Shown here: positions 1 to 64,000 of the stretch, piece after piece
Layout of the letters: each line of letters opens with the position of its first letter
Position numbering within the stretch: position 1 is the stretch's first letter
Source of the DNA: Mustelus asterias
Taxonomy: Eukaryota
Reading direction: 5' to 3'
DNA: 64,000 nucleotides
NCBI RefSeq assembly: GCF_964213995.1
Contig: NC_135813.1
Location: 16,306,001-16,370,000, forward strand
Translations under genes and position numbers: made by a program
Notes under the pieces: generated by a model
Databases searched by the model: none
What the model was told of the DNA's origin: nothing
What the model saw: the letters and a program-made list of their open reading frames with translations, nothing else

Positions 1-2898
1 CTGTAAATACTGACACACCCTGAGAGCCCACTGTAAATACTGTCACACCCTGAGAGCTCCCTGTAAATACTGTCACACCCTGAGAGCTCCCTGTAAATAC
101 TGACACACCCTGAGAGCTCCCTGTAAATACTGACACACCCTGAGAGCCCATTGTAAATACTGTCACACCCTGAGAGCTCCCTGTAAATACTGACACACCC
201 TGAGAGCTCCCTGTAAATACTGACACACCCTGAGAGCCCATTGTAAATACTGTCACACCCTGAGAGCTCCCTGTAAATACTGTCACACCCTGAGAGCTCC
301 CTGTAAATACTGTCCCACCCTGAGAGCTCCCTGTAAATACTGTCACACCCTGAGAGCTCCCTGTAAATACTGACACACCCTGAGAGCTCCCTGTAAATAC
401 TGTCACACCCTGAGAGCCCACTGTAAATACTGACACACCCTGAGAGCCCACTGTAAATACTGTCACACCCTGAGAGCTCCCTGTAAATACTGTCACACCC
501 TGAGAGCTCCCTGTAAATACTGACACACCCTGAGAGCTCCCTGTAAATACTGACACACCCTGAGAGCCCATTGTAAATACTGTCACACCCTGAGAGCTCC
601 CTGTAAATACTGACACACCCTGAGAGCTCCCTGTAAATACTGTCACACCCTGAGAGCCCATTGTAAATACTGTCACACCCTGAGAGCCCATTGTAAATAC
701 TGACACACCCTGAGAGCTCCCTGTAAATACTGACACACCCTGAGAGCTCCCTGTAAATACTGTCACACCCTGAGAGCCCACTGTAAATACTGACACACCC
801 TGAGAGCCCACTGTAAATACTGTCACACCCTGAGAGCCCATTGTAAATACTGACACACCCTGAGAGCCCACTGTAAATACTGTCACACCCTGAGAGCCCA
901 CTGTAAATACTGTCACACCCTGAGAGCCCATTGTAAATACTGTCACACCCTGAGAGCTCCCTGTAAATACTGACACACCCTGAGAGCTCCCTGTAAATAC
1001 TGTCACACCCTGAGAGCTCCCTGTAAATACTGTCACACCCTGAGAGCCCATTGTAAATACTGTCACACCCTGTGAGCCCACTGTAAATACTGTCACACCC
1101 TGAGAGCCCACTGTAAATACTGTCACACCCTGAGAGCCCATTGTAAATACTGACACACCCTGAGAGCCCACTGTAAATACTGTCACACCCTGAGAGCCCA
1201 CTGTAAATACTGTCACACCCTGAGAGCCCATTGTAAATACTGACACACCCTGAGAGCTCCCTGTAAATACTGTCACACCCTGAGAGCCCACTGTAAATAC
1301 TGTCACACCCTGAGAGCCCACTGTAAATACTGTCACACCCTGAGAGCCCATTGTAAATACTGACACACCCTGAGAGCCCACTGTAAATACTGTCACACCC
1401 TGAGAGCTCCCTGTAAATACTGTCACACCCTGAGAGCTCCCTGTAAATACTGACACACCCTGAGAGCTCCCTGTAAATACTGACACACCCTGAGAGCCCA
1501 CTGTAAATACTGACACACCCTGAGAGCTCCCTGTAAATACTGTCACACCCTGAGAGCCCACTGTAAATACTGACACACCCTGAGAGCCCACTGTAGATAC
1601 TGTCACACCCTGAGAGCTCCCTGTAAATACTGTCACACCCTAAGAGCTCCCTGTAAATACTGACACACCCTGAGAGCCCACTGTAAATACTGACACACCC
1701 TGAGAGCTCCCTGTAAATACTGTCACACCCTGAGAGCTCCCTGTAAATACTGACACACCCTGAGAGCCCACTGTAAATACTGACACACCCTGAGAGCTCC
1801 CTGTAAATACTGTCACACCCTGAGAGCCCACTGTAAATACTGACACACCCTGAGAGCTCCCTGTAAATACTGACACACCCTGAGAGCCCACTGTAAATAC
1901 TGTCACACCCTGAGAGCTCCCTGTAAATACTGTCACACCCTGAGAGCTCCCTGTAAATACTGTCACACCCTGAGAGCTCCCTGTAAATACTGTCACACCC
2001 TGAGAGCCCACTGTAGATACTGTCACACCCTGAGAGCTCCCTGTAAATACTGTCACACCCTGAGAGCCCACTGTAAATACTGTCACACCCTGAGAGCCCA
2101 CTGTAAATACTGACACACCCTGAGAGCTCCCTGTAAATACTGTCACACCCTGAGAGCCCACTGTAAATACTGTCACACCCTGAGAGCCCACTGTAAATAC
2201 TGTCACACCCTGAGAGCTCACTGTAAATACTGTCACACACTGAGAGCTCCCTGTAAATACTGTCACACCCTGAGAGCCCACTGTAAATACTGACACACCC
2301 TGAGAGCCCACTGTAAATACTGTCACACCCTGAGAGCTCCCTGTAAATACTGACACACCCTGAGAGCTCCCTGTAAATACTGTCACACCCTGAGAGCTCC
2401 CTGTAAATACTGTCACACACTGAGAGCTCCCTGTAAATACTGTCACACACTGAGAGCTCCCTGTAAATACTGTCACACCCTGAGAGCTCCCTGTAAATAC
2501 TGTCACACCCTGAGAGCTCCCTGTAAATACTGACACACCCTGAGAGCCCACTGTAAATACTGTCACACCCTGAGAGCTCCCTGTAAATACTGACACACCC
2601 TGAGAGCCCACTGTAAATACTGTCACACCCTGAGAGCCCACTGTAAATACTGACACACTCTGAGAGCCCACTGTAAATACTGACACATCCTGAGAGCTCC
2701 CTGTAAATACTGTCACACACTGAGAGCTCCCTGTAAATACTGTCACACCCTGAGAGCTCCCTGTAAATACTGTCACACCCTGAGAGCTCCCTGTAAATAC
2801 TGACACACCCTGAGAGCCCACTGTAATTACTGACACACCCTGAGAGCCCATTGTAAATACTGTCACACCCTGAGAGCTCACTGTAATTACTGACACAC
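1..2898. repeat. 30-bp minisatellite, about 96 units, (C/T)TGTAAATACTG(A/T)CACACCCTGAGAGC(TCC/CCA); runs off the window start
   Basis: Exact 30-bp period visible directly; degenerate related sequence continues to about 3100. Confidence 0.99.
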
Positions 2899-3124
2899 GC
2901 TGGGGAATCCCCTGTCAAATGCCCACATGCAGGAACTTGAAGCACTCGCTGACACCCCTGGGGACCCCATTGCAAACATTGACTCCCACTCCCTCCAAAC
3001 GGCATCCCTTGGAAGTAATGACATTTCCGTGGAAACCCCTTTAAATTACTGGAACTCCCTGGACATTCTGCAAATACCAACATACTGCCAGGGACCAAGC
3101 TACTGAAAGGCGCTTTAATGACAG

Positions 3125-3417
3125 AGAACATAGAACTTAAAACACTACAGCGCAGTACAGGCCCTTCGGCCCTCGATGTTGCGCCGACCAGTGGAACCAA
3201 TCTAAAGCCCCTCTGATCTACACTATTCCAATATCATCCATATGTTTATCCAATAACCATTTGAATGCTCTTAATGTTGACGAGTCCACTACTGCTGCAG
3301 GCGGGGCATTCCACGCCCTTACTACTCTCTGAGTAAAGAACCTACCTCTACCATCTGTCCTATATCTCTCACCCCTCAATTTAAAGCTATGTCCCCTCGT
3401 GCTCGCCATCACCATCA
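3125..3417 (-). mobile_element. CR1-clade LINE 3' end fragment
   Basis: Minus ORF TRGHSFKLRGERYRTDGRGRFFTQRVVRAWN followed by a GGGCCGAAGGGCC 3' tail. Confidence 0.85.
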
Positions 3418-3521
3418 GAGAAGAAATTAAGATTGTTGTTTAAGAAAATATTTATTAATGTACAGAAATAATGTCGATGATACAAGTATCGAATGGAAAA
3501 TTCTCCCGGCTGCACTGGCTG

Positions 3522-3750
3522 CAGGTTTTTTACACAGGGTGTGTTGGGTGCCTGGAACTCGCTGCCGGGGGAGGTAGCAGACACGATAGTGACGTTTAAG
3601 GGGCATCGGGACAAATACATGAATAGGATGAGAATAGAGGGATTTGGTCCCCGGAAGGGTAGGGGGTTTTAGTTGAGTCGGGGCAGCATGGTCGGTGCAG
3701 GCTTGGAGGGCCGAAGGGCCTGTTCCTGTGCTGTAATTTTCTTTATTCTT
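3522..3750 (+). mobile_element. CR1-clade LINE 3' end fragment
   Basis: TTTTACACAGGGTGTGTTGGGTGCCTGGAAC ... GGGCCGAAGGGCCTGTTCCTGTGCTGTA tail. Confidence 0.8.
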
Positions 3751-4297
3751 TGTTCTGGACTGTGTCCACAGCACAGAACTGGCAGAAATCTGGTGACGTT
3801 GTGGGAAGCATTGCCACACAATCTATTTTGGCTGAATCTCAATACTTTTGTGAGCAGATTAATCCCAAGTGGCGCAAGTCACGTCTCTGCGATCAGATTG
3901 ATCGTTGCCCACCAGGCTGAAGTAACATCTACTTCCCGAGCTTCTTACAGGAACAAAGCCTCATTCGATTGATCAGTAAGTGTGTGTATTCAATAACAGT
4001 GCTCACTCCTCTGGATCCATCTGGGTCAAAGGTAAACCTCCTGAGGGCCAGGTTTTCTGTTATTAATTCACAGTGCTTTGCAAACGCTGCATTATCGATA
4101 CGCTGCCTGCACAAAATAATTTCCCTGGTGACGGGCACCATTATTACAAGCTGAATGGGACCTTTGCAAGTCTTGCTCTTCGATGGTGATCCTCTGGAGC
4201 AGGTTCCCACTGGATCTATTGTTGCTGCTCTCATCCTTATCTGCTGCTGTAATCTTCAGTTCGGTGTGGTGTACAACTGATTCTCTTTTCTTCCCAG

Positions 4298-4390
4298 TAC
4301 GAGTTCAAAGCCAAGAACATTAAGAAGAAAAAGGTGAGCATCGTGGTGTCTGTGGACGGAGTGAAGGTTGTTCTGAGGAAAAAGCAAAAG
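4298..4390 (+). CDS. NOS1AP: NOS1AP/CAPON-like, PTB-domain exon (93 bp; [31 protein letters not shown])
   Basis: Polypyrimidine tract plus CCCAG acceptor; peptide recognisable as the NOS1AP PTB segment; non-canonical donor AAG|GCAAGT; phase 0/0. May be a paralog rather than the ortholog. Confidence 0.92.
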
Positions 4391-4545
4391 GCAAGTTCAT
4401 CACTTTGTGCTCTCCTGAGAGTTTTCACTGTTAATTGCCGTTGATAACCATGATCTGTTTCTTTGAGTTGGGGTTTTTGTCTTCACCCCAATGCGTTATT
4501 CTCAGGGCTGTCAGCTCTGGGTCCCGGTTCAATGTTATGACTCTC

Positions 4546-4870
4546 TATAGAATCATAGAAACCCTACAGTGCAGAAGGAGGCCATTCAGCCCATCGAGTC
4601 TGCACCGACAACAATCCCACCCAGACCCTATCCCTGAAACCCCACATATTTACCCTGCTAATCCCTCTAACATACACATCCTGGGACACTAAGGGGCAAT
4701 TTAGCATGGCCAATCAACCTAACCTGTACATCTTTGGACTGTGGGAGGAAACCGGAGCTCCCGGAGGAAACCCATGCAGACACGGGGAGAATGTGTGACC
4801 CAAGGCCGGAATTGAACACAGGTCCCTGGAGCTGTGAGGCAGTAGTGCTAACCACTGTGCCACCGTGCCA
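4546..4870 (-). mobile_element. HE1-type tRNA-derived V-SINE
   Basis: Reverse complement of the GGCACGGTGGCACAGTGGTTAGCACT head, the GGTTTCCTCC V-domain and the GATTCTATGATTCTA tail. Confidence 0.9.
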
Positions 4871-5159
4871 TCCAGTATCACCAGTATACCCATCAGGTCC
4901 ATCCAGCTGTGACTATGCAAAAAAAGCCTGAGGAAAAAGGCAATGTAGGTCAGTCAGCAATAAATCTGATAGGTTTGTTGTTCCATCTATTGTTGCCCTC
5001 TGTACTGTTGCCTGGGAAGAACATTTTCAGGGAACATTCTGTATCCTTAGACCCATTTCCCATCACATTTGTTTGGGAAGTTGAATACACCATCCTGGTG
5101 CGGCACTCCCTCTGTCTGTCCCAATTCCAGCAGCCTGGAGCACCAGTTTCTGATCCATG

Positions 5160-5230
5160 CATCTATCTGTCTGCCTACCTATCTATCTGTCTATCCATCT
5201 ATCTATCTATCTTCTGTCTGCCTGCCTGTC
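5160..5230. repeat. Imperfect (ATCT)n/(CTGC)n microsatellite
   Basis: Seen directly. Confidence 0.8.
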
Positions 5231-6091
5231 CATCGTTCCTTCATCATTACTCTAAATCCAGAAATACTCCACATGATAATATTGATGGAGCACCTTCACA
5301 TCACAGACTGTTGCGGTCCAAGAAGCCGACCCATAATCACCTCTTCAAGAGCAGTTGGATACGGGCAATAGAAACTGGCTTTGCCAGCAATGCCCGCATC
5401 CCGAAAATGGGAAGTGCATGCCATCAGTATCAGTTGTTTCAATGATAGCACCAGTACATCACCACAAAAACCAAAGTTTATCATGCCTGAAGCACCTGCC
5501 TCTGTCTTCCAGTTGTTCAATACAACTTGGGGGAATCGATGCACTTTGCACTCTTGGGGAAATTGTACCGAAGCCAAAACACTTCCTTTTTTGTGCTAAT
5601 ATGATTCTTGAGTTACAACTCAGAGGGCTCCTATCGAAGTGGGAATCCAATCAGCAGCAGTACTTCATCCAGTGATAAACCACACAAACTATTCACTCCC
5701 AAATGTGTTTGGATGGACATTTCCCGTAATCCCATTATTGGCAAGGATGAGCTAGCAGATAAAAAAAGTCCATGCAGACAAGAATTCCTTGAATTACAAA
5801 CTCTGGGACAGTATCACACTCCCTCAGGTTCGCAATCACAGGTGTCTCCCATAAACAGACACCATTGTACCCAAGATCAGGGGTTTTGCATTATCATTAG
5901 ATAATGTGATAGCATGAACTGTGGTCTTTATGGTAAAGCTTCTTGCTAATTGAGTAGAGCACTGCAATCTGACTCATGGTCCTGCTTTGTAGTCAGACTG
6001 ATTGGTATTGCAGTGTGCCAAGGCTAATTGTAAAGGAACAAATGTTTTTCGAACATAAGATTTGCACAAGTGGAATATATGCATGATGAAT

Positions 6092-6290
6092 CCCAAGATG
6101 GGCAGGTTAGATGGATTGGCCATGCTCAATTGCCCCTTGGTGTCCCAAGATGTGTAGGTTAGATGAATGGTAAATGTATGGGGTTACAGGGATAGGGCGG
6201 AGGAGAGGGCCTGGGCAAGATCTTCTGTCAGAGAGTCAGTGCAGACTCGATGGGCCAAATGGCCTCTTCTGAACTGTCGGGATTGTATGA
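6092..6290 (+). mobile_element. HE1-type SINE, 3' half
   Basis: CCCAAGATG..GGTTAG..GGATTGGCCATGCT..GGGCCAAATGGCCTC matches the other copies in the window. Confidence 0.8.
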
Positions 6291-7072
6291 AATACCACCT
6301 ATTCTATAATACTTGTCAAAATATTCCAAATAAACAGTGCGATCACAATTAAGCTAATTTGCCAAATATGTTCAGAAATTTTCTGTTGAGAAAACTCTTT
6401 CCTGGCACGTCTGTCTTTCACCCTTGATTTCCATAGACTGTATGTGCTTGTCCCAGCTGGACAGGAAGCGAAAGACTTGACCTCTGACCTCCCTTCAGTG
6501 ACCCCCTCAGGTTAAAAATCGAACCCTTTCTAGTTGTAGGATCCTGGCAGTTAATCTGTGCTCAGCTCACATGAATGAAGCTGTTCCAACACCGGTGTGG
6601 ATTTTTACTGGATAAACTGATGTGGTATGCAGGATAGAGGTTTCCTTTGAAGCGGACCTACATTCACAGAAGCTGTACATTATCCACGTGAGCTCAGTTT
6701 AATCTGCTATAAATTCATCCAAAATCCTTCTCGTGCTTAGAGATCTCAACACCAACATTGGAAATCGCAGCTTGTGTGAAGTGCATTTTGTTATTTGTAC
6801 ATGCGACCTGGGCATTTATTGCCCATCCCGAATCATTCGTGCTTTACCCAGGAAGCCACCCTACATTCATTTAAAAATCTTCCACTCAAAGGAGCAGCAG
6901 CAATGCAAGAACTTACTGTTTAAATGTATGGTCCTGATCTAAAAAGGTACATTGTGGGGTCAGGTGGCTTGAGCCAGTGAGTCAGGTCAGAGTTTCTTCA
7001 CCCCATAAAGGATTGTGGCTTGTGTATGGAATAAAAGTCATCTTTTAATCAAGAGATGTTATCTTGTTCTAG

Positions 7073-7131
7073 AGAAAGGAATGGACTTGGGATGCGAATA
7101 AGATGCTGGTGATGCATGACCCAATTTACAG
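7073..7131 (+). CDS. NOS1AP: NOS1AP-like exon (59 bp; RKEWTWDANKMLVMHDPIY-R)
   Basis: TTCTAG acceptor, AG|GTATAG donor; KEWTWD..KMLVM.DPIYR motif; phase 0/2. Confidence 0.93.
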
Positions 7132-7563
7132 GTATAGTCATTGTGTGTGCTCTGCCCAAAGCCAGGTCCTTGGCTCAGAGGAGTCTTTCTATATCTCTCT
7201 CGATCTTGTGCCAGTCTTTTCATTTTCCAATAACTTCAATTTTCAAGCCATCCAGCATTGGCATTCTCTTCCTTTTCTTCCTATTTTCCCTTGAAAGCTT
7301 CCCTTCATAACGTCTCTTTTACGAGCCTGTTTCCTTGAGGTAGGGCACATCTTAGAGAAAACGGCTACAGTGCTGATTCTAAATTATGAGGTGGACATCT
7401 ATCTATCCTAATAATGCTCCTGTGAAATGCCTTGGGATAGTACATTGAAGGTGAATTATTAATATACATTCTTTGTTGGTAAAATGATGAGTCGAGTTAT
7501 TGAGGTGCCAGAGACCAACAGTAATTTACAGCACTTTAAACTTCATAGAGAATAGGAATTGAG

Positions 7564-10500
7564 AGTCACTGTGAGCACATTACACTGCACTGGATCCCAT
7601 TCACTGTGAACACATTACACTGCACTGGATCCCAGTCACTGTGAACACATTACACTGCACTGGATCCCAGTCACTGTGAACACATTACACTGCACTGGAT
7701 CCCAGTCACCGTGAACACATTACACTGCACTGGATCTCAGTCACTGTGAACACATTACACTGCACTGGATCTCAGTCACTGTGAACACATTACACTGCAC
7801 TGGATCCCAGTCACTGTGAACACATTACACTGCACTGGATCACAGTAACTGTGAGCACATTACACTGCACTGGACCCCAGTCACTGTGAGCACATTACAC
7901 TGCACTGGATCCCAGTCACTGTGAACACATTACACTGCACTGGATCCCAGTCACCGTGAACACATTACACTGCACTGGATCTCAGTCACTGTGAACACAT
8001 TACACTGCACTGGATCCCAGTCACTGTGAACACATTACACTGCACTGGATCCCAGTCACCGTGAACACATTACACTGCACTGGATCTCAGTCACTGTGAA
8101 CACATTACACTGCACTGGATCTCAGTCACTGTGAACACATTACACTGCACTGGATCCCAGTCACTGTGAACACATTACACTGCACTGGATCACAGTAACT
8201 GTGAGCACATTACACTGCACTGGACCCCAGTCACTGTGAGCACATTACACTGCACTGGACACCAATCACTGTGAGCACATTACACGCACTGGATCCCAGT
8301 CACTGTGAAAACATTACACTGCACTGGATCCCAATCACTGTGAGCACATTACACTGCACTGGATCCCAGTCACTGTGAACACATTACACTGCACTGGATC
8401 CCAGTCACTGTGAGCACATTAGACTGCACTGGATCTCAGTCTGTGCATTGCACTGTACTGGACCCCAGTCACTGTGAGCACAGCACACTGCACTGGATCT
8501 CAGTTACTGTGAGCACATTACACTGTACTGGACCCCAAGTCACTGTGAGCACAGTACACTGCACTGGATCCCAGACACTGTGAGCACATTACACTGCACT
8601 GGACCTCAGTCACTGTGAACACATTACACTGCACTAGATCCCAATCACTGTGAGCACATTACACTGCACTGGAACCCAGTCACTGTGAACACATTACACT
8701 GCACTGGATCCCAATCACTATGAGCACATTACACTGCACTGGATCCCAGTCACTGTGAACACATTACACTGCACTGGATCCCAGTCACTGTGAACACATT
8801 ACACTGCACTGGATCCCAGTCACTGTGAACACATTACACTGCACTGGATCCCAGTCACTGTGAACACATTACAGTGCACTGGATCCCAATCACCATGAAC
8901 ACATTACAGTGCACTGGATCCCAATCACCATGAACACATTACACTGCACTGGATCCCAATCACTGTGAACACATTACACTGCACTGGATCTCAGTCACTG
9001 TGAGCACATTACACTGCACTGGATCCCAGTCACTGTGAACACATTACACAGCACTGGATCCTGGTCACTGTGAGCACATTACACTGCACTGGATCCTGGT
9101 CACTGCGAGCACATTACACTCCTTTGGATCCCAGTCACTGTGAGCACATTACACCGCACTGGATCCCAGTCACTGTGAGCACATTACACTGCACTGGATC
9201 CCAGTCACTGTGAGCACATTAGACTGCACTGGATCTCAGTCTGCATTGCACTGTACTGGACCCCAGTCACTGTGAACACAGTACACTGCACTGGATCTCA
9301 GTCACTGTGAGCACATTACACTGCACTGGATCCCTATCACAGTATGCACATTACACTGTACTGGACCCCAAGTCACTGTGAACACATTACACTGCACTTG
9401 ATCCCAGTCACTGTGAACACATTACACTGCACTGGATCCCAGTCACTGTGAGCACATTACACTGCACTGGTTCCCAGTCACTGTGAGCACATTAGACTGC
9501 ACTGGATCTCAGTCTGCATTGCACTGTACTGGACCCCAGTCACTGTGAACACAGTACACTGCACTGGATCTCAGTCACTGTGAGCACATTACACTGCACT
9601 GGATCCCTATCACAGTATGCACATTACACTGTACTGGACCCCAAGTCACTGTGAGCACAGTACACTGCACTGGATCCCAGTCACTGTGAGCACATTACAC
9701 TGCACTGGACCTCAGTCACTGTGAACACATTACACTGCACTAGATCCCAATCACTGTGAGCACATTACACTGCACTGGATCCCAGTCACTGTGAGCGCAT
9801 TACAGTGCACTGGAACCCAGTCACTGTGAACACGTTGCACTGCACTGGATCCCAATCACTGTGAGCACATTACACTGCATTGGATCTCAGTCACTGTGAA
9901 CACATTACACTGCACTGGATCCCGGTCACTGTGAACACATTACAGTGCACTGGAACCCAGTCACTGTGAACACGTTGCACTGCACTGGATCCCAATCACC
10001 ATGAACACATTACACTCCACTGGATCCCAATCACTGTGAACACATTACACTGCACTGGACCCCAGTCACTGTGAGCACATTACACAGCACTGGATCCTGG
10101 TCACTGCGAGCACATTACACTCCTTTGGATCCCAGTCACTGTGAGCACATTACACCGCACTGGATCACAGTCACTGTGAGCACATTACACTGCACTGGAT
10201 CACAGTCACTGTGAGCACATTACACTGCACTGGATCCCAGTCACTGTGAGCACATTACACTGCACTGGATCCCAGTCACTGTGAGCACATTACACTCCTT
10301 TGGATCCCAGTCACTGTGAGCACATTACACTGCACTGGATCCCAGTCACTGTGAGCACATTACACTGCTTTGGATCCCAGTCACTGTGAGCACATTACAC
10401 TGCACTGGATCCCAGTCACTGTGAGCACGTTACACTGCACTGGATCCCAGTCACTGTGAGCACATTACACTGCACTGGATCCCAGTCACTGTGAGCACAT

Positions 10501-10685
10501 TACACTCCTTTGGATCACAGTCACTGTGAGCACATTACACTGCACTGGATCCCAGTCACTGTGAGCACATTACACTGCACTGGATCCCAGTCACTGTGAG
10601 CACATTACACTTAACTGGATCCCAGTCACTGTGAGCACATTACACTGCTTTGGATCACAGTCACTGTGAGCATGTTGCAGTGCAT
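7564..10685. repeat. 35-bp minisatellite, about 89 units, TCACTGTGA(A/G)CACATTACACTGCACTGGATCCCAG
   Basis: 35-bp period visible directly; contains higher-order duplicated blocks. Confidence 0.99.
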
Positions 10686-10980
10686 TTCTTTATATGTCTT
10701 TTTAAACTTTGCATCCAAAGTTAATTCAAGTGATGGATCATTTAAAAATTACTGATAGTTAAACAATTTTCTCACCGGCTATGTTGTGAACTTACAAAAC
10801 TAATCAATAAGTTATAAAGTGAGGAATCTAGGTGGGAGCAAGTGCTTCTAAACAATGAGAGATTAAGAAACCCAAAAGAGTCCTGATTGAGCAGATGGGA
10901 GAAGATAGCAGAGTTTATTTGATGGACTATGATGTGTATTTGATGTGATAATGGCCACACTGCTGATGTTTTCCATGTCT

Positions 10981-12177
10981 TAGAATCATAGAGGTTTACG
11001 GCATGGAAACAGGCCCTTCGGCCCAACTTGTCCATGCCGCCCTTTTTTTTTAAACGACTAAGCTAGTCCCAATTGCCCGCATTTGGCCCAAATCCCTCAA
11101 TATCATCTGATTCATAATGTCTTTTAAAAGACAAAATTGTACCCACCTCTACTACTACCTCTGGCAACTTGTTCCAGACACTCACCACCCTCTCTGTGAA
11201 AAAATGCCCCTCTGGACACTTTTGTATCTCTCCCCTTGCACCTTAAGCCTATGCCCTCTAGTTTTAGACTCCCCTACCTTTGGGAAAATATATTGACTAT
11301 CTAGCTGATCTATGCCCCTTATTATTTTATAAGATCACCCGTCAGCCTCCTACACTGCTGAGAAGAAAGTCCCAGTCTATCCAGCCTCTCCTTATAACTC
11401 AAACCATCAAGTCCCAGTAGCATCCTAATAAATCTTTTCTGCACTCTTTCTAGTTTGATAATATAGTTTCTATAATAGGGTGACCAGAACTGTACACAGT
11501 ATTCCAGGTGTGGCCTTGCCAATGTCTTGTACAACTTCAACAAGATGTCCCAACTCCTGTATTCAATGTTCTGACCAATGAAACCAGGCATGCCAAATGC
11601 CTTCTTCACCACCCTGTCCACCTGTGACTCCACTTTCAATGAGCTATGAATATGTACCCCTAGACCTTTTTGTTCCATAACTCTCCTCAACGCCCTACCA
11701 TTAACTGAGTAACTGGTTCGTTCTACCAAAATGCATCAGTTCGCATTTATTTAAATCAAACTCCATCTGCCATTCATCAGCCCACTGGCCCAATTGATCA
11801 AGATCCCGTTGCAATCGAAGATAACACTCTTCACTGTCCACTATGCCACCAATTTTGGTGTCATCTGCAAACTTACTAATCATGCCTCCTACATTCTCAT
11901 CCAAATCATTAATATAAATGACAAATAACAGTGGACCCAACACCGATCCCTGAGGCACACCGCTGGTCACAGGCCTCCAGTTTGAAAAACAACCCTCTAC
12001 AACCACCCTCTGTCTTCTGTCATCAAGCCAATTTTGTATCCATTTGGCTACCACACCCTGGATCCCGTGAGATTTGATCAACAACCTACCATGCGGTACC
12101 TTGTCAAAGGCCTTGCCAAAGTCCATGTAGACAACATCAACTGCACTGCCCTCATCTACCTTCTTGGTTACCCCTTG
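10981..12177 (-). mobile_element. 5'-truncated CR1 LINE (RT region to 3' tail), frameshifted
   Basis: Minus ORFs with DFGKAFDKVPH, GVPQGSVLGPLLF, KFADDTK and RPHLEYCVQFWSP. Confidence 0.95.
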
Positions 12178-12631
12178 TTGAATATTTGGACCCTCATGTG
12201 ATGGAGCTGAGATTATGTGAATTTTAAAATTAAAATCATCCATCGTTTGAGACTAAATTGCCTTCAATGCTAATAATAATAGACCAAGGCCTTGGCATTA
12301 GAAATAGTGAGAGTTCAGCCTTTTCTGAGGAATGGCTGTTACAGTGGGAATATTAAACATCATTAATTGGGCAATAGCCACTTATTGGAGCCTTAAGTCA
12401 GGAATTCCCTGTGAACAAAGTACAGTATTCATCTTGTTTGGTGAATTCTGGACCTCCTGGATTCTTGCTGTTGGCAGGTGTGTATATTCAAGGCATGTTG
12501 GTCCTACACTCACTCATTTAGTTGGCTCCCTCTCCTTTTTTGTCCCCATTGCTGCCTAATGCGGAATATTAATGGTAGTCTGGAGTTGGAGGTGATTAAA
12601 TTGTGTATAAGAATGCTTGGGCTATCAGGAG

Positions 12632-12937
12632 CTGTGGTCTCGCAGTGGTCAGCACTGCTGCCTCCCAGTGCCAGGGACCCAGTTTCAGTTCCGGCCTTGG
12701 GTCACTGTCTGTGTGGAGTCTGCACGTTGTCCCCGTGGGTTTCCTCTGGGTGCTCCAGTGTCCTCCCACAATCCCAAGATGTGTAGGTTAGATGGATTGG
12801 CCATGGTAAATGTATGGGGCTATGGGGATAGAGTGGAGGGGTGAGAGCATGGGTAGGATACTCTGTTGGAGAGTTGGTGCAGACTCGTTGGGCCGAATGA
12901 CCTCCTTCTGCACTGTAGGGATTGTATGATTCTATGA
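12632..12937 (+). mobile_element. HE1-type SINE
   Basis: Head, V-domain and CACTGTAGGGATTGTATGATTCTATGA tail. Confidence 0.9.
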
Positions 12938-13010
12938 ATATAGGAACAGGAATAGGCCATTTAGCCCTTCAGGCTTGCTCTGCCATTTGATAATATCAAG
13001 GGTGACTGAG

Positions 13011-13328
13011 ATCATAGAGTCCTACAGTGCAGAAGGAGGCCATTCAGCCCATCGAGTCTGCAACCACAATTTCACCCAGGCCCTATCACCATAACCCCAT
13101 GCATTTATTCTAGTAAGTTAGTCCTCCTGATACCAAGGGGGAATTAGGCATGGCCAATCCACCTAACCCGCACATCTTTGGATTGTGGGAGGAAACCGGA
13201 GCACCCGGAGGAAACCCACGCAGACACGAGGAGAATGTGCAAACTTCACACAGACAGCGACCCGAGGCTGGAATCGAACCCGGGTCCCTGGCGCTGTGAG
13301 GCAGCAGTGCTAACCACTGTGCCGCCCC
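13011..13328 (-). mobile_element. HE1-type SINE inserted into an old minus-strand CR1 3' end (about 12938-13580)
   Basis: Full head, V-domain and tail in reverse orientation; CR1 tail sequence resumes on both sides. Confidence 0.88.
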
Positions 13329-14071
13329 TGATCTTAGCCTCAACTTCATTACCTCACTACATCATAACCCTTGACCCTCCCTATGGTTAAAGCATCTGTC
13401 CAATGTAGCCTTGAATATATCCACTGACTCTATCTCCAAAGAATTCCAAAGACTCACAACTATGTGAAATAAGAAATACCTCCTCATCTCCATTTTAAAT
13501 GGATGACACTTTATTTTGAAAATATACCCCTAGTTCTTCATTCCCCCACAGGGGGAAACAGCCTCTCTGCATCTACCTGAGTAGATCTCAGTTTAAAAAT
13601 CACATCGTTGAGTTGAGAAATCACTTTTACTACCTAGTCAAATTTAATATCTGTGGGGAATTCCAACTCCACCGTTGCCAGAAGCCCGATGGCAGAGCTT
13701 CCAATTTGTTAGGAAAGATTTCAGTTGCTGTGAGCAATATCATACTCTCAACTGAAAGCAAAATGGGAAAAAATATCAAGGAGCATTTGAATGTGATTCC
13801 AAAAAACATAAACATTAAAGTTTTTAAAGCCTTCAGAGTTTGCCTCCAAGCATTCCCTTACTTGTTTTAATTAAGTTATTTGATATTTTGTTTTTCCTTA
13901 TACTTCCTCCTCGGGGTTATAAAACAAAACCATGTTCTCACTAAACATAGCTTAAAGCAGCGGAGGCGTTTATGCAATTTGCAAGTCGACAAGTTGGGAC
14001 AAAGTGGTCAGGATTAGGAATGGAACCAGTGTAGGTTAATCTCCAGATCCTGTGGGTGAGGAATAAGACCC

Positions 14072-14290
14072 TAAGACATAGGAGCAGAATTAGGCCACTC
14101 GGCCCATCGAGTCTGCTCCGCCATTCAATCATGTCTGATACTTTTCTCATCCCCATTCTCCTGCCTTTTCCCCATAACCCCTGATCCCCTTATTAATCAA
14201 GAACCTATCTATCTCTGTCTTAAAGACACTCAATGACCCGGCCTCCACAGCCTTCTGCAGCAAAGAGTTCCACAGATTCACTACTCTCTG
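14072..14290 (-). mobile_element. CR1 LINE 3' end
   Basis: TAAGACATAGGAGCAGAATTAGGCCACTCGGCCC tail; resembles the 3' end of the copy at 36240-36335. Confidence 0.85.
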
Positions 14291-14302
14291 GGGTGATACA
14301 TT

Positions 14303-14606
14303 AGTTTATTTATTATTGTCACAAGTAGGCTTACATTTAACACTGCAATTAAGTTACTGTGAAAATCCCCTAGTCGCCACACTCCGGCGCCTGTTCGGGT
14401 ACACTGAGGGAGAATTTAGCACGGCCAGTGCACCTAACCAGCACGTCTTTCGGACTGTGGAAGGAAACCGGAACATCCGGAGGAAACCCACGCAGACACG
14501 GGGTAAATGGGCAGACTCCACACAGACAGTGACCCAGGCCGGGAATTGAACCCAGGTTCCTGGCGCTGTGATGCGGCAGTGCTAACCACTGTGCCACCGT
14601 GCCGTC
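14303..14606 (-). mobile_element. V-SINE with alternative 3' tail (..GTAAGCCTACTTGTGACAATAATAAA)
   Basis: Same head and V-domain as the HE1-type copies but a different tail; the same type occurs at 41815, 57686 and 61612. Confidence 0.88.
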
Positions 14607-14954
14607 CACACTTCTCAAAGTGTGAATATAATCAAAGTTGCCTCAGAACGCAAGGCCTGCAAGTGTTTTTTTTATGCGAGTGCGGGGAGGGAAATAAAAA
14701 CCTGTAGAAAGCCTTTCTTGAACTCTAAAGTTGGCACATGTGGTGCTTTTGAATTTTAAACTGCTGGAAGCAATGAATTGGGAACCAGCAATGTAGTGAT
14801 TGCAGCGGGGAGCCAGGTTACATTGCACTGGTGTTAAGAAACAAGTAAAATTAATTGTCCTTTTCAGTAATGCGTTGCACTGTTATTTGGCATCAATCTG
14901 ATGTGCTGTTGTTACTATTTATCAGCAACTTTCTTTTTCTTACTTGGTTTCTAG

Positions 14955-15063
14955 AATATTCTATGTATCGCATGATTCCCAGGATTTAAAGATATTCAGC
15001 TATATTGCCAGGGATGGCATCAGTAATACCTTCCGATGCAATGTGTTTAAATCCAAAAAAAAG
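14955..15063 (+). CDS. NOS1AP: NOS1AP-like exon (109 bp; [36 protein letters not shown])
   Basis: TTTCTAG acceptor, AAG|GTTTGA donor; highly conserved PTB core peptide; phase 2/0. Confidence 0.95.
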
Positions 15064-15258
15064 GTTTGAACCCTTTTCTTATATTTGGTGTGCATGTGTT
15101 TTATATTCAGTGTCGAACACAGGTCCGTTTTCATGAACAGGAGTTGTCAGAAGCAAAAAAACCTTTCTCCAAAAACACGAACTTGTTGCTGAAGTAAGAT
15201 TCCAATATTGAAGGCTGATAAAAGCTGAAATGGCTGGGGCTCTTTTCTCTAGGAAAGA

Positions 15259-15430
15259 GAATCATCGAATCCTACAGTGCAGTAGGAGGCCATTCGGCCC
15301 ATCGGGTCTGCACCGACCACAATCCCACCCCGGCCCCATCCCCACAACCCCATGCATCCATCCTAGCTAGTCCCCCTGACACTAAGGGGCAATTTAGCAT
15401 GGCCAATCCACCTAACCTGCACATCTTTGA
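15259..15430 (-). mobile_element. HE1-type SINE, 3' part
   Basis: GAATCATCGAATCCTACAGTGCAG..GGCCATTCGGCCC tail. Confidence 0.8.
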
Positions 15431-15751
15431 ACTAAAGGTGGGGACGAGGGGTGGGGGAACCTAATAGTGGTCTTTGTAATTACAAAAGCGTTAGGTAGGG
15501 TAGATGTGGAGAAGGTGTTGCCATCTTGGAAATTGGTGGCATAGATATAAGTTAGTTACTAATAAATCCAGTTCGGAATTCAGGAGAAATTTATTTTACT
15601 GAGAGAGTGGTTAAAATGTGGAACTTGCAACCGCATTGTGTAACTTACCCTAAATTTAAGGCTACAAGTCCCAAAATACAATAATCTAATCAATCTCACA
15701 ATTGCAGCGATTGAGAAAGGAATAGAAGGATGTGCCGATAGGGTGAGAAAG

Positions 15752-16232
15752 ATCATTACAGGAAGGATGTGGAAAAGATTGAAAGGGTGCAGAGGAGATT
15801 TACAAGGATGTTGCCTGGATTGGGTGGAATGCCTTATGAGGATAGGCTGAGGGAGCTCGGTCTTTTCTCCTTGGAGAGACGTAGGATGAGAGGAGACCTA
15901 ATAGAGGTATATAAGATGTTGAGAGGCATAGATCGGGTGGACTCTCAGAGGCTTTTTCCCAGGGTAGAAATGGTTACTATGAGAGGACACAGGTTTAAGG
16001 TGCTGGGGGGTAGGTACAGGGGAAATGTTAGGGGGAAGTCTTTCACACAGAGGGTGGTGGGCGAGTGGTGGTGGAGGCAAACTCAATAGGGTCTTTTAAG
16101 AGACTCCTGGATGAGTACATGGGACTTAATAGGATGGAGGGTTATAGGTAGGCCTAGAAGGTAGGGATATGTTTGGCACAACTTGTGGGGCCGAAGGGCC
16201 TGTTTTGTGCTGTAGTTTTCTATGTTTCTATG
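15752..16232 (+). mobile_element. CR1 LINE 3' end
   Basis: ORF IERVQRRFTRMLPGL..GLFSLERRRMRGDLIEVYK and tail TTCTATGTTTCTATG. Confidence 0.92.
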
Positions 16233-16287
16233 AGACGAAACAATGTGAGAGGAGACTCTGGAGCATAAACACCAGGGTAAAGGTCCA

Positions 16288-16369
16288 GCCTCAATGGCCG
16301 AGCGGTTAAGGCATTGGACTTGAAATCCAATGGGGTTTCCCCGTGCAGGTTCGAGCCGTGCTAGCAGCA
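16288..16369 (+). pseudogene. tRNA-Ser(TGA) pseudogene or tRNA-derived insertion
   Basis: TGGCCGAGCGGTTAAGGC D-arm, perfect TTGGA-CT-TGA-AA-TCCAA anticodon arm, long variable arm GGGGTTTCCCC and GGTTCGA; the acceptor stem has 3 mismatches and the T-stem has 1. Confidence 0.85.
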
Positions 16370-16982
16370 AGTTCACTAAATAATTAAATGTTAGGGTAGC
16401 CCTGCTGGGCCAAGCAACCTATTTATATTCTGTAAATCGGATGTACGTTCCTCAGTATTCACCCTGGTTTGCCTTTCTCAATGTGTGGACTCCAGCAGAG
16501 AGTGTCAGGCTGTCGAACCACAGGAAGTTCTGAATTGCAGCAGTTGTGTTTCCCACATTGCTGCTTTTTTTTTTAAAGAGTTGAATAAACAAGTCCATCT
16601 GTTCCTACACAACAGTGTACCTCAGCCCCTTCCACTGCTAGGCTGAGACTCCTCTCATCCAGGACCTTTGCAGCAAGCAAATGAGGCTCACTTCATTAAC
16701 TGGACTAGCTTTGAAGCTGGGTATCGCTGCACCCTGCTCTGTTACAACGAAATGCATTTCATAATTAGAAGCATAAAAAGTGGAATCAAATATATTTGCC
16801 ATGTTACTGTTTGGATCACATAATATTTGTCAATGTCCCATTGGTGAGATCAAATGTAATGTGCTACTCCGATCTTGTAGTTTTTAAAATGTAAATGATG
16901 GGATTCTAGCAAAATGGTAAAACGCTGTTCTGTTTGGATGATCTGCAAGTGTATCTACAGTTCACCAATCTTTCTGCCTCAG

Positions 16983-17124
16983 AGCCAAGCGATGCGAATT
17001 GTCCGTACAGTGGGACAGGCCTTTGAGGTCTGTCACAAGTTGAGTTTACAACACGCTGAACAGAATGCTGATGGGCAGGCGGACGGTGCAAGCGACAAGG
17101 CGACAGAAGAGCCATTCGCTGGAG
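16983..17124 (+). CDS. NOS1AP: NOS1AP-like exon (142 bp; [48 protein letters not shown])
   Basis: CTCAG acceptor, G|GTAAAG donor; PTB C-terminal helix [17 protein letters not shown]; phase 0/1. Confidence 0.96.
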
Positions 17125-17489
17125 GTAAAGTCAGCCTTTCCAACGCAATCCTTCCCCTCTGGGAGATACCTTGATGTCCATCTGGCAGGTGTAGCTGCCC
17201 AGTGATGTTAGGTTCACTTAATGTGGTGGAACTAATGCTCCTTATTTGAATGTTTGATTTCAGCTGTGTGGAGCTGCTGTTCAGCATCGGTACTTTGGAA
17301 ATGGAGTGTAGGTCAGTGTTCTGAGCGAAGCAGAAAGAAAATACACTCCCGAAAATTGGCAGCAGTAATTTCCAGATGGCGAACTCAACATTACTATAAA
17401 AATAGAACTGACAGTTGTTGATGAAATACAGAATAAACTTACTTGGAACAACATTGTGCACTGTCCTGGTCTCCATATTATAAAAAGAA

Positions 17490-18440
17490 TACAGTGGCAT
17501 TCGAGAAACTAGAAAAGAAAGATTTACAATGATGATCCTGTAACTGAGATGTTAAACCTATCAGGAAAGACTGAACATGCTGGAGATTTTTTAATCTATA
17601 AAAGGGAGAAACTAAGGGGAAACCTGTTGGAGCCCTTTAAGATAACAAAAAGGTTTTATAGGGTAGGCATAGAGAAGATGTTTCCACTTGTGATGTAACC
17701 CAAAACTAAAGGTAATCAGTATAAGATTGTCAATACTCAATTCAGTAAGGAATTTGGGAGGAATGTCTTTACCCAGTGAATGGCTAGAATGTGGAGCTTG
17801 CTATGTCGAGAAGTAATTGAGGTGAATACTGTGAACATATTTTTGAAAAATTCATTTATGGGATGTGGGTATTGCTGGATAGGTCAGCATTTACTGCTCA
17901 TCCCTAGTTGCCCTTCAGAAGGTGGTGGTGAGCTGCCTTCTTACACCGCTGCAGTCTCTGAGATGTAGGTACACCCACAGTGCTGTGAGGGAGAGAGTTC
18001 CAGGATTTTGACCTACCGAAGGAAAAGGAACGGCGATATATTTCCAAGTTAGGATAGTGGTGTTCCCAGGTATCTGCTGCCCTTGACCTAGATGGTAGCG
18101 GTCGTGGAAGATGCTGCCAAAGGAGCCTTGGTGAGTTCCAACAGTGCATCTTGTAGATGGTACACACTGCGGCCACTGTTCATTGGCAGTGGAGGGAGTG
18201 AATGTTTGTGAAAAGGATAGCAATCAAACGTGCTTCTTTGTCTTGCCTGATGTTGAACTTCTTGAGTGTTGTTGGAACTGCACTCAACCAGGCAAGTGGA
18301 GAGTATTCCATTACACTCTTGACTTGTGCCTTGTAGATGGTGGAGAGGCTTTGGGGGAATCAGGAGATGAGTTACTCACCGCAGGATTCCTAGACTTTGA
18401 CCTGCTTTGGTAGCCACAGTATTTATATGGCTGGTCCATT
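17490..18440. mobile_element. Degenerate LINE remnants: + strand CR1 (about 17490-17845) and a - strand CR1/L2-group 3' end (about 17855-18440)
   Basis: Decayed CR1 ORF2-like sequence; reverse tail GGGCAACTAGGGATGAGCAGTAAATGCTG and peptide KSWNSLP..GVPT..LQRCKKAAHHHLLKGN. Confidence 0.7.
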
Positions 18441-18609
18441 ATATGGCTGGAGCAAAAATACCAGCATGGACCACTGGGTCTTCTATGCTTTAGACTCCAT
18501 GTATCTCTGTATATATTCAACACTAATAATTGTTATGAGAAGTGTATCCGGTGCTCATTACTGGCCCCAGCTGCTTCAGCATTCTAATCTTCTCACTTTC
18601 TTTAACTAG

Positions 18610-18749
18610 GCCATCAGTTACCTGGAGCAGAGCAGAATGGGGTGATGGACAAGGATGTGGAATCCTACAGCACCAGGGAGTTACGGTGCAATGGAGTTGA
18701 ACTGGAAATCATTAACTCGACACAAACTCGTAAAGAAAGAAATGATCAG
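18610..18749 (+). CDS. NOS1AP: NOS1AP-like exon (140 bp; G-HQLPGAEQNGVMDKDVESYSTRELRCNGVELEIINSTQTRKERNDQ)
   Basis: Pyrimidine tract plus ACTAG acceptor, CAG|GTACTT donor; open frame bridging phase 1 to 0; the start resembles the GRQLTGAE of NOS1AP as recalled. Confidence 0.8.
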
Positions 18750-18942
18750 GTACTTTGATTAAGCAGGCTGACTATCCTTAGGATATAATTATTTTCTTCT
18801 TTCAATTTGATTCACACTGGACTAAAGGTTATCTTCCATGCTCATACTAAAAGTTCAAACAAATGAAGCCAATGTGATGGTGTCAACTGTTTGGAGACTG
18901 TGTTACACTTCAAAGTCTCAAAGTAAGAAATAATACAATGGT

Positions 18943-19295
18943 TGGCACGGTGGCACAGTGGTTAGCACTGCTGCCTCACAGCGCCGGAGACCTAGGTTCG
19001 ATTCCTGGCTTGAGTCACCGTCTGTGCAGAGTCTGCACACTCTCCCCGTGTCCACGTGGGTTTCCTCCGGGTGCTCCAGTTTCCTCCCACACTCCAAAGA
19101 TGTACAAGATGGGTGGATTGACCATGCTAAATTGCCCCTTAGTGTCCAAAGATGTGTAGGTTCAGTGGATTAGCTGTGATAAATGGTTACAGGGATAGGG
19201 TGGGGGAGGTACCTGGGTGGTATGCTCCTTGGCAGCGTCAGTGCAGATTTGATGAGCCGATTGGTCTCTTCTCTGCACTGTAGGGATTCTATGAG
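18943..19295 (+). mobile_element. HE1-type SINE, near full length
   Basis: GGCACGGTGGCACAGTGGTTAGCAC head through to the GGGATTCTATGA tail. Confidence 0.92.
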
Positions 19296-19591
19296 AATTC
19301 AAGTACATATCCTATAGCAGGGTGTCGGAGAGATACCCTGCAGACTCTTTGGATCCCAAACCTTGTGCCAATTTCTGCCTTCACATTTAACCATTCGCCC
19401 AATTTCAACAGCTTTGGACATTCATCTTTGGCTTATTTATAATCCACCAGTCAGCTGAGATTGAGAATTTTAAGGAACAAATTGCTGTGCTATTCTTAGG
19501 GAAGGTGGTTGGGGGAAATGGGGGAACCAAAGCAATCATTTGCAACAGTGCAGGAACAATAACCGGTAAGCAAAAAATGTCCAGAATCACA

Positions 19592-19796
19592 GGCCGGAAT
19601 TTTCTTGCTCTTCCCGCTGACGGCATTGTGCGGTCCAATGGTGATCCCCCCCTGCGGCACGTTCCCCGGTGGTAGATGGTGCAGGGCATGACAAACCCCA
19701 TAGAAATCAGGGGACCGGAGGATCCTGCCACTGGCCAATGGCAGGCCACATCCACCTTGGAAAATACGCCATCGTGGGGGCCATAAAATCCCACCC
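19592..19796. mobile_element. MITE-like element with imperfect TIRs GGCCGGAATTTT / AAAATCCCACCC
   Basis: Terminal inverted repeats of the same type as at 23331, 48558 and 63293. Confidence 0.6.
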
Positions 19797-20228
19797 ACAA
19801 TGTCTGTAGGCTCTTAATTGACTGTGCTCTGTGAAAACCAGGACTCTGCTATCTGGTCTGACTGGCAACTAACTCCTGAGTGAACCCACTCACTGCCTCC
19901 CTTGTTTAGTTATCAATTGGACTTTGTAGCTTCAAAGTGCCGCAAATCTACATTTTCAGGGCAGGGTTATTCTTTGGCCTACAAGCTAGTTCAGGCCTGC
20001 TTTTAGTTGTGAGATGAGCAGTGAGCGCAGAGTGCACACCAGATATCTGAGACCCTAAACGCACCCAAATCTGGGCAGTGAGGAGCTACAGGTGCCAGTC
20101 TGTAGATTTTAACCTGAGTTAAGTGTCACGCAAGCAGTGGCCCTCGGGTAAGTCCTGGGATTGGGAAGGAGTTGAGCATGGGCCAGCAGCAGCTTACAGT
20201 AATGTTGTGGAGCCAGTAGAAGAACTCC

Positions 20229-20410
20229 AATTGATGATTTCAAGAAGCAATTAGATATAGCTCGAGGGGCTAAAAGGATCAAGGGATATGGGGGGGAAGA
20301 TGGGATCAGGATATTGAATTTGATGATCAGCCATGATCATGATGAATGGCGGAGCAGACTCGAAGGGCCGAATGGCCTCCTCCTGCTTCTATTTTGTATG
20401 TTTCTATGAT
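20229..20410 (+). mobile_element. CR1 LINE 3' tail
   Basis: GAATGGCGGAGCAGACTCGAAGGGCCGAATGGCCTCCTCCTGCTTCT tail. Confidence 0.8.
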
Positions 20411-21079
20411 CATGTGGCTTAGGCCACGGAAGAAGCCAAAAGACCTGAGCCATGCCTGTTCCGCTCAGCAAAGGCCAATTTCCTCGTGAGCTTCTGAAAT
20501 TGGCTCCTGAACATCTATCCCAGGTACCAGGAATGTCCGATTATTCCCAAGCTAATCTGGCTTGGATGTATTTCATCTACCAAAAATGGCTGTGTGAAAC
20601 TGGGTCTTTCTGCTCACAACAGCAAAGCAGCCAACAAGGTCCAAGATTTGAGGTTTTGGGATTAAGCAGCGGCCGGAAGGAGGAGAAGAAGGTGAATTAA
20701 AGGCAGTGAATTTAATTTCAAATTAGATACAGACAGAGAAATAGAGGGAAAGAAAGATTAGATTCAGAAAGAGGACAGAAAGTGACAGAAAGAAGGAGTA
20801 AGGAAACTAAGTTAGATTTTACATTTGACATTTTAAAAATCTCTTAACAATCGATTCCGTGCAAAATAAGATAAAACAATATAAATTGTTCCCTTTCTGG
20901 GCCAGAGTAGTTGATTGGCATTACAAATACTGTTACGGCCTGGCCCTATCTTTCCGTGGCAGGCTTAATGTGCAAATCCTACGAGTTTTTATAAATAGCA
21001 TTATTTAATTATTAGTTCATGGAACTGATTTCTAATGAGAGGAATATTTTATCACAGGAAACACATTGGATAGGATCAC

Positions 21080-21534
21080 NNNNNNNNNNNNNNNNNNNNN
21101 NNNNNNNNNNNNNNNNNNNNNNNNNNNNNNNNNNNNNNNNNNNNNNNNNNNNNNNNNNNNNNNNNNNNNNNNNNNNNNNNNNNNNNNNNNNNNNNNNNNN
21201 NNNNNNNNNNNNNNNNNNNNNNNNNNNNNNNNNNNNNNNNNNNNNNNNNNNNNNNNNNNNNNNNNNNNNNNNNNNNNNNNNNNNNNNNNNNNNNNNNNNN
21301 NNNNNNNNNNNNNNNNNNNNNNNNNNNNNNNNNNNNNNNNNNNNNNNNNNNNNNNNNNNNNNNNNNNNNNNNNNNNNNNNNNNNNNNNNNNNNNNNNNNN
21401 NNNNNNNNNNNNNNNNNNNNNNNNNNNNNNNNNNNNNNNNNNNNNNNNNNNNNNNNNNNNNNNNNNNNNNNNNNNNNNNNNNNNNNNNNNNNNNNNNNNN
21501 NNNNNNNNNNNNNNNNNNNNNNNNNNNNNNNNNN
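21080..21534. other. Assembly gap (455 N)
   Basis: Run of N. Confidence 1.
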
Positions 21535-22094
21535 ATTCTAAGGTAAATTGATGCACCTTCATGTTCATTTGGTGAAAAGGTCTGTTAGATTTCTCAGGAA
21601 ATAAATGGGTGCTGAGGGAGCTCAGAACCTGTCGATTACAGGCTTGCTCCATTTGCTTTCAGGCTGTTTGATTCGTTGTTGGAGAGATTGGAAGAGTGAA
21701 CTCTACCAATAAATGAAACTTGCTGCAGCACCTCCATTCTGTACAGTATAGTGACTGGAACATGCCTTGTCCGTGTCACTGGCAAGGCAATGAGACTGAC
21801 ATTGGTTGTTCTTTTACTGGCTAACTCTTCAGTTTGTAAGGATTGTATCTCCAGTAGAGTAAATTTTTGACTTTCCTCGCCAACCAGGAAGCTCACCAAC
21901 TTCATCCAAAGCACACATCAAAAGTCTTGGCATCTGCTACAATTTCCAAGATATGCTGTGAAATGGCAAAGTTCCTTACCAAGAGTGTGAACTTAGATCA
22001 TTATTCTAATATGTTATAAGGCCTAACCTCTGGTGTTCTGGGAAGTGTTGTTCCCTGGTATGTCATGTTGCTCCACAGTTAATGTTACAGATGG

Positions 22095-22403
22095 ATAGAA
22101 TCATAGAATCCCTACAGTGCAGAAGAAAGCCATTCAGCCCATCGAGTCTGCCACGGATCACAATCCCACCCAGGCCTTAGTCTGGGTGGGATATTTACCC
22201 TGCTAATTCCCTGACACTAGGGTCAATTTAGCATGGCCAATCAATCTAATCTTTGGACTGTGGGAGGAAATTGGAGCACCTAGAGGAAACCCACGCAGGC
22301 ATGGGGAGAATGTGTAAACTTCACCCAGACAGTGACCCCAAGGCCAGAATTGAACCCGAGTCCCTGGCGCTGTGAGGCAGCAGTGCTAACCACTGTGCCG
22401 CCC
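22095..22403 (-). mobile_element. HE1-type SINE
   Basis: Head, V-domain and tail in reverse orientation. Confidence 0.9.
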
Positions 22404-22837
22404 AGATAGTACATAGCTTCTTTCCTTGGTGTTTTTGTTTATTGATTATCAGCTGTCCCTTCCCCTGTTTCCAGGTCCCTCAGTCTGTTTATATAATGCT
22501 GCACAGAGGGGGAGGACCATCCATAAAGTTTCACCGAATTGAATCTTACCCTCAGTATCTGGTCAAACTGCAGTCCAGCCTTTGGAAATGGATGCACCTG
22601 ACCTTTGCCCCCTCTCATGTGTGCACTGGATCAGTTCCCCCCTCACTAACGATACCTAACACAGTGTTAACATTAATGTATTTATAGGCTTTGGAAAGGA
22701 TGGGAAGGTTTGAGATGGTTAGTTTTTTTAAAGGTATTTTTGAAAGGTAATGGTGTCAGTATCTGAGGAGAGGGAGCCATTTATAATTAACATCAGGGAC
22801 AGGAAGTCAAGTTGGCTGGTCTTTTGTTTAATAGGTC

Positions 22838-23150
22838 ATTGAATCACAGAATCCCTGCAGTGCGGAAGGAGGCCATTCAGCCCATCAAGCCTGCACCGAC
22901 AACAAACCCACCCAGGCCCTATTTCCATAACCCCATGTGTTATCCTCTGCTAATAACCCCTGCTAATCACCCTGACACTAAGCTTGGCCAATCAACCTAA
23001 CCCACACATCTTTGGAATGTGGGAAGAGACCAGAGCACCCGGAGGAAACCCACGCAGACATGGGGAGAACGTGCAGACTGCACACAGACAGTTACCCAAG
23101 GCTGGAATTGAACCCGGGTCCCTGGCAGCAGTGCTAACCACTGTGCCACC
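22838..23150 (-). mobile_element. HE1-type SINE
   Basis: Head, V-domain and tail in reverse orientation. Confidence 0.88.
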
Positions 23151-23330
23151 TTGCTCCTTTGACGCCATTCCCAATTAGATGAGCTCAGATACAATACGAG
23201 GGAAGCTGAAACTGGAGGACAGTTGGGTCTTGGGTCTGGGGGAGGATTGAGGGTGGGTTTGATGGGCAAGGGAAGGGTATGAGCTCCAGAGACAGCTGAA
23301 TGAATAAGCATCGGGATTCTTATTAATGAT

Positions 23331-23452
23331 ATGGGGTGGCTTTTTCTGGTCCCGCCTGACTCAGGAATCATTGCAGGAGGGACAGAAAGTTTGACGGAAC
23401 CAGCAAACGATCTGTTCCCTCTGGCTGGGATGGGATTGGAAAATCCCCTCAT
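23331..23452. mobile_element. Short MITE-like element
   Basis: ATGGGGTGGCTTTTTC ... GAAAATCCCCTCAT imperfect TIRs. Confidence 0.5.
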
Positions 23453-23569
23453 TGGAGTTTGGACATAGAAGACAGTAGGGCTGGAAATCACAAGTGAATT
23501 ACTCTACTAAAGAATAGGCTTTTCTAAACAAGTTAGCCGTTTCATTGCTTTTAAAAACTCTTCTTCCAT

Positions 23570-24290
23570 ATGTGGGCATGGCTGGCATGGCCAGCATTTA
23601 TTGCCCATCTCTAATTGCCCTGAGAAGTTGGTGGTAACTCTGTTTCTTGAACGATGCAGTGTGGGTGCTTGCACAGTGCTCATAGGTAGAGAGTTCCAGA
23701 AGATTGACCTGGTAACAATCAAGGATTGCTGATGTATTTCCAATTCTGGAAGGGATCCTGGAAGTATTGGGGTATCTTCTGCTGTCCTTGCTTTTCCAGG
23801 CGGTGGAGGTTGTGATTCACTAGACTCATTCCTGGGATGAGGGCTTGCGTTATGAAGAAAGGTTGAACAGGTTGGGCCGATACCCATTTGAGAATGAGAG
23901 ATGATCTTACTGAAACATAGAAGATCCTGGGGGGACTTGATAGGTTGGATACCAGGAGGATGTTTCCACTTGCGGAAGAGGCTAGAACTCGGGGACAAAG
24001 TTTAAGAATACGGGGTCTACCATTTAAGATGAAGATGAGGAGAAATATTTTCTCTGGAGGATCATGTGCAATTCTGTCCCTTGGAAAGCAGCAAAGGATG
24101 GGTCATTGAATATATTCAGGGCTGAGTTAGTTAGTTTTGGAGAGACAAGGGAGTTAAAGAGTGGAGGTTGGGAGGCAATCAAGAGAGTGGTGTTGAGACA
24201 GTAATCAGATCAGCCGTTATCTCATTGAATAGCGGAACAGGCTCACAAGGCTAAATGGCCAATTCTGCTCTAAGTCCTATGTTCCCATGC
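23570..24290. mobile_element. Degenerate LINE remnants (- strand tail about 23570-23810; + strand CR1 3' end about 23825-24290)
   Basis: CAGCATTTATTGCCCATCTCTAATTGCCC reverse tail; decayed CR1 ORF2 end and AATGGCCAATTCTGCTC tail. Confidence 0.7.
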
Positions 24291-25110
24291 AGCCAATAGT
24301 GAAGAGGGTGGAATGTTCTGCCAGTGGATGGACTTTCAGTCAAGTGGACACTTTCCCCTGCCTCAGGCTGAGCGTCTTATCCTAAGTGTTGTTGCAACTG
24401 CAGCTATCCAAACAAGTGAACCAGAGATCATGTATGCCATGTATATCACACACTAATTAGAGAGAGATTAACTTGTTTAGTACTCTAATAGATCAATAAT
24501 GTCTGTGCAGTTTATTGCTGTAATGGTTTCACTGACAGTTTATTGCAGGTCCTTGGAACCTGCATTAATATTCCAGCGCTGCTACCGTAGGCAGCTATAG
24601 ATCGGGAGTGCCGTGACTATCCAATCTCTGTTAGTGGGCGCAGTTACCTCAGTGGGTGAGGATTTAGAAAATCTACCCTACCGCGCTATGGATTACATCC
24701 CCTTCCCACCTTCTACATTCAATGTATCAAAATTCCTCCCCCTTAATGTGGCGTATCTGTACAAACATTGTACATATGCCCATAAAACAGTGATGTTCAA
24801 TTTAGTACCCTGGGATTTTAATGTGCTATAAAGAGTCAGACACAGACTCTGGAATATTGCTGTGGCAGGGGGCTTGGAAACAACTCTGCAGAGCATTTCC
24901 TCAGGAAAATCAATCGATTGGATCAAGTCCCTGACAGCATGTATTGCACAAGTCCATTTATAATTACCAAGAATTCAACTCATGGGGGTAGGAATTGGTA
25001 CGCGTTCCACCAGTTTTTTGGGGGCATAGAGAAGGTGCAAAATGCAATGTAGCAGCAGTGTGAGGTGGCCTGCTCCCACTCGGTGCAGGGGTTAGTCCCA
25101 AGGCTTCAGT

Positions 25111-25535
25111 CCTTCCCCATTCAGGGTCCTCCGGCCCTTTCCCATTCAGGGTCCTCCAGCCCTTCCCCATTCCGGATTCTCCAGCCCTTCCCCATTCAGG
25201 GTCCTCCGGCCCTTCCCCATTCAGGGTCCTCCGGCCCTTCCCCATTCAGGGTCCTCCTGCCCTTCCCCATCCGGGGTCCTCCGGCCCTTCCCCATCAAGG
25301 GTCCTCCGGCCCTTCCCCATCCAGGCTCCTCCGGCCCTTCCCCATTCGGGGTCCTCCGGCCCTTTCCCATTCAGGGTCCTCCGGCCCTTTCCCATTCAGG
25401 GTCCTCCGGCCCTTCCCCATTCAGGGTCCTCCGGCCCTTCCCCATCCGGGGTCCTCCGGCCCTTCCCCATCCAGGCTCCTCCGGCCCTTCCCCATTCGGG
25501 GTCCCCCGGCCCTTCCCCATTCCGGGTCCTCCAGC
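25111..25535. repeat. 25-bp GC-rich minisatellite CCTTCCCCATTCAGGGTCCTCCGGC, about 17 units
   Basis: Period visible directly. Confidence 0.97.
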
Positions 25536-26095
25536 AGCTTCCACTGATGCCAGCCAAAGGCAAATATTCAAAACTTTTGTCTTAAAGAAACCAATTCCTT
25601 TTTTGCAGATAAGTATGCAATTCCCCTTTGAAGGTTCCGAGTGAAGCTGCCTCTGCATTCCTTTCAGGCAGTGCACTTCACATCACAACACAACATCGCG
25701 GCTCTCTGTGACAAGGTTCTTTAGGCTGGAGTAATTTAATTGTAACAGGGACAATTCCAGGGAGGCCCATTGACGCATCCACTTTCCCATGTGATTACCC
25801 TGCTGTATTTCTTCATCTTAGAACCTGAAATCTAATTCCCGAAGCCTGTTACACAGCTCACTGCACATCTTATTGGCCTCCTGTGAAGCTATTGATGGAG
25901 TATTGCAGGAATGCACTGACAGCACTCTCGGGTACCCAGGAGGATGAGCAGCCATAACGGCCGAGAGCACGTATCCTGGGATGACAAGGAGAGGGTGGAC
26001 AGGGTGAATTTTATTTGGGTGGTTTTGCTTTTAATTTATTTTGCTTGAAATCTATAGCGTCAACTGGAATGTTCTTGACTGGTTCTCTCTTCCAG

Positions 26096-26257
26096 GATTC
26101 TGAGAATGGGACTCCTTTTGCTTCGTCAACCCAGCTGCCGCGATCTCCCAGCAGCCAGTGCTCCTCCCCAACCCCGCTGGCATCCCAGCACCACCTGCAG
26201 CTGCTCCAGCACCAGCTCCTACAGCAGCAACAGCAGACCCAGGTGGCTGTGGCACAG
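26096..26257 (+). CDS. NOS1AP: NOS1AP-like exon (162 bp; DSENGTPF..TPLASQHHLQLLQHQLLQQQQQTQVAVAQ)
   Basis: TTCCAG acceptor, CAG|GTTAGT donor; the QQQQQTQVAVAQ coiled-coil start of NOS1AP; phase 0/0. Confidence 0.92.
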
Positions 26258-26759
26258 GTTAGTCCCCCCCGTTACCTGGCAGGGGAGGGGGTGAAGGGAA
26301 GATCCTCAAGTTTAAAATATTAGAAATGATTATTCAGGAATAGACTATAAAAGGTACATGATGAAACGTGACTTCAAACAGATCTCAAACTTCCAGACAG
26401 CTGCATATGTTCAGAATTTGGAAATGTACTTGTGTAAATTGTTGGGTACAGTTGGTTTTTAAATGTACACAGTCAGCTCAGTTCTTCTCATTTCCTGTAC
26501 CTTTTCAGTCCCTCATCCTCTGTGAAGCATTATAACACCTGCTTCCGACTGACAGTGTCTTATTACACAAACTGCAGTTTACACTGGTGAAATGCAGTCA
26601 CTGGACCACGCTGCTTTATCTGAGATTCAGCAGTGTTGATACAGACTGAGCCGTACTAGCAGACTGGTGAGAAGATGGTGCCAATGGCACGGCCCCCCAC
26701 AGGAGAGTTATTACAGAGATAGTCTTTCTTACACTCACACCTTAACTTAGGTTTCAGTG

Positions 26760-27243
26760 TGATTTGATTTGATTTGATTTACTATTGTCACATGTATTAA
26801 CATACAGTGAAAAGTACTGTTTCTTGCGCGCTTTACAGACAAAGCATACCGCTTATAGAGAAGGAAAGGAGAGAGTGCAGAATGTAGTGTTACAGTCATA
26901 GCTAAGGTGTAGAGAAAGATCAACTTAATGCGAGGTAGGTCCATTCAAAAGTCTGGCAGCAGCAGGGAAGAAGCTGTCCTTGAGTCGGTTGGTACGTGAT
27001 CTCAGACTTTTGTATCTTATTCCCGACGGAAGAAGGTGGAAGAGAGAATGTCCGGGGTGTGTGGGGTCCTTAATTATGCTGGCTGCTTTTCCGAGGCAGC
27101 TGGTAGTGTAGACAGTGTCAATGGATGGGAGGCTGGTTTGCGTGATGGACTGGGCTTCGTTCACGACTCTTTATAGAGTCTGGCAGTCTTGGGCAGGAGC
27201 CATACCAAGCTGTGTTATAACCAGAAAGAATGCTTTCTATGGT
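26760..27243 (-). mobile_element. Rex1/Babar-clade LINE 3' end with (ATTTG)n tail
   Basis: Minus peptide IIKDPTHPGHSLFHLLPSG.RY..TNRLKDSFFP. Confidence 0.85.
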
Positions 27244-27565
27244 GGCTGTGGCCATTGTATGTGGCTGTTTGAAGGTGAATATCAGTGCCATCTTACAGAA
27301 ATTGTACAGGGAAGGCAGTTACCAAGAGCCTTGTGGCACATCTTTATCCGGCTATTGCACTGAGTGATGAGCGATGCGGTTTGTCTGGGTGTGTCGGCAC
27401 AACATTGCCATGAGATGGTGCTGTAGGCTGACCCTGTGCTCTACCCTCTCTGATGTTCCTTTCAATGGATCATCAAGATAAGAGGATTCAAACGCTGCAG
27501 CTGTCAGCAAACATTTACCTCTGTTCATCTCGTAACAGAAACATTTAACTCTTCACTCACCCAAT

Positions 27566-27955
27566 TTGACTTGCTCTCCTGCCTCTCTCCCTCTGGTCAC
27601 TACTCTCCCTTTCACTCTTCCTCCTCTGATCATTCTCACTCATCTCCCTCTGACCACAGTCTCTCCTTCATTCCCTTCCCTTTGCTGGTTACTTCTCTCT
27701 CCTCACTTTCCTCCCTCTGTCCCATCACTGACCTCTTCCTCACTTTCCTCCCTCTCTCCCTCAGGTCACTCTCCTCCCTCTCTCCCTCTGGTCACTTCTC
27801 CCTCCCTCACTTTCCTCCCTCTGTCCCATCACTGACCTCTTCCTCACTTTCCTCCCTCTCTCCCTCAGGTCACTCTCCTCCCTCTCTCCCTCTGGTCACT
27901 TCTCCCTCCCTCACTTTCCTCCCTCTGTCCCATCACTGATCTCTCCCTCCCTCCC
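27566..27955. repeat. Polypyrimidine tandem repeat with a 104-bp period built from subunits of about 26 bp
   Basis: CACTTTCCTCCCTCTGTCCCATCACTGA recurs at 27704, 27808 and 27912. Confidence 0.9.
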
Positions 27956-28550
27956 TTGAGCCTCCTGCACACTCCTGGAATCGGTGCAGCATTTAACAGC
28001 ATGAAGTGCCCAGGAGCAGATGTCCCTGTTTTACTGAGAAATCTAATTGAAGGGAGAAGGGCAATCATCAGGGATTCCACCTAGGTTGGGGCAGAGTAGA
28101 AGGGAAACCTCCAATAACCCAAGCGGTGCTAAAATTTGAAAGCCCAAAGGAGGAGGGATTGAGATTCTGGTAGTGAATAAGTTAAGGGATGGAGATGGTT
28201 AAAGAAGCTTTAAGCTCAGCACAGGGTGTAGTAGGGAGGAGCAAAACATGTAGAATGGTCTGCTTGAAGCTTGGAAGAAGCAGAAAGAACAGTTTGTACC
28301 ATTGTACCATCAATAGAGAGGAGGAAAGCATCTTTGATTTTCCCAGCATAAATCTACTGAGAGCCCAGGTCATACGCTCCCTTCATTGGTCGGTGAAAGG
28401 GCTCGAGACAACTGCAATAAACAGCCATTTTATTCAGCGAATGACTAATCTCTATGGAGCAGACTGACGTCCTTATCTGTGTGATAAAGAATCCATCAAA
28501 AATTCTATCTTTACAATTTTAAAATGAGCACAGCCGGAGGGCTCTGATCA

Positions 28551-30318
28551 TATTATGATGGGCTGCTCACAAAATTACCAGCAGCAAGAAATAATAATCC
28601 AAGTTAATGATTACTTTGTAATGCAGCGAGACATCTAGGAGGGAGTTGAAATCGATAATATTTGAGATGGGTTTTACTTTCATGGTTAATGCTGGTACCT
28701 TTAACCCATTGGTTATGTTGTAATGTTACCACAGAATGCTCCATCTATTGGATATTTGATATCCAGTTGATATTGCTGTTTTATACAACAGTCATAGAAT
28801 CTCTAGAAGGAGACCATTCAGCCCATCGAGCTTGTACCGACAACAAACCCACCTAGACCCTATCCCTGTAACCGCACATATTTAACCCGCTAATTCCCTT
28901 GACATCAAGGGGCAATTTCGCATGGCAAATCAACCTAACCCGCACATCTTTGGAGTGTGGGAGGAAACCGGAGCACCCGGAGGAAACCCACGCAGACACG
29001 GGGAGAACGTGCAAATTCCACACAGACAGTAACCCGAGGCCAGAATTGAACCCAGGTTCCTGCAGCTGTGAAGCAGCAGTGCTAACCACCATGCCGCCCA
29101 ATCACAGATATGAAGTTTTTTAAGGTTGTTAAGTTTTGGGACTGTCTCTTTAATTTAAGGTAAAATGGTGGAATGAAGTGAGTCACGTGGCTTGCTTTGG
29201 ATGTGGCCCGACCAACAAGCTGGGGTAACTTGATTGTTAAAGGTTAAAGGGTGGCCCATGTCGATTTACTGGGAAGAAGATGCAAGATACGCACGCTTGT
29301 AGATAACGGACAGGATTTCCTAGTCACTGGAGATTCCCATCTGAGGTCAACGGATTTTGGCTTGTCCATTGAATTCTCTGTCCTGCCCCTGCGATTCCTG
29401 CAGTGGACTGGAGCAGAAGGTTCAGGCCAATGGCAAGAGTACCTGTTGGCTGTGGATAGACTGTCAGTCGCCAGATCTCACAGAAAGTTGTTAGGAATGT
29501 CGGGTTTTATAAACGGTTATAGTTTAAGATGCCTATTTAACTCCAAGATAGAATGGATTTGTGGATGGCTAGTTAGCATTTTTACCTGAATACAAGATCC
29601 ATGTGATCCACACTGAAATGTGGATGGGCATTAGGAAGGAAAAGTCAATAGAAAGGCATTGTGATGTCAGGTTGCATGTTTTTTAAGATATCCCTGAACC
29701 TCATTGACAAATCAGTCTGCAAGAATCTGAGAGAGGGCAGAGAAAGTGAGGCAGTTAGTCCTCCATATGAAGCAGAGAAAATACTGTCTTTATTATTCAC
29801 CATGTGAAAGGTAAGCGGGCATTCGTATTTAGATTAAGAGACCAAATTCATGAGGTTTTCAACAAAGGCTGGAAGATCTGCCTGGCTTTGGCTAAAAGGA
29901 GAAATCTCCTGGGTAACCCTCACCATGAAAGTCAGTTTTAGGATTAGAAGTTACCCAACCAAGAAAGTAAAAAGGCAGCTGGCCAATGGGAGCAGAAAAT
30001 AGATTTGGACTGGTTCTGTAAGAATAAGTGTTCACTTAAGGGACAGTGTAAAGTATTACCAAGGCAGAAAAGTTTCAGCTGTATTAAAAGTTAAAGGTGG
30101 AAATCTTTCTATAGTTTAGTGTTGAAGTTGCCTACAAAATTAGTGTTTAGTCAATGTTGTTTTTTATTTGTATGTCACAGTAAAAGTCTTAAAACTTGAA
30201 ATCCTATTGTTTGATCCTTCCAGTTAGTCACTGGAAATTCTTTTTAAATTTCTTTTTCTAATTTAATTTCTTTTAAATACCTTTTTTAAAGTTCTTGGTC
30301 TCTACTGGAATCATAACA
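28551..30318. mobile_element. Possible old solo LTR, interrupted by a SINE
   Basis: Ends TATTATGAT ... ATCATAACA (near-inverted TG..CA-type termini); no clear TSD. Confidence 0.3.
28792..29099 (-). mobile_element. HE1-type SINE
   Basis: Head, V-domain and tail in reverse orientation. Confidence 0.9.
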
Positions 30319-30444
30319 TTGACCCTTTAAAGTATGTGGTTTAAAACATTAAATAGCAGATGAGTGTCACCTGAATACTCTGGGCATGTGTATCCTAATA
30401 TAGGCAGCTGTAATTAATAGGTTATTGAAAGTGAACTACTAGTT

Positions 30445-30685
30445 CCTGTTTGCCTCAAGGCACCAGGGCCCCAGGTTCGATTCTGGCTTTGGGTGACTGG
30501 AGTTTGCGAGTTCTCCCCATGTCTGTGTGGGTTTCCTCCGGATGCTCAAGTTTCCTCCCAAATTCAAAGGGATGTGTAGATTAGGGGGAATGGCCATGGT
30601 AAATGTTTTGGGGATAGGGTGGGGGAGGAGGGATGCTCTTTTGGAGAGTCGGTGCACACTCGATGGGCTGAATACCTGGCTGTAA
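30445..30685 (+). mobile_element. Degenerate HE1-type SINE
   Basis: GCCTCAAGGCACCAGGG..GGTTCGATT..GGGTTTCCTCCGG. Confidence 0.75.
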
Positions 30686-31415
30686 GGGGGATGGAGACAG
30701 AAGCCGGAACGCAGAGTGATTTTCTGAGAGCGGGTCACTGTTATTCACTCGATAAACCTGCAGCAAACTGATTCACCAGAACAACGTCAACATCTTCAGC
30801 AACCAATCCCAAGGATACAGTAGCCCCACCATAAATTTAACAGGAGCATAAACACTGGCATGAATTCAAAGCTGAAATCCCATCTCTCGATTCAAATGCC
30901 TATTACAGAGCAAGCGAACTGTGTTTTAGGACAGGTTCGATTCTGTATAAACAGCAAATCATTCATGACACAGAACTGGGACTAAACAACAGGTTTGCAG
31001 TAATGGATTTATGTTCAAGCTATCTCACCAAGTCGAGGATAAATTGTGATGATTCTAATGCTTGAGTGTCTGAGAGAGTAAACACAGTTCATTGCATTCA
31101 ACATTACTCAGAACATCCAGTGACGTTTACCAAGCATCACTGTCCTTATTTGGCTTTGAACATCAGCTCGCGTGTGGTTAGATGCTTTGTTGTATTACAA
31201 CAGCACTATGAATGTACTCGGCCAAGCTCGAATGCATGTGCTTGAAATCTAAAGATATCTTTCAGCGGTGGCCCCCAGCTATTCACTGAGCTGTGAGCTT
31301 GTTTATGGTACCATCAATCCGTGCGGGTGGTGGGATGGAGTGGGGGGGGGGGGGGGGGGTCACCTCACTGAGTACAAAACGCAAATTATAGAGATCGATC
31401 CTTCTATTGTGTCAG

Positions 31416-31581
31416 GTGCATCTGTTGAAAGACCAGCTGTCGGCTGAGACTGCGGCGAGGATCGAGTCCCAGGCACGCGTTCACCAGCTGATGCTACAGA
31501 ACAGGGACCTCCTGCAGCATGTGTCCCTCTTAGTCAAGCAGCTGAAGGATCTGGAAAACAGAATGTGTGCACAGCCAACCG
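31416..31581 (+). CDS. NOS1AP: NOS1AP-like exon (166 bp; [56 protein letters not shown])
   Basis: GTCAG acceptor, G|GTAAGG donor; NOS1AP coiled-coil peptide; phase 0/1. Confidence 0.96.
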
Positions 31582-32043
31582 GTAAGGAGCATTGCAGAGA
31601 CTCAGCAAGTCCATGTTGACCGACTATGAAGAAAAATAAAGACTTGCCTTTAAATAGTGCCTTTTGTGACCTCAGAATATCCTATAGTGCTTTACAGCCA
31701 AAGAAGTTTTTTTGAAAAGTCATCATTGCTGTAATGTACCAAACACAGCAGCCATTTTGTTCTGTGGTGTTGCGGAATAACGATCATAACCCCAGGCCAA
31801 TTTCTTTTCAATTCAGACTTGGTAAAGTTATCTCGTTAATCAATAAATGCTCCACAGTACCTGAATCCCCATCACTCCCATCAGGTACCACAGAGCCCCA
31901 TTCTGGAGGGTAGGACTTCCTATGGAAGATTTATTGATGTGCAAGTTTCTCACTCACTAAACAAATATATGCTTTCAGTAACTCAATGTCCATCCCATAA
32001 GCTGGAACAAGCATGATGGAATTATGGGTAATTATAGATCTTG

Positions 32044-32680
32044 GGGGCGATCTTGCGAAAAGAAATTCTCAGTCTAGGACGAGCATGAAAACGGGAGAGT
32101 TTCTGATCCGTTTTTTGGGTGAGTCCCAATCTGCGATCTTGTGCACTTAAAGTAGAAAAAAACCTCAAGATCCGTTTCTCGCCCGTAGGGGGAGGGGACA
32201 CAATTGCTCAAAAGCTGGCTGAGAGCAGCAGAGGACACAATTGTGCATGCATCGTCCCTCTGCTCTGAAAGCAGCAGAGGCTGTCACTCAGTCTCTCAGT
32301 TTTCAGACAGCTTCCGTGACCTCAACAGGCACCTGGCCAGCTACCACGGGGGCCTGCGGCCTATTGCAACCTCCACCCGCCTGGACCAATTAACCCTGCG
32401 ACCACCCCCCCTGGACCAGTTGGCCCCTTGAACCCCCATTCCCCGCCCAGTCCATTCCCCCCTCCCTTCCCCCACCGATCTCAATGCAGAGTGGCAACGG
32501 GGCCCCCCTCCCTTCCCACTCCCCCCATGGTCAGCCCCCATCGTCCCCCTCCCTCTCCCATTGATCACAACTGCAGAGTGTGCAGTAGTTCCCTCCCACT
32601 ACCGATCGGCCACCCCCAGACTGGCCCCGCCCCTTTGGCACCACCCAGTGCCCGGTGGATAGTGCCAGAACTTACCTGAC
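32044..32680. mobile_element. GC-rich non-autonomous DNA transposon fragment related to 43444-44255
   Basis: Starts GGGGGCGATCTT and shares the internal GATC..GCAGAGTGGCA.. and C-rich motifs. Confidence 0.5.
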
Positions 32681-33990
32681 CTGTTAGGGGGCGACTGGGT
32701 ACTGTCAGTAAGGTGATGGGGTTGCGGGATTCCCCTGCATGTTGTGAATAATGTGCATGTAACATCCCCCACTGGTTCCCCGCCCGAAGGTCAGCCTGAC
32801 AGACAGACTAGCCGTCTGGTCAGGGTGGGTGGGAGTGGGCCAATGACAGCTGCAGGACCAGGGTCAGACCTCACTGGGGAAAAGAGACTGATACAGGGAT
32901 TGGAGAGGGGGTGTTGGGAGCACGGTGTGGAGTGGGGGTTCGATCTCTGTGGGGGTGCCGCTGATTCTGGGATATGGAGGTGGAGGGAGTATGGAGGCTC
33001 CACTGGAGAAGGTTAGTGGTGAATTGGAGGCCTGAGAATGGGAGAGGAGGTAGGGATTGGAGTTAGGGGGGAGACAGGGAGGTCAGAGGCCTCATAGAGA
33101 AAGTATTGGGTAGGGGGAGAGATGCCTGGTCACGGGGTTACCCAGGCTGGAGCTAGCAGGCGGTTACTACCATGATTGGGCAGCCCTCAAATGGGTACGA
33201 TGTTGTGTTTCCCAAGACTCAGAAAGTCCACCATTCACTGTTACAGTCAAAAAGTTGAATAACACTATATTTAAATTGTCATCCCACCGCTTCAAAGTCA
33301 TCAGTCAGTCACCCACCTTCCTGCTTCCATTTTGGCCACAAATGGGCTCATTGGTGTTGGGAGTTCCTACAGATTTTAACCACCCCACCACCACCTGACC
33401 CAAACACACCCATTTATTTGGTTAAAATTCCCTCTTTTTTGCATAAAATGGAAGATATACATTGAATGTCAAAACCATAGTAGAAGCGAGGCATTAAATA
33501 CTTTAAAACAATTGTAGCTCACTTTCTTAAGTTAACCGTCACTTCATAACTACAGGTTGTAGATTGATTAATTCCCAATGATCCAATTGGCAAGGACAGC
33601 AGCGAATAATAGGTGATAAAAGCCTAAAATCCAAGAGTGAGGTGAATGTAGTCGTACTGTATCCACTAGCAATGGCTGTAGGTTATAGAGTCCATGATAA
33701 ACATTGTACCATGTCTATTGTAGAATAGAGACGTCCAGTGTGTCCTTCTGTCTCCTGGAACAGTCTAAAACTCTTGTTGGGGGGACATCACTTCATTAGT
33801 TCCAAATGTTGTGTCCCCTAATATCAGTAAGATATAGTGATAACTAATTACTATGTATGGGGATTATTTGTACATAAAATCACTCCAAGTCTGTTCCAAA
33901 GTGGGTTACCACAGATGGACTCTAACCTGAAGCATGTTGAAGCCTACAAACCACTAACGTATGTTTTATCTCTTTTTTAAAAATCCTCAG

Positions 33991-34333
33991 CTGATCCAGG
34001 TTTGAGTTCAATTTCAGAACAAATTTCATTATTGAGTCTTCATCACCATGATCTGTTAATGAATGGACCTTCCACCTCAACTCCTGGAAAAGCTCCTCCT
34101 GCTTCTTGGGGGCCAAGCGCACTGACTTGCCATGACCACGGTCAGTCTTTCAAAAATCTCATGCACTTGGGCAAGGAGAACCAGGAAAATAGCAGCTGCT
34201 GGACAATGAATGGGAAGAAAGAGGCAAATAGAAGGATTGAAGGCTTGGAGAGCAGTGAAAAAGCTCCTGCCAGGGAAAAGCTGGCAGCTGAATTTAAATT
34301 GGATGACCTGGGCTTGGAAGCAAAGACTGAAAG
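33991..34333 (+). CDS. Penultimate coding exon (343 bp), C1orf226-like (A-DPGLSSISEQ..GQSFKNLMHLGK..LEAKTE-R)
   Basis: T-rich tract plus CCTCAG acceptor; phase 1 matches the previous exon; 113 open codons; AG|GTAGAG donor in phase 2 matches the next exon. Confidence 0.78.
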
Positions 34334-34526
34334 GTAGAGTTAAATGTATTGTTACTCTGTTTAACTATATGCTCCCAACAACCCTACTATCTTACCTTTC
34401 ACACTCTACTGTCCTCTCTCAGTTGGAGTAGACACGCAGGCTGAGGGAGGTTAGCTTCCTGGTGTTTTAACACCTCCTTCGCTCCACGTCCTACACAGAG
34501 AAATGTGGGCTGTGCTCACTCTCTCA

Positions 34527-34595
34527 GTAAGAGTTTTAACAACACCAGGTTAAAGTCCAACAGGTTTATTTGGTAGCAAATGCATCTCCACATCA
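34527..34595. mobile_element. Short Penelope-like pLTR fragment with inverted end and an 11-bp TSD (TCACTCTCTCA)
   Basis: TSD at 34516-34526 and 34596-34606; CAACACCAGGTTAAAGTCCAACAGGTTTATTTGG body plus inverted GCATCTCCACATCA. Confidence 0.8.
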
Positions 34596-34729
34596 TCACT
34601 CTCTCACCCCAGAGATAAAATATTTTCCACTCCTTTGTGTTCATTCTGCTTGCCTGATGATAGCTTAACTGAACAAGAAGCAAAAGGCAATCCACTAAAG
34701 AATCTCCACGGTGGCCTTTCTATCAGAAA

Positions 34730-35049
34730 GCGGCACGGTGGCACAGTGGTTAGCACTGCTGGCTCACAGTGCCAGGGACCCAGATTCAGTTCCAGCCTCG
34801 GGCGACTGTGGAATCTGCACATTCTTCTCTTGTCTCCCCAGTTTCCTCCCACACTCCAAAAGTGCGTAGGTTAGGTGGATTGGCCATGCTAAATTGCCTC
34901 TTAGTGTCCGAAGTGTGTGTTAGGGAGATTAGTGGGGTAAAACGTGGGGTTACGGGATAGGGCCTGGGTAGGATGCTCTGTCGAAGAGTTGGTGCAGACT
35001 CAATGGGCCGAATGGCCGCCTTCTGCACTGTAGGGTTTCTATGATTCTA
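34730..35049 (+). mobile_element. HE1-type SINE
   Basis: Head through to the TTCTATGATTCTA tail. Confidence 0.9.
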
Positions 35050-35401
35050 AAATACCACACCAAAAATATACTGTTTTCTAAATTTTAGCTTGCTTTCTAA
35101 TATTTTCAGAAATAAGCACATATTCTATTTTCACCCCTACTCCCCCTTGTGTGGAAGATGCTGACTGCTGCTAAGGTCGGGTTCCATGGTTCGGAGGAAG
35201 GACAACAGTCTGCCAGCCAGTACCTCTCACCCAAGTCAGCTATCTTCCTGTGACACCCTGCGGAGTTGTTTTATTACAGTGCAAACTATTTCCACCCTTG
35301 CCCAATGTCAATGTGCACACATAAATGTGCTTCGACAATGATCAGAACGCAAAGACTTTCTGCTACTCCATTGGCCTGAGGATGCTGAAGTCATGTTGAA
35401 G

Positions 35402-35486
35402 GTGACAAAGGGTCATCCCGACTCGAAACATTGGCTCTATTCTCTCTCCAGAGATGCTGAAATTTTCCAGCATTTTTTGTTTTTGT
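35402..35486 (+). mobile_element. Second Penelope-like pLTR family fragment with a degenerate hammerhead motif
   Basis: GTGACAA-A-GGGTC-ATCCC-GACTC-GAAA-CATT; homologous to 54876-55015. Confidence 0.6.
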
Positions 35487-35659
35487 TGCTGAAGCCCACT
35501 GTAACTGACTTGGCTGTGATCTGGCAACTTAGCACAGCCCAGGACTCCTCATATCCTACACTGTGCACAAAGCTATGGAGAGTTTAGATAAATCTGTTTT
35601 CAGTGCAGGTTCAGGCCTGATTTGACCAAGACCTTATTGAAATCAACTGGTATCTTTGG

Positions 35660-36337
35660 CAACAGAAAACTAGCATGCGGGTACAGCAGATAATAAAGAA
35701 ATCAAATGGAATGTTGGCATTTATAGCTAAAGGAATAGAATATAAAGGTAAGAAAGTATTGTTGCAACTATACAAGGCAATGGTGAGGCCGCACCTGGAG
35801 TATTGTGCACAGTTTTGGTCCCCTTATTTGAGGAAAGATGTAGCGGCATTGGAGGCAGTTCAGAGGAGGTTCACCAGATTGATTCCAGAGATGAGGGATT
35901 TGTCGTATGAAGAGAGATCGAACAGTTTAGGCCGATACTCTCTGGAATTTAGAAGAATGAGGGGAGATCAAGTTGAGGTATACAAGATGATAAAAGGTGT
36001 GGATAAAGTAGACATGGAGCGGATGCTTCCTCTTGTGGGGCATTCTAGGACGAGAGGTCATAATCTTAGGATAAGGGGCAGCAAATTTAAAACAGAGTTG
36101 AGGAGAAACTACTTCTCCCAAAGGGTTGTGAATCTGTGGAATTCGCTACCCCAAAACGCAGTGAATGCTGGGACAGAGAATAAGTTTAAGGAGGCGTTAG
36201 ACAGATTTTTAATTGGTTGAAGGGTTATGGGGAGAAGGCAGGAAAATGGGGATGAGGAGCATATCAGCCATGATCGAATGGCGGAGCGGACTCAATGGGC
36301 CGAATGGCCTAATTCTGCTCCTATATCTTATGAACAT
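35660..36337 (+). mobile_element. Young 5'-truncated CR1 LINE 3' end (uninterrupted 181-aa ORF2 C-terminus)
   Basis: RPHLEYCAQFWSPY..RRMRGD..FSQRVVNLWNSLP and the tail. Confidence 0.95.
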
Positions 36338-37493
36338 TGAGCCATCACTGTGATAGTTGCCCATTTTGATCTACGTAACAAAACGACATGTTTCTTTTCA
36401 CTTTTTAACAATTAAACTCTTTAATAAAATTGGATGTGAAATTGTCGCTGAGCAGGTTAAGCATTTCTCTCCTGACAACCAGGCATCTGGTGCGGGGATT
36501 CCGATCACAGATCTAATCATGGTAATTGGAAAACTGCATTCGAGATGAAGAGCTGTGAGTGATCCTAAATACTGCCCATCAACTTTGTGGAAATGAGATG
36601 AGCTTGAAAAATGAACTGTGCCCATTCAGATTTCAAAGAAGCTTCATTGGAAGAACTCTCACAATGTAATCTTCTTTTGAACTGCAGTGAATGGGCCATT
36701 CCCAATATGGAAGTACAGTTAAAAGGAAGGGAGAATACCTTAGGTTCTTAGCAATCTATGAATGCCTTAAACCTCGGACATGTTGCCAGCTCAGATTTGT
36801 CATCAGGTGACTGCACCCTTTTGGTTGCCCAGGGTTATTCAGTGCTCCAGCAGAGTGAAGAGGGGTTTCCAAAATAAATCCCCCCCCACTTTAGTTATCA
36901 TCCCACCTTTACTGGTCGCCTATTTATGGCCTCCTCTGATGACTCTTAAGGTGGTTGTTTTCTCTTGTGTGCATCTTAACGCATTGACCATTCATCCCAT
37001 CGATTGACCGGGGGAATAGCACAATCAAGTACGATTTTGTCACACCTGAAGTCCACATACGTGGGCTTTTTAGCCAGACTATTTGGATCAGGAGCAGAAC
37101 GTCCAGAGCAGGCATTGTGCTCTTTTCCATCAGGGATGGAATTTGTCTGCTCCAATCCATCAAGTTTCACCAAGAAAGCTGTGGTATTAGCCCCACCTCC
37201 GGCATTTACTAGCATTGTTGTTTCAAGTTGAACGAAACTTTCTGAGAAAGGTGAATTTCCTCCGGTTTCAGTGTATTCCCAGTGTATAATCAAACAGATG
37301 AAATTTGATGCAGAGGCGATTCAAATGATTAATTTTGGTAGGAAGAACACAAAGTGACAATATAAAGTAAAGGGTACAATTCTGAGGGGGTTGCAGGAGA
37401 GAGGGATCTTGTGTATGTGCACATAAATCATTGGAGGTAGCAGACCAGAATGAGAGAGTAGTTAAAGTATACAGTTCTCTAAGCTCTATTTAA

Positions 37494-37671
37494 TGATGTG
37501 GAGATGCTGGTGTTGGACTGGGGTGGGCACAGTAAGAAGTCTGACAACACTAGATTAAAGTCCAACAGGTTTATTTGGAATCACGGGTTTTCGGAACGCT
37601 GCTCCTTCATCAGGTGAGTAGGGTGTAGTCACCTGTTGGACTTTAATCTAGTGTTGTGAGACTTCTTACTG
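37494..37671. mobile_element. Penelope-like insertion with inverted arm, a 7-bp TSD (TATTTAA) and a degenerate hammerhead on the - strand
   Basis: TSD at 37487-37493 and 37672-37678; arms 37530-37570 and 37631-37671 are inverted copies. Confidence 0.85.
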
Positions 37672-37898
37672 TATTTAAAGGGGCATTGAGTACAAGGGCA
37701 ATGAGGTTCTGTTAAATTTGTATGAAAGAGTGGGTCTGCCTCAACTGGAGAATTGCATTCAGTCCTAAGTGCCACGTTTCAATAAAGATGTGAAGCATTA
37801 GAGAGTGCAGAAAAGATGCATGAGAGTGGATCCGGGTTGAGGAATTTCAGTTACGTAGATAGATTGGAGAAGTTGAGAAAGTTTTCCTCAGAGGCGAA

Positions 37899-38566
37899 TT
37901 GATTTAGATTTGATTTATTATTGTCACATGTATTAACATACAGTGAAAAGTATTGTTTCTTGCGTGCTATACAGACAAAACATACCGTTCATAGAGAAGG
38001 AAAGGAGAGAGTGCAGAATGTAGTGTTACAGTCATAGCTAGGGTGTAGAGAAAGATCAACTTAATGCGAGGTCAGTTCATTCAAAAGCCTGACAGCAGCA
38101 GGGAAGAAGCTGTCCTTGAATCGATTGGTACGTGATCTCAGACTTTTGTATCATTTTCCTGACGGAAGAAGGTGGAAGAGAGAATGTCCGGGGTGCATGG
38201 GGTCCTTAATTATGCTGGCTGCTTTGCCGAGGCAGCAGGAAATGTAGACAAAGTCAATAGATGGGAGGCTGGTTTGCGTGATGGATTGGGCTACATTCAC
38301 GACCTTTTGTAGTTCCTTGTGGTCTTGGGCAGAGCAGGAGCCATACCAAACTGTGATTCATTTGTAAACGTTGGTGAGAGTCGTAGCTGACATGCCAAAT
38401 TTCCTTAGTCTTCTGAGAAAGTAGAGGCGTTGGTGGGCTTTCTTAACTATAGCGTCGGCATGGGGGGACCAGGACAGGTTGTTGGTGATCTGGACACCTA
38501 AAAACTTGAAGCTCTCGATTCTTTCTACTTCGTCTCCATTGATGTAGACAAGGGCATGTTCTCCTT
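37899..38566 (-). mobile_element. Rex1/Babar-clade LINE 3' region
   Basis: Peptide VYINGDEVERIESFKFLGVQI..KAHQRLYFLRRLRKFG; near-identical to 26760-27243. Confidence 0.9.
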
Positions 38567-40815
38567 TACGGTAGAGAAGGTTGAGAGGAGATTTGATAGA
38601 GGCATTCAAAATTGCAAAGGCTCTGGATGGGGTAGATAGGAAGAAACTGTTCCCGCTGGTTAATGGCACGAGAATGAGCGGAAATAAATGTAAGGTAATT
38701 GATAAAAAGAAGTAATGGAGATGTGAGGAAAACCTTTTTCACGCAGTGAGTGGTTAAGATCTGGAGTGCGTTGGCTGAGAGTGTGGTGGAGGTAGGTTCA
38801 ATCAGGTCATTCAAGAGAGAACTGGATTATTATCTGACAAAGGATCATGGGAAGAAGATGGGGGAATGACACTGGATGCATTGCTCATTTGGAGAGCTGG
38901 GACAGGTACGCTGGGCCAAATGGCCTCCTACTGTTCTGTAATAATGCTGTGATTCTACAAAGTTTTATGATTCTACATTAATTTTGGAAAACAGTGATAA
39001 GCCCTGTCTGCTGATCTTCTGCCCTGAATTGTTTCTGCTGAGTTCCCCTCCAAATAGATGTTGATAAGGGTGATGTTCTCATCAGCGCGGGGTCCTTCTT
39101 TTCCATTCAGTGTGCATTCTTGATAGCTTATTCAGTGTGAGATGTTGAAAGATGGGTATTCCCCCTCCAGACTGTTACCTTGCCTTTCCTAATGAGATGA
39201 TTGAACTTCCTGCGGCTCTGGTCTGTAGTCTAGGGTAGGTGAGAGAGTTGGTGCTCAGTGCAGTTGTCACCTCTCCCGAGGATTATTGGCACAGAATCCC
39301 CGCAATTTATGACTCCATGGCTGCCTTTCCTCCAGCAGGACCTGGAGATCTGAGCTTGTAAAATCCTGTGTTCTTCCCTGACTGGGTGCCGTGCCGAGCC
39401 GCCTTGTTTGAATGAATGTTCCAGTGGTTCGCCCTTTCCAATAGTATGAGAGAAAGATTGATGAGAGCTGTGATGAAGCCATATGAGAGTCAAGTGAGTG
39501 AATGAGCCCTAACACCGTTCTCTCCTTAAACAGCTCTTCCCCAGCTTGCTGCTGGAAATGTGCACAATCAACAGTCCTCTTGAAGACTAAACTTCCATGA
39601 GCTACAGAAGATTGTGCCCATCTTACATTAATTTTGCGCAGTTGTTACGCCAATGGTTATGCTGGTGTAAATCTACATGCAGACACCGCTCCGGCCTACC
39701 CATGGACTCAAATCTTTAACCATGGCTATAACAACATCGCAAATTACCAGATCCATTTAGCCCCTGATCAGAGACCCGAGGAGTCGACTGTTTCACACTC
39801 GGGGTGACTGGAACTTCACCAGTTTGTAATGTTGCCACCAGACTGCCACGTCCAGCTCTTCCAGTGCTGAAATGAAGCATTTCTTCCCACGTGGTTTTGT
39901 TAAATATCTACAATGACAACACCTAGAGGGCCTATTAGAACCCTGCCCATTGGCGAACAGTGAGAATGTGGTTAAAATGGTGGTCAGGCATTCCCAATGT
40001 GTTCACACCTGCCGCCATTTTAATCATGCGATTTCTGCTTGTGAGGATGTGCCTGCCACCTCGTCATTCCCGCTGGGTTTAGGCAGGAGTGCTTCCTCCT
40101 GGTGCCCAGCAGTCTCAGTGGTCCAGGTCTCTCACTAATACCTGCTCACATTGGCCCTGTCACCCCTCAACACCTTGCACACAGGCCCGAGTTCACATCT
40201 GCCCTTTAGATGTTTGCTGTTGATGAGATATTCCTTTTTTTTGCTGAGTATGGTGCTAAATTTGTGAGGAAAACAATTCAATCACATTGAATTTATTTAT
40301 AGACTGCGCTTTGCTTCCATCTCCCCTTATTGTTCTCGGTTAAATTGAAAGCCTATTTTTTAAAGATTGTGATGGATTTGAAAATTCTTTAAAATTGCAA
40401 TTGGCTCCCCGTCTCCCAGCCTAAATGGATAAACTTTGAAATGTGGCCGTCATCCAGCAGTTTGTTTTATGTAACATTTCTCTTCATGTTGCGCAGTAAG
40501 TCATAAAATTAGCTAAATTGCAGACTATTATCATGTCTAGCAGTCAAAAGCTTTCATCGGAATGACAGGGCCACTACTATAAAGATCCATTTGCAGACAA
40601 TGCTCTGAGTAATCTATTGAGACATTTAATTGCAATTGGACGATCAAATCTGGCAAGCTGACTATTTTACACAGCCATCATTATCTTCGAATCGCTGTTT
40701 TTAATAAGAAACTATCTGATGGTTGCTGCAGTTTCATGGCTGTTGGACAATTTAGGAGTGAGTGGAATATGATCAGAAAGAGCCGTGTTTGAATTGTCTC
40801 TCTTCTTTGTTCAAG

Positions 40816-41404
40816 GTTTAATCAGGCCATACCTCGCTTAAACCCACCACCGCCCATCATGAGGAAGCGCTCGACCAGGTCACTCCTGATAGCGACTGAG
40901 ACAACCTCGCCAAGCATTGAGCAAGTGGTCATGAACAGCCTGCTGCAGAGTTCACACGCGTCAAGTTTTACAGATGTTTCCTCCTGTACTTTTGCTGCGT
41001 CTGTCTTTGAGGCTGATGCTGGACTGTCCACAGAGGTGCGAATGACTGGGCCTTCGCCTGCAGATTTCCATTTTGCAGCCAAACCTTCCACTTCGATCCT
41101 CGACGAAGAGTCAAGTGAGAAAAACAGAACTGTAAACACAACTCCTGGAAGTTGTGGGAACCAGCCTTGGACAACGACGCCCCTTGCAAATTTCCCACTG
41201 CATGGTCAAGGCGGCAACTGTGATGTTGGGGACAATGCCATGGGCACCCCACCCTTTTCCCCACCAGTTAATGAAACCTGCCTGCACATCAGTTTCTCAG
41301 AGGATGAGTTGTTGTACAATGATGCTGAAGACTCAAGGGAACATCAAAGAGTCTCACTGGATGAAACAGAAGATCAAAACTTAAATCGTCTAACTTCTGG
41401 CTGA
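40816..41404 (+). CDS. Terminal coding exon, C1orf226-like (R-FNQAIPRLNPPPPIMRKRSTRSLL...LNRLTSG*)
   Basis: Pyrimidine tract plus TCAAG acceptor in phase 2; open frame of 195 codons to TGA at 41402-41404; PRLxPPPPIxRKR motif. Confidence 0.82.
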
Positions 41405-41784
41405 AGCTGTTGTTCGTTGTTACAGGAATATTTTCTCTTCATCTTCAGTGATCTGCAGTTATACTCTGACATCTTTCAAGACCAGCTGACCTCAAGCTGT
41501 AGAAAGACTCTCAAGCTCTGAAAAGCCTTTCTTAATACTTCCATGATTACTAGTCTTCTGAAGGATGATGTCGATCGCATGCCCAGTAAGAGAACCGGAG
41601 TTTGAATGCTAAATCTATTGGAGATCATTGATAGTCAGGGTTGAATTCAAGCCAGCGATGCACAATTCCAAGTTGCGTTGGGTTCAACTTGTAGATGGGC
41701 TACGTAAATTCCAAAAGCACCATGGGAATGTGCTAGGAGTAGTACACACACTTTCCGGGGATGTAATTATCAGGAAATAGGGAA

Positions 41785-41790
41785 AATAAA
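41785..41790 (+). promoter_or_regulatory. Candidate proximal polyadenylation signal AATAAA
   Basis: AATAAA about 380 nt after the stop codon; use not shown. Confidence 0.3.
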
Positions 41791-41814
41791 GTATCTACAA
41801 TTTTAAAAAAAAGT

Positions 41815-42081
41815 GTATTTATTAGTCACAAGTAAGGCTTACATTAACACTGCAATGAAGTTACTGTGAAATTCCCCTAGTCGTCACACTCCGGCACCTG
41901 TTCGGCTCAATGCCCCTAACCAGCATGTCTTTCAGACTGTGGGAGGAAACCGGAGCGCCCGGAGGAAACCCACGCAGACACGGGGAGAATGTGCAAACTA
42001 CACACAGACCTTGACCCAAGCTGGGAATCGAACCCAGGTCCCTGGCACTGTGAGGCAGCAGTGCTAACCACCGTGCCGCCC
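41815..42081 (-). mobile_element. V-SINE with alternative tail
   Basis: Same type as 14303-14606. Confidence 0.88.
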
Positions 42082-42188
42082 ATCTTGCAATCTTACTGTG
42101 TCTGAGGTACCTGAGCTCAAATGCCTCCTTTTTTGATGCACTGTAAATCTCACTATTGTTTAACTTTGAAAGGTCACCTGTAGTCTGT

Positions 42189-42190
<2 letters not shown>

Positions 42191-42223
<33 letters not shown>
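42191..42223. repeat. Poly-G run
   Basis: Seen directly; the length may be a sequencing artefact. Confidence 0.7.
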
Positions 42224-42224
<1 letters not shown>

Positions 42225-43443
42225 GGCGGATGCGATGACAGATGTTATTAGTCTCCTCAGCCTCTAATGTGAGTTGTCTGGTAAACTGCACAACCACCTG
42301 GAGACCTCCTCACTGCCTTTGATAGCTATGATCTCTCTGAGCTGCAGCCACATGAGGCCCCTCAGCGCAACCTGGAGCATACTGCACAGGCCACTCACAT
42401 CATCCACTTCACACACTCATACACACACACACACACACACACCTGAAAGGTACCACCTATGAAATGAACAGGCCACAAACAAACAAAACATGAGAGGGGA
42501 AGCTGATTAATTCCACACTTTCTTTGGGTGTTTTTCCAATGAAATGAATGACACTATTGCTGAGGCAGGTATCGCGTTCTAGGACATTTTCATTGTTCAC
42601 TGTACAGATGGAAGAAGTAATGAAATCAGCAGATGTAACCTCACTGCCATTTACTGAATGGCTGACTAGGAAAGCAATATATATATATAATTGCAATCTT
42701 TAGATTGAATCAGTTTTATATTTTATAATAATGTAACTAACTTTGAATACACTACCTGTCTGGAGTAAAACCTTATTGTGTCTTACATTGCTGAAATGGA
42801 TCAGAAGTTTTGTGACCGTTCTTGCTTTGGATAGTCAGTAATGGTATTGTTTTTGAGCTGCTTCTGTCTTTCATCCATCAGATGATACATTTCCTCCCCC
42901 GCTTGCTGCTGGACTATTTGTCTCAGAGTTCTTGCACCGTGCTTTAAGACTATGCAAATAATGAATGTTTCCTCCTGCACTTTTCTTTGTCTGATTTTGA
43001 ATCTGAGAGTGGATAGCCAGTAAAGGGACAGTGAAGTCCTCTTTCGGCCTTAGGATCTGTGTTCTACATTGAAACCTGCCACTTTTGACAGTGGGCAAAG
43101 CATTGAGTGAGAAGAATAGGACTACAAACACCCTGGACCCAATTTTAACCCATCCAAAACCTACCCACTGGCACAGAGTTAAAATCGGGCCCGATATTTG
43201 AAAGTTGGAAGAGTTAGACCAAAACAGTTGTGCCTATGCTAAGTTACCACTGCCGTAGCTCCACTGGCAACAGAGGGGTTTGGACAGTGCCAACGCAAAT
43301 TCACCCTTCCCACCATCCTCTCAACCTCCACAATCCAGTGAAATACACCTGCATCATCTTCTTGTGATGGGAGTTGGTGACATTTACTCTCTGACTTGGC
43401 ACACACTTTAGCATCCTGGATAAGGGTGCGATTATCCACACAC

Positions 43444-44255
43444 TGGGCCCTATTTTACCATTTTGATTCTAAGTGCTGGGCGGACTTGAAACTGGAGTGT
43501 TTCAGATCTGACTTTTAGACCCGTTCCGAGGCGCCCCCATACGCACTCTGCCTGAAAAATATCAGCGATTCCGAATCGCGCTGCAGAAGCCTGTGGACGG
43601 GGCTTAACGCGCCCAAAACCCTGCAGCTCCGATCGGAGCGTCCAACTGCGCACGCGCAAAAAAAAGATAGAATGCGGCTCCCCTGCCACATCCCTCCCGG
43701 GCTGGATAATGCCTCCCCCTGCCCCCCACAGACATTGCCCCACCCCCACAACATTACTGACCCCCTTATCACCCCACCCACCTGCCACCCAGACCGATCA
43801 CGGACCCCCTCCCCCCCTTTCACCCACACTGATCACAGGCAGAGTGGCAGCAGACGCCCCCCCCCCCCGCCCTTTCACTCCCACTAATCACATGTAGAGT
43901 GGCAGTGGACCCCCTTTCACCCCCACTGATTTCAAACAGAGAGCTGTCGGACACGAGGCACTTACCTCCTCTCTAACTCTCACTGATGGAGCGCCCGAAT
44001 CGGACTTATATGGAGCTTGCTGAACCTGGACAGGTGAACGCGGTGATAAAGGGGGAAACGCCGATAAAGTTGGGCGTGCAGCCCATTAAGTCAATTTAAA
44101 TGCATTCAAATGTCCCGATCGTGGCCATTTTGGGGCCTTGGTGAAGGGGAAACCGGCGCGGAGGCGGGCGCAGATCGCGCTACTCGCCTCATGCCCGACT
44201 TTACCAAGTTTTTGCGCCCGAAAGCAGGTGCAACGTGATGGTAAAATCAGGTCCA
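43444..44255. mobile_element. Non-autonomous TIR DNA transposon of about 810 bp (PIF/Harbinger-like)
   Basis: CACTGGGCCCTATTTTACCAT at 43441 versus ATGGTAAAATCAGGTCCAGTG ending at 44258 (inverted match with 3 mismatches); CpG-rich interior. Confidence 0.75.
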
Positions 44256-47200
44256 GTGAGTACCTAATCTCACCCCAGTTATCCATAGCCTAAACATTTT
44301 GATTTGTAATGCTCCTGGGACCTTTCATTACGTTAAAAATGCTAGAAAGAGAAGTTTTTGTTGCAGTGACATAGCGAGCAGATGGAAAAGGCCACATGTG
44401 AATCTCTCCACACTTCCTGCCTGCCTGTTGCGTGATGTATGGGGCAACCAAAGGTCGATCGTCACTCAAATGGAAATGATATGCCTGTTGGACAATGGAC
44501 AAAAATACTTTTAAACTGGTAGCCTGCAACATTTGATGTTCTTTACAACTGAAACTCCTCCTTTGAAGTATTTTCTCCCTTTCCTATTGCACTGGCCTCC
44601 CTATGCCCCACACCCTCCCTACCTGCTGGAACAAGGCTGCTTTGTAAACCTGCCCCTATAAATTTACATGGGGAGTGTGTTAGGTGTGGGGGGGGGGGGG
44701 GGTCACGACCCTTGCAGTCGGCACTTGACCCGAGTGAGAGGCGCCCAACTTCAGTTGCCATCTGCACCTCCACCCTGATCCAACTCAATTGTTGCTCCTG
44801 CTGACTTGCCAATTATTACTCTTGATATGCAGCTGAACTATAGTTTGAACTATTGATAGCAATGCTGTAGAAATGGGAATGATCCTTCCTGAAAGCCATG
44901 TCATTTAACTGGTTGAAAGCAGAAATAAAGCTGTAAGCCCGTGAATTGCAGGCAGCCCTTTGATGTTTTCCACACATTTGCATCCAGGGCCCGTTCAACT
45001 GTACTGAGCTTCTGCTGAAGGCTGAAGTGTTCCAAGAAAAGCTATCTCACAAAGGCAGGCATGGAGCACATTGCTATAATCCTGTCAAGCCACAGACTGC
45101 CGCACAGATTGAAATAATCTCACTCAGAATTGATTCGACCTAGAAAATCATTTTTGACCATATCCCTGCAGAATGATCTTATAGAGATAGTCGAGGTTTC
45201 TTTAGGGGGAAAAAAATCAGATTTATAAAAATAGAGGATAGCTGGCACAATAAATTTGTTGCCTGGATAAACAGGAATTATTGTACTTTACTCACTGTAC
45301 TAGATTAAAAGGTTTTCATTTTAGTGGGATTGTTTCAACAGGCTAAAGAAGGATGGTCCCAGTGGTTTCAACTTACTTTGACAGACATCAGATAAGGCTT
45401 GTTTCACCTGAAGTTGCTGGTTGTTGCTTCTTGCTGGTTGTTGCCTCTTGCTGGAGCTGGATAGGTTAGCTCAGGCACAGCAATCTTTCCCAGCTTTAAC
45501 TCACCTTTTAAGGGTTGAAAATTTGTAGCTGGTTTGAACTTGTGCTGAGCCGAGCAGCATGAGGGTGGATTCTGATGCTGTGCCAGAGTGGAGAGTGGGC
45601 AATAATCGATGGAAATAAAATTCATGAGTGATGCCAAACAGGCTGCCAACTCGCTAACACCGATTTTACAATATCGCACAAAGTCACAACATGCTTCATT
45701 CAATTGTCTGGCAGTGAAAGAGGCCATTTGGCAGGTTGTCTTGCATTAACCACTTCCCATTCCATTTTAAAACTTTCAATTTGTAATTAGTGCAGATTAC
45801 TCCTTTTAATCCTAAATATTTCAACTCAAATTATTGGCTAATTCTGTTCTTTTTAAATTCTGTATCACTTGCATTAACTTAGATTTATCTTCAGGAACAA
45901 AATAGCTTTCTATTGTGAGGAGTAGACTTGGATTACATCTAAAGCACGTGTGCCCTATTCCTGCAGTAATGTGACCACTCTGTCACTGTAGCAGGCAGGT
46001 GGTCTCTGTGGGATCTTTATCAATGGAGTGTGACATATTGTCGTGTCCATCCTGCTTGCAGTGCAGCCAGACACCATTCACAGTTTTCAATATCAGCCAG
46101 CCAACAGAAAATAAAAGACCTGGAGGTCCTAGTATTAAACCCATACGTCAATGCTGGGGAACAGGAGTCTGTACTGGATCTGATCACTGCAGGGAAGCAC
46201 AGTCAGTGTATCTCAACACTCTCCCCTCCACCCCGCCCCCCACCCCACTCCGCCCCCCCCACCCCATTCCGCCCCCATCCCCCCCCTCGCCATTAGGTTT
46301 CCCCACAGTTCCCATTTTGTCCAGGTCGCATCGATCCGTAATAAGCACCAGCTGCTATCAGCTGGCAGTTTTTCAAAAGCAGCGCCCTCCGTGCTCTCAT
46401 CAAGGAATATCTATGGAGTTTGGAACATTCAAATCTGGAATTCTTGGCCCAAAAAGGCAGTGGATGCTTGGGCAGTTGGAGCAAGATTTTTCAGTAACTG
46501 GGATCTGCTGACGACAGGTGAAAATCATTTTAAGGACTTCACATGACGAGCTCTTAAAAAGTGAGTTCTCTAAGTTTCTGACATTCCTAATCTTTTCAAA
46601 TTTGAACTAAGGGAATAACCACTGTAATATTGATTGGAATGTTGGGTACAGTTAAATTGCTCGGCGTACATTCTAATGCACTTGTAATAAATGCCAAGTT
46701 TTATTGATTCTGACGGAACCCTAGCTCATTTGCAATCAGAAAGCATCTTACCGAGCTCTGAGACTGCCATCTGTTTCACTGGTTTGAAACTTTCTGTTCA
46801 CTCAGCACTTTCTAATAGCAGTAACTCCAGCATCAACTGGTATTCAGTTCCCTTATTAACCTGGGGTTGTGTACAAGTACAGTTTAAAACTGTCATGTCT
46901 CAAGGTTATTTTGGAACCAAGGACAGCTAACTTAACTAATTGATTAACTCAGCAGTCAGAATAATAGGGTGAATAATCTTGAGTCTAGTATGCAGAAACA
47001 TATATGGCAGAAGTGTGCGTACAACTTTTAAAACATCTTTATTTACAGAAGTGCATTTGTGAAGCAATTGTTTCTGCAATGCCAGATAGGCACGGCTTGG
47101 AAGGGTGGTGGAATCAACTTCAATGATAACTTTCAGAAGGGAATTGGATAAATACCAGGTGAAAGGCTGTGGGGGAAGAGCAGAGAACAAGTAGGTAGCT

Positions 47201-48217
47201 TTCAAGAACCTGGCACTGGCTTAATGGGCTGAATGGCCAGCTGTGTTGTACAGTGCTATGATTCCACGGTGATTAGCCTACATTGTGAAATCTGCAGTAT
47301 TTGTACCATGCAGTTGTATATTCCATATCTCTGCTGACAGAATGTCCCCAGTGTTGCAGCCTTAATTGTCCTCCAAATAAACAGGCAACTTTGGGCCAGA
47401 GTTTGCAGTTGTAGTGAAGGTGTCACCGTCAACAGGCTCTGCCATTACTGAGTCGATATGACCACATTTTCTGGCCTCTGCACAGATGCTGTTAATTCCA
47501 GAGATCCAGGTGTTGCTGACAATGCTTCTCCACACCTTTGCAGATGCAGTCAACACAGAATCAGTGAATAGATGTGAACTATCCTATTCTCACTGTGTAA
47601 ACTATTGAAAATGCTAAACATTGTTGAATGAGGTATAACTGAGCTTTTAATGGTGCCCCGAAAACCTATTTTTACAAGTATGGAGTGTCATTCGCTAGTC
47701 ACACATTTAACGATTCCATTATTTTTACAGTAATATTTTTCCCCAGGTTTGTTTATTTTTCCAGCTAATACCTCAATCACATGAGTAAGTCCCACTCTTC
47801 ATTTTGCTTTCTGTGGAGTGATTAAAATGTGAATTATAAAACGTGCTTTTTATTTCCTGCTTTGCTGTCTGTGAGAATGATTAAACTTGATGAGGCGATC
47901 AGCTTGCCTGTAACCTGCACTGTTGCTAGATGCCACAGAATGTGGCAAATTCAAAATGACATCAGAATAGAGGAAATCAATGCTCTGGAGCCCCGCTAAT
48001 TCTTTGTTAGACAATGTTTCTGGAGATATGTGATGACCATCATCCTTTTGCTGCTCACTACAAAATCTGGGCCATTATGGAATAATGTCACTAATCAAGG
48101 CCATTGCAAATTCCATATAAGACCAGGATTGTTTTAATGAACTGGTCTGGATGCCACATCAGGCAGAACTGAGCAAACTGCAGCGCAAATTGCAAACTTG
48201 CTGCTTTCAAAGACCCG

Positions 48218-48435
48218 ATGTAGAGATGCTGGCGTTGGACTGGGGTAGGCGCAGTAAGAAGTCTGTAAAGACTTGCATTCCAACCATTATTTTGTAAATT
48301 GAGTTTGTGTCTATATATGCCCTGTTTGTGAACACAACTCCCACTCACCTAATGAAGGGGCAGTGCTCTGAAAGCTTGTGCCACCAAATAAACCTGTTGG
48401 ACTTTAACCTGGTGTTGTGAGACTTCTTACTGTTA
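48218..48435 (+). mobile_element. Penelope-like insertion with inverted 5' piece, a 9-bp TSD (AAAGACCCG) and a hammerhead motif with mutated core CTAATGA
   Basis: TSD at 48209-48217 and 48436-48444; CAC-CTAATGA-A-GGGGC-AGT-GCTCT-GAAA-GCTT-GTG at 48346-48380. Confidence 0.85.
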
Positions 48436-48557
48436 AAAGACCCGCACAGAGGAAGGAGCTGCATAAAGCGCCATAAATCTATTTTTATGACACTGCCTCT
48501 GTCAGAAAGGTGTGGTGGATGAATGTCGAAGATGTGATTTTGTTGTGAAGACTTATT

Positions 48558-48684
48558 GGGCAGGATTTTCCAGCTACGCTCGTCCCAAGGCCGGAAAATC
48601 CCACCCAAGGTCAACAGACCTTTGCATCGTCTGTGTCCCGCCCGCTACGAATCTCGTGGCAGGCAGGCTTGGAAAATTCCACCC
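48558..48684. mobile_element. MITE, same family as 63293-63418
   Basis: GGGCAGGATTTTCC / GGAAAATTCCACCC TIRs; shared internal AAATCC..AGGTCAAC. Confidence 0.7.
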
Positions 48685-50545
48685 AATGTTCTCATGAATC
48701 AACCCCTGCTTGGATGGTGTTGGTTATAAAGCTGAGGAACTTTAGAATTGTCGGAAATAAACAATAAAATGCGGTCTAGATCTGTATGTGACATCCATTT
48801 CTGACGTCTTAACCAACTTTGTAGCAGTTCACATTGGTAGTTGCAAAGTAATACCACAAGCACTTAGAGAGTAGGCTGTTTTTTCAAACATTGTATATTC
48901 CCTCTTTTTTGTAAATGCAGTTACTGTGTAAATATGATTACAGTTACTTGATGAAAAGTGTGAATTTTCTGAAAGAAATAAGGTGACTTTTTTTCAATTG
49001 TTTTCCCATTTTCCTGATCAAACCAGTGCTGCCATTGATACCAAATTTGAACTGTAGAATTTGTGTTGCACCTTACTGCTCTAAAACTCATTTGAAATTA
49101 AAGTCTAATGGGGTTTGTTAAAATATGTGTGTGATATTTTCACAATGTACTCTATCATTTCTATCATATAAGAACAGGCTGGAGCTAAATATGACATAAA
49201 ATATCAATGGGTCAGATACTGATTCCAGTTCCATTGTTACCACAGTATATCGACTGTAACTTAGTTGTTAGCACTCTCGCCTTTGAGACACAAGGTTCTG
49301 GGTTCAAGAGCTTCTCACTCCTGTGCAGTTTTGTTGTCCTTTCAGTTGAGATGTGTGCATTCCAATTAACTAATTCAGCAGCAAGCTTTTGGGAGTTTAA
49401 TATAAAGATGGTTATTTATTCTCACACACTTACCTCAAATTGACACAAATTCATAAACTCAGTCTCAAATACAGACACAATGATTGGATACAGATAAAGA
49501 TAGTGCATTTTTACAAATTACAGTTAATTTGGTCTGGTATGAGGTACTTTCTCCCTGAGTGGATGAGGAAAAGTACTGTAGGGAGAATGAGCTAGCCGAC
49601 CACTGCACCGTGGTACAGGAGGCCATTCAAGAGGAGGGAGCTAAAAGACTAATTGTAGTTTAGGAGATTCTATAATTAGGGGGATTGATAGCATCTTTTG
49701 TAAGCCAGATTGTGAGCCCCACATGGTATCTTGCCTGCCCGGTGCCAGGGTGAGGGACATCTCTGACCGGCTTGAAAGGATATTGATGGGGGAGGAGGAG
49801 GAGCCACTTGCTGTGGTCCACGTTGGGACAAACAACATAGGTAAGACTAGGAAAGAGGTCCTGTTTGGGGACTATCAAGCACTAGGAACTAAATTAAAGA
49901 ATAGATCCTCAAGGGTTATAATCTCTGGATTACTACTCGAGCCATGTACAAATTGGCATAGGGTTGAAAGAATTAAGGAAGTTAACACATGGCTAAAGGA
50001 GTGGTGCGGGAAAGAGTGGTTCCATTTCATGGGGCATTGGCATCAGTATTGGAACAGGAGGGATCTGTACCGTTGGGATGGTCTTCACCTGAACCGATCT
50101 GGGACCAGTGTTCTAGCGAAAAGGATAAGTAGGGTGTTCACAAGGACTTTAAACTAGCAAGTTGGGGAGAAGGGAACAGTAAAATTACGGGAAACAAAGC
50201 AGCAGGTTAGCATGTGGGGAGAAAGTTCCAACTACATCAAAAATCAGGAAAAAAGTTAAAAGGAAGGAGAACACAGGAGATGTTATTAATAGAGGTGTTA
50301 AAATTCAAAAAGAAGGTACAACAACTAGCATAAGGGCACTCTATCTGAATGCTCGTAACATTCGAAACAAGGTAAATGAGCTGACGGCACAAATCATTGC
50401 AAATGGGTATGATTTGGTGGCCATTACAGAGACATGGTTGCTGGATGGTCATGACTGGGACTTAAATCTCCAGGGGTATCAGACTGTTTGGAGGGACAGA
50501 CAGGAAGGTAAGGGAGGTGGTGTAACTCTGATATTTAAGAATGAC

Positions 50546-50649
50546 CATTGTAAGAAGTCTCACAACACCAGGTTAAAGTCCAACAGGTTTATTTGGCAGC
50601 ACAAGCTTTCGGAGCACTGCTCCTTCATCAGGTGAATGGGAGTTGCGTC
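50546..50649 (-). mobile_element. Penelope-like 104-bp insertion inside the CR1 endonuclease region, with a 13-bp TSD
   Basis: ATTTAAGAATGAC at 50533-50545 and ATTTAAGGATGAC at 50650-50662. Confidence 0.88.
50600..50634 (-). ncRNA. Minimal type I hammerhead ribozyme motif
   Basis: Minus strand reads CAC-CUGAUGA-A-GGAGC-AGU-GCUCC-GAAA-GC-UU-GUG: intact core boxes, 5-bp stem II, palindromic AAGCUU in place of stem III and CAC/GUG stem I. Confidence 0.72.
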
Positions 50650-53600
50650 ATTTAAGGATGACATCAGGGCGATAGTGAGAGATGATATAGGTTCTATGGA
50701 AAAAATGGTTGAATCCATTTGGGTGAAAATTAGAAATAGTAAGGAGAAAAAGTCACTGATAGGCATAGTCTATAGGCCACCAAATATTGACATCATGGTG
50801 GGGCGAGAAATAAACAAAGAAATAACTGATGCATGTAAAACTAGTAGAGCAATTACCATAGGGGATTTTAATATACATGTCAATTGGTTAAACCAGGTCA
50901 GTCAAGACAGCCTTGAGGAGGAGTTCATAGAATGTATCCGCGATAGCTTCCTGGAACTATATGTAATGGAACCTACGAGGGAGCAAGCTATCCTAGATCT
51001 GGTCCTGTGTAATGAGACAGGAATAATTAATGATCTTACAGTTAGGGATCCTCTCGGAAGAAGCGATCACAGTATGGTTGAATTTAAAATACAGATGGAG
51101 CGTGCGAATGTAAAATCCAATACCAGTGTCTTGTGCTTAAACAAAGGAGATTACAATGGGATGAGGGAGGAGTTGGCCAAGGGAGTCTGGGAGCAAAAAC
51201 TTTATGGTGGGACAATTTGAGGAACAGTGGAGGACTTTCAAAGCGATCTTTCACAGTGCTCAGCAAAAGTATATACCAGTGATAAGGACTGTGGAAAAAG
51301 AGATAATCAGCCAGGAATATCTAAGGAAATAAAGAAGGGCATCAAACTGAAAGCAAATGCATATAAAGTGGCAAAGATTAGTGGGAAACTAGAGGATTGG
51401 GAAATCTTTAAAGGTCAACAAAAAGTCATGAAAAAAGCTATAAAGAAAAGTGAAACGGATTATGAGAGTAAACTAGCTCAGAATATAAAAACAGATAGCA
51501 AAAGTTTCGACAAATATATAAAATGAAAAAGAGTGGCTAAACATTGGTCCTTTAGAGGATGAGAAGGGGGATGTAATAACTGGATATGAGAAATTGGCTG
51601 AGGCATTGAACAGGTATTTTGTGTTGGTCTTCACAGTGGAAGACACAAATAACATGCCAAAAATTGATGACAGGAAGGCTATGGCAGGTGAGGTACCTAG
51701 AAACTATCATTATCACGAAAGAGGTAGTGTTGGGCAAGGTAATGGGGCTAAAGGTAGACAAGTCTCCTGGTCCTGATGGAATGCATCCCAGGGTACTAAA
51801 AGAGATGGCCGGGGAAATAGCAAATGCACTAGTGGTAATTTACCAAAATTCGCTGGACTCTGGGGTGGTTCCCACAGATTGGAAAACAGCAAATGTGACG
51901 CCACTGTTTAAAAAAGGAGGTAGACAGAAGGCGGGTAACTATAGGCCAGTTAGCTTGACTTCTGTAGTAGGAAAAATGCTTGAATCTATCAACAAGGAAG
52001 AAATAGCGAGATATCTGGATATAAATTGTCCCACTGGGAAGACGCAGCATGGGTTCATGAAGGGCAGGTCATGTTTGACTAATTTGGTGAAATTCTATGA
52101 GAACATTATGTGACAATGGGGAACCTGTGAATGTGGTGTATCTGGATTTCCAGAAGGCATTTGACAAGGTGCCACACCAAAGGCTGCTGCATAAGACAAA
52201 GGTGCACAGTGTTACGGGTAATGTATTAGCATGGATAGAGGAATGATTAACTGACAGAAAGCAAAGAGTGGGGGTAAATGGGTGTTTTTCTGGTTGGCGA
52301 TCAGTGACTAGTGGTGTGCCTCAGGGATCAGTGTTGGGACCGCAATTGTTTACGATTTACATCGATGATTTGGAGTTGGGGACCAAGTGTAGTGTGTCAA
52401 AATTCGCAGATGACGGTAAGATGAGTGGCAGAGCAAAGTGTGCAGAGGATGCTGAAAGATTGCAAAGGGATATAGATAGTCTAAGTGAGTGGGCGAGGGT
52501 CTGGCAGATGGAGTACAATGTTGGTAAATGTGAAATCATTAATTTTGGTCGGCAAAATGGACAATTAGTTAAGTGATAAAAAATTGCAGCATGCTGCTGT
52601 GCAGAAGGATCTGGGTGTCCTTGTGCATGAATCACAAAAAGTTGGTTTGCAGGTGCAGCAGGTAATTAAGAAGGCAAATGGAATTTTGCCCTTCATTGCT
52701 AGAGGGATGGAGTTTAAAGACAGCGAGGTTATGTTGCAGCTGTATAAGGTGCTGGTGAGGCCACACCTGGAGTACTGTGTACAGTTTTGGTCTCCTTACT
52801 TGAGAAAGGATATACTGGCACTGGAGGGGGTGCAGAGGAGATTCACTAGGTTGATTCCGGAGTTGAGAGGGTTGGCTTATGAGGAGAGACTGAGTAGACT
52901 GGGGCTATACTCATTCGAATTCAGACAAATGAGGGGAGATCTTATAGAAACATATAAGATTATGAAGGGAATAGATAAGATAGAAGCAGGGAAGGTGTTT
53001 CCACCGGCGGGTGAAACTAGAACTAGAGAGCATGGCCTCAAAATAAGGGGGAGCAGATTTAGGACTGAGTTGAGGAGGAACTTCTTCACACAAAGGGTTG
53101 TGAATCTGTGGAATTCCCTGCCCAGTGAACCAGTTGAGGCTACCTCATTGAATGTTTTTAAGGCAAGGATAGATAAATTTTTGAACAGTAAAGTAATTAA
53201 GGATTATGGTGAGCGGGCGGGTAAGTGGAGCTGAGTCCATGAAAAGATCAGCCATAATGTTATTGAATGGCGGAGCAGGCTCGAGGGGCCAGATGGCCTA
53301 CTCCTGCTCTTAGTTCTTATGTTCTTACGTCTCTGATTAAAGATGTCCCACGTGGCAGGCCCGTGGTTTCTTGAGTTAACATTCTTGAGGTCAATGTTGA
53401 AATTGGAACAGATTAAGTACTTTGGCTGTTTGATGACTTCCAGCTAGTTCCAGAGACTGGTCCTCAGACTGGCTGATGACTGGTTCTGATGGATCTGCTG
53501 GGATTTCGGGTAATAAAGGTACAGTCCCTGAAACCAGGTTAATCACATGGCTGCTGGATAAATACTTCTGAAGCCCAGCCAGCCTAGTTTGGATGGGGTG

Positions 53601-54523
53601 GGCCATTATGATATAGTGGGAAGTTGATAGTGGATTTTTCTTTTTCCAGTATGCAACATGGAGACAGGCAGTCTGGAAACTCCATAATCTTTGGGTGTTG
53701 GCCCATCTTTAAACAATGCGATGTATGAATTCCCCAACTAATTGAGAGCTATCCTCATATGTGTCCATTCTTGATTGGATACTCACCAGAGACTTGATAC
53801 AGTCTGTATTCCAAACCCAAAAGTCACATGATTTGTGGCAGCCATCTTAACAGCTTGTGTGTGTCCAATTGTTAAAGGTAGTGACCGAAAGTTCATAGTA
53901 TGATGTGCCCAAATGGGGCATAACACTATGGAATCAAATTTATCCGAATCCACTACTGTAATTTGGTGGACTAATTCAATTTAAAGAAATCCGAGGCAAT
54001 GATACCAGGAGAGAGTTAACAAGATAATTCAAATATCAATGGCCAGGTGACACCTAGCTTCAGTTTTATAGGCCACTTTTGACTATTTGTTCCCATTGAC
54101 AGAATGATCCAATAGTTACCAAACTTGTAAGATAACACCGTGGAAGAGATCATTCCAGTCAACCTGATCACTATCCAAACGCACTATAACCTCCGGGCAG
54201 GAAAGCATTTCCAGCTGGAATGTCCCAAAAACTCAACACAACTTCAGACGGAGATCCATGGAATTGCCGTAAATAGATCATTTACTCCAACTTATTTGTT
54301 ACAAAGATCTTCTGCCACAGTGAGTGGCGCCCCTTGCTTCTGAGCCTGAAGCTTTGGGTTTAAGTCACACCTCAGGACTTGATGTCCAAGGAAGGTGCAT
54401 TCCTAATTTGATCAAACAAGTTTGAGTATGTCAACGTGCAAATCCTCTGAGCATGTCAAAACCTGGTGCGGGAGAGACTCCTGGTCAGCCATGCTTGATG
54501 TGTGGAGTGATGCCCCTCAAGCC

Positions 54524-54630
54524 AAAAGTGTAGCCGTGTCTTACAGTAAAAGTGTAGCAGTATGTTACAGTGGTAATGTGGTGGTGCATTACAGTAATGG
54601 AGCATTGCCGTAGTAATGTAGCAGTGCGTT
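54524..54630. repeat. Degenerate tandem repeat of about 24 bp (AAAAGTGTAGCAGTATGTTACAGT)
   Basis: Two close copies plus 2-3 decayed ones. Confidence 0.65.
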
Positions 54631-54875
54631 GGTTAGTTTCTCTACCAGGGAGAGTACAGCAGAATAGATGTGAAGATTTCCATGATGAAAGTTTCTTCTT
54701 GTGTCCAATGAGTGGGTGCTGGCTCAATTGAGTTCTTAACAGGATACTCACCTCTACTAAGTGACTCGGAGCAGATGTGGGAAATGGGCAGCTATCCTGA
54801 CGTTGTACCAGTTGCTCTCTTGTATTTGGGACTGAGTTAGACAGAATTTTAATCAGTTGCTAACCGTTCCACACA

Positions 54876-55015
54876 TTGATGGAAGGGTCACCCAGACTCG
54901 AAATATTGGCTCTACTCTCTCTCTCTCTCTCTCCACAGATGCTGTCAGACCGGCTGAGATTTTCCAGTACTTTTTCTGTTTCAGATTCCAGCACCCGCAG
55001 TATTTTGCGTTTATC
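54876..55015 (+). mobile_element. Second Penelope-like pLTR family fragment with a degenerate hammerhead motif
   Basis: TTGATGGA-A-GGGTC-ACCCA-GACTC-GAAA-TATT, then CTCTCCACAGATGCTG..TTTCAGATTCCAGCA. Confidence 0.65.
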
Positions 55016-56559
55016 CTGATGTATTGATAGTTTGGTTCTGATGATGCACATCCGGAATGGAATTTCCAAGCACTCGGCTTGGAAAAATTGGAGAAGTCAA
55101 GAGGATTGGAAGAAATAGATTATTTGGAATGCTCAGCCAGTTCCAATTCCATGAGAACTTGTTGCTGGCCATTACCTAAATGTTACCACTGAGTCTCAAA
55201 CCCATTCATAACTGGCACCTTAGTGTCAAATCCTCAGTGCAGCCGCACTGCACAATATTACACAGCTGACCTGAATTCTAGTACAAGTCTCCACCATAGC
55301 ACAAATAGTGAAGTCACTCCCCATTTCTGTGTGTTTAATTGAACTGATACACTTGAGATGAGACCGCACTGAAAAAAGACCCCCCTGACTCACCTTTAAA
55401 AGCTGTGTGGGATTCTGATAATATTTCTAAATGGAATTGAAAATTAATAGTTACAGCTAATTTTCATCTGTACTTACCCGCCCACCATGTGGTAAAAGCA
55501 GAATATGTAACGTGAATTGTGAAATCTAATTTATAATCCATTATTGCTGCTGAACCATAATTCATTCTGAATTTAATTTCCTGTACGACCCTGATGTAAT
55601 TCAATTATCCTTAATGGTTCCTCATGTTTTCCATTTCTCTGCATTAATAGTTGTTCTATTATTAACAATATAAGATTGTGTAAAAGGACCAACCTGTATT
55701 TATATAATGCCGAACAGAGTCTCCTAAAGTCTCAAAATGGTTTTCTGTACAATGAGCTACTTTGCAATGGTTGTTGCTTGTTCCAATTTTGGGAACCATT
55801 TTGCAATAATTCCATTAATGACAATATGGTGAGGGACCACAGAGTGTATTTCATTATAAAATCTGTTTCTGATCATTCAGGCTACATTTGAAATCTCTTT
55901 CCTTTGCAGTCTGCTCTGCTGATTTCAATTTCTTGATTCAAGTCATCCAATAATTTCATTCATTTTTAGCTCTAAATTCCCACTTTGCTTAAGTTGCTTT
56001 ATTTGTTAGCCCAATTTCAACGACTTCGTGCACATTGATGACTTTGAATTATTGGGGATCGGGTTGGGTAAACTGCCCCTTTCCCATGGTGGTATAAAAC
56101 TGCCATTCAGCAGCAGAGGGACCGGCAATTGGCACCCCCTTGGCACTGCCTGATGCCTGGTGGGCAGTGCCACAGAGCCAAAGGGGCACCCCCCTTTACC
56201 CCCAACCTCCCGGGGGGGGGCTTCAATGTCCTCTCTTCCCTCCAGAGAGGTCAGGCTGCCTGTCCCCATTAGTGGGGGAGCAGGAGTAAAACCCACTGCA
56301 GTGAACTGCTCTCGGTGATGGGGCAGGTGCTAGCGGGCCCGGGACTAAAGTCTCCGGGTCCGCTAATGAAATGGAAATCGGCATGGAGCTGATTATGCTG
56401 GAATTAGTCTGGGAGACACACGGTGGCCATGATGCCAGCAGGAAGCCCGCGAACTGGCCTCCATTGATGTCTCCCAGCCCACTGCCCTGCTTGAGCAGCA
56501 GAGTGGGCTGGGAGAATCGCCCCCCTGTTTTTTCTCAGCCAATGTTGGAATATCTCTTC

Positions 56560-56912
56560 CATAGAATTCCTACAGTGCAAAGAGAGGCCATTCAGCCCAT
56601 CAAGTCTGCACCAACTCTCCGAAAGAACATCCCAACTAGGTCCTCCCCTTCGTACTATCCCCATAACCCTGCGCATTTAGCATGGCCAATCCACCTAACC
56701 TGCACATCTTTGGACTCTAAGGGGCAATTGAGCATGGCCAATTCCCATAACTTACACATCATTGGACTGTGGGATGAAACTGGAGCACCCAGAGGAAACC
56801 CACAGAAGCACGGAGAAAATATGCAAACTTCACACAGTTACCCAAGTCTGGAACAGAATCCAGATGCCTGGCGCTGTGAGGCAGCAGTGCGAACCACTGT
56901 GCCACCGTGCTG
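56560..56912 (-). mobile_element. HE1-type SINE
   Basis: Head, V-domain and tail in reverse orientation. Confidence 0.88.
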
Positions 56913-57685
56913 CGTCTGATCAAGAAGACCAGTAGTATGTCTTTTCTCTTCTCACATTTAACTTGTATAGTTATGTTCGAATAGACACCCTTTCTTATTA
57001 TCATGCTATAACAAGGTACAGTTTGTTTCACGAGGCTAGATTCAGTCCTTGCCATGGGGCTCACCTTTCCTGACTCACAACAACCCAAAGGCTGTTTACA
57101 GCCAATGAAGTACTTCGAAAGTCTGGTCACTGGCTGCCTCATTTCAACGTTACAACAATGTGCACACAGCAAACTCCAACAAACAACACTATGGCAATGC
57201 CTAGATTCTGTGCTAGTGAGGTTTGTTCTTTCAAAGAGAGTGGTGTGACTTTATATCCAACTGAACAGGCAGACAGAGGAAGGGCTCTCATTGTTATTGG
57301 ATTGGGGAAGGACAAGGTGGCTGAGAGGTGATCGGCCTTGGAATCCATTGGACTGAGGTGGATGCTATAAGATAGTGAGGGTGAGTTCACAGAGAGGAGT
57401 GCCACCATAGGCTTTCCATTGATTCCTTGGCTGACCATGGAACCTGCACATATTGGCCATGTGTCTTTGCCAACTGTCTTTGCCTTCAGTACTAATATTC
57501 TAATCACAGAGTTGGTAGTTAAGACCTTTAATTTTTAATTGTACAAACTCTAGCCATACTGAAGACATTGAATTTTATTACCCAAGTAACTAACTTCTAA
57601 ACTGAAAATTATGGTAACAAATTTGAGAAATATTTTGAATAACTTAAAGAAATAGATAAAGTACTGATTTGTAAGAGTAAAAAAT

Positions 57686-60062
57686 AAAGTTTATTTATTA
57701 GTCACAAGTAGGCTTACATTAGCACTGCAATAAAGTTACAGGGAAAATCCCCTAGTCGCCACACTCTCGCGCCTGTTCGGGTACACTGAGGGAGAATTTA
57801 GCATGGCCAATAAGAACATAAGAACATAAGAATTAGGAGCAGGAGTAGGTCATCTGGCCCCTCGAGCCTGCTCCGCCACTCAATAAGATCATGGCTGATG
57901 TTTTCGTGGACTCAGCTCCACTTACCCGCCCGCTCACCTTAATTCCTTTACTGTTCAAAAATGTACCTACCATTGCCTTAAAAACATTCAATGAGGTAGC
58001 CTCAACTGCTTCACTGGGCAGGGAATTCGACAGATTCACTGCCCTTTGTGTGAAGAAGTTCCTCCTCAACTCAGTCCTAAATCTGCTTCCCCTTATTTTG
58101 AGGCCATGCCCCCCAGTTCTAGTTTCACCCGCCAGTGGAAACAACTTCCCTGCTTCTATCTTATCTGTTCCCTTCATAATCTTATATGTTTCTATAAGAT
58201 CTCCTCTCATTCTTCTGAATTCCAATGAGTATAGCCCCAGTCTACTCAGTCTCTCCTCATAAGCCAACCCTCTCAACTCCGGAATCAACTGAGTGAATCT
58301 CCTCTGCACCCCCTCCAGTGCCAGTATATCTTTTCTCAAGTAAGGAGACCAAAATTGGACACAGTAGTCCAGGTGTGGCCTCACCAGCACCCTATACGGC
58401 TGCAACATAACCTCACTGTTTTTAAACTCCATCCCTCGAGCAATGAAGGACAAAATTCCATTTGTCCTCTTAATTACCTGCTCCACCTGCAAACCAACTC
58501 CTTGTGATTCTTGCACAAGGACACTCAGGTCCCTCTGCACAGCAGCATGCTGCAATTTTTTACCATTTAAATAATAGTCCATTTTGCTGTTATTCCTACC
58601 AAAATGGATGACCTCACATTTACCAACATTGTACTCCATCTGCCAGATCCTCGCCCACTCACTTAGACTATCTATATTCCTTTGCAGACTTTCAGCATCC
58701 TCTGCACACTTTGCTCTGCCACTCATCTTAGTGTCATCTGCGAATTGTTCCCCAACTACACTTGGCCCCCAACTTCAAATCATCTATGTAAATCATAAAC
58801 AATTGCGGTCCCAACACTGATCCCTGAGGCAGACCACTAGTCACTGATCACCAACCAGAAAAACACCCATTTATCCCCACTCTTTGCTTTCTGTTAGTTA
58901 ACCAATCCTCTATCCATGCTAATACATTACCCGTAACACTGTGCCCCTTCATCTTATGCAGCAGTCTTTGGTGCGGCACCTTGTCAAATGCATTCTGAAA
59001 ATCCAGATACACCACATCCACAGGTTCCCCATTATCCACTGCACATGTAATGTTCTCAAAGAATTCCACCAAATTAGTCAAACAACCTGCCCTTCCTGAA
59101 ACCATGCTGCGTCTTACCAATGGGACAATTTATATCCAGATGTCTCACTATTTCTTCCTTGATGATAGATTCAAGCATTTTCCCTACTACAGAAGTTAAG
59201 CTAACCGGCCTATAGTTACCTGCCTTATGTCTACCTCCTTTTTTAAACAGTGATGTCACATTTGCTGTTTTCCAATCTGTGGGAACCACCCCAGAGTCCA
59301 GCGAATTTTGGTAAATTACCACTAGTGCATTTGCTATTTCTCCTGCTGTCTCTTTTAGTACCCTGGGATGCATTCCATCAGGGCCAGGAGACTTGTCTAC
59401 CTTTAGCCCCATTACCTTGCCCAACACTACCTCTTTCGTGATAATGATAGTTTCTAGGTCCTCACCTGCCGTAGCCTTCCTGTCATCAATTTTTGGTATG
59501 TTATTTGTGTCTTTCACTGTGAAGACCGACACAAAATACCTGTTCAATCCCTCAGCCATTTTCTCATTTCCAGTTATTACATCCCCCTTCTCATCCTCTC
59601 AAGGACCAATGTTTACTTCAGCCACTCTTTTTCATTTTATATATTTGTAGAAACTTTTGCTATCTGTTTTATATTCTGAGCTCGTTCACCCTCATAATCC
59701 ATCTTACTTTTCTTTATAGCTTTTTTCATGACTTTTTGTTGACCTTTAAAGACTTCCCAATCCTCTAGTTTCCCACTAATCTTTGCCACTTTCTATGCCT
59801 TTCTTTCAATTTGATATCCTCCTTTATTTCCTTAGATATCCATGGTTGATTATCTCTTTTTCTACAGTACTTCCTTATCACTGGTATATACTATTGCTGA
59901 GCACCTAACCTGCACATCTTTGGACTGTGGGAGGAAACCGGAGCACCCGGAGGAAACATGGGGAGAACGTGCAAACTCTGCACAGTGACCCAAGCTGGGA
60001 ATCGAACCCGGGTCCCTGGCGCTGTGAGGCAGCAGTGCTCACAACTGTGTCACCTTGCTGCC
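57686..60062 (-). mobile_element. V-SINE with alternative tail, split into 57686-57811 and about 59900-60062 by a CR1 insertion
   Basis: ..GCATGGCCAAT | GCACCTAACC.. rejoins to match the intact copy near 61731-61755. Confidence 0.88.
57812..59903 (-). mobile_element. 5'-truncated CR1 LINE of the same subfamily as 49545-53327
   Basis: Minus ORFs nearly identical to the + copy (KSPGPDGMHPRVLKE, DF..AFDKVPH, RPHLDYCVQFWSP); (AAGAACAT)n tail. Confidence 0.96.
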
Positions 60063-60493
60063 ATTGTTAGATGGGAATTCAGCCGGGTCAGCCCCCTCAT
60101 CTTTCTCCTGCCATCCGTTGCACAGTGGAAAGTCATTTAAACACCATCTGTTGTCAGCCACTTTGAATATACTTCAAACGTCTCCTTAATGGATTGTTTC
60201 TGATGCAGGCCAAGAGGTTTAAGTTTGGCAGATGGACTATTAATGAGGTCCAAAGTAAGGGAACTGGTGTTCATATATACTGACAGCAATGTTTGAAGTG
60301 GATCAAGGGATCATTCCTACATGGATCTAATAAGTAAACGTCATCGGTTTCATCAGATCTAAAACATCTGGTACTAACTGGAAGACACTTGGATTCTGGC
60401 TGTTACACTTGTGTACAAGCAGAGGCTGTTAGTAACTGCTAGATCAATATGGAATAAGTGTAACTGTCCTAAACAGTGCAGAAATGGATTTGG

Positions 60494-60598
60494 AGAATAT
60501 GCAAACTCCACACAGACAGTCACCCAAACCAGGAATTGAACCCGGATCCCTGGTGCTGTGAGGCAGCAGTGCTAACCACTGTGCCACCGTGCCACCCA
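60494..60598 (-). mobile_element. V-SINE 5' head fragment
   Basis: GCAGTGCTAACCACTGTGCCACCGTGCC. Confidence 0.8.
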
Positions 60599-61611
60599 CC
60601 TGAGGTGTATTGAGGTGTTCGTTGGTTAGTTAACCATAGCAGTTCCTTGTGGATGATCAACATTAATATAACATATTTAACACAGTAAAATGTCCTGAGT
60701 CGTTCCACAGGAATGTTATCAAGCAACATTTGTCACCAAGCCACATAAGGTGATAATTAGAGCAGATGATCAGATGCCTGATCAAAGAGATTGGTTTTAA
60801 GAAGTGTCTTAATGGATGAAAGAGAGGTAGCAAATAAAAGAGGTTTAGGGGTTAAGACCATCCAGCTGAAAACATATCCATCAAAGAAGAAGTGATTAAA
60901 ATCGGAATGTGATGAAACCTTGGATGAATGCAAGTTGCAGGATAAGATAAGGCTTCGGAGGTAGGGAGGATATTGAAGGGTTTGAAAACAAGGGTGGGAA
61001 TTTTAAAATAGCTTCACAGGGGGCCCATATAGGCCAGCGTGCACAGTGGAGATGGAAGAATGGGACTTGGTGCAAGTTAGGGATGTGGGCAACAGAGTTT
61101 TGGATGTTTAAGGAGGGTAGACATGGAAGGCTAACAAAGTGTGCTTTGACTCGATCAATTCTAGAGGTAATAATGAGGGTTCCAGCAGCAGATGAGCTGA
61201 GGTAAGGTGCAGTCAGGCAGTGTTACTGAGGTAGGCAGTAGGTAAGACACAAGACTGCTTGTTTTCCATTCTCTGCAATAGCTGCTCCACTAAGGAAGTA
61301 ACATTGACAGAACTGTCTTTTAAGAAGCACAGGACAAAATCCACCCATTTCTCAGATTCGATTGCTAGTTTAACGAGAATTCCAGTTTATGATTAATTGG
61401 CACACATTAGTTAATGATTGATGCCAATCATGTGTCACATCCGAATTTCTCATTGTCAAAAGTTCCCGTAATTCTTGGCACCACAAGATCTGTGGTGTGC
61501 GATTTCAATAAAAGACCCAAGGCAAAGTATTCAGAAGAGCACTTTATTATACAGAGTGGACAAACTGCTGAGTCTTTAAATGTCAATCCGAAGCTTGAAT
61601 TTCTAAAAGTA

Positions 61612-61920
61612 AAGTTAAAGTTTATTTATTAGTGTCACAAGTAAGGCTTACATTAACACTGCAATGAAGTTACTGTGAAATTTCCGCAGTCACCACACTC
61701 CAGCACCTGTTCGGGTACACTGAGGGAGAATTTAGCATGGCCAATGCACCTAACCAGCGCGTCTTTCAGACTGTGGGAGGAAATCGGAGCAGCCAGAGGA
61801 AACCCACGCAGACACAGGGAGAACGTGCAAACTCCACACAGTCACCCAAGCCGGGAATTGAACCCGAATCCCTGGCGCTGTGAGGCAGCAGTGCTAACCA
61901 CTGTGCCACCGTGCCACCCA
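61612..61920 (-). mobile_element. V-SINE with alternative tail, full length
   Basis: Same type as 14303-14606. Confidence 0.9.
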
Positions 61921-62587
61921 CCTGACTAAAAAGGGATTTTACCAAAATGTCCATCTGAATAGGTTAATCTGTATCTAACAAAAAGAAACTCCCGCAATAT
62001 CCCGACGGTTACTGAGTCCTTTGCATCCAAAACCTAAATCAGGAAATCTAAACCTGTTGGCCCTGGCACCAGCAGATATACAAGTTGGTGGGATCATGGA
62101 TTGAAATTTGAATCATACCCCAAGGAGCTGCAGACTATGCACCAGTATCCCGTGAAGACAAATCAATTAGATCCACCCACCATAGAGGAAAAGGCCATTG
62201 TCCAATCGTACAATCTTACCCACAACTCTTTCAGTTCATTTCTCAATTTCAACCTTCACAAAATAAAGTTTTTATTTACTGTTTGATTAGCAAAGATATA
62301 GTTTGGAACAATTCAGCCAAAATGAGGCAACAAGAGACAGAATGGGAAGGATAACTATACATGATGGGATGACAAATGGAGCAGGTATTATGAAATGTTT
62401 TTTCGATGATTAATGGTGTGTGGTGAAGAATGTCATTCAAAAGACAATAACTGTTTTACCTTTTCTCTGCAACAAGGCTGCACGCGTGTCAGAACACCCA
62501 GTAGATGGTCGCGTATGATATTTTATGTAACTGTTAACATTTCATTTAGTATCCCACATCCCAGTCAAATGAACAACTCTGTTATCA

Positions 62588-62689
62588 CCACTCCATCTGA
62601 TGAAGGAGCAGCAAGCTCCGAAAGCTTTGGTATTTGCTACCAAATAAACCTGTTGGACTTTAACCTGGTGTTGTGAGACTTCTTACTGT
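62588..62689 (+). mobile_element. Penelope-like pLTR fragment carrying a minimal hammerhead motif (62593-62630)
   Basis: CCAT-CTGATGA-A-GGAGC-AGCAA-GCTCC-GAAA-GCTT-TGG, then AATAAACCTGTTGGACTTTAACCTGG. Confidence 0.8.
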
Positions 62690-63292
62690 TCTGTCAACGG
62701 CACAGAAGCATGTCCAAGAGATGATGGCTTGAACGGTGTTCATGTGCCTTTCTTAACACTTTGTACATTCTTTGCATCTGGAAATTTTAACAGCAAATAT
62801 TCCTGTTTGCACCTTGCTGCAGATACCTTTTACTCATGTCATTTTACACAATATTCACGCAAAATTCTTTAATCAACAGGGTACCCTCTATCCGGGAAGC
62901 TTAGGGCTAGATGTGTACTGGATACAGGGATATTCCGGGTTTTTGGTCCTGGGGTGGAGGAATAAGATGACTTAAAGCTAGGCTAAATTCTCTGCTGAGC
63001 TGCACTCAGGTCGGAAGGGAAGGGATGGTGGGGAGACCAGGCCAAATTTCACCGTTAGTCCTGGACTCGAAGAGCAGGGGATCAGCACACCTCGACCCTG
63101 GATATGAAGGGGATTGTAGTTTCCAGAGCTGGAACTGGTTTTGGGACCTTCTGGATTTTGGGACACTGGACAAGGGGTCTGATACTATATCTTATAAGGA
63201 ATATACTCCAAACATGCACTATAAATGAAATAAACTCCTCTACCTTTTGGATGAGATGTTGATCAGTGCTCCATCTGCCCGTAGATGATGAT

Positions 63293-63418
63293 GGGCGGGA
63301 TTTTACTACCTTGCTCAGGCGAGGCTCCTAAAATCCTGCCCGAGGTCAACGGAGAATTCCGGTCTGTGAGCCACGCCCACCCTGATTCCGGGGCAGGCGA
63401 GGCGGTAAAATTCCGGCT
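63293..63418. mobile_element. MITE
   Basis: GGGCGGGATTTTAC / GTAAAATTCCGGCT TIRs. Confidence 0.7.
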
Positions 63419-64000
63419 GATATTTCAACTTGAAGAAGAGTAGCAAATCCTCCTGGTGCCTTGGCCAACATCCTTCACTCGACCAATGCCATGAAAAATT
63501 GGTAAAGTGTCATTCATCTCACTGCCTCTTGAGGGAGTTTCCTCTGTGCCAAATGGATTTTACATTCAGCCACACAACCATGATTATACCCCAGAGTCAT
63601 TATTAAAAATTCATTCACAGGATGCGATACTGAGCCACCTTTTTGAATTGCTCCGTCTGTGTGGTGAGCAGTTTGTTACAATTGAGAGACACATTGTGCC
63701 ATTTCAGAGGGCAATTAAGGGCCAACCACATGGCTGTGGATCTTGGAGTTACACAAAGGCTAGGCCAGGTAAGGGCAGCAATCTCTGCCCCAAAAGGACA
63801 GCAGTGAAACAGATGGGTTTTGTAACAATCCAGTGTTTACATGGTCACCATTACTGAGACCAGCCTTTTATTCCCAACTTAATTAACTGAATTTAAATTT
63901 CCCAAATGACATGGTAGGATTTAAACTCTTGCCTTAGCCCAGACACCTGGGCTTCTAATCCACTAACATAACCACAATATTACAGTGCCTCTGGTTTATT

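Follow-up and report, generated by a model that had tools for sequence, protein, structure and literature searches.

A NOS1AP paralog in the shark Mustelus asterias with a C1orf226-type tail and without the nNOS-binding exon

The window, a 64,000-nucleotide stretch of Mustelus asterias DNA, very probably contains exons 3–11 of a NOS1AP paralog, whose annotated product consists of a PTB domain, a coiled coil, and a C1orf226-type tail, lacks the nNOS-binding exon, and is predicted to serve as an nNOS-independent PTB scaffold like mammalian NOS1APc. Exons 1–2 were located about 108–113 kb before the window. When joined by script, the nine exons in the window (Table 1) reproduced residues 60–659 of P0001, an NCBI protein model that carries the name of Mustelus asterias, letter for letter. 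The first-pass annotation of this DNA had proposed a 600-aa product, which matches this portion, whereas the full protein is 659 aa long and contains PTB, coiled coil, and DUF4628. Its proposal of two phase-compatible exons and a C-terminus of LTSG was reproduced exactly by P0001 (phases 1, 1 to 2, and LTSG-stop). The PTB domain (PF00640) was matched at 112 bits, and the Q-rich coiled-coil exons come after it, as in the NOS1AP/CAPON family.

Table 1. Coding exons and candidate poly(A) signal of the window gene (positions within the window).
Feature	Position	Strand	Remarks
Coding exon 3 (PTB)	4298..4390	+	GC donor
Coding exon 4 (PTB)	7073..7131	+	
Coding exon 5 (PTB)	14955..15063	+	Matching C8 exon 95% identical
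Coding exon 6 (PTB end)	16983..17124	+	
Coding exon 7 (linker)	18610..18749	+	
Coding exon 8 (coiled-coil start, Q-rich)	26096..26257	+	
Coding exon 9 (coiled coil)	31416..31581	+	Phase 1 at end, GT; C8 copy 71% identical
Coding exon 10, 343 nt	33991..34333	+	AG..GT, phase 1 to 2; position corresponds to NOS1AP exon 10a + C1orf226 exon 1
Last coding exon	40816..41404	+	AG before; LTSG-stop; homologous to C1orf226 exon 2
Candidate poly(A) signal, first AATAAA past stop	41785..41790	+	

The predicted 34333/40816 junction was bridged by contigs of two sequencing runs, X17 and X1, which carried 33990–34330 and 40813–41500 as neighbors; X17 showed no differing letters, X1 came from another organism and study, and the RNA nature of both is presumed. 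The 31581/33991 joint was unbridged among the matches listed and is indicated indirectly, by contig depth values that are equal for the two exons. The last coding exon contains a proline-rich/basic motif and a late acidic motif, and the tail as a whole looks low-complexity. An ESM Atlas search with the tail returned no usable match. A structure search found only other PTB domains, with no solved structure for NOS1AP itself.

Two NOS1AP-family loci were found in this shark genome, the window gene on C13 and a second on C8. The C8 locus is the true NOS1AP; its exon 10 ends in DEIAV and contains an internal phase-1 GT donor from which the reading frame continues into C1orf226 exons 1 and 2 (Pfam, 96.6 and 165.8 bits). 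Because the true gene sits there with both endings, the window gene is a paralog, as the first-pass annotation had suspected, and its claim that the fused form is the only one applies to the window locus but not to the genome. In human, canonical NOS1AP has UAP1 and DDR2 as neighbors, and DDR and UAP-type families were found less than 1 Mb from the C8 locus. The window gene instead neighbors TTLL11, an exon of which was matched roughly 74 kb upstream of it (E 2.5e-101). Human TTLL11 lies at 9q33.2 (PMC9994169). NDUFA8 was considered as a further neighbor and rejected, as no CHCH match was found near the gene. PBX and two-exon olfactomedin genes have copies on both C13 and C8.

In the phylogeny, the window gene fell within a 16-row clade running from sharks to marsupials (support 100/97), separate from a 14-row NOS1AP clade (100/97). 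It was outside the NOS1AP clade in both trees, with its own clade at 100/97 and 100/99. With a paralogous block shared by C13 and C8 and a clade that predates the jawed-vertebrate radiation, the gene is likely an ohnolog of NOS1AP from an early vertebrate genome duplication. No NOS1AP entry was found in supplements to two ohnolog papers (one file each searched). Three AU tests on the order of the duplication and the cyclostome split rejected no arrangement (p-AU 0.17, 0.27, and 0.10; 15 of 45 rows omitted by choice). P0177 was placed as sister of the paralog clade (97/89), at a point where long branches meet.

The paralog is kept by most jawed vertebrates. No placental copy was present among the 120 matches listed, and the gene was apparently lost in placental mammals; a candidate bat protein, P0207, was placed with NOS1AP in the tree. 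Gene models are already in the databases as 'CAPON-like' or si:dkey-34e4.1 (fish, amphibians, reptiles, birds, monotremes, and marsupials), a group known by automatic annotation only, of which the window gene is the shark member. Our literature search found no papers on dkey-34e4.1 and none on the paralog. Clattenburg 2015, reportedly the first description of NOS1APc, may treat its conservation.

The absence of a canonical PDZ-ligand exon after the coiled coil held over a wider interval. Across 234 kb of C13 (9341 frames), a canonical-tail profile gave nothing better than E 9.2, in contrast to E 1e-34 on C8, and C8 was the only match when exon 10 was used as the query in a genome search. Shark and muntjac tails searched by tblastn against the 234 kb around the gene gave a best E of 0.11 among the matches listed. 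On these tblastn and profile searches, a missed canonical terminal exon in this interval was rejected. Read-through past 31581 adds 15 residues ending in DRL, and read-through past 34333 meets a stop at once; a strong internal donor was looked for in the middle exon (33991–34333), and none was seen. SQDSLL or GIASEY occurred in none of the 149 paralog-search proteins, and the canonical tail is thus in none of them, while a C-terminal V/I/L was found in 0 of the 129 among them that have the late acidic motif. Judging from these sequences, the product would be unable to bind nNOS through a C-terminal ligand. For nNOS binding, an ExF site by itself can suffice (PMC5350102); the window tail has E-R-F at 463–465, although ERF occurred in just 16 of those 129 relatives.

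Both tail exons had been described as C1orf226-like, and this was upheld for the last one. It scored 27.5 bits against Pfam DUF4628 (cut-off 26), matched C1orf226 exon 2 with an hhalign probability of 96.7, and was recovered by a profile search in the 234 kb at E 6.6e-7. For the middle exon, hhalign gave no significant match to exon 10a (P 0.37) or to C1orf226 exon 1 (P 0.02), and of 35 paralog middle exons none outscored all 200 shuffles. Its motifs appear colinear by eye, but these sequence tests did not show homology to either piece. Demonstrable C1orf226 likeness is confined to the last exon. The phases of the middle exon fit its place between the coiled coil and the last exon, and a phase-2 intron directly before the proline-rich motif is common to the window and C8 loci.

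The suggestion that the C1orf226-type tail is ancient was supported by amphioxus, whose NOS1AP tails scored 23.8 and 24.8 bits on the vertebrate C1orf226 profile, with 0 of 200 shuffles as high. The tail is therefore likely the family's original ending, the mammalian 'intergenic' isoform likely ancestral, and the nNOS ligand likely a vertebrate addition. We consider it probable, if less firmly than the identity of the window gene, that C1orf226 represents the original 3' end of NOS1AP rather than a gene in its own right, an end that amphioxus already has and that the bilaterian ancestor probably had, that the nNOS-binding tail, from which CAPON takes its name, was inserted in vertebrates when the exon-10 donor was read through into the intron, and that most non-placental jawed vertebrates kept a second gene with only the nNOS-blind form, a form that placentals, having lost this gene, supply solely by alternative splicing.

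A different history, which we regard as quite possible while leaning slightly against it, is that an nNOS-ligand exon was originally part of the paralog and was lost through a deletion that fused exon 10a to C1orf226 exon 1. It differs from the preferred explanation in history only. At the place of two C8 pieces of about 150 nt and about 335 nt, the window gene has a single exon of 343 nt (phase 1 to 2), and the FEN motif at the C1orf226 start is missing from 135 of 135 paralog-core proteins, yet present in amphioxus, abalone, and lampreys. The lamprey model P0162 also contains a weak exon-10b-like stretch (E 0.008), so the nNOS tail may predate the duplication. However, the middle exon fails the homology tests against both pieces, the second lamprey copy and P0177 keep a FEN-like motif with no 10b in their models, and the AU tests do not order the events.

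That C1orf226 was a separate gene fused to NOS1AP by vertebrate read-through, with any invertebrate likeness due to chance and low complexity, appears improbable. C1orf226 does have its own transcripts in mammals (PMC12660744). Non-chordate tails scored directly at noise level, none of 16 invertebrate tails from outside amphioxus outscored all shuffles against the vertebrate profile, and hhalign of 12 invertebrate tails, hand-picked after the motifs had been seen, gave P of only 0.016–0.3. Against this, the amphioxus tail has three C1orf226 motifs in the same order, LKTTQD among them, and beats all 200 shuffles, lamprey tails score above the DUF4628 cut-off (50.7–54.7 bits), and the tail is a fixed feature of the paralog. 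Given the canonical locus on C8, the separate clade, and the lack of the canonical tail in 234 kb, it is very improbable that the window gene is itself the ortholog of NOS1AP or that its model is an artefact of annotation in which a terminal exon was overlooked, even though its NCBI protein name is the same as that of NOS1AP and the evidence for the 31581/33991 joint is indirect.

Regarding function, the paralog of the preferred explanation would act as a PTB scaffold without nNOS. Its PTB region, 85% identical to that of the C8 protein, may bind the NOS1AP partners Scribble and KANK1 at cell junctions and feed into Hippo and actin control, uncoupled from nNOS, while the low-complexity tail might offer three short conserved motifs. 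Scribble binds the NOS1AP PTB (PMC10647562), and KANK1 binds NOS1APc via the PTB, with weaker binding by the C1orf226 part (PMC11607453). If the NOS1APc form is ancestral, the C1orf226 exons ought to be regarded as belonging to NOS1AP, and the three motifs they share with amphioxus would be places to seek function and damaging variants. An unstudied NOS1AP twin is present in zebrafish, frog, and chicken, where it could mask knock-out phenotypes, and it provides a natural nNOS-blind comparison to NOS1AP.

Compared to canonical NOS1AP/CAPON (NOS1APa, shark C8), the window protein is 85% identical over residues 1–172 (146/172) and 71% identical in the coiled-coil exon. With exon 10b absent, the window protein lacks both the ExF site of that exon and the IAV ligand at its end, as described for NOS1AP in PMC5350102. 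Amphioxus NOS1AP (P0160 cluster, Branchiostoma) resembles the window gene in its PTB, coiled coil, and proline-rich/basic and late acidic motifs, and in the absence of a PDZ-ligand tail from the models seen; unlike the window gene, it keeps the FEN and KTTQD motifs and is therefore closer to NOS1APc, and Pfam DUF4628 itself had no match in it. Mammalian NOS1APc (PMC12660744, PMC11607453), the NOS1AP-C1orf226 intergenic product that is dominant in kidney and whose loss leads to nephrotic disease (PMC12660744), shares with the window gene the PTB, the coiled coil, a C1orf226 exon-2-type ending after the phase-2 intron, and the lack of the nNOS PDZ ligand. The window gene differs from NOS1APc in having a single middle exon in place of exon 10a and C1orf226 exon 1, in lacking the FEN, KTTQD, and PDLLSF motifs, and in being a separate gene on another chromosome, where the tail is constitutive rather than alternative.

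The three exons named in the first-pass annotation have AG/GT ends and compatible phases, as confirmed here, and residues 60–659 of P0001, the NCBI Mustelus asterias model with domains PF00640 and PF15429, are the exact translation of nine joined window exons. Of the two junctions proposed there, 34333/40816 is borne out by assembled reads: the pieces 33990–34330 and 40813–41500 are directly adjacent in one contig of sequencing run X17, which has zero differing letters and possibly derives from the source material, and in one contig of X1, a run of guessed RNA nature from another organism and study. The 31581/33991 junction is pointed to only indirectly, by equal contig depth values (5.01, 10.9, 6.23) on both sides. 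The intron after coding exon 3 (window 4390–4391) starts with GC instead of GT and is a GC-AG intron.

The absence of a canonical terminal exon from the locus was upheld. A profile of eight canonical tails, run in six frames over 234 kb of C13, the contig on which the window spans 16306001–16370000, gave a best match of only E 9.2, and the same profile reached E 1e-34 on contig C8. PTB and coiled-coil exons each had two matching loci in the genome; C8 exon 10 as a query gave 3 matches at E up to 10, and the one with a meaningful E-value was on C8. The C8 locus is the true NOS1AP of the shark, and the proposal that the fused form is the only one holds at the window locus but not genome-wide. 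Exon 10 on C8 ends in DEIAV-stop and contains a phase-1 GT ~150 nt inside, and the in-frame continuation is supplied by C1orf226 exons 1 and 2, 28 kb and 38 kb on. The join is built into NCBI models P0031 and P0032; among the 120 matches listed (219 found), 84 show it, with a span reaching from sharks and chimaera up to teleosts and amphibians. In mammals, according to PMC12660744, 153 nt of exon 10 are joined to two C1orf226 exons. Because the shark locus and these models show the same join, the mammalian arrangement is at least of jawed-vertebrate age, and the "intergenic" splice of mammals is conserved in sharks.

Paralogy of the window gene was confirmed, given the canonical copy on C8, by a PTB plus coiled-coil tree (45 rows, 357 columns) in which it fell in a 16-row clade (100/97) separate from 14 NOS1AP rows (100/97). 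Its clade comprised sharks, rays, bichir, teleosts, lungfish, amphibians, turtle, squamates and one marsupial. Among 149 proteins from two paralog searches, none carried exon-10 markers, while the proline-rich motif occurred in 130 and the late acidic motif in 129 (V, I or L was the last residue in none of these 129). Sorting by core profile classed 135 of the 149 as paralog-like; the other 14 had the proline-rich motif in 13 cases and exon-10 markers in none. The 120 matches listed (of 2154) for a marsupial protein covered marsupials, monotremes, birds, a crocodilian, turtles, lizards, amphibians and gar, with no named placental, and placental loss of the paralog is weakly suggested. Marsupial paralogs P0324, P0342 and P0343 are shorter (about 485–517 aa) and long-branched; selection may have been relaxed there before such a loss.

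On C13, PBX and two-exon olfactomedin genes are found 3–5 Mb from the window gene; both kinds recur on C8, where NOS1AP has DDR and UAP-type genes within 1 Mb. These neighbour sets would match the duplicated blocks of human 1q23 and 9q33-34, with olfactomedin genes of OLFML2A or 2B type. TTLL11 is transcribed divergently from the paralog, and its first exon is probably L051:9601-9999 (L051, and L047 and L035 in the table, are labels of DNA stretches). PMC9994169 places human TTLL11 at 9q33.2.

Coordinates of features in and around the window and on C8 (G000, the shark genome)
Feature	Position	Strand	Remark
Exons 1-2 of window gene	C13:16193199 and about 16198340		outside window
TTLL11 exon	L047:2707-3351, G000:C13 about 16.119 Mb	(-)	~74 kb upstream of paralog, other strand
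Shark NOS1AP + C1orf226 exons	G000:C8:67613481-67652114		internal exon-10 donor kept, C1orf226 exons in frame
Tandem array, ~30-nt units	window 1-2914		open frames on minus strand; looks like minisatellite in intron 2
N stretch, 455 bases	window 21080-21534		inside intron of window gene
Tandem repeat	window 25053-25641		intronic; proline-rich open frames in several phases
Shorter LINE-type fragments	window 35621-36217, 37400-38900
Broken LINE-type retrotransposon copies	window 49645-53231, 57836-59647	(+), (-)	endonuclease + reverse transcriptase pieces
Degenerate histone H2B-like stretch	L035:6900-7172	(+)	downstream of window gene; recognised by eye

The broken LINE-type copies in the window are presumably CR1-like.

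Two C1orf226-like exons had been claimed, and the last one stood. It scored 27.5 bits against DUF4628 (cut-off 26) and reached an hhalign probability of 96.7 against C1orf226, and it shares with C1orf226 exon 2 a phase-2 intron before the proline-rich motif; by these comparisons it is C1orf226-like. In its phases the middle exon corresponds to exon 10a (the part before the internal donor) together with C1orf226 exon 1, and some motifs look alike, but against these two hhalign reached P 0.37 and 0.02, no exon of 35 beat all 200 shuffles on any of three profiles, and the FEN motif was found in 0 of the 135 paralog-like proteins.

The view that this tail is ancient was strengthened. When cluster representatives were searched with a profile, the best 150 of 2207 matches included proteins of lamprey, amphioxus, echinoderm, abalone and tunicate. 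DUF4628 was passed by lamprey models (3 of 6 lamprey proteins scanned) and was not detected by Pfam scan in the amphioxus tails; against a profile built from vertebrate C1orf226 only, both amphioxus tails scored ~24 bits (shuffle maxima 5–6), and in them FEN comes first, then PKIDPPP...LKTTQD, then the late acidic motif, the expected order. None of 16 other invertebrate tails exceeded all shuffles on the vertebrate profile. A profile of 12 invertebrate tails, hand-picked with bias, with part of its score stemming from exon 10a, gave 80 bits for amphioxus, 19–39 for four intergenic vertebrate tails and 10.3 for the window tail, each matched by 0 of 200 shuffles. Across 459 proteins the canonical tail had no invertebrate match (best E 4) and a weak one to a single lamprey model (E 0.008). 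Since amphioxus and lamprey tails match and the canonical tail found no match in these invertebrates, there is good support for a chordate-ancestral C1orf226-type tail, weak support for a bilaterian one, and the nNOS ligand appears vertebrate-specific; the paralog may have lost it or may never have gained it. Lamprey P0162 and P0182/P0301 are near-identical up to one point, after which the models have either the C1orf226-type ending or read through into an acidic stretch weakly resembling exon 10b; both endings may already exist in lampreys.

Window protein and shark NOS1AP are identical at 146 of the 172 positions of residues 1–172. A review (PMC10647562) has the NOS1AP PTB binding Scribble, synapsin and Dexras1, and PMC11607453 has KANK1 binding NOS1APc, the mammalian intergenic isoform, at cell junctions via the PTB and more weakly via the C1orf226 part. 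For nNOS binding, PMC5350102 describes the ExF region as required and the IAV end as stabilising, both within residues 400–506, so both belong to the exon missing from the paralog. The window tail has an E-R-F, kept in only 16 of 129 relatives. The conserved PTB would predict Scribble- or KANK1-type partners at junctions and the missing exon a scaffold acting without nNOS; together they make an nNOS-independent PTB scaffold at cell junctions the likely role.

The paralog is already in RefSeq, under automatic names only. Our literature search, with subscription papers and most supplements outside its scope, found no paper on the paralog or the ancestral tail. The main text of PMC12660744 contains none of the words zebrafish, shark, paralog, vertebrate, Xenopus or Drosophila, and zebrafish NOS1AP duplicates are mentioned only in passing in PMC7353957. 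The window gene is real and represents, within an already known family, a variant fixed in the NOS1APc-like form; the main value of the locus lies in its reframing of C1orf226.

Follow-up and report, generated by a model that had tools for sequence, protein, structure and literature searches.

The window, by which we mean the whole stretch of 64,000 nucleotides analysed here, contains five related short inserts, at 34527, 37494, 48218, 50546 and 62588. All five inserts of the original prediction are present, and they share 81–93% identity over their common parts. The focal insert is located in a broken LINE, where it lies antisense inside the AP-endonuclease frame and interrupts that frame. 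It is bounded by a target site duplication (TSD) and carries a predicted hammerhead ribozyme, with the following parts.

49645..53231, plus strand: broken LINE that hosts the focal insert, with PF14529 and weak PF03372
50533..50545, plus strand: left TSD of the focal insert, 13 bp, preceded by CTG at 50528-50530
50546..50649, minus strand: focal insert, a single-arm, tail-less 3′ end assigned to a Neptune-type Penelope-like element (PLE)
50550..50599, minus strand: strongly conserved terminal segment of the pseudo-LTR (pLTR), ending at the tail-less 3′ terminus, 4/47 columns polymorphic
50593-50588, minus strand: AATAAA within the terminal pLTR segment
50600..50634, minus strand: minimal type I hammerhead with all core bases kept, C3 at 50631
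50634-50632 with 50602-50600, minus strand: stem I of the hammerhead
50631-50625, minus strand: CUGAUGA, with an extra A at 50624
50623-50619 with 50615-50611, minus strand: stem II
50610-50607, minus strand: GAAA, then GC-U-U
between 50603 and 50602, minus strand: predicted cut
50650..50662, plus strand: right TSD, 13 bp with one mismatch, followed by CAG at 50665-50667

The focal insert belongs to an older 'short-spacer' subfamily, and its 5′ truncation lies ∼46 nt upstream of where the ribozyme is predicted to cut. It sits in a symmetric target, with CTG on the left and CAG on the right. The copy is a dead single-arm product whose hammerhead is whole, and the template RNA of this copy was therefore not cut at this ribozyme. 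Elsewhere in the window, a tRNA-like sequence at 16288-16369 on the plus strand (Rfam RF00005, 39 bits, mismatched acceptor stem) is probably a tRNA pseudogene, and positions 21080-21534 are a run of 455 N.

The remaining four inserts are organized as follows.

34527..34595, both strands: inverted insertion, a tail-less arm on the minus strand (to 34583) plus a tail remnant
34582-34595, plus strand: tail remnant of the 34527 insertion, 14–15 nt
34516-34526 and 34596-34606: TSD of the 34527 insertion
37494-37622, minus strand: tailed arm of the inverted insertion 37494..37672, with a degenerate hammerhead
37631-37672, plus strand: tail-less arm of the same insertion, TSD at 37484 and 37669
48217-48262, minus strand: tailed arm of the inverted insertion 48218..48433
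48264-48433, plus strand: tail-less, longer arm of the same insertion, hammerhead with G5A, TSD at 48206 and 48433
62588..62689, plus strand: single tail-less arm with an intact hammerhead core, C3 at 62597

TSDs of 11, 7, 9 and 13 bp had been proposed for four of the inserts, and these lengths were confirmed: 11 bp exact at 34527 (34516/34596), 7 bp exact inside 10 bp with one mismatch at 37494 (37484/37669), 9 bp exact inside 12 bp with one mismatch at 48218 (48206/48433), and 13 bp with one mismatch at 50546 (50533/50650). No clear TSD was found at the flanks of the 62588 insert, whose hammerhead is complete except that the 3′ strand of stem I is one base short. Three of the five (34527, 37494 and 48218) are inverted two-arm insertions, an arrangement that had been missed earlier. 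The tail-less arm at 34527 begins ∼3 nt 3′ of the cut site, which is why this insert carries no ribozyme.

Identification of the motif as a minimal type I hammerhead was borne out, as was the statement that the focal copy retains every core base. The full pattern had been assigned to four inserts; it holds for 50546 and 62588 only, since the 37494 copy has lost two stem III bases and the 48218 copy carries G5A. Stem III is indeed palindromic, but its conserved part is the four-nucleotide AGCU rather than the AAGCUU first described, as position 17 is variable (T43/C25/A21/G1 among 90 sampled copies). Motif positions such as C3, G5, N7 and H17 are given in the usual hammerhead numbering. Variation in the ribozyme core region is confined to N7, H17 and loop 2: in the same 90 copies, collected with a search pattern that tolerated ≤3 core changes, N7 is C34/T31/A21/G4 and H17 is G in 1/90. 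The extra A before stem II is present in 99% and the palindromic 15.2-16.2 GC in 99–100%, and the first stem II pair (10.1-11.1) is G-C in 82 and G-U in 7 of 90.

Conservation was evaluated with a DNA profile of the pLTR, and a column was called polymorphic at a non-CpG minor allele ≥10%. Across 94 insertions, one arm each, 0/11 core columns are polymorphic versus 76/206 upstream pLTR columns (Fisher p=0.009). The core is thus preferentially conserved and the hammerhead is not a chance pattern. The stem I pair is C-G in 52 and U-A in 23 copies, and 20 of the 23 U-A copies come from one subfamily; the compensation appears to be essentially one subfamily switch, and for this reason covariation lends thin support. 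Changes in stem II are mostly one-sided G-U, with few true two-sided changes. An Rfam scan of the window gave no hammerhead family match at E≤5; minimal motifs lie outside the Rfam models. The lowest-energy folds predicted for monomer and dimer were not the hammerhead; such a preference for other structures is in line with the weak, protein-assisted cleavage described in PMC4209133 and PMC11167929. The minimal PLE hammerheads of PMC4209133 share with the shark motif CUGANGA, an extra base before stem II, G10.1-C11.1, a short stem I and a palindromic 15.2-16.2 stem without loop 3, and both occur mostly as single dispersed motifs from truncated PLEs. The available text of that paper names no shark and contains no in vivo cleavage evidence.

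The origin of the inserts was traced by searching the genome (3.68 Gb) with the insert and with a 126-aa reverse transcriptase (RT) piece. The insert returned 1,426 first-look candidates; 40 of these were scored and 30 loci fetched. Most of the 30 extend upstream by variable lengths, and several reach a GIY-YIG-like and RT frame. The RT piece gave 23,238 first-look candidates, 150 of them scored, several within open frames >900 aa; 20 of these 150 loci, picked for long frames or paired hits, were fetched. Complete 892-aa ORFs starting from ATG were found at three fetched loci (L051, L052 and L053). In L051 the order is inverted truncated copy, pLTR, ORF, pLTR and tail, with a hammerhead in each pLTR and a tail that ends at the ATG of the ORF. 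The 892-aa protein matches Pfam RVT_1 (E 1.6e-9), and the top 8 matches in a structure search with its predicted model (mean pLDDT 65) were telomerase RTs. A putative GIY-YIG domain with a CCHH motif is recognized in the alignment (VYLI-CxxxC-WYIGE then R, H, H, E, N); no Pfam match to GIY-YIG was obtained in the ORF, and the assignment is made on the motif. A PDB sequence search with the ORF gave no match at E≤1, and a single-sequence model of the endonuclease domain had a mean pLDDT of 34. A C-x4-C-x2-C linker from RT to EN is present in 8/8 aligned proteins. For related frames the existing annotation is limited to uncharacterised proteins or to inclusion in gene models of several sharks.

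These comparisons indicate that the five inserts are almost certainly 5′-truncated 3′ ends (pLTRs) of an autonomous Neptune-type PLE. The Penelope origin originally proposed is borne out by pLTR identity with the intact 892-aa elements, retro-insertion by the four TSD-flanked inserts, and linkage to an RT plus GIY-YIG ORF by the same motif flanking the 892-aa frames. Hallmarks of PLEs are present, namely pLTRs from partial tandems, an inverted 5′-truncated copy, a 39-nt tail and a TSD. In PMC8557442 and PMC3846280, EN+ Neptune-type PLEs have a single ORF, a telomerase-like RT, a C-terminal GIY-YIG motif, a CX2-5CxxC linker and pLTRs, and EN+ PLEs show heavy 5′ truncation, an adjacent inverted copy, a 30–40 bp tail at one end and a TSD. 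The shark element has all these features and shows no difference in kind from the published description. By the definitions available in the two papers its sequence would place it in the Neptune type, with the linker as the single feature separating Neptune from Nematis, which has a reduced form of CX2-5CxxC (PMC8557442). The inserts belong to a known class, their small size is ordinary 5′ truncation of an autonomous element, and the stub itself is an ordinary dead transposon remnant.

Several side observations concern transcripts and copies of the element. On the sense strand of the L051 pLTR, a sequence resembling a splice acceptor precedes the ATG by 23 nt; some PLEs are described as having a spliceosomal intron in the 5′ UTR. 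A donor-like CAG/GTGA overlaps stem I on the antisense strand (equivalent to window 50631-50636, plus strand). Pieces of the ORF occur inside predicted shark gene isoforms, including septin 5a, XRCC5, PPP1R12A-like, USP8 and others (P0003, P0007, P0009, P0010, P0012 and P0013), and reflect either exonisation or annotation error. Four contig sets from differently coded organisms (X1, X2, X5 and X6) contain the family on L051:6200-7068, with loose ends at the two 3′ termini of the element and much deeper coverage over the last 95 nt. In these four sets, which we guess to be RNA, no joint with splice-type ends or at the cut site was seen, and contigs cannot show ends. At L060:2945-8052 two near-identical inverted and truncated units stand in tandem, 3,353 bp apart.

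The family is highly abundant, as predicted: 150 evenly spaced 10-kb stretches on large contigs (1,499,200 bases, not a formal random draw) contain 94 insertions, or 2.7% of bases, which extrapolates to ∼230,000 insertions in the genome. The inserts had been taken for a non-autonomous, retrozyme-like derivative. Such a separate family, spreading through small circular RNAs, would agree with most arms being short and without coding sequence (90/131 complete arms ≤200 bp), and animal retrozymes have been argued to derive from PLE pLTRs and reported in one chondrichthyan genome (bioRxiv 10.64898/2026.07.22.740005, available text). Like non-LTR retrozymes, the inserts are small, non-coding and PLE-related and carry a type I hammerhead. 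Retrozymes, as described in the accessible parts of PMC7229834 and the same preprint, form head-to-tail arrays with a fixed monomer of ∼150–450 bp and a ribozyme per unit, whereas the shark inserts are head-to-head stubs of variable length. Tandem copies had been proposed as a test, and no head-to-tail monomer array was found in the window or among 96 hammerhead-bearing arms in 1.5 Mb, so the inserts fall outside the retrozyme definition of those two sources; of two same-strand neighbours, one is a partial tandem with ORF sequence and the other a separate insertion. Nor do the inserts form a non-coding unit of fixed extent that is separate from the autonomous element: their 5′ ends are variable, 31/131 arms extend into the ORF, and arm sequence passes base for base into that of autonomous copies, with relatives running 5′ into the GIY-YIG/RT frame and intact pLTR-ORF-pLTR elements carrying the motif at both ends. 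A single hammerhead per arm, moreover, cannot excise a circle. A retrozyme family is therefore extremely unlikely; for these copies it was rejected, being largely refuted by the variable 5′ ends, the absence of arrays and continuity with autonomous elements.

The anatomy of the insertions shows several regularities. The 3′ termini are of two kinds that lie 39 nt apart, one without a tail and one with a tail that ends at the ATG of the ORF. The 150 sampled loci contain 135 termini, 61 tailed and 74 tail-less, and every one of the 41 inverted pairs combines one tailed with one tail-less end (p=9e-13 versus 0.5). The 41 mixed pairs divide by orientation into 25 and 16, each within one TSD. For the other 53 of 94 insertions the pairing rule identified no second arm; a few of these conceal very short partners. 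For target analysis the 41 pairs were combined with 24 from the cut-site set described below. A TSD was found in 61 of these 65 paired insertions and measures 12–13 bp in 36/61. CTG stands left of the site in 32/61 and CAG right in 30/61, against a background of 11%, and where both are present the spacing is N16 in 11/16. Targets favour a symmetric CTG-N16-CAG, and both motifs are also found at 3/4 TSD-bearing sites in the window. In short pairs (both arms ≤300 bp, n=32, nine longer pairs excluded) the arm 5′ ends lie within 6 nt of each other in 19/32 (rho 0.47, p=0.006). The tail-less arm is often far longer than its partner (2020 versus 359, 1001 versus 98, 665 versus 75; also the 48218 copy). 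Some inter-arm junctions are palindromic. Filler derived from the ORF start lies between the inverted arms at the L237, L115 and L015 junctions, which suggests template jumps on an RNA continuing past the ATG.

A further regularity concerns where the arms stop. Counts of 5′ ends were made genome-wide for the youngest subfamily, using exact matches with both preceding bases differing from the element. At the predicted cut site (position 0) 1,594 ends were counted, compared with 167–434 at its neighbours (167 at −4, 434 at −2, 427 at −1 and 389 at +4). The count of 4,212 at +1 belongs for ∼90% to a 2-nt-shorter subfamily and includes ∼420 ends of the youngest one, as estimated from 10 of the first 100 matches. 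By hand arithmetic, position 0 accounts for roughly 6% of the arms reaching the cut site, and chance matching to position-0 ends alone gives ∼480 at −1. Reading through is the common outcome: 44,115 copies of the youngest subfamily pass the site, as do 47/56 sampled young-type arms. The first 30 position-0 loci represent 29 insertions, every one of them a true truncation, and their junctions are mixed; 27/28 partner arms end at or 3′ of the site, the remaining one at −2. The peak was shown for one subfamily, the youngest. The older subfamily of the focal copy gave 467 ends at 0 and −1 together, with a control of 8,292 swamped by another subfamily (89 of the first 100 matches). Among paired arms in the 1.5-Mb sample, 5/64 end at −1 to +1 and 18/64 at −30 to −37, a cluster made mainly by older subfamilies at the 5′ strand of stem I (equivalent to window 50632-50639). 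An initiator-like motif and a near-palindrome both occur at the −30 to −37 site. A transcription start at −35 may be the cause of this cluster, which is broad and does not occur in the young subfamily.

Judged from the end counts, the peak at position 0 was probably caused by ribozyme cleavage and is likely a genomic trace of hammerhead cutting in the living animal. That the RT paused at the ribozyme structure, or that joining was biased there, with a hammerhead that may not cut in vivo, is rather unlikely. In its favour, other subfamilies pile up at −30 to −37, so stops without catalysis do occur; in the anole element of PMC11167929 no read terminated at the site, and minimal hammerheads cleave poorly in vitro (PMC4209133). 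Against it, the peak spans a single base 3′ of H17 and coincides with the foot of neither stem I (389 at +4) nor stem III (427 at −1, close to what chance matching to position-0 ends predicts). The junction fillers are also heterogeneous, and partner arms stop at position 0 too.

For the inverted arms, the insertion anatomy is most economically read as twin priming, in which both nicks prime cDNA and two start sites on a single RNA are used. This agrees with what PMC11167929 describes for the anole element, namely a pair of start sites, cutting of both strands and a protein predicted to be dimeric. Twin priming on one RNA is, in our estimate, somewhat better supported than an even chance. It is quite unlikely that the second arm arose without both nicks, through a single cDNA that primed itself or folded back, or from an antisense template (as proposed in PMC3846280). 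Palindromic junctions and arms that end nearly together (19/32 within 6 nt) would follow naturally from fold-back, but fold-back of a tailed cDNA requires the tailed arm to be the longer, a tail-less cDNA cannot yield a tailed second arm, and a symmetric target motif fits cutting of both strands. Simple fold-back was rejected on the frequent excess length of the tail-less arm. Two RNAs paired through the palindromic stem III, each serving as template for one subunit, are very unlikely; minimal hammerheads have been proposed to act as dimers (PMC4209133, available text) and joint cleavage would also stop both arms at position 0, but this leaves unexplained the matching arm ends far from the ribozyme (−92/−92, −81/−82, −55/−54 and +23/+23).

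Twin priming is also a feature of L1, where both nicks prime cDNA and a single TSD encloses the resulting inverted insertion. The second primer of L1 anneals internally at random, and there is little overlap between the arms. Both shark arms, by contrast, begin at defined sites 39 nt from each other and are copies of one segment. Another close comparison is PAc, the Poseidon element of Anolis carolinensis, as described in the available text of PMC11167929. There, too, two RT start sites bracket the tail and both target strands are cut and extended; the protein is predicted to be dimeric, and the hammerhead cleaves only with protein. The two elements differ in layout, the PAc hammerhead overlapping the start codon with the tail inside the ORF, whereas the shark hammerhead is found ∼100 nt upstream, with the tail running to the ATG. 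PAc also prefers ATT and shows no strand difference in start site; its ribozyme mutants inserted normally in vitro and none of its RNA reads ended at the cut site. Relative to EN+ PLEs in general, for which the tail is called optional or often one-sided in the parts available of PMC8557442 and PMC3846280, the one-tail rule is strict here (41/41), and a symmetric CTG-N16-CAG target bias has been measured. No report of the one-tail rule, the CTG-N16-CAG target or the hammerhead truncation peak was found in the main texts and passages searched outside subscription journals and Repbase.

Taken together, the explanation that best accounts for the inserts, to which we assign a probability of roughly 0.75, combines truncated PLE ends, a dimeric insertion machinery with two start sites, and a stop at the cut site. 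An RT-endonuclease, likely dimeric, would introduce a nick into each strand of a target with loose symmetry. Two cDNAs would then be primed from two fixed start points, on likely one RNA, and their synthesis would stop where the template RNA ends, which in some copies may be the predicted hammerhead cut. Cleavage would probably be protein-assisted and proceed through an AGCU/AGCU dimer helix. We infer the protein dimer, the twin priming, the single shared template RNA and the in-vivo cleavage from the insertion patterns. There is about an even chance that the genome holds a fossil record of Penelope integration as a whole, in which a dimeric RT-GIY-YIG protein would cut CTG-N16-CAG with a 12-nt stagger, its subunits would prime at two fixed sites on one RNA and so leave one tail per insertion, and the hammerhead would cleave that RNA in vivo.

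The findings touch on two open questions, whether minimal PLE hammerheads cut in cells and how inverted, one-tailed PLE insertions originate. Many copies and near-intact young ORFs allow base-resolution predictions of the cut position, the two RT start sites, the target motif and the stagger. The shark 5′-end peak may supply the in vivo cleavage evidence that is lacking in the available text of PMC4209133. If the fossil-record reading is true, thousands of insertions begin at a hammerhead scissile bond, and the element would provide in vivo evidence for a PLE hammerhead together with a single model for the tail, the inversion and the TSD.
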